A stretch of DNA of 32,081 nucleotides from a plasmid. This document shows, one piece after another, positions 1 to 32,081 of the stretch. The position numbers were made by a program, and so were the translations under genes. The number at the start of each line of letters is the position of its first letter. The stretch's first letter is position 1. The notes below the pieces were generated by a model. It worked only from the letters and a program-made list of their open reading frames with translations, was not told the DNA's origin and searched no databases. The stretch lies in the sequence record NZ_CP063125.1, one strand, 5' to 3'.

Positions 1-40
1 ACGGGATTTAATTAAAAGACCGAGCGGAGCTTTCCGCGTT

Positions 41-427
41 TTGAATCTCTACGAGCTTATAGATGAAGTTATGGCAGAAGCGCAAAATAAATCAAAGGTT
101 ATAAGTTTTCGTTTAACAGAAGAGCAATATAAACCTTTTGAAGAACTATTAAATAAAAGTGATAAAAAAGCCTCTGAATTTTTCAGGGAGTTATTTTTAT
201 CAAAACAAAAAGATGTAAATATTATTTTTAATGAATCTAAACCAGTAGATTATTATAACATTTTGCGCATAGTTAATAAATCAGGTAATAATTTAAATCA
301 GTTGGCACGTTCATTTAATTATGCGTTCAAATCAGGTCATATTTCAGAAGATTTATATAAAAAGGCAATAAATCTTTTGATAAATATACAGGGCTTACTG
401 AAGAATACATTGAAAGATGATAGTTAG
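41..427 (+). CDS. mobC: MobC-family relaxosome accessory protein (ribbon-helix-helix type). The reading frame is open back to base 2, so the gene may be 5'-truncated by the window or may start at the ATG at 71
   Basis: The IVNKSGNNLNQLARSFN motif matches the MobC family signature (G.NLNQ.AR). The small basic protein lies immediately upstream of and overlaps the relaxase gene. The ORF-track start is TTG. Confidence 0.7.
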   Translation: MNLYELIDEVMAEAQNKSKVISFRLTEEQYKPFEELLNKSDKKASEFFRELFLSKQKDVNIIFNESKPVDYYNILRIVNKSGNNLNQLARSFNYAFKSGHISEDLYKKAINLLINIQGLLKNTLKDDS

Positions 428-3400
428 ATACGGAGGGGGGAATAACGGCATTGCTGAATATCTTGAAAATGGTATGAAGCAAGGGCGAATGTTTTCCCGT
501 GATGAATTAGATCAGCGATTAGTTTTACAAGGCGATCTTGAATTTACTAATAACATTATTCAGTCAATTCAAGACAAAGGGCAAGAGCGTTATTTGCATA
601 TAACATTATCTTTCAAGGAAGATGAAGTAAGTTTTGAAAAAATGCAAAGCCTTGTTGATGATTATCGTAATTTATTATTATCTGCATATTCGGAAGATGA
701 ATATAATTTTTATGCAGAAGCGCATTTGCCAAAAATTAAACAGATTTCAGATAATAGAACGGGTGAATCTATTGAGCGAAAGCCTCATATTCATATTGTT
801 ATTCCCGAAGTCAATTTAGTTTCTCAAAAAAAACTTTCCCCCGTTGGATTGGTCGAGCTACACGAGCGTTATTTGGATTCAATTCAAGAGCATTTGAATT
901 ATAAATATAATCTTGAAAGTCCTAAAGATAACGTTAGAAAAGGTGATATGCACTATGCAAACGTACTTTCTAGGGTTAAAGGTGATTTTTTTGGACAAAA
1001 GCAGCAAGAGCTGAAATTACAGCTTATTGATGATATTGCTAAGGGCAAAATCAATACACTTGATGAATTTCAAGCAAGGCTTTCTGACGTGGGCGAGGTA
1101 AAAGTAAGAAATGCCGGCAAGTCTAATCAATATTTTGCCGTAAAAATTGGCGATGATAAAAAATTCACAAATTTAAATCACATCGCATTTTCGGAAAGTT
1201 TTATTGTGAATAAAACTTTACCTTATACAAAACCAACGCCGGAACAGGCTATAAAAGGCGTTCAGGAATGGCGAACTCGAGTTAGCCGCGAAGTGAAATT
1301 TATTCATTCTGCTGCGTCTAATTTTCGGAAAGAATATGCGCAAGCTACCGATTCACGGCGAGTAGAATTATTAAACGAGAGAGAAGAGCAATATGCAAGA
1401 AAATACCAACTTGAACAATCAAGACATTTTCAATCGAGAGGACGGGAGGGAAATTCTCAGCCCGACATTATTAGCAATCAAGGAGGAAAACCGCAAGCTG
1501 CTTCCAGATATGCCGTCGGCGTGCCAGGTCTGTCTATTGGCAATGTGGTTTACGGAGAAAACCAAAACCGCGACAGAACTCAAGGTATTTTGCCCGAAAA
1601 TGAATTCAATCATTTACGAAACGGGCAAACCAGTAACAATTCCGCTATGCGACGGAATGATTCAAGCGGAGCAAGCAATGCTGGAACAGCAAGACGAGGG
1701 GATCGGAGGGCTATTCAAAGCCTTGAATCAGGCAGCCGGGGAAAGATTAAAGGAAATTCGACGTACCGAGCAAATTCAAACGCCGGAGGAAGCAAGTTTT
1801 ATTCCGGAAATATCAGAGGAGCCAACATTCGAGGGCGATACAGTGATATTTCCCGACGAGGATATAGTGATTCCATAAATGCGCCAAAATCGCATTTTAT
1901 GCTTGTTTCACGCGGTTTACCGACACAAACCTATGACCGTACTATATTTAATCGTGATGAATACTATATTCCGATAAAAACACCATTTGAAGCATACGAG
2001 GAGGCATTACAGAAAAAGAGTAAACAAAGTTCCCGATTTAGTGAATCAAATTCTCTTTCTCAATTAGCCAAAAGTCAGAATGACGCGCGAGCTTATCAAT
2101 CTGATATTGAGAAATTTAGGGATATAAGGCAGAAAATCGATCCTAAAGCGTTTTTAAGCCATTTAGAGCGCGTTTATGCTATAAACCCTAATAAGTATAG
2201 CGTTAGCTATGCGAAAGACGGTAGCCCGCGTTTTCGCGTGAATAAACGCAATCTTAACGCATCAGATTTTCTAACCAAACATTTAAATCTTAGTTGGAAA
2301 GAGGCTAGTTCAGTTTTATTGTTGGTTTATTCAAAACAAACCAATAAACACATCAATCAAGAAAAACTCACTAGCCAACAAATAGCGCGGAACATCAAAG
2401 CCTTTGTATCTGAATCACGTCGATTTGAAAAAGATTTCAAATTAGCGCTTCAAAATATGAATGTTGAGAACCGCAATTTATATCGACTAGAAAAAAAACG
2501 GATTTACAGCCGTTTTACTAGCCAAAAAGTCCGTAACCAAGAACTTGCGATAGCCTCTTTCAGAGCTATGCAACGCCAGGAACAGATCACCGTTTTTGAG
2601 AGTGAAATAAATCAGTATTTAGATGACGCTAAAATTCACTTTCAGCAAAGCGGATATTCAGACACAGCATTAAGGAGTTTAGAAATGGGTCTTTTAAGCC
2701 AAAACGTAATGGATAGAGCCTCAAATTTATTTGGCTCAAATAGCGAAATGGGGCAAATTTCATCAGCCAAACAAGAGATTAGCTTTACTGAAAACTTTGC
2801 GCAAGTTCGCCGCGTTCAAAAAGAATTATTAAAAGAACAGCAAGCCCAACAAGCAGCAAGAGCTGCTGCTCAAGCCAAAACGGCACTTACTCAACAACAA
2901 GCAGAGCAAATACAGCAACAAACTCAATTTTTTAATCGTTCAATGGACGACGTGATGAAATTGAACAATATCGGTATTTCTAAACGTGAAAACGGCGATA
3001 TTGCCTATAAACGCTTAGAAGATGGTAAAACTCTGTTTACCGATACCGGTTCACAAATGTTAATTTCAAAAGATATGCAAAATCTGGAAAATGTAAAAGT
3101 TTTCCTCGAATTAGCCGTTGATCGATATGGCAATGATTTAAACGTTAAAGGGAGTAAAGAGTTTAAATCAATGGTAATTGAAGTTGCTGCGGCGAATAAT
3201 CTTCCTGTTACCTTCAAGAATGCCGAAATGCAAGATCAGTTAATGAAACGCCGTAATGAATTGAAACTTGAACAGAATGCCGGTGCGGTAACAAATGACG
3301 CTCAACAGGCTTTACCTGAAAAAGAAAATCTTCAAGCTAAAGCAGAGGAAGTTACCTCAATTAAACAGCCAATAGAAAATGACCTGACAAATTCTCAACC

Positions 3401-4277
3401 TGAAATAAAACCTCAAGAGGTTGCTCAAGAAAAAACTCAACTACAATCAGAACAAATCACAACTAATGATGTTCAAGAGCCGATATTGGAACAACAAACA
3501 AATGATATTGATGATCCTTTCGGAAATAATAAATTATCGGTTACAGAAAAAGTCCAGTATGACTTGAGAAATCTTAATGAATCGTATGAGAATTATCTAA
3601 ATAACGAAGTGGAAGACGGGCAATGGGATTATACAGACTATTCAACTATAAATAGTAGTGAAATTTATAATTCAGCCCTAGATGAAATTGATAGACAGAT
3701 CAAAGAAAACCCTGAATATGCTGCCGAGTTATATAAACAGACAAAAGGGGATATTAAATTTGAGCATTCGCTTTCTAAAGAATCAAGAAGTGTTCTGCTT
3801 GTTGAGAAAGCCTTTACTTATGTAAAAGATATGGCGAATAATCCAAATGAGGAAAATCGAATAAAAATTGTAGAGCAGCTACGCAACCCTGACTTTAAAC
3901 AAGCCTATGAAAAGGCTGAACAGCGTTATTTAGCTGAACGAGCTGCCTCAAATGGAAAACAATCCAATACTACCGAGCAAACAAAAACAGCAAAAATTTA
4001 CGATGTGAAATTTGAGTTCAAACGTAATGAAAAAACCGGTCAAGAATCATTTAAAATTAAAGTCAATGGCGTAACACCGGCGACAGCAATTAAAAATGAT
4101 CCTCAAGCATTAGAAGTACTGAAAAACCACCCTGATTTGAAAGGTATTTCTGATACTCAAATTAAAAAAGGCTTTATCAACGATAACGGGGGATTGCGTC
4201 CTATGGATATGAAATTAGACGCCACAGGTAAAGAAATTCAAGCCGAGAAAGCCAAAGAACAAGGATTTGAGCGGTAA
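417..4277 (+). CDS. Conjugative relaxase of the MOBP (RP4 TraI-like) family with a very long Q/A/E-rich C-terminal extension (1286 aa)
   Basis: The N-terminus MIVRYGG...AEYLENG resembles RP4 TraI MIAKHV...VKYITDE with a catalytic Tyr candidate. ERYLHITLSF resembles the TraI YHLLVSF motif. KPHIHIVIPEVN is an HxHxxxN-like His motif. The start is coupled to the mobC stop, and the ORF runs uninterrupted for 3.86 kb. Confidence 0.8.
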   Translation: MIVRYGGGNNGIAEYLENGMKQGRMFSRDELDQRLVLQGDLEFTNNIIQSIQDKGQERYLHITLSFKEDEVSFEKMQSLVDDYRNLLLSAYSEDEYNFYAEAHLPKIKQISDNRTGESIERKPHIHIVIPEVNLVSQKKLSPVGLVELHERYLDSIQEHLNYKYNLESPKDNVRKGDMHYANVLSRVKGDFFGQKQQELKLQLIDDIAKGKINTLDEFQARLSDVGEVKVRNAGKSNQYFAVKIGDDKKFTNLNHIAFSESFIVNKTLPYTKPTPEQAIKGVQEWRTRVSREVKFIHSAASNFRKEYAQATDSRRVELLNEREEQYARKYQLEQSRHFQSRGREGNSQPDIISNQGGKPQAASRYAVGVPGLSIGNVVYGENQNRDRTQGILPENEFNHLRNGQTSNNSAMRRNDSSGASNAGTARRGDRRAIQSLESGSRGKIKGNSTYRANSNAGGSKFYSGNIRGANIRGRYSDISRRGYSDSINAPKSHFMLVSRGLPTQTYDRTIFNRDEYYIPIKTPFEAYEEALQKKSKQSSRFSESNSLSQLAKSQNDARAYQSDIEKFRDIRQKIDPKAFLSHLERVYAINPNKYSVSYAKDGSPRFRVNKRNLNASDFLTKHLNLSWKEASSVLLLVYSKQTNKHINQEKLTSQQIARNIKAFVSESRRFEKDFKLALQNMNVENRNLYRLEKKRIYSRFTSQKVRNQELAIASFRAMQRQEQITVFESEINQYLDDAKIHFQQSGYSDTALRSLEMGLLSQNVMDRASNLFGSNSEMGQISSAKQEISFTENFAQVRRVQKELLKEQQAQQAARAAAQAKTALTQQQAEQIQQQTQFFNRSMDDVMKLNNIGISKRENGDIAYKRLEDGKTLFTDTGSQMLISKDMQNLENVKVFLELAVDRYGNDLNVKGSKEFKSMVIEVAAANNLPVTFKNAEMQDQLMKRRNELKLEQNAGAVTNDAQQALPEKENLQAKAEEVTSIKQPIENDLTNSQPEIKPQEVAQEKTQLQSEQITTNDVQEPILEQQTNDIDDPFGNNKLSVTEKVQYDLRNLNESYENYLNNEVEDGQWDYTDYSTINSSEIYNSALDEIDRQIKENPEYAAELYKQTKGDIKFEHSLSKESRSVLLVEKAFTYVKDMANNPNEENRIKIVEQLRNPDFKQAYEKAEQRYLAERAASNGKQSNTTEQTKTAKIYDVKFEFKRNEKTGQESFKIKVNGVTPATAIKNDPQALEVLKNHPDLKGISDTQIKKGFINDNGGLRPMDMKLDATGKEIQAEKAKEQGFER

Positions 4278-4285
4278 TGTAAAAA

Positions 4286-4304
4286 AGCCGGCATTTAGCC
4301 GGCT
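4286..4304. terminator. Bidirectional rho-independent terminator between the convergent relaxase and topB
   Basis: The hairpin is AGCCGGC-attta-GCCGGCT, flanked by an A-run on the left and a T-rich stretch on the right. Confidence 0.6.
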
Positions 4305-4339
4305 TTCTTCTGCCTATTTGTTAGACGGAGGACGGCAGT

Positions 4340-6604
4340 TTATTTTTTTGATTTATCAAACTCAAATGTAACTTTTTTTTCTTTCGTTAAGGCTAATTTA
4401 GCCTCAAAGGCGTTGCCCGTTTTAGGGCTGATAAAGCCTTTAATTTTACCTGTTTTTCCTTTAGTTAATAAGGCTAAAATTTGTGTATCAGTCAATTCTT
4501 TTTGTGCAATAGTACGCCATAAAGTAAAGCCACATTCGCACGAAATCGCTTTACTGTTTACCCTAAATTGACCGTGGCAATAAGGGCATTGAGGTACAGG
4601 CACGTTACCTAATGCAGCAACAAATGTTTTACAGTTTGGATAATTTGAGCAACAAAAAAACATATTGCCTGATTCTTTCGCACGACGTAATACCATCACG
4701 CCGCTTTTACACACTTTGCATTTTTCCCCTTTTAGCTCAAGTTTGATATTTGAGGATAATTCAACTTGCTCTTTGATAAATTTTTCTATGCCGTCCAAAA
4801 ATTCATCAACACTTAATTTTCCTTGCTCGATGTCGAGTTGTTGTTCAAACCAAAGTGCGGTAGTGTCCGGTACAGTAATGATTTTCGGTAAGGCTTTAAT
4901 AAAATCATATCCCTTTTGTGTTGGTACAATTTTTTTACTCTGATAAGCTATAAATTCCCGTTCAAAAAGATTTTTAATAATACCCGAACGTGTCGCCGGT
5001 GTTCCTATTCCGCCGTTTTCTCCCTCTCTACCTTTATCTTTTTCAATCAAGATTTTTCGTAATGTTGGGTTTTCAACGTATTTTGCAACGCGTTGTAAAT
5101 CTCTCAATAATGTTGCGTCAGTATAAAGTGGAAGTGGCTTTGTTTTCTCTTTTTGTACGTTGATATTTTCACAATTTCCAGGGGTATTTGATTGTAATTG
5201 TGATAGCAATAAAAATTGTGAATGATCTTCATTTTCGCCGGAATCGTCTGGCACTAATTTAGACCAACCGTAATCGGTTATTTTGCTTGCTGTGGTTTTG
5301 AATTCATACTCATTACATAAAATTGTAACCGCTGCAAAATCAAATTTTTTCTCCGGTAAAAATTGGATCAAATACTGTTGCACAATTTCAAGGTAAATTT
5401 TTCTTTCCTTGTCTGTCATATTCTCAAGTGAAAAATCAGATTTTCCGGAAACTACTGGAATAATCCCCGTATGCGCACTCACTTTTTTATCATTAAATGC
5501 ACGGCTTTTTTGTGTCCTATCTGCGTTATTAAACGGCAAATCAGGAATATGTTTAGCGAGAAAATCAAGTGTTTTCGGTGCTTCTTCAAATTGTTCTGTT
5601 GTCAAATAGCGGCAATCAGAACGGTTGTAAGTTATGGCGCGGTGTTTTTCGCGTAAACTTTGCGTAATGTTAAGTGTTTCATCAGCCGAAAATCCGTATT
5701 TTTCATTTGCTTTAGCCTGCAAATCGAGTAAGGCAAAAGGGAGGGGCGCAAGTGTTTTTCTTGCTTCAACTGTGCTATTTAGAATAGTTGCAGATTGGTT
5801 TTTGCACGCAGCAATAATGCTTTTTACTACCGATTCATCAGTAATTCGTTTTTCTTTTTTGTCTTCATCATCATCTTGAACGCTTACTTTATCGTTAATC
5901 ACTAACTTAGCATTCAGTTTTTTTGCTTGAAAAATAAAATCACCGCTAAGGTTATAATAGTAACTCTCTTTATGTGTTTTATTAGCTTCCCAACGGCGAA
6001 CAATGAGACCTAATACAGGTGTTTGTACTCTCCCCACGCTATAAACGCTCTGAATCCCTTTTTTACGGGCGGCAAGCGTATAAGCGCGAGTTAGGTTCAG
6101 ACCAAATAAATAGTCCGCCTGTGAGCGCGCTAAGGCTTTTTTGTACATACCTTGAAAGTCGGCGTTATCTCTTAAATCTTGCATTGCTTTTTTTGCTGCT
6201 TCAACATTTAAATCGTTTAATAATAGACGTTTTACCTTGCCTTTATAGTGAGTATATTCAAGAATCTCTTGAATTAAGAGCTGACCTTCATCATCAGGAT
6301 CGCCGGCATTAACTACGCTGTCCGCTTTACTCAAAAGCGATTCCACAATTTTGAATTGCTCTTCCTTATCCGGTGATGGTTTTAGTTGAAGTGGGCGAAC
6401 TTTTAACGGTAAATCTTCCTCTTGCCATTTTTCATAGTTAGGATTGATTTCTCCAGGTTTTTTTATTTCCAAAATATGACCTACTGCCCAGGTAACACAA
6501 TAATCATATTTACATTCAATATAGCCATTTTTACGGCTAATAATTCCAATAGCTTCAGCGATGATTGCGCCTAGTTGAGGTTTTTCTGCGATAACTAATT
6601 TCAT
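4340..6604 (-). CDS. topB: DNA topoisomerase III (type IA), the TraE-like topoisomerase of IncP-type transfer regions
   Basis: The N-terminus MKLVIAEKP carries a TOPRIM motif. The protein is 754 aa with C-terminal Cys-x2-Cys zinc-ribbon repeats (CKVCKSG, CCSNYPNC, CPYCHG, CECG). The start has an AGGAAG SD. Confidence 0.9.
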   Translation of the reverse strand: MKLVIAEKPQLGAIIAEAIGIISRKNGYIECKYDYCVTWAVGHILEIKKPGEINPNYEKWQEEDLPLKVRPLQLKPSPDKEEQFKIVESLLSKADSVVNAGDPDDEGQLLIQEILEYTHYKGKVKRLLLNDLNVEAAKKAMQDLRDNADFQGMYKKALARSQADYLFGLNLTRAYTLAARKKGIQSVYSVGRVQTPVLGLIVRRWEANKTHKESYYYNLSGDFIFQAKKLNAKLVINDKVSVQDDDEDKKEKRITDESVVKSIIAACKNQSATILNSTVEARKTLAPLPFALLDLQAKANEKYGFSADETLNITQSLREKHRAITYNRSDCRYLTTEQFEEAPKTLDFLAKHIPDLPFNNADRTQKSRAFNDKKVSAHTGIIPVVSGKSDFSLENMTDKERKIYLEIVQQYLIQFLPEKKFDFAAVTILCNEYEFKTTASKITDYGWSKLVPDDSGENEDHSQFLLLSQLQSNTPGNCENINVQKEKTKPLPLYTDATLLRDLQRVAKYVENPTLRKILIEKDKGREGENGGIGTPATRSGIIKNLFEREFIAYQSKKIVPTQKGYDFIKALPKIITVPDTTALWFEQQLDIEQGKLSVDEFLDGIEKFIKEQVELSSNIKLELKGEKCKVCKSGVMVLRRAKESGNMFFCCSNYPNCKTFVAALGNVPVPQCPYCHGQFRVNSKAISCECGFTLWRTIAQKELTDTQILALLTKGKTGKIKGFISPKTGNAFEAKLALTKEKKVTFEFDKSKK

Positions 6605-6620
6605 TCTTGTCTTCCTAAAA

Positions 6621-6650
6621 AAAAGCCCGAATCAATCGGGCTTATTTATT
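6621..6650 (-). terminator. Rho-independent terminator after ssb that directly abuts the topB SD and ATG, so it could act as an attenuator
   Basis: On the minus strand the hairpin AGCCCGA-ttgat-TCGGGCT is followed by an 8-T run, and then immediately by AGGAAGacaagaATG of topB. Confidence 0.7.
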
Positions 6651-6653
6651 AAC

Positions 6654-7070
6654 TCAAAAAGGTATATTCTGATCTTGATAGCCATCAAATGCCGGCGGTT
6701 CGTCATTTTGAGGTTGAGAAGCCATTTTTGAGCCAGACTTATCAAGTAAAATGACTTTTTCAGCAAGCACATAATAGCCATAATGTTTTACGCCGTTTTT
6801 ATCTTCGTAATTGTTGTTTTTGAGCTGACCGATGATCTCGATTCTATGCCCTTTATCAACATAGTTTTCAATCGTTTTGGCGATGTTGTTATAAGCGCGG
6901 ACTTTATGCCAATCAACCACTTCAACATATTCATCTTTGCCTTTCGGTTTATAGCTATATGTTGTTGCGAGTGATAATTCAGCAACTAAGCCACCGTCTT
7001 GAAACGCACGGATTTCCGGCTTTTTACCTACGTTACCTAGTAAAATAACTTGATTTAATGAAATAGCCAT
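6654..7070 (-). CDS. ssb: Single-stranded DNA-binding protein
   Basis: The start has an AAGGAG SD. The protein has an OB-fold N-terminal domain (MAISLNQVILLGNVGKKPEIR). The C-terminus has a Gln/Pro-rich tail ending in the acidic DQNIPF tip typical of SSB. Confidence 0.9.
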   Translation of the reverse strand: MAISLNQVILLGNVGKKPEIRAFQDGGLVAELSLATTYSYKPKGKDEYVEVVDWHKVRAYNNIAKTIENYVDKGHRIEIIGQLKNNNYEDKNGVKHYGYYVLAEKVILLDKSGSKMASQPQNDEPPAFDGYQDQNIPF

Positions 7071-7080
7071 TTTTTACTCC

Positions 7081-8004
7081 TTATTTAATCCAATATACGC
7101 CGCTTTTCTCTTCACGGGCTTTTTCTTCGGCTGAAACAGTACGGTTATAGATTTCATTAAAACGTTTTAATTCTGTTTCGACCGCTTTTTTATCAGTATT
7201 CTCGGCGGATTTTGAGTTCATTTGATAAATCACATTGCCGCTTGTATCTGTTAGCGTCATTTTAGCTTTAGAATCAAACATTGTATTTGCTAAACACAAT
7301 GAGAACCCGCCTGATTGTCCGGTGGTGAAATTAGCGGTTTCTTTGATTGAGCTGCCTAGGCGCGAAAAAGTAATTTTATAATTACTATTCGGGGGTAAAT
7401 ACTCGGAACCCGCCCAATGTACACATCTTTTCGAACTATCTAGCGTTAATCCACCTTTTCTGCCGTTTTCAAAGACGGTTGAACCATCTCCCCAACCCTC
7501 GTGATTTATGGCTGATTTTGGAGATTCTTGAGGCGTTTCAGTGGTATTTATATTCATTGCTTCCATTGCCTCTTTATGTTTCTCGGTCGCTTCATCAATC
7601 GCTTTTTGATATTCCTTATCGTAACCTTGAGCAATAAGATTGTTTGTATCTTTGTCTAAGCATTTATCAAGTCGTCTTAATAAACCTCGATCACACGCAC
7701 TACGGCTATTTGCGATTTTGTCGATATTGACATCATTTGACGCGGGGCAAAGTTTCAAAAAGTTTTTTCTTTTGGTAACAGTCTGGTGCCATTTTTTGGC
7801 GCGTAAACTGTAATACTTTTTAAGCGACGCGGCGCATTCACTCGGGCGCGAGCTGCTAGATAAACACAATATCGCTTCACAAGCTAAACGAGTATCGCCT
7901 GTTAAAATATCATCAGCACCTCGAGGCTGAATGTCTTGAGCAAAAGCATTTGAGGCGGCGAAAAGTGCGGCAACAATACTTAATTTTTTCATTGTCTTTT
8001 TCAT
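7081..8004 (-). CDS. Secreted/periplasmic protein of unknown function (307 aa), co-transcribed with the T4SS
   Basis: The start has a GAGGA SD. The N-terminal signal peptide is MKKTMKKLSIVAALFAASNAFA. The protein is Cys-rich with no recognisable family. It sits between virD4 and ssb in the operon. Confidence 0.55.
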   Translation of the reverse strand: MKKTMKKLSIVAALFAASNAFAQDIQPRGADDILTGDTRLACEAILCLSSSSRPSECAASLKKYYSLRAKKWHQTVTKRKNFLKLCPASNDVNIDKIANSRSACDRGLLRRLDKCLDKDTNNLIAQGYDKEYQKAIDEATEKHKEAMEAMNINTTETPQESPKSAINHEGWGDGSTVFENGRKGGLTLDSSKRCVHWAGSEYLPPNSNYKITFSRLGSSIKETANFTTGQSGGFSLCLANTMFDSKAKMTLTDTSGNVIYQMNSKSAENTDKKAVETELKRFNEIYNRTVSAEEKAREEKSGVYWIK

Positions 8005-9831
8005 TTAATTTTCCTCGGTTGTGTTTGTAGGTTGTGGGGTGGTTAAATCAAATTTCATTTCCGGAATTGCCGGGATATGCTCTAGTGAAAATTCTTTGCG
8101 TTCATTCAAAACAGGTTCATCGAAGTAAATAATTTTATCTGCAATAAATGGACGCACTTTTTCCATTAGAACGATTTCTTTGAGAGCTACGCCTTTATGC
8201 TTTTCCGCTCCTAATTCAACAATTTCTTGCGGTAACATTAAAGGTCTTGGATCTTCTTTAGGGCTAACGCTACGACTACGTTTACCATCTGAATAGGTAT
8301 AGCTCGTTTGTTTGCGTTTTACCGTCTTGTTACCTAACGTTTCACTAATTCTTTTCGTTTGTTCATCAACCTCTTTAGGGGGATAAATGAGCTGCACGGC
8401 ACAGTTCTTACGGATATTATTTGCACGTTCTTTACCGTATATTGCTTCAATTTGCGAATGATCTTGCACAATAAGCAAATAACGGACACCATAACCGGCA
8501 GTAAAGCCTATTGCGTCGGCAAGAATGTTTACCTCTTTTAACGCTGGAAATTCATCAAGGACTAATAAAACTTGATATTTCAAATCTGGGGCATTTTTAC
8601 CCGGTAAAACTTGAGTATTTGCCATAATCAACTGGGAAAAGAACAGGTTAATCAATTTAGAATAGGTTATTAAACCGTTTGGCGTTAAACCGACGTAGAT
8701 TGACATTCTCTTTTTGCGTAAATCTGCAAAATCAAAATCGTTGCCACTCATAGCCGCGCGGCACGTCGGGTTATTGTAAAGGTTCATTTCTGCATAAAAG
8801 CTCATTAAAACAGATTGCTGACCTTTATCGTGCAATTTGATGAATTTATTAAATTCAGCAAGACACGCTTCTGATAATTTCAATCGATTATCTTCGTGGT
8901 CTTGAATTGCACGATTCATTACACCTAAATAACCACCTTTTAAGCCTCCTAGCTCAACTAATTTTGCAAAAGTCGGCGTTTCAACGTTTAAACCTTTTGC
9001 TTTTTGATGGGCTTCTACGTCCATTAGATAAGCAGTCATACCGCAAGCAAAGTTAGCTGCTAAATCATTCCAAGGGTCGCCAGGTTTTGATGGAAATATA
9101 CTTGCAAAAATGCGGCGTATATCGCCATCTCTATAGCGTGGATCACGTCTCACATAGTACAATGGATTGTAGCGGTGAGTAAGTAATTTGCCGTCTTTTT
9201 CGTAGCCGTCCGGGGAGAATAAAAAGACTTCTTGTCCTTGTTGTTCTCTGAAACCGGCAGAAAATTCAAAGTTTTCAAACTTAATATCAACAACAACTAT
9301 GCTATCTTCGTAAGTCAAAAGGTTGGGAATTACGATACCAACCCCTTTACCTGAACGCGTTGGCGCGGCTAAATAAATAAATTGTTGTCCGGAAAAATAC
9401 ATAAACTGGTTTTTGTATTTTCCGATCAATACGGACGGATAAGCATTTTTCTTACGTTCTTTTGCCGTTGCAAGTAAGCCCGACTTTTTAATTTCAAGAT
9501 CTGTTGCAAAACGAGCTGAACCGTGTAACTCTTCTTTACCTCTTAGCCCAATAAGGATAATAACGGCAAAAAGGAGCGGAAAAATAGCAACGAATACACC
9601 GGCAGCACAAGCAGCAATTATTTTAATTTTTGAAAATGCCGGGATATTAGGCATTTCTAAGTAAGGCGTAAGCTCAAAAATAGTTTTTAGTGTTGGCTCT
9701 GCGGTTATATCTAACCACATATACGCTAATTTTCCGGCGATATAGCTTCCTAAAAATGCCATTCCGAAACATAAAAGAAGTGCTACGCCTAAAATCGCAA
9801 ATACTTGCTTTTTACTAATTGAATTAACCAT
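8005..9831 (-). CDS. virD4: Type IV coupling protein (VirD4/TraG family)
   Basis: An N-terminal TM pair is followed by the Walker A motif APTRSGKGVGIVIPNLL, and Walker B is VLLVLDEF. The protein is about 608 aa. The start is set at ATG 9831 (GGAG SD; overlaps the virB11 stop); the ORF-track start at 9861 is a TTG. Confidence 0.85.
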   Translation of the reverse strand: MVNSISKKQVFAILGVALLLCFGMAFLGSYIAGKLAYMWLDITAEPTLKTIFELTPYLEMPNIPAFSKIKIIAACAAGVFVAIFPLLFAVIILIGLRGKEELHGSARFATDLEIKKSGLLATAKERKKNAYPSVLIGKYKNQFMYFSGQQFIYLAAPTRSGKGVGIVIPNLLTYEDSIVVVDIKFENFEFSAGFREQQGQEVFLFSPDGYEKDGKLLTHRYNPLYYVRRDPRYRDGDIRRIFASIFPSKPGDPWNDLAANFACGMTAYLMDVEAHQKAKGLNVETPTFAKLVELGGLKGGYLGVMNRAIQDHEDNRLKLSEACLAEFNKFIKLHDKGQQSVLMSFYAEMNLYNNPTCRAAMSGNDFDFADLRKKRMSIYVGLTPNGLITYSKLINLFFSQLIMANTQVLPGKNAPDLKYQVLLVLDEFPALKEVNILADAIGFTAGYGVRYLLIVQDHSQIEAIYGKERANNIRKNCAVQLIYPPKEVDEQTKRISETLGNKTVKRKQTSYTYSDGKRSRSVSPKEDPRPLMLPQEIVELGAEKHKGVALKEIVLMEKVRPFIADKIIYFDEPVLNERKEFSLEHIPAIPEMKFDLTTPQPTNTTEEN

Positions 9832-10864
9832 AAAGCAACTCCAATTTTTTCTCTGGCTCAAATAAAAGCTCTGTCATATAGGTATTTTTAAAGTAACAAA
9901 TCACATCTAGCGACGTACTTAATGTTTTTTGTATATAGGCTTCGCCTAATACTTTCCCTATATCAGACTGCATAACAAGCGTAGTTAAGCGCGGAATTGT
10001 TGCTCTTGTATCGTTAGCGTGCGTTGATGTAATACTTCCACTATGACCCGTATTAAGGGCTTCAAAATAGTTCCAGGTTTCATCGCCCCGTAACTCTGTT
10101 AAAAACAAGTGATCGGGTTTCATACGCATTGCAGACTTAATGAGTTCTTTAGGGCTTATACCGCCGGTTTTTTGGTAATCTGAATCAAAAAATAAATGCA
10201 AATGGTTTTTGTGATAAGGTAAAGATAGTTCGTGAACGTCTTCGAGCGTGATAATTCGGCGATCACGCGGGAACAAGTCTGCGTAAGTTTTCGCAAACGT
10301 TGTTTTACCTGAACCTGTACCACCGACCGCAATCACATTTAAATAATGTTCTGCGGCGATTTTGAAAAAACTGGCATAATCGCCCGTTTTTTGGCATTTT
10401 TTCATTTCTTGCATATAATCCGGAATTGAACCTTTTTGATAGGCTTCGGCTTCCTTGATTTTGCTAAATCGCCCGGAATTTTGATAATCCTCGAGAGTGA
10501 ATCGGCTTTTTGAGGGTTTTCGCAAGGTAAATGAAATCGTATTTGCCTCTGTTGCAGGGGCAGTGATAATCTGCCCCCGTTCGCCGTCCGGTAATACAAC
10601 CGACGCAATCGGATTGTTTGCGTCTAATGTATTATGTAAACCACTAAATACGGTAAGTGTATCAGCAAGGGCTTTCAAATTTTTGTAGTTTGTTTCCGGC
10701 GCGTCTTCGTATTCCCAACCGTTACCGCGTTCAAAAAAGATCGTTCCTCCTTGATTAACAGCTACCTCTGTTATTCCGTCCATATCCAAAAATTTCTGAA
10801 TACCGACTTTTTTTAGTAGAGAACGTGCAACGGTGGAGCGATCAATTTGTGATAATTCTTCCAT
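9824..10864 (-). CDS. virB11: VirB11-family secretion ATPase
   Basis: The Walker A motif GGTGSGKTT is present and the length is 346 aa. The gene lies directly upstream of the coupling-protein gene. Confidence 0.9.
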   Translation of the reverse strand: MEELSQIDRSTVARSLLKKVGIQKFLDMDGITEVAVNQGGTIFFERGNGWEYEDAPETNYKNLKALADTLTVFSGLHNTLDANNPIASVVLPDGERGQIITAPATEANTISFTLRKPSKSRFTLEDYQNSGRFSKIKEAEAYQKGSIPDYMQEMKKCQKTGDYASFFKIAAEHYLNVIAVGGTGSGKTTFAKTYADLFPRDRRIITLEDVHELSLPYHKNHLHLFFDSDYQKTGGISPKELIKSAMRMKPDHLFLTELRGDETWNYFEALNTGHSGSITSTHANDTRATIPRLTTLVMQSDIGKVLGEAYIQKTLSTSLDVICYFKNTYMTELLFEPEKKLELLYG

Positions 10865-10878
10865 TTTTGCCCTTTCCC

Positions 10879-12045
10879 TTATTTCAAGCTATATACATCA
10901 GAAAAATCAACGTCGCGAGCGACGAGAATGTTCACCATTTGACCTTGATTCGCATAGCCTGTCGGTTGAATGTTGATACTGTTTTCAAGGGCAATTTCAG
11001 CCATTCTTCCCGTATTTCTTTCGCTATTATCATAAACAACATTATTATTGTTATTTCTTGAGGCAATTTGTGAACCCGTAGCCAAAGCGTCTTGAATAAA
11101 TGAAAGTAAAATTGCTCCACCGAAGCGTTTACCCCATTTTTCATCAACCCATACATCAATTCCACTCGCGCCTAAACTGTCTGTGCCTAAGCTGTCAATA
11201 CGAATACGAATGCCGTTTGGCGTATCAATTTCAGACCAGTTCACAAACGCCATATTTTGACCTGTAATAATGGCGTTTTTTTGTTCGCCAAATACCTTAC
11301 TTCCGCGTTCAATCAATAAAGTTGAACCATCGGCAGAATAGATCGGTTTTGTTACCTGGCAAATTAAAATGCTCGGGTTGTCGGTTACTAATCTTGTTTG
11401 TAATACGCAAGGAATTTGCGTGCCGTGAATCAATAACAATTCACGGTTGCGTAATTGTCTTGTTGAGCCGTTGGCATAAATACCACCGGCTAATTTATCT
11501 GACAATCCATTTGCATTTTCGCTGTTCTTTCCTTTACTTGATAAGTTAAGTAAACCTACGCCCTCTAATTTTCGTTTTTCAGGCGAATCACGATCATCTT
11601 TTTCTTGCGCTACCGGTTGCGCGGTCGTTTTAGCGACTGCAGCTTGTACTTCTTGTTTTTGTAGTGCTTCACGCGCAAGACGATCACGCTCTTCTTGTTC
11701 TCGGCGTAACCTCTCTTGCTCTTCCCGTTCACGGCGACGGCGTTCAGCCTCTTCTTTCTCTTTAATGTTCGCCATAATATCAGCAAGCGACGCGTCGTTA
11801 GATTGTTTCGTGACTAACGCCTCATCTTGCTTAATTTGTGCCTGTGCTTCTTCTTCGGATTGATCCGGCATAATATAAAAAGCACCTAGCGCGCCAACAA
11901 TCGCCACCGCAACGAGAGCCAATACACCGTTAATTAAATTTTGAACATTCTTTTTACGAGGTACGCCGTCCTCAATGATGTTACGATTTAAATTCGCATT
12001 GCCTTCATCAAGTGAGGTAATTTGTCCTTTGTTATCGTTACTCAT
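10879..12045 (-). CDS. virB10: VirB10/TrbI-family inner-outer membrane bridging protein
   Basis: The protein has an N-terminal TM helix, a charged E/R-rich coiled region, and a C-terminal conserved TrbI-like domain. It occupies the expected operon position between virB9 and virB11, overlapping the virB9 stop. Confidence 0.8.
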   Translation of the reverse strand: MSNDNKGQITSLDEGNANLNRNIIEDGVPRKKNVQNLINGVLALVAVAIVGALGAFYIMPDQSEEEAQAQIKQDEALVTKQSNDASLADIMANIKEKEEAERRRREREEQERLRREQEERDRLAREALQKQEVQAAVAKTTAQPVAQEKDDRDSPEKRKLEGVGLLNLSSKGKNSENANGLSDKLAGGIYANGSTRQLRNRELLLIHGTQIPCVLQTRLVTDNPSILICQVTKPIYSADGSTLLIERGSKVFGEQKNAIITGQNMAFVNWSEIDTPNGIRIRIDSLGTDSLGASGIDVWVDEKWGKRFGGAILLSFIQDALATGSQIASRNNNNNVVYDNSERNTGRMAEIALENSINIQPTGYANQGQMVNILVARDVDFSDVYSLK

Positions 12046-12805
12046 TGATAACCTCCCTTACTTTTCCGTTGGTTGTTCCTGTGATATTTGCAGATTGTGG
12101 TTTTAATCTATCTGTTTTCACACCGGCAACAAGATCGCCCAAGCGTAATCTAAATTCCGGATTGATTTCGTGAATTACGATATAATCGTTTTCAACGTGA
12201 GAATTGACTAATCCCTCTTTGCCGTCCGGTAATTTTTTGAAAACTACCGGCATATCTGAACCTGGTCTGATTCTCATACAGGTAAATAAACCATTATCCC
12301 AGACTTCCACCGGGAACAAGTCTTTATCGCCTTGTGCAAAATAACGATAGTTTTGCACCGTGCCGGAACAAGGTCTTGCTTGATAAACACTATTTTTGTT
12401 TTTATTTTCAGGGTAATTAAAACGAACAGACCAATCGGCGGCGTTTTTATTTCTCACACTACGCAAATTAAATTGATAAGTTCGTTTATTGGTAACAACG
12501 ACCATATTTGTATCAGGCTCAATCGCAATCGGTCGAATCCACAAGTTATTTGCTTTTAAATTGGCGTCCCACGCTTGAGGATCACCAATAGCAACACCGC
12601 CTTCATCGGCTGACACAAACTCACTCGGGCTAAATTGGATCAGGGTTGTAATTCCCGTAGCCACGTTGATTCGAGTAACATTATCGGGATTATAGGTAAT
12701 GTTTTTAATACGTTTATCGTATCCTGTACCTTTAGGCGAAACTTCACCGTAAGCTAAAGGCGCAATGACGCATAAACTTAATGCGGCAACTAAAAATTTT
12801 TTCAT
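12038..12805 (-). CDS. virB9: VirB9-family outer-membrane core protein
   Basis: The signal peptide is MKKFLVAALSLCVIAPLAYG. The protein is 255 aa and sits in the expected operon position. Confidence 0.75.
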   Translation of the reverse strand: MKKFLVAALSLCVIAPLAYGEVSPKGTGYDKRIKNITYNPDNVTRINVATGITTLIQFSPSEFVSADEGGVAIGDPQAWDANLKANNLWIRPIAIEPDTNMVVVTNKRTYQFNLRSVRNKNAADWSVRFNYPENKNKNSVYQARPCSGTVQNYRYFAQGDKDLFPVEVWDNGLFTCMRIRPGSDMPVVFKKLPDGKEGLVNSHVENDYIVIHEINPEFRLRLGDLVAGVKTDRLKPQSANITGTTNGKVREVINE

Positions 12806-12807
12806 AA

Positions 12808-13593
12808 TTATTGCCCTTTGATGTTTTCAGAATCCACGCGGTAACTTGTTGTTTCAAATCCTAACGGGTTTGAACGACGATCTTTTTCTAACTTAATTTC
12901 TTTTTTATAGTCAAAAGAGAGCGTTGCAAGCCAATTTGTAACGGGATAAACTGTATCGGGTTGTCCGTTTGCGTCTAATACCGTTTTAGAAAAACGGACT
13001 TGTCCGATATTGTTGATAAATGACACGGATAATACTTCCACGCGAACCTTTTTATCTTCCTTAAAGGTATTTACAGGGGATTTTGCGCTAGTAATATAAG
13101 CGTTATATTCAGCAAATACGTTTGGCGCGCTCATCAATTTTACTCGGTCAAAGGAATTTTGAATGAGCTGCCAATCGTATGATTCTCGTTCAATAATATA
13201 TTGAGCTAACCAGTATTTATCTACTACCTCACCGTATGTTGTAGATTGTGAATCAGAAATAGGCTGTACAATATCAACTGCACCAGTATTATTATCAACG
13301 CGTAATACAAAAGGTTCTGATTTTTTTAACGGTGTAAGTCCAGCAACCGCGACAACCCCCGCAAGCCCGATCACCGCACCAACTGCACCAACACTTAAAC
13401 CAACGCGACCCATTGCCTTGTGAAATTGAATGCGATCAGCTTCATATTTTTTCTTACTATCTAAATGTTCGCGCGTTTTTTTACTTAATTCTTGTCGTTC
13501 TTTTCCGGATTCGATATGTTCAGTTTCGGACTTTTTCTCGGATAGAATTAAGTCTTTATTTTCATTTTTTGCTTTCTTCTTAAACCACGCCAT
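12808..13593 (-). CDS. virB8: VirB8-family bitopic inner-membrane protein
   Basis: A single TM helix (GLSVGAVGAVIGLAGVVAVAGL) follows a charged N-terminal segment, and the C-terminus has a periplasmic NTF2-like-sized domain. The start has an AAGGGAG SD. Confidence 0.7.
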   Translation of the reverse strand: MAWFKKKAKNENKDLILSEKKSETEHIESGKERQELSKKTREHLDSKKKYEADRIQFHKAMGRVGLSVGAVGAVIGLAGVVAVAGLTPLKKSEPFVLRVDNNTGAVDIVQPISDSQSTTYGEVVDKYWLAQYIIERESYDWQLIQNSFDRVKLMSAPNVFAEYNAYITSAKSPVNTFKEDKKVRVEVLSVSFINNIGQVRFSKTVLDANGQPDTVYPVTNWLATLSFDYKKEIKLEKDRRSNPLGFETTSYRVDSENIKGQ

Positions 13594-13607
13594 AAAATTA
13601 AACTCCC

Positions 13608-13745
13608 TTAGATTGTGTTATTTTCTTGATAGTATTGCGGATTATTGATCTGAATCCATTTGCCCGATGGTTCTTTTACTTTGGGCGGCGATGAACACGC
13701 CGCTAAAAGAATGCTTGTTGTAATAATTAAAATGAGTTTTTTCAT
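13608..13745 (-). CDS. virB7: VirB7-like small outer-membrane lipoprotein (45 aa). It is not in the supplied ORF track because it falls below the 60-aa cutoff
   Basis: The minus-strand ORF is ATGAAAAAACTCATTTTAATT...TGTTCA..., which translates to MKKLILIITTSILLAACSSPPKVKEPSGKWIQINNPQYYQENNTI. It has a lipobox L-A-A-C. It fills the gap between virB6 and virB8 exactly where virB7 is expected. Confidence 0.55.
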   Translation of the reverse strand: MKKLILIITTSILLAACSSPPKVKEPSGKWIQINNPQYYQENNTI

Positions 13746-13747
13746 AA

Positions 13748-14770
13748 TTAAGCTCCGGCTTTACCTTTTCCTATATTTTTTACTGCGTCTATGCGTTTTT
13801 TCCAACGCTTAGGCAAGCTGTCCGTACCTTCTCCTTTTTGCGCAGTAGAACGTCTTCCCTGAAAAAAATTTCTAGTTGCTCCATCACGTCTAAATAATCC
13901 GCCGGCGCCTCTTAATCCCATTCTCATTAAACCGGCAGCAGCACCAAACATACCTCCGGCAGTAAATGGACTAATCCCAACGCCTCCGGTTAGTGAAGAA
14001 ACTAAGGTAGGAATTTGATTAAGTGCAAAAACAATAATCAATGTTGCTATAAGAATGTTTAAATACGCTGCACCTGAACCTGCTTCTAAACGTGTTGTAA
14101 GAAACTTAGAAATCATTACAACCGCAGCAGAATAAAGCACGTTAAGTAAAATGTAGTTAAAACAAAGCCCCGTAAACGATGTGAACATATTTCTTGTTGA
14201 TGGAAATAAAGCAAATCCAACAAAAAGAATCCCTACACTTAAAAGAAGATTTACCATTATCTTTGCAAGTAATAAATTCACTGCAATAGCGATGGAAAAA
14301 ATTAGTTTAGCAAGTTCCAAAACGGCGATTTTCATACCTGCATTTAATACAGGGCTTAAACCGTCAGTAAGACCTAATTCATCCCATTTTTTATAAGCTG
14401 GCTCTAATTCTTTATCAAAAAGTGAAACTATCGTATCTATTGTATTTGTGCTGTTTTGTGAAGATGATGTGATCGCTTTTGCCAATTCATCGCCTGAATT
14501 TTGGACAAAAGGAATCACTGAATCTGTGTAATAACTTCCTCCGAAAGAAAATGCACCGACTAAAACAATTAAGGCAACTTGATTTAGGAGGTCATTTAAA
14601 ATGACCCCACCTTGATTGTTTATCTTCCATACAACATAAACAACATAAAGCCCAACACAAGCAACGTATAAAGGTTGTACTCCTTTTGCAAAGCTCGTTG
14701 CCATCGTGGCTGTTTCGCTGCTAAATGCCGTTACTATTTCCGTATAAATCGTTGAAACGAAAGAAGACAT
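13748..14770 (-). CDS. virB6: VirB6-family polytopic inner-membrane protein
   Basis: The protein is 340 aa with at least 5 hydrophobic helices. The start has an AAGGAG SD. The operon position fits. Confidence 0.7.
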   Translation of the reverse strand: MSSFVSTIYTEIVTAFSSETATMATSFAKGVQPLYVACVGLYVVYVVWKINNQGGVILNDLLNQVALIVLVGAFSFGGSYYTDSVIPFVQNSGDELAKAITSSSQNSTNTIDTIVSLFDKELEPAYKKWDELGLTDGLSPVLNAGMKIAVLELAKLIFSIAIAVNLLLAKIMVNLLLSVGILFVGFALFPSTRNMFTSFTGLCFNYILLNVLYSAAVVMISKFLTTRLEAGSGAAYLNILIATLIIVFALNQIPTLVSSLTGGVGISPFTAGGMFGAAAGLMRMGLRGAGGLFRRDGATRNFFQGRRSTAQKGEGTDSLPKRWKKRIDAVKNIGKGKAGA

Positions 14771-14787
14771 ATCTTCTCCTTAAATGA

Positions 14788-15471
14788 TTAGTAACCAAAT
14801 TTAGCCTTAAAATTTTCAGCTTTTCTGTTTTCTTCCTTCTTATAATCTTCCATTGCTTGACGATGTTGTAATTCAATGTTACGTTCAAAGCTCTTTTCAG
14901 CTTCGCTCATTGCAAGCTGTTCTTGATCGTAACGTAGTTTTTCAATCGCTAATTTATTCGCTACGTCTTGCTTTTGCGCCGGTGTTTGAGCGGAATCAGC
15001 CAAAACTTTTAAATTGTCTAAGTTTTTGATTCGGCTTTCGATTTTTTTCAGATATTTTTTAGAAAAATCTGTATAAGAAATGAGCTTGTCAAACTGCTTT
15101 TGAACTTCCGGATTATCAGATACTAAGCCATAAGATTCGCGTAATTGCGAAAGACTTTCGCCTGTTAAGCTAATTACATCGTTAGTTAAATCTGGGATAG
15201 AGTTTAGAAATGAATCCCCTCTTAACAAATCAGCGATTCCCATATTTCCCTCTAATCGACGTTTTGTGTCGTTTGCAAAATCGCGGTACTGCTGAATTTG
15301 TGTTTGTGCAGCCTGTAATTGTTGCTGTAACTGAGCAAGTTTTTGCATATCACCCGATACAATCGCAGAAAGTGTAGCACCATCAACGGTAGGGACTCCG
15401 CCTGCAAAAGATTGACTTGTAGTAAATGCCATTGTGAGTGCAATTAAGGTCGGTTTGATAACGTTTTTCAT
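14788..15471 (-). CDS. virB5: VirB5-family minor pilus/adhesin subunit
   Basis: The signal peptide is MKNVIKPTLIALTMAFTTSQSFA. The protein is 227 aa, helical and Q-rich. The start has a GGAG SD. The operon position fits. Confidence 0.65.
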   Translation of the reverse strand: MKNVIKPTLIALTMAFTTSQSFAGGVPTVDGATLSAIVSGDMQKLAQLQQQLQAAQTQIQQYRDFANDTKRRLEGNMGIADLLRGDSFLNSIPDLTNDVISLTGESLSQLRESYGLVSDNPEVQKQFDKLISYTDFSKKYLKKIESRIKNLDNLKVLADSAQTPAQKQDVANKLAIEKLRYDQEQLAMSEAEKSFERNIELQHRQAMEDYKKEENRKAENFKAKFGY

Positions 15472-15492
15472 ATTAAATCTCCATTGAGTTAA

Positions 15493-17907
15493 TTAAATTG
15501 ATTCTGTTGGTTTACCATTCGCTTGTTCAAAGCGTTTTTGTTTCATTCTTTCTAAGAATGGTTCAATCCAGTTATTCGGATTATCGCCGTAGATTTGACG
15601 AATTTTTTCACATTCAATTTGTCCTTCCGTTGTACCGGAAATAATCGGGAAAAACTCGCTGCAATGGCTTAAATCAAAGTGTAGTAATGTCGAATAAATC
15701 CCTTGTTTAACAAGCATCTTGCGACTTTCTTTATCTAAACTGGAAAGAATAGCAAAATCTTTTTCTGTTAAGCCTACGCGTTTATAACCAATCATTTCAT
15801 CATCATAAACGGCTTCCGGATTCGGCAGCATAATCTTCGTTGGTGTTTGCTCTACAATCGCCGGGAAAATTTCACACTGAATTGCGTCCGCCGGAGATTG
15901 TGAAACAAGACCGATAAATTCGCCGGTTAAACGCCCCGTCTTTAATGTTTGCTTAATCATATTTTGGGTTGTAGGGTAATTACACGGCATATAAAACTCT
16001 TCAACAATCGTGAGTAAGCGACGACCTGATTTTTTCATTAAATTTTTATAAAATAATAGAATCGCTAAAATTGGCTCTGTTGCCGGGTGATCTTTAGTTT
16101 CCAAAATAACACTTGTATCAAAGCCGATTTTGTCAAACTCATAAGGATTAAATAAGTTTTTCGGACTATCAACCGTCCAGGCTAAATCGCCATCTGTAAA
16201 ATAGCACCACCGCGCTAAACGAGCATAAAGCTCAGAACTTGTTGGAATACTTTGTAACACTAAACTGAAACGGCGTTGTTCTAGTGGTAAAAGCATAACC
16301 GCGTCCACAGCATTTTTAATATCAAGATACTCCATATCGGAAACTAATCCGCGATAATCTTTCGCGCAGCTTGCAACAAATTGATATAGGAATTGAAGTA
16401 ATGCCGGGCTTGCATTTTCTTCTAATTGGAACGGGTTTAATCCTGTAGGCACACCGCTTTCAAGTGTGAAGTAAGTTCCGCCGTAAGCGCGAACATAAAG
16501 CTCTGTTGAACGTTTGTAATCAACCACAAATAATTGAGGGTTAAAACGCTGTAAAAAGGCGACAAACATAGCTTCAAAAGTTGTTTTACCTGTACCAGTT
16601 GCCCCTAACATTAAAAAGTGTCCGGCAATCATTTGTCCGATCACATTTTTATCCAATTCGGAATAATGCGTATTCATATAATATAAGCCTTGTGTTGGCG
16701 TTTTAATTGGCATAATTGCCGAACCATCGCCAAGAGGATTATATTCAGCTTTACCGCTGAAAAAGTTGTGAAGTGAAAAACCGCAAGCAAGTGATGTACT
16801 CGGTCTAGCACTATTTACAGGACGGTACTTTGAAGCCGGCATTACACTTAAAAAGGCAAACATAGCGTCTAACGTAGCACGCGACCAACGCGCACCTAAG
16901 CCTTTATCGGTAAAGGCTGAAATCACGCGTGAGCCGTTTTGTACGGCTTCCTTTGCAGTATTGCCAAAAATAAGCATTGCTGCTTGATAATCGCCAAACG
17001 TAATTTCACCAGTACTAAGAAAGGCTTGCGCCATCTCAAGTTCTTCAAGTTCGCGCACCGCATTATCGCCGGCAGAATCTAAGCGGTTAATTTGACGGTC
17101 AATTTGGTTAATTGTCTTTTGTGAAGTCGTGAAAATAAATGACTGTGATAAAATAAACTCATACGGCAACTCTAATAAAAAATCCCACATTCCGGCTCGC
17201 GTTTCTGCCGGATAACCTTTTAACAGGTAAGCTGTGCCATATTTTGATTTTGTGCTTGATTTTGAACGCACTTCAAAAAAATCATAGTTAAAAAACCAGT
17301 CGCTATCACAAATTGAATCAATTACCTCTTCATCATTGAGCGGTAATTGGACTTCATTTAAATTTAGTAAATAAGATAAAAATTCATTATTTTTGCAAAG
17401 GCTAACACTTTCGTTAATATCAACGACTTTTAGTATTGTGCCGTTGTAACGTCGAATCATTGTGCTTGATAATTCTGCGATAGCGTCGCATTTTGCTAAC
17501 CCATCGTTAATATCGCTGTATTTCAACACAAACGTAATATAGTAATGCGTGTTATAAAAATTATTGTTGTCGTTCTTAAATGTTGTAAGGTAAGTATCAA
17601 CAAGATTCTGAACGAATGGTGATTCAAATTGATAGTCTTTGTCAAAATGCGCTTTTTTCTTAACAATATGCGTCCATACGCCTAAATTTCCGCCGTATTC
17701 TTTGCCAAGATTCAAGAAAAAGTCATCAAGACTTGTGAAGTAACTATATAATGTTTTGTCTGAAACAGATGTATGAGATGTACCGGTTAGCTCAAGTGTA
17801 AAAATCATTTTATCTTGAGCCGTAATCACATATTCATTGATATTATTGCGATAGTCAGGCAATAAATTTTTAATCGAACTAACGTTTCTTAAATTGTCGG
17901 CGCGCAT
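15493..17907 (-). CDS. virB4: VirB4-family T4SS ATPase
   Basis: The protein is 804 aa with the Walker A motif GATGTGKTT. Its start overlaps the end of virB3. Confidence 0.9.
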   Translation of the reverse strand: MRADNLRNVSSIKNLLPDYRNNINEYVITAQDKMIFTLELTGTSHTSVSDKTLYSYFTSLDDFFLNLGKEYGGNLGVWTHIVKKKAHFDKDYQFESPFVQNLVDTYLTTFKNDNNNFYNTHYYITFVLKYSDINDGLAKCDAIAELSSTMIRRYNGTILKVVDINESVSLCKNNEFLSYLLNLNEVQLPLNDEEVIDSICDSDWFFNYDFFEVRSKSSTKSKYGTAYLLKGYPAETRAGMWDFLLELPYEFILSQSFIFTTSQKTINQIDRQINRLDSAGDNAVRELEELEMAQAFLSTGEITFGDYQAAMLIFGNTAKEAVQNGSRVISAFTDKGLGARWSRATLDAMFAFLSVMPASKYRPVNSARPSTSLACGFSLHNFFSGKAEYNPLGDGSAIMPIKTPTQGLYYMNTHYSELDKNVIGQMIAGHFLMLGATGTGKTTFEAMFVAFLQRFNPQLFVVDYKRSTELYVRAYGGTYFTLESGVPTGLNPFQLEENASPALLQFLYQFVASCAKDYRGLVSDMEYLDIKNAVDAVMLLPLEQRRFSLVLQSIPTSSELYARLARWCYFTDGDLAWTVDSPKNLFNPYEFDKIGFDTSVILETKDHPATEPILAILLFYKNLMKKSGRRLLTIVEEFYMPCNYPTTQNMIKQTLKTGRLTGEFIGLVSQSPADAIQCEIFPAIVEQTPTKIMLPNPEAVYDDEMIGYKRVGLTEKDFAILSSLDKESRKMLVKQGIYSTLLHFDLSHCSEFFPIISGTTEGQIECEKIRQIYGDNPNNWIEPFLERMKQKRFEQANGKPTESI

Positions 17908-18238
17908 TGTATTTTTCTCTTTTTAAATCATCATCGCTTGATAAGCAAATTACTTTATTGTTACCTTGAAAGAGCTTGACAAAGAACGCCCGAACTTGCC
18001 ACTTAATTTGAGCAAGTGCATTCGGATTATCTTCACAAGCAATTTTTAAAAAGAACAAATAAATAAAACTAATAATAGGAATAGGTAGTGCATAAGTTGT
18101 CATTTCATAGAAACTAGCTATCATTACTGAAAAAACACTTATACCACCTAAAATTAACGTTGGCATAAGTGGTGTACCTATTACCTTAACAACGGCGGGT
18201 CGATTCATACCGTTAAATGATGGATATTTTTCTTCCAT
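17879..18238 (-). CDS. virB3: VirB3-family small membrane protein
   Basis: The start has an AGGAGG SD. The protein is 119 aa with two hydrophobic segments. It lies between the pilin and the virB4 ATPase. Confidence 0.6.
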   Translation of the reverse strand: MEEKYPSFNGMNRPAVVKVIGTPLMPTLILGGISVFSVMIASFYEMTTYALPIPIISFIYLFFLKIACEDNPNALAQIKWQVRAFFVKLFQGNNKVICLSSDDDLKREKYNARRQFKKR

Positions 18239-18298
18239 TAACGCCTCCTATTTTTAAGTATTCAAGGTAAGTTTTTACCTTGAATACAATATATTGAA

Positions 18299-18607
18299 TT
18301 ATGAAAAAATCCCTTGTGCCCAAGTTACGCCTTTTACGATACCGCCGGCAATCGCACCATAAACGAATGCCATAGCAACGTCAGCCCACGAACCGCGGTG
18401 CATAAGTGCCATAATTATGCAGTACATAGCGTAAATAAGTGTCGCAACAAGGATAAAACCATAAAGCCACGTTTTAACTTCATTTGCTTTGTCTGTTGCG
18501 GCATCTAAACCGCCGGCATAAGCACCAGGAATAAAAAAGATAAGTGCTGCAATGGCAAGAAGAGCCAAAACATTTAATGCACTTTGTTGTTTTTGAGTTA
18601 AGGTCAT
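18299..18607 (-). CDS. virB2: VirB2-family pilin precursor
   Basis: The start is taken at ATG 18607 (AAGGA SD), giving MTLTQKQQSALNVLALLAIAALIFFIPGAYAGG.... The protein has a long signal/leader and two hydrophobic helices, which is typical pilin architecture. Confidence 0.65.
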   Translation of the reverse strand: MTLTQKQQSALNVLALLAIAALIFFIPGAYAGGLDAATDKANEVKTWLYGFILVATLIYAMYCIIMALMHRGSWADVAMAFVYGAIAGGIVKGVTWAQGIFS

Positions 18608-18624
18608 ATACGTTTTCCTTAAGT

Positions 18625-19302
18625 TTATCTTCTGAAATCCCCAAACACGTCCCACGGTTTAGCCGGAGGGGGAGGAGTTTGAGGGGCTTGAATTGAGGTT
18701 GTTTGTTGAGCTGCAACCTCATTTGACGGAGAACCTGAACTATCAGATTCAGTCAAAGGCTTGATAGCCGGAACTTTATAAGTCTTTGCGGCGGATTTAT
18801 TGATACGATCAACATAAGAAGAACCGTCTTTCTCTTTTTTAAATCCGCGAATCTCATTACCTGAATAGTAACAAGACGCGGCTAGACGTAATAAATCTTG
18901 TTCCGGTTTATTTGGATTGTTTTTTTGTGCCGACGCATAACAGGCTTTAAATATGCCGGCTCCGGCTTCAATGTTCTTGCACGCCTGGAACATATTCGAC
19001 TTATTCATACCGTATTCAGTAAAGTTCTTGCTATTTACTTGCATTAAACCCACGGAATAGCTACGGTGTTTTGTCGGGTGATTTTCCAACTTAGCAATCG
19101 TTTGCAATGCCTCATCTTCTGATTGAGGCTGCTTAAACTTGAATTTATCCTCCTCTTTCACGTCGCTATCATAAACGACTGCGATTGCATAAGGGTTGCG
19201 ACTACTTTCAACACCAATGACAGTATGCAGTGTTTCCGGTGCAACATCAGTAGCGCATTGTGCAAATAAGCTAAGTAACATTTGTGTAGATAATGAAGCC
19301 AT
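18625..19302 (-). CDS. virB1: VirB1-family lytic transglycosylase
   Basis: The SLT-domain motifs VIGVESSRNPYA and GLMQVN are present. The protein is 225 aa and is the first enzyme gene of the operon. Confidence 0.8.
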   Translation of the reverse strand: MASLSTQMLLSLFAQCATDVAPETLHTVIGVESSRNPYAIAVVYDSDVKEEDKFKFKQPQSEDEALQTIAKLENHPTKHRSYSVGLMQVNSKNFTEYGMNKSNMFQACKNIEAGAGIFKACYASAQKNNPNKPEQDLLRLAASCYYSGNEIRGFKKEKDGSSYVDRINKSAAKTYKVPAIKPLTESDSSGSPSNEVAAQQTTSIQAPQTPPPPAKPWDVFGDFRR

Positions 19303-19308
19303 AATACT

Positions 19309-19665
19309 TTATTTTTTTACATTTAATTTGGTATAAACATTGCCATTATTGACTTGTGTATAAGTGCTGTCGGTGATTTTTGCTCTAATATGTCCTGAAA
19401 GCTCATAGATTTCACCATTTTCAATTTTTACCGTTCTAGTGGAGTTATCGCCTGTTGGTGTTCCATTGCTTCTTTTAGCTATGAAGCGTTCAATATAATT
19501 ATTCTCTTTTTGTGTTTTTTCTAATTCTTTAATATAAGTAAAATCACCTTCTTGCCGTACATAAACACCGCTATAATCCTTTGCCTCTTCTTTACACGCC
19601 GTTAAAGATAATGCTGCAATGCCAATCACGACCACACTTTTTAACAATTTTACTAACTTAATCAT
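19309..19665 (-). CDS. Lipoprotein of unknown function (118 aa) leading the T4SS operon
   Basis: The start is taken at ATG 19665 with an AGGAG SD, giving MIKLVKLLKSVVVIGIAALSLTAC (lipobox LTAC). The ORF-track N-terminal extension overlaps the upstream gene and is ignored. Confidence 0.5.
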   Translation of the reverse strand: MIKLVKLLKSVVVIGIAALSLTACKEEAKDYSGVYVRQEGDFTYIKELEKTQKENNYIERFIAKRSNGTPTGDNSTRTVKIENGEIYELSGHIRAKITDSTYTQVNNGNVYTKLNVKK

Positions 19666-19897
19666 TTTTGCTCTCCTTCTTCTCTGTTCTTTCCATTTTC
19701 TTTCTAAGTTCGTTTTCCACAAATTCCTCAACGATTGAAGGGGTTAAGTATTTGTCCAAAACAAAGTTTAAAACATCACTCACTTTGATTGGGCGACCGC
19801 ACTCTTGAGCTATCGCCACGGCAAGAGATTCAGCCATTGTTTTACGCGTGCCTGCAACTCTAAACGTCGTTGCCTCGGGTCTTTTCTTGATTGCCAT
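19658..19897 (-). CDS. Small basic protein (79 aa) and first gene of the T4SS operon. It may be a transcriptional regulator
   Basis: The start is taken at ATG 19897 with a GGAG SD, giving MAIKKRPEATTFRVAGTRKTMAESLAVAIAQE.... The protein has no TM segment. It is followed by a roughly 1 kb noncoding region carrying the operon promoter. Confidence 0.4.
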   Translation of the reverse strand: MAIKKRPEATTFRVAGTRKTMAESLAVAIAQECGRPIKVSDVLNFVLDKYLTPSIVEEFVENELRKKMERTEKKESKND

Positions 19898-20917
19898 TTT
19901 ATTTCTCCTGTGGTTAAAATGCAATATATTTTACACATATATATTGTATATTTTTAAGATTCGCGCCTTTATAGGAGCAAGATGGTGAGTATTCTAGCAA
20001 AAAACAAAGACGTTTTATAAATTTTGTAGGGTATAAATCAAATAATCTTGATCTTTAAAGTGAATAGGGGTAAGATCCTTGTAAATTCGCAACCGGTATC
20101 GATGATTTGCCGGTCTATTTACAGATACGTAGATAGAAAAAAAGCCCGCGAATGCGAGCTTTTTTCCTTGTGTTTGGAACGCTACCAACGTTTTAAACAC
20201 GGTGCAGTTAAGGAATTTGAAAGTGACTAACTGCGAAATTTCAATTTAATTATACTGATTTGTGTTTTATATGCAAGCACTTTCGGTTAAAAAGTATATT
20301 TTGCAGTCGCATTAAATTTATCGCGAAGTAAATTTAATAAAAATCACCAAAAGGCTTATGCCTCTCTTCAAAAATCTTAACTAGCACTTAATCATATTTT
20401 GATTGGGTGGTAGGAATAAGAGTCACTGGCAATCAATCTTATAATCTAATACCAGCGGAAACAGCAAATTAGATCGTTACGAGTGGTTATTTTATCGAGT
20501 GCAGCGCATTTATATTGGGTAACCTTGAATGCAGTGTCAGCGAGAAATAGCGGTTGAGAACGTGCTGTGCGGTTATATTGCCGTAATCTCAACAGGGCGA
20601 GGAAATATATCTGATCGCCTCCTAGATGAAAGCGGGTCGGCTCCGGGTATGCTAAATGCAACGAGCAAACGTTTTTTTAGGTACGCACTAAGTCTATAAC
20701 AGAAATGTATAGGCTTAGGGCGAGTATTACCTAAACTCTGCCTAGTCTTCCAAGTCTGCTGTGTGGACGATCCTTTTAATATAAAGATCATTTTAGTTGT
20801 CTAGTTATATACATTTCTTAAATTAAATAAAAAAAAGTTAGCTTATTAGAAGTTAAATGATGAAATGTATTGGATTTTAATTTTAAAAATAACTTGTTTT
20901 TTATTACTTTTTTACTT

Positions 20918-20947
20918 GTATTTAATCTTAACTTTGTTATACTTCCT
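20918..20947 (+). promoter_or_regulatory. Candidate sigma70 promoter of the par operon
   Basis: The sequence TTTTTTACTTGTAT-(16/17)-TATACT shares the TTTTTTACTTG(C/T)AT block with the accessory-gene promoters. It is followed by an AGGAGG SD and the parA ATG. Confidence 0.4.
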
Positions 20948-20991
20948 ATTAAATCAATGTTTGAACCTGTTCAATCTTAGGAGGATTTAAA

Positions 20992-21651
20992 ATGGGAAAA
21001 ATCGTTTTGTTTGATAGCGTAAAAGGTGGGGTTGGCAAATCAACGTTGCTGGTGCAATTTGTTTGTGCAATGGCGAAAACAAAAAAAATAGCAGCAATGG
21101 ACTGTGATCCGCAAGGAAGTCTTGAAAACTGGGCTATTCGACGTTTCAATAATTTTCAATCGCTTGATTTTGATATGCTTGAGGCTGACTTATCATTTTT
21201 GACTGAAAATAAAAAAGAATACGATTATATTTTTGTTGATTCTGCCGGGGCTGATAATGAAATTGGGCGTGAGCTGTTTTCAATGGTTGATATTATAATT
21301 TCGCCTTTACAACCCACAACAGCGGCATTTGATACTATCCCAATACATAGCAAAATCGTGAATGAATCGATTGAATTTAATCCTAATCTTGAATTGTTTT
21401 ATTTGTTGAATGAATGCTCTACGCATTCAAAAGACCAGGAGGCAAACGATACTTACTCAAATCTTTGCCAATTCATTGAATCAACCTATGGAAAACGCTT
21501 TCACGTCGTACCTAATTTTGTTTTTGATAGAAAGGTGCTTAAAACCAGTTATGGCGTAGGATTGAGCTGCTTTGATGGTCGTAAAAATAAATCAAAAGAT
21601 GAAATTACAAGTATAATTTCATTTATTTTTGGAGGTAAAATTGATGGCTAA
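20992..21651 (+). CDS. parA: ParA/Soj-family partition ATPase
   Basis: The deviant Walker A motif KGGVGKST is present and the protein is 219 aa. It is translationally coupled to the downstream gene. Confidence 0.85.
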   Translation: MGKIVLFDSVKGGVGKSTLLVQFVCAMAKTKKIAAMDCDPQGSLENWAIRRFNNFQSLDFDMLEADLSFLTENKKEYDYIFVDSAGADNEIGRELFSMVDIIISPLQPTTAAFDTIPIHSKIVNESIEFNPNLELFYLLNECSTHSKDQEANDTYSNLCQFIESTYGKRFHVVPNFVFDRKVLKTSYGVGLSCFDGRKNKSKDEITSIISFIFGGKIDG

Positions 21652-22189
21652 GTTATTAGATTTGACTGAAAAGAAAATGAGCTTTATCAAAAAAGCGAAT
21701 AACGGCAATATCAAACCGCATAATCAAGTTGAATCAGTAAAAGAAACCAAAATTATCAAAGTAGAGGATTTTAAGCCGGCAAAACGTGGCAGACCTCGCA
21801 AAGGCGAGGAAAAAAATCCGGCTGATCGCGTTCAAATTACGCTATCAGTTGCGCCTGAACAAGCTGAATTTTTTAATGAATTGGTTGAAAAAACGGGTGA
21901 ACGATTGGGCGATCTTGTTTGGAAAAGCTTATTGTTTGCAAAATTTAAACCGCTTCCTGATGAATTTTTATTTGAATACTCAACACTTGTTTATAACAAG
22001 AAAAATGGTATTAGGGTTCAATTTCAACGCGTTTTAGATTCGCATTCGAGCTTGAAAAGCCTATCCGAAACTTATAAAGAGATGGGGTATAAAATTAAGC
22101 TGAAAGGCGTTGTGTTATTATATTTGCTTAATTATATGAAAAATTATCTCGGTGAAGATATTTCAAAATATCAAGCCTTTGCGGATTAA
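21644..22189 (+). CDS. Putative centromere-binding partition partner (RHH-like, a ParG/KorA analogue, 181 aa)
   Basis: The ATG at 21644 has a GGAGG SD and overlaps the parA stop. The basic AT-hook-like KRGRPRKG is followed by a ribbon-helix-helix-like segment RVQITLSVAPEQAEFFNELVEKTGERLGDLVWKSL. Confidence 0.5.
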   Translation: MAKLLDLTEKKMSFIKKANNGNIKPHNQVESVKETKIIKVEDFKPAKRGRPRKGEEKNPADRVQITLSVAPEQAEFFNELVEKTGERLGDLVWKSLLFAKFKPLPDEFLFEYSTLVYNKKNGIRVQFQRVLDSHSSLKSLSETYKEMGYKIKLKGVVLLYLLNYMKNYLGEDISKYQAFAD

Positions 22190-22213
22190 AGAACAAAGAA
22201 ATTGTAAACTGAA

Positions 22214-22256
22214 AAAGAGGGAGTAAATAGCGCAGTCTTTTACTCCCTCTTTTTTA
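22214..22256 (+). terminator. Rho-independent terminator of the par operon (copy A). An identical copy lies at 27412-27454
   Basis: The hairpin AAAGAGGGAGTAAA-loop-TTTACTCCCTCTTT is followed by a 6-T run. Confidence 0.7.
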
Positions 22257-22884
22257 GTTGAGCAACCGGAGCCGTCAGGCGTAGGGCGGTAGCCTTTGGG
22301 GCTTCCCCTCCCGTTGGTCGGGTCGGGCTATATTTTTCGGCTGCACGTCCGGCAAAAGCCGGTCTTTTCGCTCGAAAAACTCAACCAAATAAAACAGGCT
22401 GCTTTTTCGCGGCCCGTTTTATCTGTTTTCGCCCGTCCGGGTTACTATCCCTAAGCTGTTCCGTCCTCCGGACGGCTTAAAAGGGCTTCGCCCCTTAAGA
22501 ATCCCCATAAAGGGGTTAAAAACCCCTTTAAACCCCCCTTATTCTTTTCTTGCACTTTTACTCTCCTCTTCCCTCGATAACTTCTCTACGGGCTTTATTT
22601 TTCGTTAGGGTTCTGCAGGGCGTGAATGCTTGTGGGCTGTTTGATTTTGAGCGTGTTAAACGGTCATTTCTCCGCTCTGACATCGAGCAGGGTTCCGGGC
22701 AAATGCGGCGGCTTTGCCCTTCCATCAAGGGGGGGATTCTTGCAAATCCCCCCTTAATAATCCCCTTTCTTGTCGGAAAATTTAGCAATATATGCAAGTA
22801 AAAAAAGACTTTATTTAATAAATAAAAGTGCGAATATATTTAGATTTATTTTATAAATAATGCAAAAAATAATGTAAAAAATAC

Positions 22885-22913
22885 TTGCAATTAAAAGCAA
22901 AAAAGACTATAAT
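22885..22913 (+). promoter_or_regulatory. Sigma70 promoter for the J-domain gene. An identical copy at 28083-28111 drives the DUF2958-like gene
   Basis: The sequence is TTGCAA-17 nt-TATAAT with a T/A-rich upstream region. Confidence 0.6.
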
Positions 22914-22996
22914 TTATCTCAAGTTGAACGGGAAAACGTTCAGCGAGTTAGCCAAATGTGGCTAGTCTTTTCTTTATACCTAAATGAGGTAATCAA

Positions 22997-23518
22997 ATGA
23001 ATATCAATGAAGCTCTTAATATCTTAAATCTTTCCGGCTCTGTAACAAAAGCAGATATTGCAAAGGCTTATAAACGTCTTGCTGTAAAATATCACCCTGA
23101 CAAAAATCCGACTGGTGCGGAAATGATGAAAATCATCAATGCAGCGTATGAAATGCTTAAAAATCTTGATTTAGAGGAAATTAAACATACCGATCAAGAA
23201 AACGCATATAACTACGCGGACGTTTTGGAAGAAGTGATCCGTGAAGTTTTGAAAATGCACGGCGTGATTATTGAAATCTGCGGTAACTGGATTTGGCTTG
23301 CGGGGGAAACCCGTCAATATAAAGAGCAAATTAAGGCTTTAGGCTGCTTGTGGGCTTCTAAAAAGAAACAATGGTACTTTCGACCGACTGAACATAAAAG
23401 TTCACGTCATAAAGCGTGGGATATGGACAAAATCCGCTCTCACTATGGTTCAGAAGTCTTAAAAGCAAATTCTTCTCTTAATGACTTCAAAAAAACAAGT
23501 TTACCGGCAGCAGCTTAA
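22997..23518 (+). CDS. J-domain (DnaJ-like) protein, 173 aa
   Basis: The N-terminal J domain has the YKRLAVKYHPDKN motif containing HPD. The gene has its own promoter, leader and terminator. Confidence 0.7.
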   Translation: MNINEALNILNLSGSVTKADIAKAYKRLAVKYHPDKNPTGAEMMKIINAAYEMLKNLDLEEIKHTDQENAYNYADVLEEVIREVLKMHGVIIEICGNWIWLAGETRQYKEQIKALGCLWASKKKQWYFRPTEHKSSRHKAWDMDKIRSHYGSEVLKANSSLNDFKKTSLPAAA

Positions 23519-23528
23519 TTTTATTGAT

Positions 23529-23550
23529 AGCCCGTGAAAACGGGCTTATT
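23529..23550 (+). terminator. Terminator after the J-domain gene
   Basis: The hairpin is AGCCCGT-gaaa-ACGGGCT, followed by a T-rich stretch. Confidence 0.5.
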
Positions 23551-23656
23551 GGGGCAAAATATGTGTTTAAATTTTTTAGATTTAGAAAGTAATAAAAGAG
23601 CCAAGAAAAGCTTAAATTAAAGCATTAAATAATCTTTAAAATACTTGTTTTTTTAC

Positions 23657-23685
23657 TTGCATTTTTAGTTTTATTTTACTATAAT
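23657..23685 (+). promoter_or_regulatory. Sigma70 promoter with the conserved leader for the 136-aa gene
   Basis: The sequence is TTGCAT-17-TATAAT, preceded by TTTTTTAC. Confidence 0.6.
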
Positions 23686-23779
23686 GTTTCAAGTTAAACG
23701 GGAATTGTTACTAAAGCTTACCATTTAACAATATGCCAAAAGTGGCAAAACTAATCTCAAATCTTAAGAGGATTTTCTT

Positions 23780-24190
23780 ATGAGCCTAAAAATTGAAAGA
23801 GCTTTTAAAAAAGCGGGTATCCCTGAAATGCCAATAGTTCGCCGTCATATTCTAGTTAATCTTGCAAAAGTGGGGGCTGATTTAGATAAATTAACAAGTA
23901 CAGAAATTGGCTTTATTATTAAAGCATTGCATATTGGTTATCACAACGCAAAAGGCAGTCAAGAAGCTGATTATATGGCTGATATGGGCTGCGTTTGGAT
24001 TGGTGGCGAAGTGCAAAAATTGTTACCAATAGAAGCCCTAAAAAGTATTCGAATCATTAAGGAAAGCAAGCCGATTGAAAAGAAATCTATTCCCTCTGGG
24101 TGGAAATATGGCGTGCTTCCTTATGGGTGGGATCGCGTTGAGTATGAGCGAAAAACGCGCTACAAGTTAGATTTTACAGAAAGCTGTTAA
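23780..24190 (+). CDS. Hypothetical protein (136 aa)
   Basis: The start has an AAGAGGA SD and the gene has its own promoter and leader. I recognise no family. Confidence 0.55.
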   Translation: MSLKIERAFKKAGIPEMPIVRRHILVNLAKVGADLDKLTSTEIGFIIKALHIGYHNAKGSQEADYMADMGCVWIGGEVQKLLPIEALKSIRIIKESKPIEKKSIPSGWKYGVLPYGWDRVEYERKTRYKLDFTESC

Positions 24191-24195
24191 AGTGT

Positions 24196-24224
24196 TTGAC
24201 AGATAATTATTTGAGGCGTACTAT
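24196..24224 (+). promoter_or_regulatory. Near-consensus sigma70 promoter driving a short noncoding transcript
   Basis: The sequence is TTGACA-17 nt-TACTAT, immediately after the stop of the 136-aa gene. Confidence 0.55.
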
Positions 24225-24230
24225 CTTAAC

Positions 24231-24349
24231 AAGCAATCAGTATTTTTGCTTTTGCACCCTGTAAAGGGTGAGTGTTGAAACAAAAAAACATAGAACTATC
24301 TTTTTGATAGCAAGAAGACCGCCTTTTTAAGAATTAGGCGGTTTTTTTG
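24231..24349 (+). ncRNA. Candidate ~120-nt sRNA or transcription-attenuating leader
   Basis: A consensus promoter is followed about 110 nt later by a hairpin ACCGCC-loop-GGCGGT plus a 7-T run. There is an internal hairpin CACCCT-gtaa-AGGGTG. No ORF with an SD lies inside. The 88-aa gene starts 37 nt after the T-run. Confidence 0.4.
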
Positions 24350-24385
24350 TGTTTAATTTTAAAATTTTAATATAGGGGTGTAAAA

Positions 24386-24652
24386 ATGCAAAAAAGAAGT
24401 AGAAGTATTTCTTACCGGTTACAGAAAACAAGCAACTCAGCAAAAAGAGTTGAAATTCTAACCGAATGGGCTAATCAATGGAAATTTGAGCATATTGATT
24501 TAATTGAACGCCTTAAAGGCGGAATTGATAATCAAGATATGAATGAAATTCGGATTGCTCTCGGGCAGTTAAGAGCAGTTACGGAAAAAAAACACGAGGC
24601 TTTACATAATATATTTAGATTTCTTTTAGATGATAGAAATGATAAAAAATAG
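24386..24652 (+). CDS. Hypothetical protein (88 aa)
   Basis: An AGGGG SD lies 8 nt before the ATG. It lies downstream of the promoter/terminator leader unit. Confidence 0.45.
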   Translation: MQKRSRSISYRLQKTSNSAKRVEILTEWANQWKFEHIDLIERLKGGIDNQDMNEIRIALGQLRAVTEKKHEALHNIFRFLLDDRNDKK

Positions 24653-24684
24653 CAAAATTATTTAAAAATAAAGTGTTTTTTTAC

Positions 24685-24713
24685 TTGTATTTTTAGTTTT
24701 ATTTTACTATAAT
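24685..24713 (+). promoter_or_regulatory. Sigma70 promoter with the conserved leader for the 194-aa gene
   Basis: The sequence is TTGTAT-17-TATAAT, preceded by TTTTTTAC. It is almost identical to the 23657 promoter. Confidence 0.6.
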
Positions 24714-24807
24714 GTTTCAAGTTAAACGGGAATTGTTGCTAAATCTTACCGTTTAACAATATGCCAAAAGTGGCAAAACTAATCTTAAATCTTAAGAGGA
24801 TTTCAAA

Positions 24808-25392
24808 ATGACTAATCAAGACTTGAAAAGCTGTTTCTCTACGGCAGTAACCGAATTTTTTAACACTAACCCGCTAAATGCTTTTTGGAAAAAAGCACAA
24901 AATGAGCTTGATTTCTGCGCTCAAATTCAAGGCGTGAAAGTGAGTATTGAATTTATTGTAGGATTTAGTCGAGTTAAAGCCGTTGTTTCTGTTGGTAAAT
25001 ATAGAGAACGGGGTTATTTCTACCATAAAATTTCTTTTTCTCTTGATAAAAAATCATTCGCTAATGATTTTAAAAGATTGGCTTTTGATAAAGTGGAAAG
25101 TGCAATCAACGAAATTGTGTCATATAGAAATGAACGCAAACTAATCGAAGAAAATTTTGAACATAAATTACAAGCCTTTCGCCGTTATTTTCCCTTTGAA
25201 GTTAATTGGTCGGGACGACTTTCAGCAAGTGGGATCTCAATGCCTAAAAAGCTAAGAGCTATTGAGCTTTCGGGGGTGAATGGCGAAAAAGATTATTATT
25301 TAAAGCAGCTAACTTTTTCATCTGATGATACTGATTTTTTAATGAAAATTTGTGCTTGCGTTTCTGAATTGATTAAACAAGAAAACGCATAA
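24808..25392 (+). CDS. Hypothetical protein (194 aa)
   Basis: The start has an AAGAGGA SD and the gene has its own promoter and leader. I recognise no family. Confidence 0.55.
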   Translation: MTNQDLKSCFSTAVTEFFNTNPLNAFWKKAQNELDFCAQIQGVKVSIEFIVGFSRVKAVVSVGKYRERGYFYHKISFSLDKKSFANDFKRLAFDKVESAINEIVSYRNERKLIEENFEHKLQAFRRYFPFEVNWSGRLSASGISMPKKLRAIELSGVNGEKDYYLKQLTFSSDDTDFLMKICACVSELIKQENA

Positions 25393-25469
25393 ATAAGTGA
25401 ATTTAGCGGTTAAATATCTTGATTTAGCCGCTAGTTAGGCAAATAATATCAATATATTAAGGCTTAAAT

Positions 25470-25760
25470 ATGAATCTACTATCAATGACTAAAAATCAAA
25501 TTTTTAATTTACTTTACAATCTTTCAGGTTACTCTTTCAACGAAAAAGCATTTGTTGAGCTGCTCAACAAACGCGGATTTGAAGCCTCAACGGGCAAAAT
25601 CAGAAATTGGCGACGTGCAAACACTGATAATCAAAATTACCGCCCTGTGCCGGATTTTGTCTTAGAAGTGATTTTTGAAGAGTTCTTTAAAGCAAAAAGA
25701 GCGAACGACGGCGTTTTAACGTTACCATTCATTGAACCAGTGAAAAAAACGAAAAAATAG
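25470..25760 (+). CDS. Hypothetical small basic protein (96 aa)
   Basis: An AAGG SD lies 8 nt before the ATG. A TAATAT -10-like box and an inverted repeat TAGCGG..CCGCTA lie upstream. Confidence 0.45.
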   Translation: MNLLSMTKNQIFNLLYNLSGYSFNEKAFVELLNKRGFEASTGKIRNWRRANTDNQNYRPVPDFVLEVIFEEFFKAKRANDGVLTLPFIEPVKKTKK

Positions 25761-25793
25761 TTACCTTGTAACTGATAAATATACGGAGAAATT

Positions 25794-26165
25794 ATGTTTT
25801 ATTATGTTGCTTATGATTTGGACGGTATTAAACTTTTTGAAACAGATGAAGATGGGATTATTCACGAATTTAAAGATGAAAATCATTTTTATGATCCTGA
25901 AGATAAGCTTATCTATTCCCAGTATAGCGGAAGAAAAGTTCCTACTTCAAATTATCAATGGGAACCTGAAGAAGCCAAAAAAACACTATTAGAATTAGCA
26001 TTAGAAAACGCTCAAAATAACGGCGATGGGCGAGTTTTATTTCAGCCTAATCAAAGTAAGAAAGATTTGATTGAGGATATAGAACAGTTCCTAGCAGATA
26101 ATGATGATATTGACGCGGATTTAGTTGAAGTGTTGAATAATATCATCAAGGAGTTATTGGAATAA
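25794..26165 (+). CDS. Strongly acidic small protein (123 aa, about 30 Asp+Glu versus about 11 Lys+Arg). Candidate DNA-mimic / anti-restriction-like protein
   Basis: The start has a GGAG SD. A palindromic operator-like AGTTACCTTGTAACT lies just upstream. The net charge is roughly -19 with acidic residues clustered at the C-terminus. It sits in the putative leading region. Confidence 0.5.
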   Translation: MFYYVAYDLDGIKLFETDEDGIIHEFKDENHFYDPEDKLIYSQYSGRKVPTSNYQWEPEEAKKTLLELALENAQNNGDGRVLFQPNQSKKDLIEDIEQFLADNDDIDADLVEVLNNIIKELLE

Positions 26166-26170
26166 AAAAA

Positions 26171-26197
26171 ATACCTAGCAAAAGCTAGGTATTTTTA
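26171..26197 (+). terminator. Strong rho-independent terminator
   Basis: The hairpin is ATACCTAGC-aaaa-GCTAGGTAT, followed by a T-run. Confidence 0.7.
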
Positions 26198-26394
26198 CAA
26201 AACAAATATGCGGTATTTGCTCGATAATAGCTATCAAACGGAGCTATTATCATAAAAAAGCGGCCAAAATACAAGTATTTCAGCCGCTTTTTTATGATAA
26301 CGCGGATCGCTTCGCGTTCCGCTCAATTTGTTCGGAGGAATAATGAATAGAGAATTACTCTCAATAAATAAATTTTAGCAAAAGCCGCTTAAAA

Positions 26395-26964
26395 TTAAGT
26401 GGCTTTTGCTTCTTTTCTCAACCTGTATGCTGTTGAATTAGATACATTGTATTTTTGAGCTAATTTAGCGATAGAATAATTTTTTTTGACATCACGCCGA
26501 AATGCCTTTTTCTGCTCTTCTGTGATCGCTTTAGGTCTGCCCCCTTTTCCTGCTTCACCTTTAGCCAATCTTCCCTCCAAAGTGCGTTCTCTTATCCAGT
26601 TTCTTTCCATTTCCGCTAATGAAGCCATAAAAACGCACTTCATTTTATCAAAAGGATCGTTACGCCTTTCTGTATCAATCATTCCGTCAAGGCTTTTTAG
26701 GCAAATTCCTCGACTTTCTAAATCTTCATATAAGTTTAAAAATTGGCTTGTACTTCGTCCTAGCCTATCTAATTTAGTTACTACGATTGTATCACCCTCA
26801 CGGGCGAAAGCTAATAATTCATCAAGCCTTGCTCGATTCTTTGATTTTTCCCCCGAATTTTTACCCACAAATATTTTAAAGCAACCCGCTTTTTCAAGTT
26901 GCTTTACTTGTTCTTCATAGCTTTGACCGACTGTACTTACTCGCGCGAACCCTATTAACGCCAT
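26395..26964 (-). CDS. Serine recombinase of the resolvase/invertase family (189 aa)
   Basis: The N-terminal catalytic motif is ALIGFARVSTVGQS, with GDTIVVTKLDRLGRS and a C-terminal HTH (YSIAKLAQKYNVSNSTAYRL). No transposase is adjacent. Confidence 0.85.
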   Translation of the reverse strand: MALIGFARVSTVGQSYEEQVKQLEKAGCFKIFVGKNSGEKSKNRARLDELLAFAREGDTIVVTKLDRLGRSTSQFLNLYEDLESRGICLKSLDGMIDTERRNDPFDKMKCVFMASLAEMERNWIRERTLEGRLAKGEAGKGGRPKAITEEQKKAFRRDVKKNYSIAKLAQKYNVSNSTAYRLRKEAKAT

Positions 26965-26987
26965 AAACTCAAATAATCCTGTTTTCC

Positions 26988-27281
26988 TTAAAAATCTCTA
27001 TTTCTTAGAAAATGACCTAGACTGTTAATATAGCCATCTCCTCTATCTTCCAATGGCTCAAATTCCTCAAAATATTTCCCATTTTGGAGCTTGTATAAAT
27101 GGGCAAAGTATTTATCCCTTACATCAAAATGACCTAATACCCAAAATTCTTTTTCTTTTATTTGAGGATAGTTTAATAGTAGCAAATTAGAATCTTCTCT
27201 AAATTCGTCCCAGTTTTTTATAAGTGATCTAATAAAATCAAAATCTTTACTTTTTATAAAGATAGCTTCTTCTTGATTCAT
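26988..27281 (-). CDS. Hypothetical protein (97 aa) co-transcribed upstream of the resolvase
   Basis: An AGGAG SD lies 7 nt before the ATG. Its stop is 23 nt before the resolvase start. Confidence 0.5.
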   Translation of the reverse strand: MNQEEAIFIKSKDFDFIRSLIKNWDEFREDSNLLLLNYPQIKEKEFWVLGHFDVRDKYFAHLYKLQNGKYFEEFEPLEDRGDGYINSLGHFLRNRDF

Positions 27282-27400
27282 AAATCTTCTCCTATGTTTT
27301 CAAAACTCAACAGATTTGAATAAGATGATAATGCTATATTTAAAACTTAGCAAGTTTTAGTTTTGAATATAGTCAAAATAATTTATTAGTGTTTTGACTA
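27282..27400. promoter_or_regulatory. Candidate res/recombination site and promoter region of the resolvase operon
   Basis: Several short inverted repeats are present. One is TAGTCAAAA-13 nt-TTTTGACTA. Another is TAAAACTT-agc-AAGTTTTA. They lie directly upstream of the operon, in the arrangement typical of serine resolvases. Confidence 0.3.
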
Positions 27401-28191
27401 TGTAAACTGAAAAAGAGGGAGTAAATAGCGCAGTCTTTTACTCCCTCTTTTTTAGTTGAGCAACCGGAGCCGTCAGGCGTAGGGCGGTAGCCTTTGGGGC
27501 TTCCCCTCCCGTTGGTCGGGTCGGGCTATATTTTTCGGCTGCACGTCCGGCAAAAGCCGGTCTTTTCGCTCGAAAAACTCAACCAAATAAAACAGGCTGC
27601 TTTTTCGCGGCCCGTTTTATCTGTTTTCGCCCGTCCGGGTTACTATCCCTAAGCTGTTCCGTCCTCCGGACGGCTTAAAAGGGCTTCGCCCCTTAAGAAT
27701 CCCCATAAAGGGGTTAAAAACCCCTTTAAACCCCCCTTATTCTTTTCTTGCACTTTTACTCTCCTCTTCCCTCGATAACTTCTCTACGGGCTTTATTTTT
27801 CGTTAGGGTTCTGCAGGGCGTGAATGCTTGTGGGCTGTTTGATTTTGAGCGTGTTAAACGGTCATTTCTCCGCTCTGACATCGAGCAGGGTTCCGGGCAA
27901 ATGCGGCGGCTTTGCCCTTCCATCAAGGGGGGGATTCTTGCAAATCCCCCCTTAATAATCCCCTTTCTTGTCGGAAAATTTAGCAATATATGCAAGTAAA
28001 AAAAGACTTTATTTAATAAATAAAAGTGCGAATATATTTAGATTTATTTTATAAATAATGCAAAAAATAATGTAAAAAATACTTGCAATTAAAAGCAAAA
28101 AAGACTATAATTTATCTCAAGTTGAACGGGAAAACGTTCAGCGAGTTAGCCAAATGTGGCTAGTCTTTTCTTTATACCTAAATGAGGTAAT
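27401..28191. repeat. 791-bp direct repeat, copy B, identical to 22203-22993
   Basis: Base-for-base identity at a 5198-bp offset. It ends 2 nt before the ATG of a different downstream gene. Confidence 0.9.
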
Positions 28192-28193
28192 TT

Positions 28194-28628
28194 ATGTTCA
28201 ATGTAACAGCAATTCAAAAAGCTGAAAATCAGTTAAAAACTTATTCTCAATTTTTCCCTAAAGCTCAAGCGGACGTATTGAAATCACTTCTTGCAAGTGA
28301 GGAATCGTCTTATGTTTGCAATCTGATTGATTCAATTATTCAAAAAATTGAGTCAATGCCTAGTACTTATGAAACAGAAGGGCAAGGCGAAAATGCCTTT
28401 GCTATTCTTCACTATTTTGGGGGAGCGTGTGATTTTTACATCACAGAAAAAGATATTGAGAACGGGCAAAATCAAGCCTTTGGATTGGGCTATATTTGCT
28501 TTCCTGAACTGGGCTATATCAGCCTTCCCGAATTGTTCAAATCGCCTTATATTGAGCTTGATTTGCATTTTACCCCTCAACCCGTTGGGAAGTTAAGAAA
28601 AGAGCTTTTAAAAAGAGTGGGGCTTTAA
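28194..28628 (+). CDS. DUF2958-like protein (144 aa), a family typical of plasmid/ICE leading regions
   Basis: The central motif AFGLGYICFPELGYISLPEL fits the conserved DUF2958 core (AFGL..G...ELGY.SL.EL). This rests on my recollection of the family signature. Confidence 0.55.
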   Translation: MFNVTAIQKAENQLKTYSQFFPKAQADVLKSLLASEESSYVCNLIDSIIQKIESMPSTYETEGQGENAFAILHYFGGACDFYITEKDIENGQNQAFGLGYICFPELGYISLPELFKSPYIELDLHFTPQPVGKLRKELLKRVGL

Positions 28629-28633
28629 TTTAA

Positions 28634-28655
28634 AGAGGGGATACCCCCTCTTTTA
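28634..28655 (+). terminator. Terminator after the DUF2958-like gene
   Basis: The hairpin is AGAGGGG-atac-CCCCTCT, followed by TTTT. Confidence 0.6.
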
Positions 28656-28687
28656 ATAAAAAAATTAAAAAATAATTTGTTTTTTAC

Positions 28688-28716
28688 TTGCAATTTTATT
28701 TTTAATTTGCTATTAT
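28688..28716 (+). promoter_or_regulatory. Sigma70 promoter with the conserved leader for the 83-aa gene
   Basis: The sequence is TTGCAA-17-TATTAT, preceded by TTTTTTAC. Confidence 0.55.
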
Positions 28717-28811
28717 AGTCTCAAGTTAAGCGGGAATGGTTGTTAAATCTTACCGTTTAACGATATGCCAAAAGTGGCAAGTTAAAATAAAATCTTATGA
28801 GGATTTAAAAA

Positions 28812-29063
28812 ATGACATTGACTACAAAACAATATGCGGAAGCCTTAATTTTTTCCTTTGAGAAAAAGGAGAAAATGAAATCTCAAGCCTTTAAAGGGTA
28901 TGAATGGGCGGAAATTTTCTCTTATATAAAGTCTTATCAAACTTTTGTAAAATTGAATAGCTATCAGAAACTATTATTTGTGGTATTAGCTTATTTAAAG
29001 CCGACCCCGCAAAGTAATTTTGTTATTGAGCAGTTAAGCAAAAGAGAAATCTTGTTTATTTAG
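28812..29063 (+). CDS. Hypothetical protein (83 aa)
   Basis: The start has a TGAGGA SD and the gene has its own promoter, leader and terminator. Confidence 0.45.
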   Translation: MTLTTKQYAEALIFSFEKKEKMKSQAFKGYEWAEIFSYIKSYQTFVKLNSYQKLLFVVLAYLKPTPQSNFVIEQLSKREILFI

Positions 29064-29074
29064 TTAAATAATCA

Positions 29075-29099
29075 AAGCCCCCTAAAAGGGGGCTTTTTT
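29075..29099 (+). terminator. Rho-independent terminator
   Basis: The hairpin is AGCCCCC-taaaa-GGGGGCT, followed by a 6-T run. Confidence 0.7.
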
Positions 29100-29202
29100 A
29101 TTTCATAAAAAAAATTTAAAAATAAATGCCTTTTTGCTTGCATTTATTTTTAAGGCGTTTTAGGGCAAGGTTTAGATTTTTCTTCTCACTAGGTTTTGCT
29201 TG

Positions 29203-29270
29203 GCATATTTTGCCCCCATTGAGGGGGCAAAATATGCGAAAGGGGGCGGCATTATATGCCGCCCCCTTTC
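29203..29270. promoter_or_regulatory. Two abutting perfect 15-bp hairpins between convergent genes
   Basis: The first is GCATATTTTGCCCCC-attga-GGGGGCAAAATATGC. The second follows immediately: GAAAGGGGGCGGCAT-tat-ATGCCGCCCCCTTTC. Confidence 0.5.
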
Positions 29271-29286
29271 TATTGATTTGAGTAGT

Positions 29287-29610
29287 TTACTTTTTATCTT
29301 TAATAGCAAATTTCTTATAACTAGGACGCATAGATTCCAGTCTTTCTGTTACCATTTCTTTATGTATTCTGTTTGCGTATTCGTTAAGAGTTTTCCAGGC
29401 AATATAGGAAAACAATACACTTAAAATCAACTTGTTTACATATAATGGTAACTCAATAAAGATAATTTCTATTAAAACAGTACAACCTAAACTTGCAAAA
29501 AGTAGCTTTTTGTTGTTTCTCTTGTAGCAAATTACCCATAAAACGCAACTAAGACCTATGGCAATAATGTTTAAAAAATTTGCTAAAATAAATATGTAAA
29601 TACTTTGCAT
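29287..29610 (-). CDS. Small integral membrane protein (107 aa, about 3 TM helices). One possibility is an entry-exclusion-type protein
   Basis: The N-terminal half is hydrophobic. It is the last gene of the leader operon. Confidence 0.45.
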   Translation of the reverse strand: MQSIYIFILANFLNIIAIGLSCVLWVICYKRNNKKLLFASLGCTVLIEIIFIELPLYVNKLILSVLFSYIAWKTLNEYANRIHKEMVTERLESMRPSYKKFAIKDKK

Positions 29611-29621
29611 TTTACTTGCCT

Positions 29622-30386
29622 TTATTTTGATTTTAGCTCATTGTCAATGTTACTGATAATAATTTTTTGGATTTTATCAGCCTCTTTTGGCGCAATCTTT
29701 TTCACTTCTTCAAAGCCTTTATACAAGCCGACTTGATATGCCGTTTCTTTGTCTTCGGGTTGTTTTGATTTTGTGAGAATAAAGCCTGATACGGCAATGT
29801 TTATGATTGTTAGCCCAGTCAAAACCCATAATAATGGGGTTTTTGATTTGTTTAATACTTCTGATTTTGCTTGTGATTTTTGAGGTTGTACACTTTCAAA
29901 GGATTTTTTAATTTCCTCAATTTTCTTGTTAGAAAACGAATCAAGGCTTGTTATAACTTGATTATTTAAGTCTAAAACTGATTTTGAAAACGCCGTGTGC
30001 ATTTCTGTTCCTGCGTCATCTATTACTTCTAAGGCTTTTCCTATTCCGGCACTAAGTTCATCTAACTTTTCTTGTAATTTTGCGTCGATTACATCGCCTA
30101 TTTGTTTTGGGATTGCGTGTAATGATTCTGTAATTAAAGTAGAGTAGTACTCCATCACGTTTTTTTGCGACAGAATCACGGCGAGAATTGGATCATCTGT
30201 TGAGATTTTTATGTGTAGTTTAGCGAAGCAATCAATAATGAAATTTCTGATAAGCTGATCAAATTCTTCATCATTAAGTGATAAACGTTCTTTGGTTTTT
30301 TCTCGACTATCTTCAATTTTTGTTTGTAAATCGATTAAATCGGTTGTTTCCTGGATAACAGGTTCAATTTGATTTTCAAATTCCAT
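29622..30386 (-). CDS. Coiled-coil protein with a C-terminal membrane anchor (254 aa), in the TraM-like position of the leader operon
   Basis: The true start is ATG 30386 (MEFENQIEPV) with an AAGGA SD. The ORF-track N-terminal 61 aa are a read-through of the GC-rich repeat and are rejected. The TM helix is LLWVLTGLTIINIAVSGFIL. Confidence 0.55.
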   Translation of the reverse strand: MEFENQIEPVIQETTDLIDLQTKIEDSREKTKERLSLNDEEFDQLIRNFIIDCFAKLHIKISTDDPILAVILSQKNVMEYYSTLITESLHAIPKQIGDVIDAKLQEKLDELSAGIGKALEVIDDAGTEMHTAFSKSVLDLNNQVITSLDSFSNKKIEEIKKSFESVQPQKSQAKSEVLNKSKTPLLWVLTGLTIINIAVSGFILTKSKQPEDKETAYQVGLYKGFEEVKKIAPKEADKIQKIIISNIDNELKSK

Positions 30387-30402
30387 AATAGATCCTTTTG
30401 TT

Positions 30403-30560
30403 TTTGGGGCTTTCCCTCCCGTTGGTCGGGTCGGGCTATATTTTTCGGCTGCACGTCCGGCAAAGCCGGTCTTTTCGCTCGAAAAACTCAATCGAATAAA
30501 ACGGGCCACTAAAGCAGCCCGTTTTATTCGCTTTCGCCCATTCGGGTTACTATCCCTAAG
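30403..30560. repeat. Third, diverged partial copy (~158 bp) of the 5' core of the GC-rich repeat
   Basis: It aligns to 22294-22456 with scattered substitutions. One internal hairpin, AAAACGGGC..GCCCGTTTT, keeps its stem but has a different loop. Confidence 0.8.
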
Positions 30561-30592
30561 CCGGTTCAAAAAAGGGCGATAATATCGCCCTT
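30561..30592 (-). terminator. Rho-independent terminator after the TraL-like gene
   Basis: On the minus strand the hairpin AAAGGGCGATA-at-TATCGCCCTTT is followed by a T-run. Confidence 0.7.
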
Positions 30593-30596
30593 TTCA

Positions 30597-31337
30597 TTAT
30601 TCTGCGGTAGATTGTGTTTCGTTAAAGATAGGGTCTAATTGTTCGTAAATGTCGTTAAATACGCGTTTTAAACGGTTTTTAGCCATTAAGCCAAAATTAC
30701 TATCTTGAAGAGCTTCTACAAGGGTCAAACGTGATTTTGTCATTTTTTCTAAATCTGCGGTAAATGCGTCAGAATCACGATTTACGACTTTAATTACACC
30801 GGCTGTTTTATCTGCAACAACTTTTTTCTGCGTGTTGGAGATTTCAACATCACCCTGAAATTCGTTCAACCAAATAATCAATTTTACGTTTTTAGAATTT
30901 TTTACTAATTCATAAAGACTGGCTAAACCCTGTAAAGTATCACTTTGAGATTGTCCGCCGACAATTACAGTGTGAATAAAAACAGGTCTATCTAATTCAT
31001 CAAATAAATCAATAACGCCGTTATCTTCAATATATTTCATCATTGGAACAAATGTAGAAGCACCGTTATCAATAACGAATGTTTTATTTTCTTCATTTAC
31101 CATCAATTCAAAAATGTTATCAAATTTTGATTGGATAATTGCGCCATTTTTTAAAATTTCGATTGGATATGCGTTAATTCGTTCAAAACTTGCAAATGAT
31201 TTATTTACGGGGTCTGTATCTGCGCCGACTAAATCAACTTTTTTATAATCTAAAAAGTATTGTGCGAGTATTGAAGAAATAAATGATTTGCCTACGCCAC
31301 CTTTACCTTGTAATACAATGTTAATGCTATTATTCAT
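30597..31337 (-). CDS. ParA-like P-loop NTPase of the conjugative leader operon (TraL of RP4 / StbB of R388 type), 246 aa
   Basis: The Walker A motif GKGGVGKS is present. It is sandwiched between a small DNA-binding-type protein and a membrane coiled-coil protein next to the putative oriT. Confidence 0.7.
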   Translation of the reverse strand: MNNSINIVLQGKGGVGKSFISSILAQYFLDYKKVDLVGADTDPVNKSFASFERINAYPIEILKNGAIIQSKFDNIFELMVNEENKTFVIDNGASTFVPMMKYIEDNGVIDLFDELDRPVFIHTVIVGGQSQSDTLQGLASLYELVKNSKNVKLIIWLNEFQGDVEISNTQKKVVADKTAGVIKVVNRDSDAFTADLEKMTKSRLTLVEALQDSNFGLMAKNRLKRVFNDIYEQLDPIFNETQSTAE

Positions 31338-31349
31338 TTTAAATACACC

Positions 31350-31781
31350 TTATTTGTTTTGTTTTTCTTTTTCAGCTAATAAACGAGCAAATCTATCATC
31401 TACAGCTTGTTTATCGCTTCTATTATCGTGCAATTCTTTTTTCTCTTCTTGTTTATCAAGAATTGAAAAAAGATTGTCTTTTTTTACGACTTGAGCCGTT
31501 TTAGGTTGGGTTTCAATCAATTTTTCTGGTTGGTTATTTCCTCCTGTTTTTTTAGTTAATCTTTTCCTTGCTCTATAAAGCATATTTTTAAAGTATTTAA
31601 ATGTTACTTGTTTTTCATCATTAAAAAGATAATTGAAAATATCTTGTAAAGAATATCTTCTATTTACGCATTCATTTAAATCTTTTATGTGGGTATCAAT
31701 AGAGTATTGAATCTTGTTCGGGCGGTTTTCAATCTCTTTTTTGAGGGTGTTCAATTTTTCCGCTATGTAGTCGTTTTCCAT
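31350..31781 (-). CDS. Small basic protein (143 aa), a candidate oriT-binding accessory protein (TraK/StbA analogue)
   Basis: It is the first gene of the leader operon. Phased direct repeats lie immediately upstream. It has a basic RARKRLTKK segment. Confidence 0.4.
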   Translation of the reverse strand: MENDYIAEKLNTLKKEIENRPNKIQYSIDTHIKDLNECVNRRYSLQDIFNYLFNDEKQVTFKYFKNMLYRARKRLTKKTGGNNQPEKLIETQPKTAQVVKKDNLFSILDKQEEKKELHDNRSDKQAVDDRFARLLAEKEKQNK

Positions 31782-31854
31782 TTATTACCTCATTACGTTA
31801 GATTTTTGTAGTTTATTTCATAAAAAAAGTATAGTCAAACAAAATTTGCTTTCT

Positions 31855-31945
31855 TTTTGCTTTTTTTATGGTTTCTTATTGCTTCCATTATGCTTCTTTA
31901 TTGGTTTATTGTGCTTTTAATGTGCTTTCTTTATGGTTTCCATAT
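31855..31945. repeat. About 8 tandem imperfect 10-11-bp direct repeats (TTATGGTTTC-like) with phased T-tracts
   Basis: The units are TATGGTTTC, TTATTGCTTC, CATTATGCTTC, TTTATTGGTTT, ATTGTGCTTTT, AATGTGCTTTC, TTTATGGTTTCC and ATATGCTTTTT. Helical-repeat spacing implies intrinsically bent DNA or an array of binding sites upstream of the TraK-like gene. Confidence 0.55.
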
Positions 31946-32081
31946 GCTTTTTGTTGATTACTGTAATAATTTTACAGGCACGACAGCGATGTTTACAAAG
32001 TGCAAGCACCATTGTAAAATCGACCGTGCGAAAGGGGGAACCCTTTCAAACCCCAACGCCCTTACAGGCTAGTTTATCCCT

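Follow-up and report, generated by a model that had tools for sequence, protein, structure and literature searches.

A putative leading-region island with identical non-coding repeats and a recurring structured element on a pF1947-type conjugative plasmid

Described systems and the plasmid backbone

The leading region of the F plasmid reportedly carries the Frpo/ssi repeats described by Masai and Arai in 1997. F has two direct repeats of ~555 bp, 89% identical, which lie directly upstream of ssb and of another leading gene. In IncP plasmids the traK-L-M leader operon enters the recipient first, and the KorA/KorB operators are common to many promoters. Leading-region islands with single-strand promoters form a general concept (Samuel et al. 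2024, PMC11541004); the MOBP2 subgroup shows no anti-defence enrichment (PMC11541004), and the plasmid studied here is placed only at the MOBP level. ColE1 ssiA (for the ssiA concept see PMC3167613), phiX174-type primosome assembly sites and, on rolling-circle plasmids and ICEs, sso elements are orientation-specific, hairpin-rich and non-coding, and they start complementary-strand synthesis on one single strand only (PMC3167613, PMC4595007).

The window, meaning the whole 32-kb stretch of DNA analysed, is a complete plasmid circle, as an earlier note on this DNA had supposed: in the relative L011 the window's end continues directly into its start. It is syntenic with Haemophilus pF1947, a plasmid typed MOBP/MPF_T, and Pfam/NCBIfam assign NikA/MobC, relaxase, TraL and VirB/D4 genes in it. 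By synteny and gene content the window is a Pasteurellaceae-type conjugative plasmid, MOBP/MPF_T and pF1947-type.

41-427, NikA/MobC-like gene, relaxosome side of the junction
417-4277, relaxase gene, relaxosome side of the junction
20992-22189, ParA and 186-aa genes, adjoining the island
29622-31781, minus strand, TraM/TraL/TraK-like genes (TraL by NCBIfam)
31782-32081 and on into 1-40, minus strand, predicted oriT region (family-conserved block, inverted repeat, phased array)

The junction is flanked by relaxosome genes on one side and by a divergent traK-L-M-like operon on the other. IncP (RP4) likewise has its relaxase and traK-L-M operons divergent around oriT, with a homologous TraL (NCBIfam PRK13886, E=5e-53 in the window) and a bent-DNA-like phased array on the traK side. 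Unlike in IncP, family matches were not detected for the TraK-like and TraM-like proteins, and a TraC-type primase was not found. The predicted oriT region holds a block conserved across the plasmid family, with an inverted repeat, GAAAGGGTTCCCCCTTTC, as well as the motif ...GTCGTGCCTG/T, and the 11-bp-phased array lies at 31845-31952. The nick site is predicted to lie within this region, and the minus strand would be the transferred strand, with traK-first entry as in IncP. The flanking genes and the conserved block support the earlier placing of oriT at the junction, whereas nick site and polarity are predictions.

Relative to the predicted oriT, the island occupies the traK-L-M ("leader") side at a distance of 3-10 kb, starting about 3 kb from the junction. 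We place it on the leading side because of the IncP precedent, in which that operon enters first. The predicted transferred strand is the template for eight of the ten island genes, as in F, whose layout was checked; ssb and topB lie at the opposite end of the plasmid and would enter last. Family searches (Pfam/NCBIfam) recognised no Rep or primase family in the whole circle.

Island genes and transcription units

The island lies between the par genes and the TraKLM-like operon, as noted before, and comprises ten small genes, mostly uncharacterised:

22997-23518, plus, J173, J-domain protein with HPD motif and a conserved alpha/beta C-terminal domain of unknown function
23780-24190, plus, p136, uncharacterised, missing from the 95%-identical relative L011
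24386-24652, plus, p88, basic, helical, uncharacterised, missing from L011
24808-25392, plus, p194, first gene of a probable operon
25470-25760, plus, p96, DUF1456-like, second gene of that operon
25794-26165, plus, p123, acidic, third gene of that operon
26395-26964, minus, serine resolvase (Pfam Resolvase E=5e-33 plus HTH_7)
26988-27281, minus, 97-aa gene, uncharacterised, in an operon with the resolvase (26395-27281)
28194-28628, plus, p144, DUF2958-like, three-helix bundle plus beta domain
28812-29063, plus, p83, conserved in L011 and L007

The eight plus-strand genes of the earlier note (173, 136, 88, 194, 96, 123, 144 and 83 aa, in this order) are all present with the sizes given there, and all have plausible ribosome-binding sites. 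Its statement that every gene points one way fails at the minus-strand resolvase operon; transcription runs towards the junction in eight of the ten, a share that by itself is not significant. The operon has homologues on plasmids of A. actinomycetemcomitans and H. parainfluenzae and on pF1947.

The content was thought to be possibly novel, and this is true for part of it. On present database content, p123, p136 and p194 are near-orphans; the relatives of p123 are all close ones, and in a set of 1.8 billion proteins p194 has just 21 cluster representatives. The J173 family, in turn, is found on ~2,700 plasmids, IncX3/X4 among them, so by family distribution it counts among the very common backbone genes of plasmids. 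Two genes, J173 and the DUF2958-like one, are conserved across the whole plasmid family. The label of the latter is transitive, via its homologues: 20 of 45 aligned p144 homologues match PF11171, but p144 itself has no Pfam match, and fold searches with its AF2 model (pLDDT 93) gave no informative structural neighbours. pF1947 has an annotated DUF1456 gene homologous to p96, which itself matches DUF1456 with E=9e-4.

We think it unlikely that this is an anti-defence island with small proteins that counteract restriction, CRISPR, SOS or other defences of the recipient. The island's position and orientation match the published pattern (PMC11541004), its gene content varies among close relatives, as in arms-race loci, and p123 (pI 4.17 and net charge -19, as acidic as described before) is small and very acidic, like DNA-mimic anti-restriction proteins. 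J-domain proteins are phage and viral tools for hijacking Hsp70. Acidity alone, however, is weak evidence, and J173 and the DUF2958-like gene, conserved family-wide, look backbone-like rather than variable. The earlier note rightly saw no classical anti-defence gene: a PsiB gene was not found, and searches of Pfam, NCBIfam, PHROGs, PDB sequences and folds gave no match of any island gene to anti-restriction, anti-SOS, anti-CRISPR, methylase or SSB families, nor any fold similarity to known anti-defence proteins. The anti-defence content that it suspected is therefore a guess from position only.

The lack of anti-defence homology suits an ordinary maintenance or accessory region, in which par, a multimer-resolution resolvase and cargo lie near oriT since the plasmid is small. 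The resolvase and the nearby ParA are indeed an ordinary maintenance part of the island, the same region of pF1947 carries ParA and a Fic/VbhA toxin-antitoxin pair, and DUF2958-like homologues elsewhere adjoin ParA/ParB/RPA replication-partition genes. The non-coding elements described below bear on this reading as well.

Signals for transcription were annotated as follows:

22207-22259, both strands, bidirectional terminator hairpin with a 21-bp stem at the 5' end of repeat R1; the same at 27405-27457
22885-22913, plus, J gene promoter TTGCAA-17-TATAAT
23627-23775, plus, cassette copy 1 (~150 nt), before p136
23657-23685, plus, p136 promoter TTGCAT-17-TATAAT, first part of the cassette
24196-24349, plus, p88 upstream region: promoter TTGACA-17-TACTAT (24196-24224), hairpins, strong terminator (24316-24349)
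24655-24803, plus, cassette copy 2, driving p194, 91% identical to 23627-23775
26167-26300, both strands, p123-resolvase convergent spacer: bidirectional terminator (26167-26196), hairpin with 26-bp arms (26247-26300)
28083-28111, plus, p144 promoter, identical to the J gene promoter
28659-29096, plus, cassette copy 3 (65% identical), p83 and its terminator (29074-29096)

Eight autonomous modules, each with promoter, structured leader and terminator, had been proposed. Terminator-like hairpins are enriched (30 found vs 9.9 +/- 3.5 in shuffles), but none lies between p194, p96 and p123, which are separated by 77 and 33 nt and probably form one operon (24808-26165). The island would thus comprise about five or six transcription units, not eight. 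Promoter-like sites number 44, a count compatible with chance given the AT-richness (36 +/- 7 expected); perfect TATAAT boxes with 17-nt spacers do precede J, p144, p136 and p194, and the promoters are credible because one promoter/leader cassette recurs before five genes (J173, p144, p136, p194 and p83). The box TTTTTACTTGYA occurs nine times (1.9 expected), seven of them in 20909-29142, and such a box common to many promoters recalls the KorA/KorB operators of IncP. p88 has a promoter, but it is not a simple module, with promoter and terminator both within its leader; this upstream region may be an attenuator-type leader or specify a small RNA. The structured leaders of J and p144 belong to a perfect 791-bp direct repeat, which the earlier description overlooked together with a ~160-nt core element and the resolvase operon.

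The 791-bp repeats and the core element

22203-22993, plus, R1, non-coding direct repeat copy 1, ending 3 nt before the J173 start codon
27401-28191, plus, R2, non-coding direct repeat copy 2, ending 3 nt before the ATG of p144
22295-22456, plus, core copy in R1 (alignment, consensus fold, CM match)
27493-27654, plus, core copy in R2 (CM match)
30403-30561, plus, third core copy, traL-traM intergenic and antisense to the tra genes, with 89% identity to the R copies

R1 and R2 are identical at all 791 positions. The terminator hairpin at the 5' end of R covaries in pJR2 and pJD4. R also comprises a 37-nt block common to small plasmids, the core, a structured GC-rich middle part and, for the J gene, promoter, leader and ribosome-binding site. 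We regard R as non-coding because a 1-nt indel relative to L011 falls in its 83/79-aa ORFs. Folding is strong for minus-strand ssDNA (z=-7.5) and plus-strand RNA (z=-7.4), and ~350 nt of further conserved non-coding structure lie outside the core; the J promoter region is unstructured as ssDNA (z=-0.04). L011 has the duplication of R too; identity is 97% between its two copies and ~95% between orthologous copies, which points to concerted evolution. The cargo between the repeats is different in L011, and metagenome contigs of relatives end at R.

As in the window, the long (~0.55-0.8 kb) non-coding direct repeats of F end just before leading-gene start codons and have the orientation of the genes that are read towards oriT from a T-strand template, and the T strand of the F repeat folds to a similar extent (z=-7.0). 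Sequence similarity between R and the Frpo repeats was not found. Frpo is one ~330-nt imperfect hairpin rebuilding a promoter (-35/-10 boxes); R has no such long hairpin and folds into a series of local hairpins and a multi-helix junction. The window also differs from F in having no ssb, psiB or ardA behind R and in its third core copy within the tra leader operon.

IncX4 offers a second parallel. Its J-domain protein (the 'DnaJ' backbone gene) is homologous, with 47-50% identity, and heads a small-gene cluster transcribed towards the taxA/oriT relaxosome side, behind ~0.5 kb of structured, GC-rich non-coding DNA (z=-4.5); its J promoter is TTGCAA-17-TATTAT, one letter away from that of J173. 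R has no sequence similarity to this region. This non-coding DNA of IncX4, between oriT/taxA and pir, includes a 59-nt match to the ColE1 ssiA region (90% identity), located on the template strand of J; the match is absent in R, which has no homology to ColE1 ssiA. IncX4 in turn lacks the 791-bp duplication and the core and has a recognisable Rep (pir).

The core folds as a multi-helix junction, P0 (GGCTT/AAGCY) followed by H1, H2, H3 and H4. All three copies on the plasmid are on one strand and no more than ~10 kb from the junction. It was found in seven plasmids or lineages, in the traL-traM spacer in all seven and also upstream of the J gene in three, with all copies within one plasmid on the same strand; position and orientation of the traL-traM copy are kept in pF1947, Rodentibacter, Exercitatus, [H.] felis, L011 and L021. 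Judged by the alignment, at least five plasmid lineages have conserved the core while accumulating compensatory changes: 98.5% of the cells are paired (52-62% after a one-column slide), and covariation is 0.155 vs 0.075 in shuffles, of which 0 of 500 reach 0.155. H1 and H3 differ entirely in sequence among five lineages with pairing kept, and one pair at the base of H2 is CG in 7, AU in 6 and UA in 1. Rfam gave no match, RNAI/RNAII-type families included, so the core appears to be new to that catalogue.

The conserved core, its traL-traM copy, its strand rule, the ~350 nt of further structure and the parallel layouts in F and IncX4 are all left unexplained by the maintenance reading. On that view R would have arisen by duplication of a promoter region, with gene conversion keeping the copies identical; its hairpins would act as terminators and operator sites, with no ssDNA role and no early expression programme. 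R does open with a terminator and close with a promoter and ribosome-binding site, but we consider this reading improbable overall.

The minus strand, the predicted T strand, folds better than the plus strand in 16/16 core copies with RNA parameters and in 15/16 with DNA parameters. The wobble-pair evidence is mixed: about nine pairs of H3 are G.T on the minus strand only vs two on the plus strand only, and P0 and H4 have theirs on the plus strand. The latter, like the plus-strand RNA fold of R, would suit a structured RNA rather than a DNA signal, either a regulatory RNA from R1/R2 acting on the homologous traL-traM leader or, because the complete plasmid lacks a recognisable Rep gene, a ColE1-like primer RNA or origin. 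Read in the minus sense, the tra copy falls within the traM 5' leader, after the traL terminator and before the traM ribosome-binding site, and R contains the promoter box in an inverted copy (22793-22804, minus strand). That box, however, has no -10 at 17 nt, and upstream of the core on the plus strand are a terminator and only TTGAGC-18-TAGGGC, so that a convincing promoter feeding the core is absent in either sense. The lack of similarity to Rfam families and to ColE1 also counts against an RNA. Core orientation relative to the neighbouring genes differs among the three sites, and therefore a plasmid-wide strand signal fits better than an mRNA leader. We hold the RNA reading to be very doubtful.

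A proposed role in establishment

We consider the chances about even that the region serves a pF1947-type MOBP/MPF_T conjugative plasmid as its leading-region island for establishment and cargo. By analogy, R and the core may represent a new kind of single-strand signal; the strand-consistent placement of the core fits a one-strand signal such as ssi/sso, for which it is a candidate. The minus strand would enter with the traK side first, as in IncP, and the R repeats would serve on the incoming single strand as initiation signals for primer synthesis or transcription, thereby corresponding to the Frpo/ssi repeats of F and to the ssiA-like site that precedes the J gene in IncX4. Conversion to double strand, or transcription, would then begin with the leading ~10 kb. 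In a recipient without plasmid repressor the shared strong promoters would fire (zygotic induction), giving a burst of the DnaK-recruiting J-domain protein, the DUF2958-like protein, the acidic protein and others that may aid establishment. The identical repeats would double as recombination points, which may account for the cargo differences between relatives.

The circular plasmid and its predicted entering side

The cluster of small genes between the par genes and the traK-L-M-like operon (the island) is best supported as a leading-region establishment and cargo island. We judged it against the leading-region (anti-defence/establishment) island definition of Samuel et al. 2024. An earlier note had described it as about eight autonomous modules with possible anti-defence functions; the observation is confirmed in part, and the interpretation is partly supported.

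The window is a complete circular plasmid. In L011, a 95%-identical metagenomic relative, the counterpart of 27277-32081 runs unbroken into that of 1-6523, which bears out the circularity assumed in the earlier note. The backbone features are as follows.

Table: Backbone features of the plasmid
41-427: NikA/MobC-like accessory protein (family search)
417-4277: relaxase with LPD7 domain, 1286 aa (family search)
4340-19302, - strand: topoisomerase III, SSB, TrbM, VirD4, VirB11 to VirB1 (family searches)
20992-21651: ParA, with a 186-aa partner alongside (family search)
window end, - strand: 107-aa membrane protein, TraM-like protein, TraL and TraK-like protein

TraL corresponds to NCBIfam PRK13886 (E=5e-53). 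The backbone shares synteny and about 68% nucleotide identity with pF1947, a plasmid of Haemophilus influenzae biogroup aegyptius whose type is MOBP/MPF_T. A 315-aa ORF at 29622-30569 is over-called, as its first ~61 codons read through the third copy of a structured element, the core described below; the true start of the TraM-like protein is most likely near 30386 (MEFENQ...).

No ORF of the complete circle matches any replication-initiator or primase family, and the 338-aa candidate gene of pF1947 has no homologue in the window plasmid. A 1.07-kb non-coding stretch (19925-20991) separates the T4SS operon from parA. Both this stretch and the 791-bp repeat R of the island were rejected as oriV, since neither contains iterons or an excess of DnaA boxes. 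The missing replicon is a concrete and testable lead.

Between the NikA-like and TraK-like genes lies a family-conserved block with the inverted repeat GAAAGGGTTCCCCCTTTC and a motif ending GTGCCTG/T, which is a candidate nick site only. Our first guess for the nick site, TAGCCTG/T in an inverted repeat spanning the junction of window end and start, was discarded because it is not conserved in pF1947. On the traK side, in the spacer that separates the conserved oriT block from the start codon of the TraK-like gene, there is an 11-bp-phased, T-rich array (31845-31952) of 8.8 (about nine) units, which can also be described as 22 bp x 4.9. IncP plasmids have the same arrangement of inverted repeat, nick motif and phased array between the relaxosome and traK sides. 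In IncP the strand leading into traK-L-M is nicked 3' of the repeat, and TraK attaches to bent DNA next to the nick. By this likeness the array would fit a TraK bent-DNA binding region as in RP4, with iterons as the alternative.

The island is on the traK-L-M side of the junction, at a distance of 3-10 kb, and so next to the predicted oriT. With the IncP polarity, the - strand would be the one transferred, its 5' end would be 3-10 kb away from the island, and it would be the template of + strand genes. The IncP precedent would thus put the island on the leading side. Eight of the ten island genes are on the + strand and have the transferred strand (T strand) as template, provided that the - strand is the T strand; the pF1947 region has the same strand bias. 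When checked, the leading genes of F proved to be oriented like the island genes with respect to oriT and the tra operon. The leading-region geometry in the earlier note is reasonable, though inferred, with the entering side taken from IncP. Not all genes point one way as claimed, since a serine resolvase gene and a 97-aa gene inside the island are on the - strand. The genes for SSB (6654-7070) and topoisomerase III (4340-6604) adjoin the relaxase gene, at the end predicted to enter last. In F/IncI plasmids ssb is a leading-region gene, whereas in the window plasmid it is at the opposite end.

Transcription units and proteins of the island

All eight + strand genes named before are present, with sensible ribosome-binding sites, and form about five or six transcription units instead of eight autonomous modules. 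The genes of p194, p96 and p123 (proteins are named here by their length in residues) look like one operon because their spacers are short (77 and 33 nt) and free of terminators. The p88 leader has a promoter followed by a strong terminator. At 24196-24349, all upstream of p88, a TTGACA-17-TACTAT promoter is followed ~100 nt further on by the strong terminator, and this segment is a leader that attenuates transcription or else the gene of a small RNA.

The terminators reported earlier hold up, with terminator-like hairpins three times as frequent as in shuffled sequence. The claim of an own promoter per gene fared less evenly: promoter-like hexamer pairs are no commoner than chance in this AT-rich DNA, but a shared cassette recurs. 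A promoter/leader cassette of ~150 nt is found before p136, p194 and p83, and in a diverged form before p144 and J173, the 173-aa J-domain protein. It is this recurrence, and not the hexamer counts, that makes the promoters credible.

Table: Order of elements in the promoter/leader cassette
A/T tract
box TTTTTACTTGYA
17-nt spacer
TATAAT
transcription start near CAAGTT
hairpin GTTAAACGGGAA...CCGTTTAAC
hairpin GCCAAAAGTGGC
ribosome-binding site

The box TTTTTACTTGYA occurs nine times in the plasmid, compared with 1.9 expected, and seven of these copies fall within 20909-29142: upstream of parA, p136, p194 and p83, after p83, and inverted inside each of the two copies of R. The island promoters are probably a shared, co-regulated set, and the box common to them and to par suggests that one regulator controls both. 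Candidate regulators are p186, p88 and p96. The segment 29100-29286, after the p83 terminator, contains a further promoter box copy (TTTTTGCTTGCA) and then three strong hairpins, two of which are adjacent and perfect (29203-29236 and 29238-29270), and has no convincing ORF.

The J-domain call for J173 is upheld by Pfam (E=1e-13), by an HPD motif conserved in 40 homologues and by J-domain structural neighbours. J173 has the J-domain fold and HPD motif of J-domain co-chaperones. It is not a canonical DnaJ (type I Hsp40, with G/F region, zinc-finger and C-terminal substrate-binding domains): only residues 8-56 match, and the NCBIfam DnaJ scores are far below the cut-offs. Its C-terminal 90 residues form an alpha/beta domain unrelated to DnaJ. 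The AlphaFold model (pLDDT 87) consists of the J domain and this conserved C-terminal domain, with the motif GNWIW-SGET...K-WYYRP; a PDB fold search found no structural neighbours beyond J domains. The J-domain protein is very common on plasmids: PLSDB has 2,747 records with it, of which 2,216 are conjugative, and IncX3/X4 plasmids as well as plasmids from Enterococcus and Acinetobacter are among the carriers.

The label 'DUF2958-like' for p144 is acceptable only by transitive homology at the sequence level. Whereas 20 of 45 aligned homologues match PF11171 (best E=2e-11), p144 itself has no Pfam hit at E<=0.1, and its pF1947 orthologue reaches E=0.007, below the gathering threshold. The p144 model (pLDDT 93) is a three-helix bundle with a beta domain, for which fold searches of the PDB and viral-structure libraries returned only uninformative three-helix-bundle matches. 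Homologues of p144 are found in plasmid par/rep neighbourhoods. These neighbourhoods, and the presence of ParA and the resolvase next to or inside the island, could be taken to mean that the island is a plain maintenance region; the conserved core and the parallel layouts in F and IncX4 speak against this reading, which we regard as unlikely.

The acidic 123-aa protein is acidic as stated (pI 4.17, net charge -19) and has close relatives only. For p194 there are only 21 cluster representatives among 1.8 billion proteins, and p136 and p88 are absent even from the 95%-identical L011. The resolvase is a serine recombinase (Pfam: PF00239, E=5e-33) with a C-terminal HTH (Pfam: PF02796, E=2e-5). No island protein matched an anti-restriction, PsiB, SOS-inhibition, SSB, methylase or anti-CRISPR family in searches of Pfam, NCBIfam, PHROGs and PDB sequences or in fold searches. 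The proposed anti-defence content is therefore unsupported beyond the position of the island, the acidity of p123 and the turnover of cargo, and a true anti-defence island appears improbable. Literature searches on the biology of the pF1947 family, on DUF2958 and on J-domain proteins in leading regions returned nothing useful.

The 791-bp repeat and its structured core

The leaders of J173 and p144 are structured, as the earlier note held, but they belong to a perfect 791-bp direct repeat, R.

Table: Copies of R and of the core element
22203-22993: R1, before J173
27401-28191: R2, before p144
22295-22456: ~160-nt core in R
30403-30561: core in the traL-traM spacer

Both copies of R are co-oriented with J173 and p144 and stop 3 nt before their ATGs. 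The 5' end is a bidirectional terminator with a 21-bp stem, the 3' end is a TTGCAA-17-TATAAT promoter with a short hairpin leader and RBS, and the middle is about 0.55 kb of GC-rich sequence. R folds much more stably than shuffled controls, with z=-7.5 (- strand DNA) and z=-7.4 (+ strand RNA). The middle is non-coding because a 1-nt indel relative to L011 lies inside its only ORFs (83 and 79 aa), which show no conservation. A -35 box is present on the - strand inside R; as there is no -10 at the right spacing, a - strand promoter was rejected.

The repeat is not an assembly artefact, since L011 keeps both copies. Identity is 97% between these two and about 95% with the window copies, a pattern that marks concerted evolution. 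Between the copies the cargo varies: in L011 p136 and p88 are missing, and different small genes on the - strand accompany the resolvase. Metagenome/Logan contigs of close relatives (L012-L016) break off precisely at R, immediately before the 144-aa gene, as assemblies typically do where a repeat has several copies. From the promoter/RBS end, the concerted evolution, the differing cargo and the contig ends, R is both an expression unit and a recombination point, and the best-supported reading of the pair is that of recombinogenic repeats within an establishment/cargo island. R has neither terminal inverted repeats nor a transposase and is thus not an IS or MITE. It is also unlikely to supply res sites for the enclosed resolvase, because resolution between direct repeats would delete them, and the segment is nonetheless retained in both relatives.

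The first ~93 nt of R (22203-22295, 27401-27493) are common to small Pasteurellaceae plasmids such as pJR2 and a 2.6-kb Glaesserella plasmid, and consist of a hairpin terminator and the 37-nt block GTTGAGCAACCGGAGCCGTCAGGCGTAGGGCGGTAGCC. This block alone is also found in the gonococcal pJD4 beta-lactamase plasmid family.

Table: Shared 5' sequence of R in other compared sequences
L001: 5019-5112
L003: 3799-3837
L004: 1720-1807

The terminator hairpin covaries and the block GTTGAGCAACCGGAGCCGTCAGGCGTAGGGCGGTAGCC is about 95% identical. This 5' sequence may be a further cis signal.

We searched for the core with an exact-pattern scan (one genome per species), a TraL-based metagenome scan and a covariance model. 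In those searches it is restricted to this plasmid clade, with carriers in pF1947, a Rodentibacter abscessus plasmid, Exercitatus varius, [Haemophilus] felis, L011 and two more metagenomic lineages; TraL loci at greater distance lack it, as does IncX4. In each carrier plasmid one copy occupies the traL-traM spacer, antisense to both genes, and fully sampled plasmids have three copies, all on the same strand. The remaining copies are upstream of the J gene or, in pF1947 and Rodentibacter, upstream of the 338-aa gene. Before that gene, the Rodentibacter copy is full length, and the pF1947 copy (8762-8850) has lost H2 and H3 and kept only the closing stem, H1 and H4. This shortening suggests that the retained parts make up the minimal functional unit. 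Two other ideas about the core were rejected: a role as partition site is not supported, as no copy is near the par genes of pF1947, and the resemblance of its 3' end to the junction sequence was judged coincidental, since that sequence is not conserved in pF1947 and the covariance model finds no oriT copy.

The core folds into a multi-helix junction in which the closing stem GGCTT/AAGCY surrounds hairpins H1, H2, H3 and H4, with nearly invariant joining sequences (CTATA, CTCAAC, GTTTTCG and TAACTATCCCT). H1 and H3 have unrelated sequences across five lineages and always keep their pairing, and one H2 base pair is C-G in seven distinct copies, A-U in six and U-A in one. In the conserved skeleton 98.5% of cells pair, compared with 52-62% after the partners are slid by one column, and the covariation score is higher than in all 500 shuffles. 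The alignment thus gives evidence that pairing in the core is under selection. The - strand fold is more stable in 16 of 16 copies with RNA parameters and in 15 of 16 with DNA parameters. In H3 about nine G.T pairs are possible on the - strand only, against two on the + strand only; in the closing stem and H4 it is the + strand that shows G.T pairs, so wobble pairs are found on both strands. The core and R could also be read as a structured RNA or primer RNA, for which the + strand RNA fold of R and the + strand wobble pairs would speak; neither has a match in Rfam 15 at gathering thresholds, and E<=5 gave only terminator-like noise. We consider this reading quite improbable.

Single-strand signals in F and IncX4, and plasmid establishment

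The leading region of F has two ~555-bp direct repeats, 89% identical, which end just before ssb and another leading gene. Their T-strand fold is one long imperfect hairpin (z=-7.0). By position they match the Frpo/ssi repeats of the F leading region described in PMC11541004, Frpo being the F single-strand promoter. R is like them in placement, orientation, repeat nature and folding strength; it differs in having no long hairpin and no sequence similarity, with no blastn hit between R and the F leading region including the 555-bp repeats. A classical Frpo hairpin around the J promoter was rejected, as this region is unstructured as single-stranded DNA (z=-0.04), and the centroid fold of R has local hairpins only and no long hairpin rebuilding the -35/-10 boxes.

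In an IncX4 plasmid the J gene heads a series of small genes whose transcription points to taxA/taxC and oriT. Upstream of the J gene are TTGCAA-17-TATTAT and a non-coding stretch that is GC-rich and structured (z=-4.5). Within this stretch (NZ_CP041105.1, 19465-20856), 59 nt are 90% identical to ColE1 1307-1364 (E=6e-17), between the origin and rop, which we take to be where ssiA sits. ColE1 RNAII and rop converge; combined with the orientation of rop in the ColE1 record, this makes the active ssiA-like strand the template strand of the IncX4 J gene. The concept of the PriA-dependent ssiA site is given in PMC3167613. The positional counterpart of R in IncX4 thus has a ColE1 ssiA-like match, whereas R has none: searches of R for homology to ColE1 ssiA or a phiX-type site gave no hit.

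By analogy only, two independent plasmid groups, F and IncX4, place a single-strand signal exactly where R sits, and it is mainly for this reason that we favour a single-strand initiation role for R. The core is most plausibly a new structured element working on the incoming single strand. More tentatively, and with more doubt than confidence, the core and the ~0.55 kb of structured R could represent an undescribed class of T-strand signals in Pasteurellaceae MOBP plasmids. Such a signal would start complementary-strand synthesis or transcription on the incoming strand, acting via a multi-helix junction in place of the Frpo hairpin. On this tentative reading the J-domain protein, present on about 2,700 plasmids, would be an early establishment factor of general use. 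It would bring host DnaK to the incoming plasmid, where the targets of remodelling could be the relaxase-DNA complex, replication proteins or a host defence.

Survival of a plasmid in the first minutes in a new cell is decided by its leading region. To our knowledge, their single-strand signals are so far known essentially from Frpo sequences of the F/IncI type. The concept of such signals is already published; the concrete leads from this plasmid are the element, the J-domain link to IncX and the missing replicon. A different plasmid lineage here has an F-like layout, with long repeats directly upstream of genes pointing at oriT; the structured element is unrelated to Frpo, conserved by covariation and uncatalogued, and the proteins behind it are uncharacterised. 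The short J-domain protein is shared with IncX3/X4 and in IncX4 is in the same place, next to the ssiA-like site. IncX3/X4 plasmids carry NDM and mcr-1 and spread carbapenem and colistin resistance. The element and the J-domain link to IncX are concrete, testable leads on the establishment of non-F plasmids.

Follow-up and report, generated by a model that had tools for sequence, protein, structure and literature searches.

The CUP repeats of the IncN plasmids pKM101/R46 were described by Delver and Belogurov (1997). In the accounts drawn on here, they are highly similar direct repeats, each with a promoter, located in one orientation at the 5' ends of different establishment-region operons, and recombination between copies leads to deletions and rearrangements (PMC5371602; PMC6289460). 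The leading regions of F and ColIb-P9 contain Frpo/ssi single-strand promoters (Masai and Arai, 1997; PMC11541004). In F, the element 5' of ssb is known to serve as a promoter and primer site on single-stranded DNA; early leading-region genes are typically oriented towards oriT, and the relaxase gene is typically the last to enter (PMC11541004). After rolling-circle replication or conjugative entry, sso elements serve to make single-stranded DNA double-stranded, and an sso is needed for relaxase-driven replication from oriT in integrative conjugative elements (PMC4595007). In this study, we analyzed a duplicated 791-bp region in the window, the whole stretch of 32,081 bp, which is a complete conjugative plasmid of a Pasteurellaceae plasmid family with an IncP-like oriT arrangement. 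The host replicon is a Haemophilus-type conjugative plasmid.

The 791-bp repeat most resembles the IncN CUP repeats and, in plasmid F, the 550-bp repeats that bear Frpo, and has no homology to either. A blastn search of PLSDB with the repeat gave no IncN match, and an ArdK-like regulator or operator was not identified in the window. The present unit is also longer than a CUP repeat, with a 500-nt structured GC-rich core and a separately conserved 160-nt element (module b, below). In plasmid F, the 550-bp direct repeats (89% identity) are directly upstream of ssb and another leading-region gene. Both systems have long direct repeats directly 5' of different leading-region genes directed towards oriT, and in both the single strands form very stable folds (z -7.0 in F and -7.5 here). 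However, neither the F leading-region repeats nor the phage G4 complementary-strand origin is significantly similar to the 791-nt repeat. Frpo is one hairpin of ~330 nt with the promoter inside, whereas the repeat is a string of short hairpins with the promoter outside any conserved stem; in folding, it did not form the single long hairpin with -35 and -10 boxes that is the hallmark of Frpo.

The likeness to the sso elements of rolling-circle plasmids and ICEBs1 is at the level of layout, namely a non-coding, orientation-specific, multi-hairpin element of 150-200 nt with conserved unpaired motifs. The known examples, however, come from Gram-positive elements, the present replicon has three module b copies, and we infer the function here. 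G4-type primase-dependent ssi sites (phage G4, IncFII G-site) likewise have a hairpin cluster on the template strand. G4 stem-loop I has GCGAAAGC at its apex, where a hairpin on the putative transferred strand here has GCGAAGC, and GTAGGGCGG in the plus-strand 39-mer resembles the G4 primer start GUAGGGACGG; but local alignment of the G4 origin with the repeat scores no better than shuffled sequence, and the GCGAAGC hairpin is absent from some lineages. ColE1-type RNA-primed origins are known in small Pasteurellaceae plasmids. They resemble the present case in Rep-free replication and a folded non-coding region of ~600 nt, and differ in that the repeat has no RNAI/RNAII match in Rfam, no promoter reads into its core, and the same element occurs in RepA-encoding relatives.

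Plasmid context and the two repeat copies

The traK-traL-traM-like genes are followed by oriT, a nikA-like gene, and the relaxase gene. The conserved core of oriT is common to the relatives, enterobacterial plasmids, and Arsenophonus plasmids. The genes 3' of the repeats are directed towards oriT, whose location would place the repeats in the leading region. The minus strand is the putative transferred strand, assigned by analogy with IncP/IncI plasmids and not from a mapped nick. Protein family searches of the complete circular plasmid revealed no recognisable Rep gene, as the first-pass annotation had stated. In all relatives, the DnaJ-like gene is preceded by the same upstream region. In a Klebsiella relative, an antirestriction gene adjoins the DnaJ-like gene, and this relative has GC-rich upstream repeats of its own that stop at start codons.

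The two copies are base-for-base identical over 791 nt and in direct orientation, and the identity breaks off exactly at both ends (Table 1). The spacing to the downstream start codon is 3 nt for copy A (ATG at 22997) and 2 nt for copy B (ATG at 28194). The perfect direct repeat claimed in the first-pass annotation was confirmed, and so was the placement of identical expression signals before two unrelated genes, which encode a DnaJ-domain protein and a DUF2958-like protein. The sequence of the window looks like a metagenome assembly, a type of data in which an assembler can homogenise repeat copies. Such homogenisation is argued against by one related contig, in which the two copies are resolved separately and differ solely in an inverted 11-nt hairpin loop, and by the isolate plasmid pF1947, which has analogous repeats (433-1038 and 6642-7156, 99.6% identity). 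The copies are identical within one plasmid but differ by 2-7% between plasmid variants, in agreement with the recent duplication or gene conversion proposed earlier. Between lineages, the region shows indels and replacements. The first-pass annotation had missed a third partial copy (repeat positions 93-254) and three shorter promoter/leader repeats.

Table 1. Coordinates of the repeat modules and neighbouring features in the window.
Feature	Position	Strand	Other copies	Evidence or remark
Repeat copy A, 791 nt, 5' of DnaJ-domain gene	22203-22993	+	27401-28191	Exact identity to copy B
Repeat copy B, 791 nt, 5' of DUF2958-like gene	27401-28191	+	22203-22993	Exact identity to copy A
Module a, part 1, bidirectional intrinsic terminator	22207-22259		27405-27457	Sequence and folds; hairpin with 21-bp stem between A-run and T-run
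Module a, part 2, 39-nt motif AACCGGAGCCGTCAGGCGTAGGGCGGTAGCC	22257-22295	+	27455-27493	
Module b copy 1, hairpins P1-P5	22295-22456	-		Covariance model, 141 bits; covariation; strand asymmetry (best fold on minus strand)
Module b copy 2, within repeat copy B	27493-27654	-		Covariance model match
Module b copy 3, stand-alone, 89% identical	30403-30561	-		Covariance model, 148 bits; fills traL - traM-like intergenic space
Module c, GC-rich hairpin cluster, 5' part lineage-variable	22457-22760		27655-27958	Alignment of eight lineages
Conserved hairpin GGGGGGGATT-CTTGCA-AATCCCCCC (= AAGGGGGGGATT-CTTGCA-AATCCCCCCTT), then AATAATCC	22727-22755		27925-27953	
Promoter TTGCAA-17-TATAAT	22885-22913	+	28083-28111	10/12 sigma-70 consensus match, in AT-rich tract
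5' leader, two hairpins and ribosome-binding site	22914-22996	+	28112-28193	
Short promoter/leader repeat, 5' of 136-aa gene	23627-23775	+	24655-24803, 28659-28807	
DnaJ-domain protein gene, 173 aa	22997-23518	+		Pfam DnaJ, 1e-13
DUF2958-like gene, 144 aa	28194-28628	+		tblastn match to proteins annotated DUF2958; PHROG 5203
Serine resolvase gene, between the repeat copies	26395-26964	-		Pfam Resolvase, 5e-33
traM-like gene, same operon as traL	29622-30386			
traL, in IncP-like leader operon	30597-31337	-		NCBIfam TraL, 5e-53; homologues in relatives
traK-like gene, same operon as traL	31350-31781			
oriT region, on to ~position 70 across circular junction	31782-32081			Junction read through in L014

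Composite anatomy of the repeat

Four modules, a to d, make up the composite repeat, and its sequence and folds bear out the terminator, structured GC-rich core, and promoter with leader described earlier. The stem of the module a terminator covaries in pJR2, a Glaesserella plasmid, and pJD4, and its loop is inverted in one related contig. A motif with 95% identity to the 39-nt motif occurs in 32 gonococcal beta-lactamase plasmids and one Actinobacillus pleuropneumoniae plasmid; over repeat positions 1-93 as a whole, pJR2 and a Glaesserella plasmid match at 82% identity. In pJR2, module a is reversed with respect to the putative nick motif, and it does not conform to the priming model proposed below.

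Module b (~160 nt) is a folded DNA element that is newly recognised here and has been conserved in evolution. About three copies per plasmid occur across the family in a single orientation: exactly three in the window, three each in pFJ6671 and pTHUN1654_1, and two full copies and one partial copy in pF1947, all co-oriented, as are those of multi-copy metagenome contigs. This co-orientation is inherited with synteny and is weak as independent evidence. Among 36 distinct variants, 96.5% of the cells of stems P2, P3, and P4 were paired, compared with 87% in shuffles and 32-52% with slid partners. Covariation among homologues, which the first-pass annotation had suggested looking for, was evident in these stems, with 45 double-change cells observed vs 12.9 expected, a number reached by none of 500 shuffles. 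The minus strand was more stable than the plus strand in all 36 variants with DNA parameters and in 34 of 36 with RNA parameters; copy 1 as minus-strand DNA had a folding z of -4.6. Invariant unpaired blocks, including ACTATCCCTAAGC, which was absent from the search pattern, persist across lineages differing by 33%, and the surrounding sequence diverges exactly at the element ends. Since the copies of one plasmid share lineage-specific stem versions, concerted evolution is indicated. A search of 185,579 species, each represented by one genome, found no copy outside this plasmid family. Copy 3 stops 16 nt before the traM-like start codon, and the same traL - traM-like slot is filled in pF1947 and pFJ6671. 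One module b copy of pF1947-type plasmids is in sense orientation ~200 nt upstream of repA, a position that a replication-control or RNA-level role would fit too. In several lineages, P4 resembles a bidirectional terminator.

The core (22253-22760) has 50-62% G+C, compared with 36.7% for the whole window, and includes CCCC/GGGG hairpins at 22504-22540. Either strand of the repeat is far more stably folded than its shuffled versions (z -7.5 and -7.1), and the stretch 21900-29300 has three times as many terminator-like hairpins as shuffled sequence. Some of the eight aligned lineages have lost the 5' part of module c, and a large share of the GC-rich core may therefore be non-essential. The module c hairpin at 22476-22499 has the GCGAAGC apex on the minus strand. 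The conserved hairpin further 3' (Table 1) retains the flanks CCAT.AAGG and CCTTAATAATCC and a TTGCA loop; its inner stem has been exchanged for another in pF1947-type plasmids. The three core open reading frames (52, 83, and 79 aa) have no Pfam match, consistent with the earlier statement that no credible one exists. An Rfam search of the repeat, which had also been suggested for the core, matched no family, RNAI included, and no sigma-70-like promoter transcribing the core was found on either strand.

The promoter of module d belongs to a family common to six plasmid genes and is conserved in relatives. It is the only good promoter of the repeat, ~430 nt downstream of module b. The order module b, 430-604 nt, and DnaJ-like ATG occurs in the window, pF1947, pFJ6671, a Rodentibacter plasmid, and several metagenome lineages, with the promoter, leader hairpins, and one module c hairpin conserved; pF1947-type plasmids retain both leader hairpins with different sequences. 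The relatives also re-use the long upstream region before a second gene. In pF1947, the promoter part is present four times, each ending at a start codon. Duplication before the DUF2958 gene was seen in this lineage.

Proposed function and rival explanations

We tentatively favour, at somewhat below even odds, a control region of establishment genes that has been duplicated, with a core that serves as an ssi/sso-type signal for single-strand priming. The 791-bp unit would be the family's conserved upstream control region for establishment genes, normally located before the DnaJ-like gene; in this lineage, it would have been copied before the DUF2958-like gene and kept identical by gene conversion. 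Its 3' third would be an ordinary double-strand promoter of the plasmid-wide family with a structured mRNA leader up to the start codon, giving both genes the same expression signals, as in the IncN CUP repeats. Of the ncRNA, RNA-primed origin, and ssi ideas of the first-pass annotation, ssi has most support, from the covarying hairpins, the fixed orientation, the copies in the putative leading region, and the better fold of the putative transferred strand. The ColE1-like origin and known-ncRNA ideas gained no support from the Rfam and promoter searches.

It is less likely, at about one chance in five, that module b, with or without module c, acts as RNA. It might then form a long, folded 5' leader, lie between the cistrons of the traL-traM mRNA, or make up a sense/antisense pair. 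Covarying stems suit RNA as well as DNA, the minus-strand version is more stable as RNA too, and the third copy inside the operon and the sense-orientation copy upstream of repA are placed accordingly. In a pairing version, the traL-traM transcript, carrying the reverse complement of module b, would pair with repA/establishment mRNA leaders that contain module b and link transfer-gene expression to the establishment genes; trans-pairing would require the near-identity seen among intra-plasmid copies while plasmids diverge. However, neither strand has a conserved promoter beside module b, the flanks diverging exactly at its ends; in the 791-bp repeat, a strong terminator is directly upstream on the plus strand and the good promoter lies downstream. 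The orientation of module b relative to neighbouring genes varies among copies, against a single cis-acting mRNA role, and Rfam gave no match. Slightly less probable again is that promoter and leader alone matter, with the core a passive spacer, insulator, or terminator stack against read-through and the repeats a product of recombination. The excess of terminator-like hairpins, the terminator-like P4, and the variable, partly deleted 5' part of module c would agree with this, but the invariant unpaired blocks of module b and its three maintained, co-oriented copies would not, and an insulator within the traL-traM operon would be harmful.

We consider it improbable that the core is a vegetative origin, either host-initiated (RNA-primed or primosome-dependent) or a lagging-strand origin for relaxase-driven rolling circle from oriT. 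Such an origin would suit a complete circular plasmid that lacks a detected Rep family, the IncFII-type RepA of its relatives, and iterons or DnaA-box clusters outside oriT; relatives have a module b copy linked to repA, and the sso-dependent integrative conjugative elements offer a precedent (PMC4595007). Yet RepA-carrying relatives retain the same elements, which are therefore not a RepA substitute. Moreover, two or three identical direct-repeat origins on one replicon would be unusual, no ColE1 RNAI/RNAII signature is present, and the small uncharacterised proteins may include a novel Rep. A small mobile element (MITE, IS fragment, or gene cassette) is very improbable. The repeat and the segment that it has in common with small plasmids have exactly the same left boundary, at TGTAAAC, and a known 1.8-kb deletion in pJD4 is bounded by two direct 39-mer copies (PMC10438826). 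However, the repeat ends have no terminal inverted repeats or target-site duplications, no transposase was found, the 185,579 genomes gave no chromosomal copies, and positions are syntenic across the family, with no non-syntenic site with target duplications seen. The mobile promoter-carrying cassette suggested in the first-pass annotation stands as a conserved upstream region re-used before different genes, as for the CUP repeats, but not as a transposable unit with copies outside the plasmid family. That annotation had set an IS or MITE against its own ncRNA and origin ideas; features of neither were found.

For the single-strand priming signal that we favour, module b would be a strand-specific folded-DNA signal, with three same-orientation copies within the first 10 kb to enter the recipient. 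We infer that it folds on the incoming transferred (minus) strand and may serve there as an ssi/sso-type initiation site. Priming would start at module b and proceed towards oriT by way of module c, the promoter, and the gene. The promoter and gene next to module b would then become double-stranded, and therefore expressible, soon after entry.

Anatomy of the 791-bp repeat

The two perfect 791-nt direct repeats reported in the first-pass annotation were confirmed: 22203-22993 (copy A, before a DnaJ-like gene) and 27401-28191 (copy B, before a DUF2958-like gene) are identical, and identity breaks off abruptly at either side. The layout claimed for them, a terminator, a GC-rich core and an AT-rich promoter with leader, is present throughout, and identical expression signals are indeed placed at two genes. 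The core had been called non-coding, and its short ORFs have no protein family match. Both strands of the repeat fold far better than shuffled sequence (z -7.5 and -7.1). The observation itself therefore stands; its first interpretation was supported in part. Two kinds of shorter copy had been overlooked, a partial third copy and three promoter/leader repeats. The repeat is divided here into modules a to d.

Features of the repeat (coordinates of copy A) and of its shorter copies
Feature	Coordinates	Remarks
Long hairpin terminator	22207-22259	
GC-rich core	~22253-22760	50-62% G+C, against 36.7% in the window
Promoter	22885-22913	TTGCAA-17-TATAAT, in AT-rich stretch
Leader end		3 nt short of the start codon at 22997 in copy A, 2 nt short of that at 28194 in copy B
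Module a	22203-22295	terminator hairpin and 39-nt motif
Module b	22295-22456	portion recurring at 30403-30561
Module c	22457-22760	GC-rich
Module d	22761-22993	promoter and leader
Partial third copy	30403-30561	repeat positions 93-254, 89% identical
Shorter promoter/leader repeats	23627-23775, 24655-24803, 28659-28807	

The 791 nt were compared with 72,556 plasmids of PLSDB by blastn. Only Pasteurellaceae and Neisseria plasmids were matched, and only over the first 93 nt. Module a matched pJR2, a Glaesserella plasmid, an Actinobacillus pleuropneumoniae plasmid and 32 gonococcal beta-lactamase plasmids; across these small plasmids, the hairpin sequence covaries and the 39-mer is conserved. Module a was not found at the corresponding site in relatives of the window plasmid. 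TGTAAAC, the hairpin and the 39-mer (22203-22295, 27401-27493) are common to small Pasteurellaceae and gonococcal plasmids. The pJR2 copy is next to a ribbon-helix-helix-like mob gene, and ~45 nt separate the motif from an inverted repeat with TATCCTGC after it. In pJD4, direct copies of the 39-mer occur at 173-210 and 2001-2039, and their spacing of 1828 bp matches the 1826-bp deletion (repB, ori2, ori3) that sets the African apart from the Asian beta-lactamase plasmid (PMC10438826).

The 5' part of module c is variable and in some lineages deleted. Its 3' part holds a conserved hairpin (22727-22755), in which the TTGCA loop and flanks are kept and the inner stem is replaced. Another hairpin at 22476-22499 (also 27674-27697) has a GCGAAGC apex on the minus strand. 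GCGAAGC is found on the equivalent (antisense) strand in pF1947 and pFJ6671, where the alignment gives a hairpin with a different lower stem, and is absent in Rodentibacter-type lineages; for comparison, GCGAAAGC is the apex of phage G4 origin stem-loop I. Over the whole plasmid, minus-strand GCGAAGC/GCGAAAGC mini-hairpins were not significantly enriched. In module d, both leader hairpins are retained in relatives with different sequences.

Six plasmid genes are preceded by one family of promoter plus early leader, which suggests one regulon under a putative common regulator. The sites are 20870-20991, 22860-22996, 23640-23779, 24670-24807, 28058-28193 and 28680-28811, and the genes are parA, the DnaJ-like gene, p136, p194, the DUF2958-like gene and p83. 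The consensus is a T-run, ACTTGyA, 17 nt, TATAAT and then CAAGTTrAACGGGAA; the parA copy fits the upstream part only.

Module b as a conserved folded element

Module b carries five hairpins (P1-P5), and its third copy stands alone between traL and a traM-like gene. Unrelated Pasteurellaceae plasmids gave no match to a covariance model, which identified three copies and no more in the window, as well as two full copies and one partial copy in pF1947 (Haemophilus influenzae biogroup aegyptius), three in pFJ6671 (Pasteurella multocida) and three in a Rodentibacter plasmid. Two invariant blocks also served as a search pattern. Among 185,579 species, each represented by a single genome, it matched only two related Pasteurellaceae plasmids or contigs; in metagenomes, 33 stretches were matched. 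Within every plasmid or contig, the copies are co-oriented.

All five hairpins are kept in 36 distinct variants, with the stem sequences of P2, P3 and P4 exchanged between lineages; one P3 pair occurs in C-G, A-T and T-A versions. In an alignment of 20 sequences, 96.5% of stem cells are paired; shuffles reach 87%, and sliding the partners lowers the figure to 32-52%. Double changes occupy 45 cells against 12.9 expected, and the observed covariation score was reached by none of 500 shuffles. The covariation among homologues that the first-pass annotation had proposed looking for is thus present in the module b stems. Its suggestion of a large structured ncRNA found no counterpart among known Rfam families: the whole window gave 0 matches at the gathering threshold, and permissive thresholds returned generic hairpins far below the cut-offs. 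Several blocks are invariant, including ACTATCCCTAAGC, which lay outside the search pattern, and some of these are unpaired in the model. With DNA parameters, the minus strand gives the more stable fold in all 36 variants; with RNA parameters, it does so in 34 of 36.

Divergence of the flanks begins exactly at the element ends, and no conserved promoter was found beside module b when the flanks were compared across lineages. Candidate promoters inside it on either strand (TTGAGT...TAGAAT etc.) were rejected as not conserved between lineages. In the 791-bp unit, the terminator lies directly upstream of module b on the plus strand. The element is sense to the DnaJ-like gene and repA and antisense to traM, and its direction relative to the plasmid strand is constant. 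The three copies are found at distances from oriT of 1.4, 4.4 and 9.6 kb.

Putative leading region and origin of the duplication

The window is a complete circular plasmid, since a related contig (L014) runs straight through the junction 32081|1. It encodes a NikA-like protein, a 1286-aa relaxase, topoisomerase III, SSB, TrbM, a VirB-type secretion system, ParA and a resolvase. The layout of the traK/L/M genes, oriT and the relaxase gene is IncP-like; the traK/traL/traM-like genes and the relaxase gene have opposite directions, the former reading outward from oriT. In conjugation, the relaxase gene is typically the last to enter the recipient (PMC11541004). Because of this and the IncP analogy, the traK side would enter first, the minus strand would be transferred and the leading region would run from 31.8 kb down to 22 kb. 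Both repeats lie on the traK side, 4-10 kb from oriT, and the plus-strand genes downstream of them point towards oriT, the orientation typical of early leading-region genes (PMC11541004).

Sites without annotation that match the oriT core AGGCACGACAGCGATGT..GTGCGAAAGGGGGAACCC (L014 10802-10881; window ~31974-32053) at 77-85% identity occur in plasmids of Arsenophonus, Klebsiella, Salmonella, Serratia and Edwardsiella, and the Klebsiella relative pHNBF16 has a relaxase with an LPD7 domain; the plasmid family is therefore much wider than Pasteurellaceae. An array at 31845-31952 between the traK-like and nikA-like genes shows 11/22/33-nt periodicity (TGCTTTC...ATGGTTTC). It is probably a binding array for relaxosome accessory proteins rather than iterons; the oriT regions of pF1947 and pFJ6671 hold repeat arrays of a similar kind. 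The GGGG/CCCC tract of the repeat (22504-22540) was rejected as oriT-like, its alignment with the core CGAAAGGGGGAACCCTTTCAAACCCC scoring no better than shuffles, and relatives do not keep the 8-mer TATCCCTA, common to repeat and oriT, in their own oriT.

The backbone is shared with pF1947 and pFJ6671 at 40-77% protein identity. In these two plasmids, the Rodentibacter plasmid and several metagenome lineages, module b is followed by 430-604 nt and then the DnaJ-like ATG. Because this arrangement recurs, the 791-bp unit is, judged from the sequences, the ancestral upstream region of the DnaJ-like gene, and copy B would be a lineage-specific duplication set before the DUF2958-like gene. Copies A and B are identical inside each plasmid variant and 2-7% apart between variants. 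In L006 (9207-9997 versus 14405-15195), one difference separates them, an exact reverse-complement inversion of the 11-nt terminator loop, which shows that the assembler resolved both copies separately. This loop corresponds to window 22228-22238, and the change is a small hairpin-mediated inversion. Module b copies within one plasmid likewise have common lineage-specific stem versions; in pFJ6671, the short P4 hairpin GCCGTAAACGGC is present in 3/3 copies.

Near-identical 31-35 kb plasmids are common in human metagenome assemblies. Every full-length version has two repeats, and the gene content of the 4.6-7.2 kb separating them is variable. In L004 (14620-16309), L008 (4418-6108) and L014 (4419-6109), five to seven extra minus-strand genes of 61-94 aa sit between the 97-aa gene and copy B, a variable spot adjoining the repeat boundary. 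Identical repeats predict a 5.2-kb deletion or circle, and recombination between them could account for the variable gene content across metagenomes. Contigs of ~26.4 kb were rejected as deletion products. They begin less than ~150 nt before the end of a repeat copy and are ~0.5 kb short of the 26.9-kb deletion product, and thus look like assembly breaks at the repeat.

Control of establishment genes, a proposed single-strand signal and replication

The evidence supports the 791-bp repeat as a duplicated, CUP-like control region of establishment genes. As in IncN plasmids, near-identical co-oriented upstream copies reach the starts of different establishment genes, a habit described for the CUP repeats (PMC5371602, PMC6289460); here, two 791-bp copies 2-3 nt from start codons are joined by three shorter promoter/leader copies. 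The same re-use is seen in pF1947, where 433-1038 recurs at 6642-7156 (99.6%) before a 192-aa gene and the promoter part is present four times, with a start codon at the end of every copy. pFJ6671 re-uses its upstream region similarly. The more distant Klebsiella relative has sequence-unrelated GC-rich upstream repeats reaching the start codons of DnaJ-like, antirestriction and other genes. In pHNBF16, a 98-nt GC-rich segment before the DnaJ-like gene (copies at 1596-1693 and 3125-3222) has a perfect inverted copy 1.4 kb off, upstream of an XRE-family gene. Unlike the arrangement, the sequence has no homology to the R46/pKM101 CUP elements (blastn, 72,556 plasmids). No ArdK-like protein was found among the Pfam, NCBIfam and PHROG scan results; the common motif TTTTTTTACTTGCA could be an operator.

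A second likeness is to the Frpo/ssi sites of F and ColIb-P9, which also lie upstream of leading-region genes, the transferred strand being assigned here by analogy. Plasmid F serves as the precedent: it has 550-bp direct repeats of 89% identity immediately upstream of ssb and another leading-region gene, and the one next to ssb is an established single-strand promoter (PMC11541004). Membership of the Frpo family is ruled out by the lack of homology to the F leading region (E<0.01, 7-nt words) and the different fold; PLSDB gave no IncF or IncI matches. The F element is a single hairpin of ~330 nt, whereas the window element consists of many short hairpins. The Frpo stem holds the -35 and -10 hexamers, whereas the window promoter has no conserved pairing partner, and a long hairpin including the promoter was neither predicted nor conserved. 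A G4-type ssi was likewise rejected (best local alignment 14 versus 11.8 +/- 1.6 for shuffles), and a short GTAGGG-CGG likeness to the G4 primer is not significant. The arrangement is known in kind, since other plasmids also have conserved upstream repeats in their leading regions; the structured element inside it is new and family-specific.

We infer the function of this element, and favour the core as a putative ssi/sso-type single-strand DNA signal on the transferred strand. General sso/ssi traits are found in module b: it is non-coding, kept in one orientation, has covarying structure and conserved unpaired motifs, and is strand-asymmetric. It would prime synthesis at three sites, each back towards the already-entered 5' end. 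In both long repeats, the promoter and the gene immediately downstream would become duplex first.

An RNA-level role of module b, as a leader, an intercistronic element or through sense/antisense pairing between copies, would account for copies remaining identical within a plasmid; with no visible promoter, we regard it as unlikely. The variable part of module c, but not module b, is compatible with a passive spacer or insulator role. An origin from a mobile element, put forward earlier as a promoter-carrying cassette, is not supported: ends and flanks differ, the 185,579-genome scan matched just the two related plasmids or contigs, and the terminal inverted repeats, target-site duplication and dispersed copies of an IS or MITE are missing.

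The core had also been proposed as a replication origin, on the ground that no Rep protein was visible. That ground held, in that no known Rep family is present in the window. No Rep was detected among the main window ORFs by Pfam, NCBIfam or PHROG, RepA of the relatives gave no tblastn match, the relaxase retrieved no primase from the PDB by sequence, and every lineage-specific gene is <=186 aa. In pF1947 and pFJ6671, an IncFII-type RepA lies between the T4SS operon and the establishment genes; at this position, the window lineage has parA and a 186-aa gene, without RepA. A classical oriV was rejected, the sole array being the oriT-associated one and DnaA boxes being at chance level; GC skew tracks the coding strand only. 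A ColE1-like origin is not supported, Rfam giving no RNAI/RNAII match at gathering or permissive thresholds. Relaxase-driven replication from oriT with a single-strand origin is described for ICEBs1 (PMC4595007). By this analogy, the plasmid might lack an initiator gene and replicate as a relaxase-driven rolling circle from oriT, like excised integrative conjugative elements, with the three module b copies as single-strand origins. Module b would then serve vegetative lagging-strand synthesis and post-conjugation conversion of the incoming strand. We consider this very unlikely. The core as an origin in general gains from the missing Rep gene and from the one module b copy that lies ~200 nt upstream of repA in RepA-bearing relatives. 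Those relatives, however, retain all the same elements, and module b is therefore not simply a RepA replacement.

The speed of double-strand conversion and the expression of establishment and anti-defence genes are set by leading-region control elements. To our knowledge, these have been characterised almost only in IncF/IncI (Frpo) and IncN (CUP) plasmids. The present element offers another solution, different in structure and without sequence relationship to these, in plasmids of a family common in human-associated Pasteurellaceae and related to enterobacterial and Arsenophonus plasmids at the oriT and relaxase level. Module b is compact (160 nt), well delimited, supported by covariation and not in Rfam, so that its putative priming or regulatory function is directly testable. 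A complete plasmid without a Rep gene also raises the concrete question of its replication mode; if it does replicate as a rolling circle from oriT, it would be a conjugative plasmid of Gram-negative bacteria that is Rep-less and has a new sso class.

Follow-up and report, generated by a model that had tools for sequence, protein, structure and literature searches.

A repeated promoter-leader cassette with two conserved hairpins precedes genes of the putative leading region of a Pasteurellaceae conjugative plasmid

The window, meaning the whole stretch of DNA analyzed here, is a ~32-kb Pasteurellaceae conjugative plasmid. Five leaders, L1 (22914-22996), L2 (23686-23779), L3 (24714-24807), L1b (28112-28193), and L4 (28717-28811), lie where a preliminary description had located them. 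The block CAAGTTRARCGGGAA occurs five times in the window, always on the + strand and each time upstream of an ORF. Its chance expectation is ~1.6 matches at up to three mismatches, and six matches were reached in no shuffle. A sixth match (three mismatches, at 7880) was found to be unrelated. L1b was rightly described as a copy of L1, as both are part of a ~790-bp direct repeat that is 100% identical (22203-22992 = 27401-28190), which reduces the number of independent leaders to four. The features of the cassettes are as follows, with H1 and H2 denoting the two hairpins.

22885..22913, + strand: L1 promoter, TTGCAA, 17 bp, TATAAT, with an A-rich UP-like tract upstream
22923..22944, + strand: L1 H1, GUUGAACG, GGAAAA loop, CGUUCAGC, beginning 9 nt past the -10
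22947..22966, + strand: L1 H2, core AGCCA AAUG UGGCU, extendable to 8 pairs, followed by CUUUUCUUUA, with a terminator-like score
22986..22999, + strand: L1 SD (GAGG) and ATG of the gene 22997-23518, a 173-aa J-domain protein
23657..23685, + strand: L2 promoter, TTGCAT, 17 bp, TATAAT
23693..23729, + strand: L2 H1, GUUAAACGG, 19-nt loop, CCAUUUAAC, with one C.A mismatch
23734..23747, + strand: L2 H2, UGCCA AAAG UGGCA, its 5' arm overlapped by a non-conserved uORF AUG (23733)
23766..23782, + strand: L2 SD (AAGAGGA) and ATG of a 136-aa gene, 23780-24190
24685..24810, + strand: L3 cassette, with promoter 24685-24713, H1 24721-24757 (perfect 9 bp), and H2 24762-24775
24794-24800 and 24808, + strand: L3 SD and ATG of a 194-aa gene, followed by a 96-aa ORF, 25470-25760
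28083..28196, + strand: L1b cassette, with promoter, H1 (28121-28142), and H2 (28145-28164) identical to those of L1, inside the 790-bp direct repeat
28194-28628, + strand: 144-aa gene driven by L1b
28688..28814, + strand: L4 cassette, with promoter 28688-28716, H1 28725-28761 (one G.U), and H2 28766-28779
28799-28803 and 28812, + strand: L4 SD and ATG of an 83-aa gene

Each cassette runs from a near-consensus sigma-70 promoter through H1, a short linker, a short and G+C-rich H2, and a G-poor spacer to a strong SD and the ATG. The promoters, which the preliminary description had missed, are fused to the leaders and consist of TTGCAA, TTGCAT, or TTGTAT, a 17-bp spacer, and TATAAT or TATTAT, with H1 beginning 7-9 nt past the -10. 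A promoter-bearing conserved sequence is in this way repeated, in five copies, before several operons of the putative leading region. The 96-aa ORF encoded behind the L3 gene has only a sub-threshold match to DUF1456 (19.9 bits against a 27-bit cutoff).

H1 and H2 are the MFE structures in all copies of the window. Compared with shuffles, the H1-H2 segment has z-scores of -5.9 in L1, -1.7 in L2, -3.8 in L3, and -4.8 in L4, and of the 17 two-hairpin segments tested, 16 fold more stably than their shuffles (z -1.7 to -5.9). Several details of the stems had to be revised. A shared 9-bp H1 stem had been reported as perfect in two copies; it is perfect in L3, contains one G.U in L4, and has a C.A rather than a G-U mismatch in L2. 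L1 and L1b instead possess an 8-bp stem (GUUGAACG/CGUUCAGC) with one U.G and a 6-nt loop. The first two G of the GGGAA thought to be exposed in the H1 loop are paired in L2-L4, so the loop starts with GAA, and the SD is not AAGAGGA everywhere, being GAGGU, without GGA, in L1. A weak hairpin containing the SD, also overlooked at first, is present as well.

The same architecture is found in Rodentibacter, Pasteurella, Haemophilus, Glaesserella, Aggregatibacter-like, and Serratia plasmids, at 2-5 copies per plasmid (2-5 cassette copies each in Rodentibacter, pFJ6671, pF3028, pF1947, G. parasuis, L020, L022, L023, L024, and L027). Among the 24 cassettes whose promoters were parsed, which come from five plasmid lineages, all 24 have a 17-bp spacer and an H1 that begins 7-9 nt past the -10; by inspection, this gap is 7 nt in six more lineages. 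The bases between the -10 and H1 vary by lineage, yet end in CA or CAA in the parsed cassettes. In MFE folds, the stem starts at nt 1-4 of the predicted RNA. With the transcript +1 predicted solely from promoter geometry, H1 starts at about +1 to +3, leaving a predicted 5' overhang of 0-3 nt.

As the preliminary description had proposed, a conserved two-hairpin 5' leader is common to this set of genes, and the hairpins are kept with compensatory substitutions in every related plasmid examined. H1 stem sequences across lineages include GUUAAACGG, GUUGAACG, GUUAAG, CUUUA, AUUGAAAG, UGAAAG, UUAAAUC, and UCAAAUCA, and those of H2 include UGCCA, AGCC, CUCAC, AUUUUCAC, GCCC, AAACC, and CGCC. Two H1 positions change from A-U to G-C with G.U intermediates, an inner H1 pair is C-G in L3, C.A in L2, and U-A in an L008 variant, and the H2 closing pair alternates between U-A and A-U. 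Paralogues on the Serratia plasmid have A-U to G-C changes in H1 and G-C to A-U changes in H2. Overall, 95-98% of alignment cells are paired, compared with 13-54% when the partners are slid by 1-3 columns, and the covariation score lies above all 500 shuffles. With stem sequences differing by lineage and compensatory pairs keeping the helices, the alignments indicate that pairing rather than sequence matters in the stems. The H1 outer stem GUUAA/UUAAC and a GCC/GGC core are nevertheless conserved among Pasteurellaceae lineages beyond the needs of the structure. H1 loop length ranges from 3 to 24 nt and the spacing of arm centers from 10 to 34 bp (14 in L1 vs. 28 in L2-L4 within the window; 28 in L4 vs. 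18 in its L007 orthologue), a variability that fits intrastrand pairing and argues against a dimeric DNA operator. The H1-H2 linker is 4-7 nt in all lineages. Leaders are 83-100% identical between copies within a plasmid vs. roughly 75% between plasmids.

In the related plasmids, the uORF and its ATGA overlap are not kept alongside the hairpins. The peptides, coordinates, and ATGA overlaps at 23780, 24808, and 22997 had been described correctly, but the termination-reinitiation role assigned to them is not supported: 7 of 23 distinct leaders are without any AUG (pF3028, pF1947). An ATGA-overlapping uORF exists in only six of the 23, orthologous copies of the uORFs stop early (after MPKVAI, MPKVAS, or MTH), and the geometry is lost in L1b and two pFJ6671 copies. 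In L1b, the uORF overlaps the first 32 nt of the main ORF in another reading frame instead of ending at the start codon. No SD accompanies the uORF AUG, which sits in the H2 stem (L2-L4) or the H2 loop (L1), and ATGA occurs at the main start simply because the second codon starts with A. The preliminary description had combined this uORF with a two-GGA target, such that CsrA/RsmA would bind the loop GGA and the SD GGA while the ATGA-ending uORF delivers ribosomes by termination-reinitiation. This model draws on the GGGAA that the window family has at the 5' side of its H1 loop, AAGGA in pFJ6671 and pF3028, and the ATGA overlap in L1, L2, L3, and some relatives; some copies here do resemble CsrA/RsmA-regulated leaders in having GGA near a hairpin loop and in the SD. 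However, at least six lineages lack the loop GGA (the H1 loops without it being those of G. parasuis, L020, L022, L023, L025, L027, and one pF1947 copy), and one window copy, L1, has no GGA in its SD. Since the loop GGA is not conserved, the CsrA reading fails. Most leaders, orthologues and the L1b duplicate among them, either lack the uORF or carry a truncated one, and its AUG lies inside H2 without an SD, which makes the combined model highly improbable.

Two further suggestions fared no better. A thermosensor finds no support in SD pairing, which is no greater than in composition-matched shuffles: in all 23 leaders the SD unpaired probability falls inside the shuffle distribution (a fraction of 0.13-0.82 of the shuffles does not exceed the observed value), and the leaders contain no fourU or ROSE motif. 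Regulation by an antisense RNA finds no counterpart in the form of an antisense leader copy on the plasmids examined. A search of the whole window with Rfam covariance models gave no match at the leaders at E ≤ 1.

Because related plasmids keep the hairpins and not the uORF, the hairpins are best read as part of an mRNA-protecting expression cassette, an explanation to which we give a probability of roughly 0.45 as a whole. On this view, a single cassette, present in five copies, drives genes of the leading (first-transferred, "establishment") region of the plasmid, where the cassettes appear to be located, and the uORF, ATGA overlap, and GGA motifs are incidental. The transcript would start at an A 1-3 nt ahead of H1, as predicted from promoter geometry, and the hairpins would work at the level of the mRNA, shielding it from 5'-end-dependent decay. 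The paired 5' end would deny RppH and the RNase E 5' sensor their single-stranded terminus, H2 would form a second obstacle 4-7 nt from H1, and an A/U-rich, G-poor spacer would then lead to the strong SD. The expected outcome is a burst of long-lived, well-translated mRNA from one incoming plasmid copy, and the common promoter and leader would unite the genes into one regulon. Both RppH and RNase E require a single-stranded 5' end, which is why base pairing at the 5' terminus stabilizes E. coli mRNAs, ompA and papA among them (review PMC3997798). The ompA and papA 5' UTRs have a hairpin a few nt from the 5' end, a second hairpin, and an accessible RBS (PMC3997798), and their effect depends on pairing rather than sequence, matching the predicted +1 to +3 position of H1 here and its conservation in structure only. 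In contrast, the element described here forms a unit with a promoter, and each plasmid has 2-5 copies of it before unrelated genes, with predicted starts and putative stabilization. Counting against protection of the mRNA are the weak H1 of L2 (z = -1.7) and the L021 lineage, in which H1 is only 4 bp and H2 is lacking. Why a pure stabilizer should require H2 at a constant 4-7 nt from H1 is also not obvious, and protection leaves unexplained the near-identity within plasmids vs. the divergence between them, a pattern that might stem from co-evolution with a trans-acting factor and not from gene conversion.

These last points lead to a reading that we consider somewhat unlikely, in which a trans-acting RNA-binding regulator, plasmid- or host-encoded, recognizes H1-linker-H2 as a module and represses or times the translation or decay of all cassette mRNAs as a post-transcriptional establishment regulon. 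The module would then be an address label by which the factor recognizes every establishment-gene mRNA and sets the length of the burst after conjugative entry. Label and factor would co-evolve, making copies homogeneous within a plasmid and divergent between plasmids, as observed, though recombination between repeats also yields concerted evolution. The fixed H1-H2 spacing in all lineages, the purine-rich H1 loops of many lineages, and several small conserved proteins without assigned function in the same regulon are in keeping with such a factor. However, none of the regulon proteins showed an RNA-binding domain, and loop sequence and length vary even within one plasmid (6 nt in L1, 19 nt in L2-L4). 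A regulator of this kind would be an RNA-level counterpart of ArdK/CUP and Reg576/EGeRS2, spread over Pasteurellaceae and Serratia plasmids with different transfer backbones.

Structure-only conservation suits single-stranded DNA equally with RNA, and the hairpins might act in the transferred strand, forming in the T-strand by each promoter and aiding priming, SSB exclusion, or early promoter use. By analogy with RP4 and R64, the T-strand would be the template strand of all cassette genes, with oriT probably lying between the traK/traL-like genes and the nikA-relaxase; the genes have the same orientation on F-type backbones, and the L1 copies are preceded by a GC-rich structured element. Folding of the sense strand is better than that of the antisense strand in 10 of 16 leaders, which favors action in the mRNA, but this bias is only marginal (mean -2.2 kcal/mol; p = 0.057). 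The leading region, a T-strand that serves as template, and hairpins are also features of the Frpo/ssi elements of F and ColIb-P9 (PMC11541004). Frpo, however, is a long imperfect hairpin with the -35 and -10 in its stem, whereas the promoter here lies outside any inverted repeat; its -35 and -10 have no complementary partner, so there is no Frpo-like folded promoter, and the ssDNA folds have z-scores of 0.08 and -1.8. Several stems rely on G.U, which is C.A on the T-strand, and on that strand L022 H2 weakens from -14.1 to -4.1 kcal/mol and L4 from -20.3 to -11.1. Stems of 4-9 bp are, moreover, too short for known ssi or M13-type origins, and a single-strand role is unlikely. We hold it equally improbable that the inverted repeats are dsDNA operators of a plasmid repressor, with genes that fire on entry and are then shut off. 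Repeated strong promoters before establishment genes are so regulated in Bacillus p576 (EGeRS2) and IncN pKM101 (CUP/ArdK), where promoter-bearing conserved sequences before several establishment or leading-region operons define a regulon (PMC8708921, PMC6289460), and the repeats here lie at +1 to +45 and form compact palindromes in some lineages (8-4-8 in Serratia, 7-3-7 in L023). Those systems, though, use dsDNA operators (TTATCCC dual motifs; a 13-bp CUP core) bound by Reg576 and ArdK, whereas the conserved part of the cassettes is a transcribed hairpin pair for which no operator or repressor was found. The arm spacing of 10-34 bp varies even between cassettes of the same plasmid that would need one repressor, the compensatory changes preserve intrastrand pairing and not a fixed half-site, the half-sites are not shared by parA leaders, and no regulator of the HTH or RHH type was found among the regulon proteins. 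A repressor might still act at another part of the promoter. Lastly, H2 and a downstream U-rich tract could terminate or attenuate transcription within the leader and so restrict read-through into the gene, as suggested by the terminator-like score of L1 H2 (8 pairs, then CUUUUCUUUA) and by UUAUAUUUUC or similar after H2 in pF3028 copies 2 and 4, G. parasuis, and L023. This is very unlikely given that the U-tract is absent after H2 in L2, L3, L4, L020, and L027, stems are only 3-5 bp in most lineages, and no alternative antiterminator pairing is seen.

Leading-region genes decide the survival of an incoming plasmid against host defenses, and their fast switch-on is known for few systems (Frpo, CUP/ArdK, and EGeRS). 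In a group of plasmids from Pasteurellaceae and Serratia, which includes those of H. influenzae biogroup aegyptius and a P. multocida plasmid carrying cfr/aadA, the cassette would mark the establishment regulon, and it is portable across unrelated transfer backbones (P/T-type and F-type). Its signature of sequence and structure can be used to find establishment and candidate anti-defense genes without assigned function. Should the hairpins merely stabilize mRNA, the result would be useful and unsurprising; the cassette offers a testable case of early plasmid expression tuned at the mRNA level, as well as a compact natural promoter-plus-leader part. Like the cassettes, EGeRS1 of pLS20 is repeated upstream of establishment operons, and it is rich in inverted repeats able to fold in RNA or ssDNA, but it is 420-750 bp long, GC-rich, and without a sigma-A promoter, whereas the cassettes are ~140 bp, AT-rich, and promoter-bearing. 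The GC-rich structured element at 22203-22790, which is separate from the cassettes, resembles EGeRS1 more than they do.

The preliminary description placed five hairpin-bearing leaders in the window, and all five are confirmed at their coordinates. The window, about 32 kb in size, is a conjugative plasmid with the following features relevant here:

41-427, NikA-like gene
417-4277, relaxase with an LPD7 domain
in the window, topoisomerase III gene
in the window, minus strand, VirB-type T4SS
in the window, two ParA-like genes
22914-22996, plus strand, leader L1
22997-23518, plus strand, J-domain protein gene behind L1 (conserved C-terminal domain phrog_15863, E = 7e-40)
23686-23779, plus strand, leader L2
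24714-24807, plus strand, leader L3
26395-26964, resolvase
28112-28193, plus strand, leader L1b, the duplicate of L1
28717-28811, plus strand, leader L4

Only four of these leaders are independent, since L1b belongs to a direct repeat of ~790 bp that is 100% identical (22203-22992 = 27401-28190). The repeat brackets a 4.4-kb segment holding L2, L3, their genes, and the resolvase, and the pair is likely a substrate for recombinational deletion or duplication. A 15-nt block within the leaders, CAAGTTRARCGGGAA, occurs five times in the window, on the plus strand only and upstream of ORFs only; a sixth match at 7880, with 3 mismatches, is unrelated. About 1.6 matches with ≤3 mismatches are expected, and no shuffle reached six. 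Two stem-loops, H1 and H2, form the minimum free energy structure in every copy, and the H1-H2 fold has z scores against dinucleotide shuffles of -5.9 (L1), -1.7 (L2), -3.8 (L3), and -4.8 (L4). The 9-bp first stem originally ascribed to all leaders is perfect only in L3, and recurs with a C.A mismatch in L2 and one G.U pair in L4; L1 instead has another stem, of 8 bp, closing a 6-nt loop. Overlooked at that stage was the sigma-70 promoter fused to every leader, which is near consensus, has a 17-bp spacer, and leaves 7-9 nt between its -10 and the start of H1.

Relatives of this cassette (promoter, H1, linker, H2, spacer, SD, and ATG) were found by pattern scanning, by searching with a covariance model, and by blastn with the cassette of pFJ6671, a syntenic but more distant plasmid of Pasteurella multocida. 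An Rfam scan of the whole window gave no match at the leaders, which lie outside every Rfam family, and blastn of the window leaders against PLSDB returned no useful match. The nearest relatives of the plasmid are Rodentibacter trehalosifermentans contigs, and the same leaders occur on two metagenome contigs of 31,116 and 31,217 bp. An exact-pattern scan of metagenomes yielded the close relatives L006-L011, while the pattern-scan loci L003, L005, and L013 were rejected as chance matches. Nine distinct window-family leaders went into the covariance model, which gave weak matches in pFJ6671 whose ends fall exactly at start codons. The pFJ6671 cassette in turn found 3-5 copies each in pF3028 and pF1947 of H. 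influenzae biogroup aegyptius and in one Glaesserella parasuis plasmid, which encodes an F-type T4SS and a MobF relaxase. Eight further loci, including an Aggregatibacter kilianii-like plasmid, Rodentibacter sp. JRC1, metagenomic plasmids, and Serratia plasmids, were reached via homologues of the J-domain protein. Six of the eight carry the cassette layout upstream of the J-domain gene, and usually also upstream of 1-3 further leading-region genes: the promoter lies 7 nt before H1, a linker of 5-7 nt leads to H2, and a spacer and the SD follow. Of the two exceptions, locus L021 has a 4-bp H1 only and no H2, and locus L026 keeps H2 and the SD hairpin and lacks the promoter and H1 because its J-domain gene sits inside an operon.

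Homologues of the J-domain protein number 321, and plasmids of Pasteurellaceae, Serratia, Klebsiella, Salmonella, Shewanella, and Xenorhabdus encode many of them; the conserved C-terminal domain of the protein is of unknown function. In the examined loci, all of them found via this gene, it appears to lie in the leading region. In one metagenomic relative (L007:598-677), a deletion has joined the L1 leader to the interior of the 144-aa gene (GAGGTAATGCAAGTGAGGAATCG); what remains is a GTG start or a pseudogene.

The stems themselves differ between lineages, both in H1 (GUUAAACGG, GUUGAACG, GUUAAG, CUUUA, AUUGAAAG, UGAAAG, UUAAAUC, and UCAAAUCA) and in H2 (UGCCA, AGCC, CUCAC, AUUUUCAC, GCCC, AAACC, and CGCC), yet pairing is kept, while the H1 loop ranges from 3 to 24 nt. 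Of the cells in the window-family alignment, 95.1% are paired, and sliding the partners by 1-3 columns lowers this to 35-47%; five pairs have changed on both sides, and the covariation score exceeds all 500 shuffles. H1 outer pair 4 is G-C in L1 and A-U in L2-L4, outer pair 6 is A-U, G.U, or G-C, one inner pair takes the forms C-G (L3), C.A (L2), and U-A (the L008 variant), and the H2 closing pair is A-U in L1 and U-A in L2-L4. Paralogous cassettes of a Serratia plasmid likewise exchange A-U for G-C in H1 and G-C for A-U in H2. Across 23 distinct leaders from five lineages, six outer H1 and three H2 pairs are 98.1% paired against 13-54% in slid controls, counts that are supportive rather than proof because this model-fitted alignment leans toward structure and the sequences are related.

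Shared by the lineages are a strong promoter, a stem beginning at transcribed nt 1-3 (as judged from predicted start sites), a second stable hairpin a few nt further on, a G-poor spacer, and a strong SD. Pairing at the 5′ terminus is the classic protection against 5′-end-dependent decay, established for the ompA and papA leaders, since RppH and the 5′ sensor of RNase E require single-stranded ends (PMC3997798). Given these shared properties and this known protection by pairing, the element is tentatively taken to be a portable cassette for high expression of establishment genes (probability about 0.45), with both start sites and the effect on half-life predicted. The paired 5′ end of the cassette mRNAs would shield them from RppH and the RNase E sensor, and a single incoming plasmid copy could then yield a burst of stable mRNA for establishment genes. 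Following RP4 and R64, oriT would be expected between nikA and the divergent traK/traL-like genes (31781 downward), which would place the leading region from ~31.8 kb downward. The genes at 22997-29063 lie on the plus strand and point toward this putative oriT, so the transferred strand would be their template, the orientation reported for leading-region genes (PMC11541004). An inverted repeat, ATCCC-TAC-GGGAT, spans the window junction (32060-32081 and 1-20). It is adjoined by five 11-bp tandem T-rich repeats (TGCTTTCTTTT-like, 31847-31949), and together these probably represent the oriT and nic region, or else iterons.

Among other explanations, recognition of the leaders by a trans-acting RNA-binding factor is unlikely but ranks next: the H1-H2 spacing is fixed, and cassette copies are 83-100% identical within a plasmid compared with roughly 75% between plasmids. 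Searches of the regulon proteins against Pfam, NCBIfam, PHROGs, and PDB sequences found no regulator, only the J domain, a sub-threshold DUF1456 match, and unknowns. A role of the hairpins in the T-strand is less probable still. Of 16 leaders, 10 have a lower folding energy on the sense than on the antisense strand (mean difference -2.2 kcal/mol; p = 0.057, Wilcoxon test). The asymmetry is marginal overall and large where stems use G.U pairs (locus L022, L4, and L1), and it favours RNA over the T-strand. An Frpo-like ssDNA promoter was also rejected, as no fold rebuilds the promoter in the single strand. Similarly improbable is a dsDNA operator. Measured between their centres, the H1 arms are 10 to 34 bp apart, and this distance differs within the plasmid (14 in L1, 28 in L2-L4) and between orthologues (L4 has 28, the L007 copy 18); therefore, no single dimeric repressor fits all, and a palindromic operator at H1 is unlikely. 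In the parA leader (20950-20992), TTGAAC-CT-GTTCAA forms a perfect palindrome similar to the H1 arms of L1, and the SD context (AATCTTAGGAGGATTTAAAATG) is like that of L2-L4, with H1 and H2 absent. A DNA half-site common to the cassettes and the parA leader (TTGAAC-N2-GTTCAA in the window) was dismissed, as parA leaders of related plasmids do not reproduce it.

Termination-reinitiation at a uORF overlapping the main start codon (ATGA), or CsrA binding to a two-GGA target, both proposed initially, now seem very improbable. Seven of the 23 distinct leaders lack any AUG, and only six have an overlapping uORF; L3/L4 orthologues stop after six codons (MPKVAI*, MPKVAS*), the G. parasuis leader reads MTH*, and the ATGA geometry is lost in L1b and in two pFJ6671 copies. 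No SD precedes the uORF AUG, which lies within the H2 stem or loop. Against CsrA, at least six lineages have no GGA in the loop, and L1 uses GAGGU as its SD. Equally remote is H2 as an attenuator or terminator, for which a U-tract is present in some lineages only. The suggested thermosensor fares no better: a small hairpin, H3, takes in the SD in most copies, but SD accessibility falls within the shuffled-upstream distribution in all 23 leaders, and H3 was discarded as a thermometer or translational lock because its SD sequestration is no better than in shuffles. As to antisense RNA, the search for a copy of the leader on the reverse strand found none, and reverse-strand similarities are confined to A/T-rich promoter-like stretches.

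Repeated regulatory sequences likewise precede establishment genes in CUP/ArdK of IncN (PMC6289460) and in EGeRS1/EGeRS2 of the pLS20 family (PMC8708921), and the hairpins resemble 5′ stabiliser hairpins in kind. In contrast to CUP and EGeRS2, the cassette has no identifiable operator or repressor and its conserved structure is transcribed; from EGeRS1 and Frpo it differs in size, composition, and its ordinary promoter.

Additional elements lie near the cassettes:

22203-22790 and 27401-27990, with a core copy at 30403-30561, GC-rich, strongly structured non-coding element
29100-29275, X element, apparently a decayed sixth cassette

The GC-rich element (~50% GC versus ~32%; minus-strand ssDNA fold z = -4.1) has no Rfam match and could be an ssi/priming site, an Frpo/EGeRS1-like element, or an sRNA. 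Its ~160-nt core is kept in pFJ6671, pF3028, pF1947, and the G. parasuis plasmid, typically ~500 nt upstream of a leader cassette or beside a traL-like gene. The X element retains a promoter-like -35, with the -10 deleted but intact in Rodentibacter locus L002, and has an H1-like UUAAG..CUUAG; a 15-bp hairpin and a bidirectional terminator follow. With 5 nt looped out, 17 nt of it match the H2 region of L2/L3 in antisense. A trans-acting sRNA was rejected here, as the element resembles a decayed cassette fused to terminators, has lost its -10 in the window, and shows only a poor match to L1 and L4.

Unexpectedly, the exact-pattern metagenome scan also picked up CRISPR arrays, in which one spacer has the identical sequence to the promoter and H1 arm of L4. 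Metagenome contigs L012 and L004 carry a long type I-F-like array (repeat TTTCTAAGCTGCCTATTCGGCAGTGAAG) with six consecutive spacers against the plasmid, five perfect and one with a single mismatch, whose protospacers are:

29995, minus strand
28706, plus strand
31293, minus strand
29366, plus strand
25561, plus strand
4404, minus strand

One spacer spans the L4 -10 and the 5′ arm of H1. Five of the six protospacers lie within 25.5-31.3 kb, and the array looks like primed acquisition against the first-entering region.

Follow-up and report, generated by a model that had tools for sequence, protein, structure and literature searches.

A covarying, strand-biased multi-hairpin element of Pasteurellaceae conjugative plasmids and its possible role as a single-strand initiation signal

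The window analysed here, a 32,081-nucleotide stretch of plasmid DNA (NZ_CP063125.1), contains three copies of a folded element. Copy C, or site 1 (30403..30561, minus strand; covariance model R1, 140 bits, E ∼1e-33), lies just beyond a gene for a TraL-like ATPase of the ParA/CbiA type (30597..31337, minus strand), annotated 'TraL(RP4)-like' in relatives. As the initial annotation had placed it, the copy occupies the gap between the bidirectional intrinsic-terminator hairpin that follows traL (30570..30594), which is directly 5′ of it in the minus sense, and the SD sequence and ATG of the next minus-strand gene. That gene (29622..30389, minus strand; start taken as the ATG at 30389), directly 3′ of copy C in the minus sense, encodes a 255-aa protein with 39–45% amino acid identity in relatives. 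Copies A (22295..22456, minus strand; found by repeat search, nhmmer and covariance model) and B (27493..27654, minus strand), identical to each other, lie 539 bp upstream of a J-domain gene and 538 bp upstream of a 144-aa gene. They are embedded in a 791-bp exact repeat (22203..22993 and 27401..28191, plus strand) that comprises a terminator hairpin, a 38-nt box, the element, a spacer of ∼430 bp, a sigma-70 promoter and a 5′UTR, and that stops 3 nt short of the J-domain gene's ATG and 2 nt short of that of the 144-aa gene. Plus-strand leading-region genes at 22997..26165 encode the J-domain protein, a DUF1456-like protein and others. A probable oriT region (31782..32081, continuing into 1–40) with 11-bp phased repeats and a conserved hairpin, GAAAGGGGGAACCCTTTC, is located between a traK-like gene and nikA. 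Pfam and NCBIfam searches of the neighbouring small proteins (255, 107, 143, 144, 83, 97 aa and others) were uninformative.

Comparison of the copies upheld the match of ∼158 bp to the repeat core from which the element had been recognised: global alignment of 30403–30561 with 22295–22456 or 27493–27654 (158 versus 163 nt) gives 143 identical positions, and the indels between C and A are one of 1 nt and one of 2 nt. The true end of copy C is ...CCCTAAGC, at position 30561. A repeat search resolved the similarity into three blocks, 30403–30464, 30462–30506 and 30514–30561, with 98%, 93% and 88% identity to 22295–22356, 22355–22399 and 22409–22456, respectively, and likewise to copy B; with nhmmer E-values of ∼1e-45 for the window copies, this is far beyond chance. 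Two hairpins had been described correctly, AAAACGGGC-cactaaagca-GCCCGTTTT at 30498–30526 (counterpart AAAACAGGC...GCCCGTTTT in A and B) and the CCGGC hairpin, CCGGCAAAGCCGG at 30457–30469 and CCGGCAAAAGCCGG in A and B. A 52-aa ORF at 22296–22454 was considered as a protein-coding sequence and dropped because the copies differ by 1- and 2-nt indels, Pfam hits are absent and the stems covary.

The element is a previously undescribed folded element of Pasteurellaceae conjugative plasmids. Searches with nhmmer and covariance models yielded 35 full-length copies, 32 of them distinct, from plasmids of Haemophilus, Pasteurella, Rodentibacter, Glaesserella, [H.] felis and Exercitatus and from ∼20 metagenome contigs, usually with two or three copies per plasmid and with lengths of ∼135–175 nt (typically ∼165). 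Carriers include H. influenzae biogroup aegyptius plasmids, a P. multocida cfr/aadA resistance plasmid and an F-type Glaesserella parasuis plasmid (NZ_CP069309, L070). When both element types were compared by blastn (word size 11) with the 72,556 plasmids of PLSDB, which include hundreds of enterobacterial conjugative plasmids, only Pasteurellaceae plasmids were matched. Rfam 15 gave no gathering-threshold match in the window, pF3028 or the G. parasuis plasmid, and hits at E up to 10 were at chance level. First scans of genome and viral collections with a 20-mer from a window-type copy returned no matches because that hairpin is lineage-specific; a gapped pattern built from the invariant blocks recovered family members. 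Every member recovered from the genome collection lies on a plasmid contig, in one orientation throughout, and no chromosomal copies were found with these exact patterns, which could miss diverged ones.

The site between traL and the next gene is occupied in every related plasmid recovered, and copy C is therefore the ancestral, syntenic backbone copy, while A and B are part of a recently homogenised 791-bp cassette. This overturns the initial description of C as a diverged third copy, along with the concern that it might be a random recombination scar present only in this plasmid; the accompanying proposal, that the element belongs to the plasmid backbone and is not junk, agrees with the occupancy of the same sites across related plasmids. 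Three sites are shared by plasmids whose flanking proteins are only 28–72% identical. The flanks differ from site to site, and orientation relative to the backbone is constant at each, regardless of the direction of neighbouring genes. Copies within one plasmid are 89–100% identical and same-site copies in different plasmids 66–79%, a pattern that indicates concerted evolution and not simple drift. Besides the 791-bp cassette of the window, a 747-bp cassette in G. parasuis includes the element.

On the minus strand the element folds into four separate hairpins of 3–25 bp around a multi-way junction. H1 (30537..30546, CCC-loop-GGG) is paired in 100% of cells, is one pair shorter on both sides in three lineages and has a GAAA loop in most copies. 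H2 (30493..30530), the long variable hairpin noticed at the outset, has 17 bp here and 5–25 bp in relatives and carries most of the compensatory changes; in helices 3–4, 13 of 18 pairs have changed on both sides. The lower stem of H3 (30441..30486) is near-invariant, consisting of a G·U pair, UUUUU/AAAAA, N-N′ and GC, and its top, here CCGGC-AAA-GCCGG, is variable; pair 111–155 is AU 21 times, CG 8 times and UA 3 times. In H4 (30414..30435, CCCG-loop-CGGG with CCC/GGG flanks) both sides have changed in 5 of 7 pairs, and relatives have a wholly different sequence with pairing retained. H4 also differs between G. parasuis copies b and c, so copy b is no fresh duplicate. The hairpins are separated by invariant junction segments, GCTTAGGGATAGTTACC, GGCGAAAAC, GGTTGAGTTTTT, AAAAATATAGCCCGACC and GGTAAGCCCC, from which only one or a few of the 32 distinct sequences deviate. 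A further hairpin on the 5′ side was not accepted as part of the family, being a terminator at sites 1 and 3 and absent at site 2. RNAalifold and MFE predictions also offered long-range pairings (GGGC with GCCC, and GGG with CCC around AUAGUUA), for which there is neither support nor counter-evidence because the bases involved are invariant.

Covariation over this structure is strong. Among the 32 distinct homologues, 94.2% of stem cells are paired, compared with 85.9% in shuffled alignments, and 20 pairs have changed on both sides where 9.1 ± 1.8 are expected; none of 500 shuffles reaches the observed value on any of five measures, and slid controls give pairing of only 32–47%. The suggestion that structure is kept while sequence changes, first made from the window copies, is thus borne out in a larger alignment of homologues gathered by nhmmer and covariance models. 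Pairing-preserving changes are also more numerous than had been listed: within the long hairpin, copies A and C differ, among other changes, by one compensated pair in which both bases have changed (A-U to G-C) and by several changes from wobble to Watson-Crick.

The initial annotation had folded the plus strand, but it is the minus strand that folds better and is better conserved. MFE is lower on the minus strand in 25 of 26 sequences, by a mean of 6.6 kcal/mol; fold z-scores on the minus strand are −5.7 (copy A) and −4.9 (copy C) for RNA and −5.8 for DNA, compared with −3.4 on the plus strand. Pair cells hold 90 G-U and 15 A-C combinations under the minus-strand model, to which the covariation alignment was fitted, inflating the G-U count. 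G-U/G-T wobbles make up ∼7% of cells, one of them invariant. The A-C mismatch reported in the hairpin of A and B is confined to the plus strand and corresponds to a G-U/G-T wobble on the minus strand, where the hairpin is fully paired in all copies. The initial annotation was on the right lines in proposing that the element acts as a folded single strand, either RNA or transferred ssDNA.

Which strand enters the recipient can be approached from the position of the relaxase and from the F-type relative. Because the relaxase operon points away from oriT, the leading region extends towards lower coordinates, the relaxase lying in the lagging region (PMC11541004), and the window copies are ∼1.5, 4.4 and 9.6 kb from oriT. 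In NZ_CP069309 the copies are ∼0.34, 2.7 and 5.0 kb 3′ of nic, and the folding strand reads AATTTGCGTGGGGTGT/GT at ∼30630–30612, an exact match to the F nic motif, which on the transferred strand is TTTGCGTGGGGTGT/GGT (PMC2504302). The folding strand is therefore the transferred strand in this plasmid; nic motif and all three copies share it, with the first element ∼340 nt 3′ of nic. Judging from the relaxase position and from synteny with the F-type plasmid, the transferred (T) strand is probably the minus strand of the window. It would then template the plus-strand leading genes, as the T strand does in known leading regions (PMC11541004). An oriT mimic or secondary nic was also considered, the element containing TATCCCTAAGC and the window ending in ...TTTATCCCT/ACGGG, and was dropped because the oriT of pF3028 is without the motif and the element is common to MOBP and MOBF plasmids.

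Since the element is apparently always on the strand that enters the recipient, just behind oriT, it is likely to help in copying or reading the incoming strand. We tentatively favour, with a probability of roughly 0.45, the view that it is a new signal for single-strand initiation, carried by the transferred strand and with a role like that of Frpo, ssi or sso elements. The leading regions of F and ColIb-P9 contain repeated, homologous ssi/Frpo elements with primer and promoter roles (PMC7690428, PMC12672017). By analogy, the T strand would form a strand-specific multi-hairpin structure at two or three same-orientation copies in the leading region. On entry into the recipient, H1–H4 would fold around the invariant junction segments, and a host enzyme acting on SSB-coated DNA, which could be primase, RNA polymerase or a primosome, would recognise the junction and make a primer or transcript there. 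Synthesis would proceed in the direction of oriT and of the T strand's 5′ end, so that the promoter-plus-gene cassettes 'ahead' of each element would quickly become double-stranded and hence expressible, and after recircularisation of the T strand the same priming could complete the complementary strand. We infer this priming or transcription activity; what the data show is the family, its covarying structure, the strand bias, the fixed orientation, the leading-region position and, in the F-type plasmid, the identity of the T strand. The element accompanies both MOBP/MPF_T and MOBF/MPF_F systems, with and without the shared RepA, which excludes the relaxase and Rep as its partner; a role for a host factor or SSB would fit.

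Several observations speak against this reading. A consensus promoter scan found only ordinary duplex promoters, all outside the element, and no rebuilt −35/17 bp/−10 arrangement occurs in any stem. The 540-bp spacer that separates element A from the J-domain gene was examined for a Frpo-like hairpin, and the candidate was rejected, offering only an 8-bp inverted match near the −35 and no rebuilt −10. The multi-way junction, the lack of sequence similarity to enterobacterial Frpo/ssi, a CTG primase start that not all copies share and the failure to recognise a plasmid primase also count against it. A bolder, rather speculative version of the initiation-signal reading would make the element a new class of signal, in which a DNA multi-helix junction with invariant joining strands, instead of promoter-like boxes, recruits a host enzyme/SSB complex that would start complementary-strand synthesis or early transcription. 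Such a signal could be common to plasmids with unrelated relaxases and mating systems, with gene conversion keeping the copies uniform within each plasmid. Equally, the element may be a new structured RNA that coordinates establishment and transfer operons.

Two features count against a DNA reading: the share of G-U/G-T wobbles is commoner in RNA than in DNA structures, and at most ancestral sites a minus-strand operon starts 8–250 nt 3′ of the element. Both point to an alternative that we regard as possible though doubtful, a cis-acting structured RNA of minus sense in the leader or intergenic regions of minus-strand operons (the 255-aa/107-aa genes, orf97-resolvase, T4SS and, in the F-type plasmid, the lytic transglycosylase). 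Such an RNA would control read-through, processing, stability or translation, possibly via a plasmid or host protein, on the model of antitermination and leader RNAs of conjugation operons. The folding strand is indeed the coding strand of these operons, and their genes begin shortly 3′ of the element at sites 1 (8–20 nt), 2 (53–211 nt) and 3 (∼220–250 nt) and 79 nt after G. parasuis copy a; site 1 has no room for a separate promoter, so the mRNA for the 255-aa gene must include the element. The frequent G-U pairs, with their invariant member, and the GAAA loop of H1 would also suit an RNA. However, the copies occupy gaps between transcription units, an intrinsic terminator stands directly 5′ of the element in the minus sense at sites 1 and 3, and the minus-strand operon that follows site 2 has its best promoter matches 3′ of the element or overlapping its 3′ end, which places the element outside the transcript; a sigma-70 scan found no match for a minus-sense transcript upstream at this site or upstream of copies A and B. 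No minus-strand gene at all follows G. parasuis copy b or window copy A. Nor is there an expression platform, in the form of a terminator after the element or SD sequestering, or an Rfam match, and signs of a free-standing sRNA gene are absent, with no U-tract after either end of the core and terminators 5′, not 3′. On balance, the context favours ssDNA of the transferred strand over RNA.

A single-strand signal could instead serve vegetative replication, as a lagging-strand or primosome assembly site like G-sites or n′-pas. Site 3 lies ∼200 bp from repA in pFJ6671, a degenerate copy adjoins a RepA-like gene in pF3028, RSF1010 and other plasmids have ssi signals close to oriV (PMC7690428), and strand specificity and structure would be as expected for a signal used in transfer. 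We nevertheless consider this unlikely. The constant spatial relation is to oriT and not to rep, the window showing the same arrangement without the shared RepA; in the F-type plasmid all copies are within ∼5 kb of nic and ∼5–10 kb from rep; and a bidirectional origin could not have copies from opposite ends of the replicon all on its lagging-strand template.

The hairpins might also be inverted-repeat half-sites for a protein that binds duplex DNA, at a res site, partition centromere or operator, as the serine recombinase gene close to site 2 in all plasmids and the presence of ParA genes could suggest. This is highly improbable: the sequence of half-sites should persist, whereas here stems are exchanged for unrelated sequence with pairing kept; the strand asymmetry in MFE and in G-U over A-C cells would be meaningless for duplex DNA; and three direct res sites, of which a replicon normally has one and these plasmids would have two or three, would let the resolvase delete the intervening DNA. 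A selfish miniature repeat (MITE- or REP-like) or functionless recombination scar would account for multiple copies homogenised within each plasmid and for a GC-rich sequence with sharp boundaries in an AT-rich plasmid, but is scarcely credible given the shared sites between divergent flanking proteins, the near-identical junction blocks, the many compensatory changes and the single orientation, ends (TTGGGGCTT... and ...CCCTAAGC) that are not inverted repeats, flanks without target duplications, and the failure of the exact-pattern scans to find chromosomal copies.

How an incoming single strand comes to be copied and read during its first minutes in the recipient is under active study, so far almost only with the F and IncI1 plasmids of E. 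coli, through their Frpo/ssi hairpins. The family described here adds an independent case from outside the enterobacteria that differs in architecture and covaries with unusual clarity, and it is found on plasmids with transfer systems of both the P/I type and the F type. Should it prove to be a priming or ssDNA-expression signal, it would define sequence features recognised by a Pasteurellaceae host enzyme and offer a compact, testable target for blocking plasmid establishment; if it acts as RNA, it is an uncatalogued structured RNA tied to conjugation operons. Whichever applies, the element can now be annotated with a covariance model.

Among known systems, the CUP repeats of IncN and IncW leading regions are direct repeats of several hundred bp, each upstream of a gene and carrying a promoter, and by this description the element-containing cassettes of 791 bp in the window and 747 bp in G. 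parasuis resemble them; CUP repeats, however, are known as duplex promoter/operator modules and are not known to contain a covarying multi-hairpin core. The sso elements (ssoA, ssoU, ssoT and the sso of ICEBs1) are similar in form, being strand- and orientation-specific multi-hairpin ssDNA elements of ∼150–300 nt. They conserve the loop motifs RSB and CS-6 (TAGCGT); in our family TAGCGT is not conserved: where present it lies within the H4 stem, and other copies have it replaced. They also belong to Gram-positive rolling-circle hosts, in contrast to plasmids that use RepA and are presumed to be theta-type. Functionally, sso elements recruit host enzymes for complementary-strand synthesis, and some are needed after conjugative entry (PMC7690428; see also PMC4595007). 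Primase- or primosome-type ssi (G4-type, phiX174 n′-pas, RSF1010 ssiA/ssiB) are, by description, likewise hairpin clusters on SSB-coated ssDNA without promoter boxes, and they occur on conjugative and mobilisable plasmids (see references in PMC7690428). They may differ in their 5′-CTG-3′ primase start, for which our copies are mixed: CTG is found in H3 of most (GAGCTGAAGC) but is absent from window-type copies (GAGCGAAAAG). RSF1010-type ssi moreover need a plasmid primase, and none was recognised here.

A further close parallel is with Frpo and ssi1–3 of F and ColIb-P9 (IncI1), although blastn against the 72,556 plasmids revealed no sequence similarity to them. Frpo/ssi elements form one long imperfect hairpin that rebuilds double-stranded −35 and −10 boxes, whereas ours is a four-hairpin junction with invariant joining segments and without such boxes; at site 2 it stands ∼430–610 nt from the gene with an ordinary sigma-70 promoter between, one copy lies inside the traK-traL operon, and the host range is that of Pasteurellaceae. 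Both are repeated, mutually homologous, structured elements of at most a few hundred nt (PMC7690428, PMC11541004, PMC12672017). Both belong to the transferred strand of the leading region, where their orientation is constant and they stand upstream of genes templated by the T strand, and for the Pasteurellaceae element we propose a like dual role in priming and early expression.

The third copy of the element in the window (copy C, 30403-30561), when compared with copy A (22295-22456) and the identical copy B (27493-27654), all on the minus strand, showed 143 identical positions with indels of 1 and 2 nt, which bears out the match to the repeat core reported in the initial annotation; both hairpin details quoted there are also present in the sequence. 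Alignment of copy C with the traL-downstream spacers of pF3028 and pFJ6671 revealed the same element, with quite different stems and identical joining segments. A gapped pattern built from the invariant blocks and scanned over a genome collection and metagenomes detected it in plasmids of Rodentibacter abscessus, [Haemophilus] felis and Exercitatus varius and at 24 metagenome loci, and two Glaesserella parasuis plasmids were added from PLSDB. Using nhmmer and covariance model R1, we recovered 35 full-length copies (116-217 bits), of which 32 are distinct.

The minus strand of each copy forms four hairpins (H1 to H4, 5′ to 3′) closed by GCUU(A)/(U)AAGC. Covariation statistics, calculated on a model-based alignment of the distinct sequences with 500 shuffles and slid controls, demonstrated standard pairs in 94.2% of cells (85.9 ± 0.4% in shuffles), changes on both sides in 20 of 47 pairs (9.1 ± 1.8) and double changes in 85 cells (17). 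None of the 500 shuffles reached any covariation measure, and slid controls paired at only 32-47%. The proposal that structure is kept while sequence drifts is thereby upheld, and covariation does appear in a larger alignment. A free RNAalifold run on the same alignment recovered H2, the lower stem of H3 and part of H4. H4 and H2 are swapped wholesale between lineages: H4 is found as CCCG-ACCAA-CGGG, CACGC-UUUG-GCGUG, CUAUGC-AAC-GCAUAG or CUGCA-UUAU-UGCAG, and H2 is 5 to about 25 bp long. The joining segments GCTTAGGGATAGTTACC, GGCGAAAAC, GGTTGAGTTTTT, AAAAATATAGCCCGACC and GGTAAGCCCC are identical in all or nearly all distinct copies, even though identity between the flanking proteins is only 28-72%. 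The oriT-proximal G. parasuis copy is the chief exception: in it, GCGAAAAC...GGTTGAG is replaced by GCAGAGAC...GGCTCTG, coordinated changes that by inspection give H2 a longer base.

In 25 of 26 sequences MFE was lower for the minus strand than for the plus strand, with a mean difference of 6.6 kcal/mol, and fold z-scores for copies A and C on the minus strand were -5.7 and -4.9 as RNA and -5.8 as DNA, versus -3.4 for the plus strand. Modelled pairs include 90 G-U against 15 A-C cells, and pairing is 94.2% when read on the minus strand versus 88.6% on the plus; these counts lean towards the minus strand, as a minus-strand model was used to fit the alignment, a bias that the MFE comparison does not share. 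Since the minus strand is the folding strand, the A-C mismatch described as repaired in copy C is a G-U to G-C change on that strand.

Mapping of the window proteins onto every element locus defined three recurrent sites. Site 1, the gap between traL and a 255-aa gene, is occupied in every MOBP relative, and copy C is therefore the syntenic backbone copy at an ancestral site, not a diverged third copy or a scar; it is bounded by the bidirectional post-traL terminator hairpin (30570-30594) and the ribosome-binding site that precedes the 255-aa gene. In IncI2 plasmids, as seen in E. coli pLD67-1-MCR1 (2283-3744), a single base separates the traL homologue from the gene after it, so the terminator-plus-element insert at this junction is specific to Pasteurellaceae plasmids. 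Site 2 separates the orf97-recombinase operon from the J-domain gene; site 3 separates repA from the start of the type IV secretion operon and holds a copy in Rodentibacter, in pFJ6671 and in two metagenome contigs. A shortened, degenerate site-3 copy in the gap between the RepA-like gene and the secretion operon of pF3028 (8541-8623, 56 bits) shows that copies can decay.

A 791-bp exact repeat (22203-22993 = 27401-28191) contains copies A and B, a pair that reflects a homogenised cassette. An independent 747-bp exact repeat in G. parasuis starts inside the element; both repeats span the element, about 430-500 bp of spacer, a sigma-70 promoter and a 5′UTR, and they reach the ATG of two different plus-strand genes. 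Copies within a plasmid are 89-100% alike (80-96% in G. parasuis) and same-site copies in the window and other plasmids only 66-79%, which points to concerted evolution. Just left of copies A and B is a 38-nt box, GTTGAGCAACCGGAGCCGTCAGGCGTAGGGCGGTAGCC (22257-22294 and 27455-27492), with about 95% identity to sequence on small plasmids from other genera (N. gonorrhoeae pJD4-type beta-lactamase plasmids, P. multocida pJR2, a 2.6-kb Glaesserella plasmid and A. pleuropneumoniae); this similarity ends exactly at the element start. The GC-rich spacer from the site-2 element to the J-domain gene (window 22460-22800; element loci L049, L018, L067, L057 and L053; 25660-26150 in G. parasuis NZ_CP069309.1) contains a few blocks conserved across plasmids, such as CGCAAGGTTTCGGCAGG and CTCCATTAAGGC...GCCTTAA. 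It folds better than shuffles as ssDNA (z = -3.8) and may hold a second functional element.

ORF and Pfam scans indicate that the window is a conjugative plasmid, with nikA/mobC-like and LPD7-relaxase genes (41-4277, plus), genes for topoisomerase III, SSB and TrbM, a VirD4 and VirB11-to-VirB1 type IV secretion operon (about 7000-19300, minus), a ParA gene (20992, plus) followed by a plus-strand block of small genes that includes a J-domain protein (22997-23518) and a DUF1456-like protein, a serine recombinase (26395-26964, minus) and a traK-like/traL/255-aa/107-aa operon (31781-29287, minus). Its nearest public relatives, the 32-kb pF3028, pF3031 and pF1947 of Haemophilus influenzae biogroup aegyptius and pFJ6671 of Pasteurella multocida, share about 70% DNA identity across traL. 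The window ends meet within the traK-like/nikA intergenic region, the probable oriT, and split a palindrome (32065-32081 joined to 1-12; TTTATCCCT/ACGGGATTT); the record thus looks like a circular plasmid cut open within the oriT region. The TATCCCTA motif of this palindrome recurs in every element, at its plus-strand 3′ end; as the motif is absent from the pF3028 oriT, we treat this as a coincidence. Adjoining the probable oriT are phased 11-bp TGCTTTCTTTT-like repeats (31847-31949), with analogous GCGGTTTAAGT/GCGGTTTATTT repeats at the same place in pF3028; they probably represent accessory-protein binding or bent DNA.

The RepA proteins of pF3028, pFJ6671 and the G. parasuis plasmid are mutually 75-82% identical, and no match to them was found anywhere in the window. 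Its replicon may be a different one, possibly RNA-primed, at 19925-20990, a stretch of about 1 kb where cumulative GC skew reaches its minimum and long ORFs are lacking. On the minus strand of pFJ6671, the interval from repA to the site-3 element holds a near-consensus promoter, TTGCAA-17-TG-TATAAT, with a strong terminator about 65 nt beyond it (29539-29661); the two may mark a small gene for a countertranscript of the replicon. Most small leading-region genes in the window are preceded by an AT-rich promoter/operator motif, ...TTTTTTTACTTGCAT-17 nt-TATAAT (23627-23684, 24655-24712, 28652-28700, 29108-29150 and 29586-29628), with inverted copies that lack the -10 inside the 791-bp repeats (22770-22816 and 27968-28014), an arrangement that looks like a regulon under one repressor.

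When loci are oriented by the element, neighbouring genes always take the orientation seen in the window, whether at site 1, flanked by two minus-strand genes, at site 2, upstream of plus-strand genes, or at site 3, upstream of minus-strand genes. G. parasuis NZ_CP069309 combines an F-type transfer system (MobF relaxase, TraA-TraG) with the same RepA (75-82% identical) and leading-region genes as the relatives, and carries minus-strand elements at 30125-30276, 27806-27960 and 25498-25653. Its minus strand at about 30630-30612 reads AATTTGCGTGGGGTGT/GTAAAATC, identical at 14 of 14 nt to the F nic on the transferred strand, 5′-TTTGCGTGGGGTGT/GGT-3′ (PMC2504302), and the folding strand is therefore the transferred (T) strand there; the first element begins about 340 nt 3′ of nic. 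This F-type plasmid is the decisive case for the position and orientation of the element. PLSDB labels it non-mobilizable, despite a full F-type secretion system, MobF relaxase and nic match; it is very probably conjugative. In the window, the relaxase operon is directed away from oriT, and the lagging region is where relaxases are typically encoded (PMC11541004), so we infer that the leading region extends towards lower coordinates and that the T strand is the minus strand. Distances from oriT to the copies would then be about 1.5, 4.4 and 9.6 kb, and the T strand would template the plus-strand genes, as reported for leading-region genes (PMC11541004).

The element accompanies both MOBP/MPF_T and MOBF/MPF_F systems, with the shared RepA or, in the window, without it; it is therefore unlikely that the relaxase, the mating apparatus or Rep is its partner, and a host factor or the plasmid SSB, which all these plasmids encode, is more likely. 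We propose, at a probability of roughly 45%, that by analogy with ssi, Frpo and sso signals the element may direct priming or transcription on the T strand. The strand entering the recipient would fold into the element junction, and a primer or transcript made there would be extended towards the T-strand 5′ end, and thus towards oriT. Extension from site-2-type copies would cross the adjacent promoter-gene cassette, and from site 1 traL, traK and oriT, quickly rendering cassette promoters double-stranded; after recircularisation, the same priming would complete the complementary strand.

Against an ssDNA signal, no rebuilt promoter boxes, and no primase start conserved across all copies, were found in the element, G-U/G-T wobbles are fairly frequent, and minus-strand operons begin a short way downstream of most ancestral sites as well. 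These features make a cis-acting RNA a serious rival, if a doubtful one. In minus sense, the element at sites 1 and 3 is immediately preceded on its 5′ side by an intrinsic terminator, and for the minus-strand operon downstream of site 2 in G. parasuis the best promoter matches fall at or beyond the 3′ end of the element; no sigma-70 match for minus-sense transcription was found upstream of copies A and B, and the conserved core contains no terminator of its own. The copies therefore occupy gaps between transcription units, except that any read-through mRNA for the 255-aa gene at site 1 must contain the element. An ssi for vegetative replication fits the data less well and is improbable, a protein site in duplex DNA is very unlikely, and a selfish repeat, also a poorer fit, hardly merits consideration; some of the probability is assigned to none of these readings.

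The element matches no Rfam family, and the titles and abstracts of literature naming these plasmids concern other topics and offer no description of it. We consider it a new and well-supported family of structured elements whose function is suggested by analogy. The role put forward above is also the one proposed for Frpo/ssi of F and ColIb-P9 and for sso of rolling-circle elements (PMC7690428; PMC12672017). These signals appear to be nearest to the element in role, but it is not a member of their families: it has no homology to Frpo or ssi1-3, it lacks the single long hairpin with -35/-10 boxes that characterizes Frpo, and none of the conserved motifs of sso is conserved in it.
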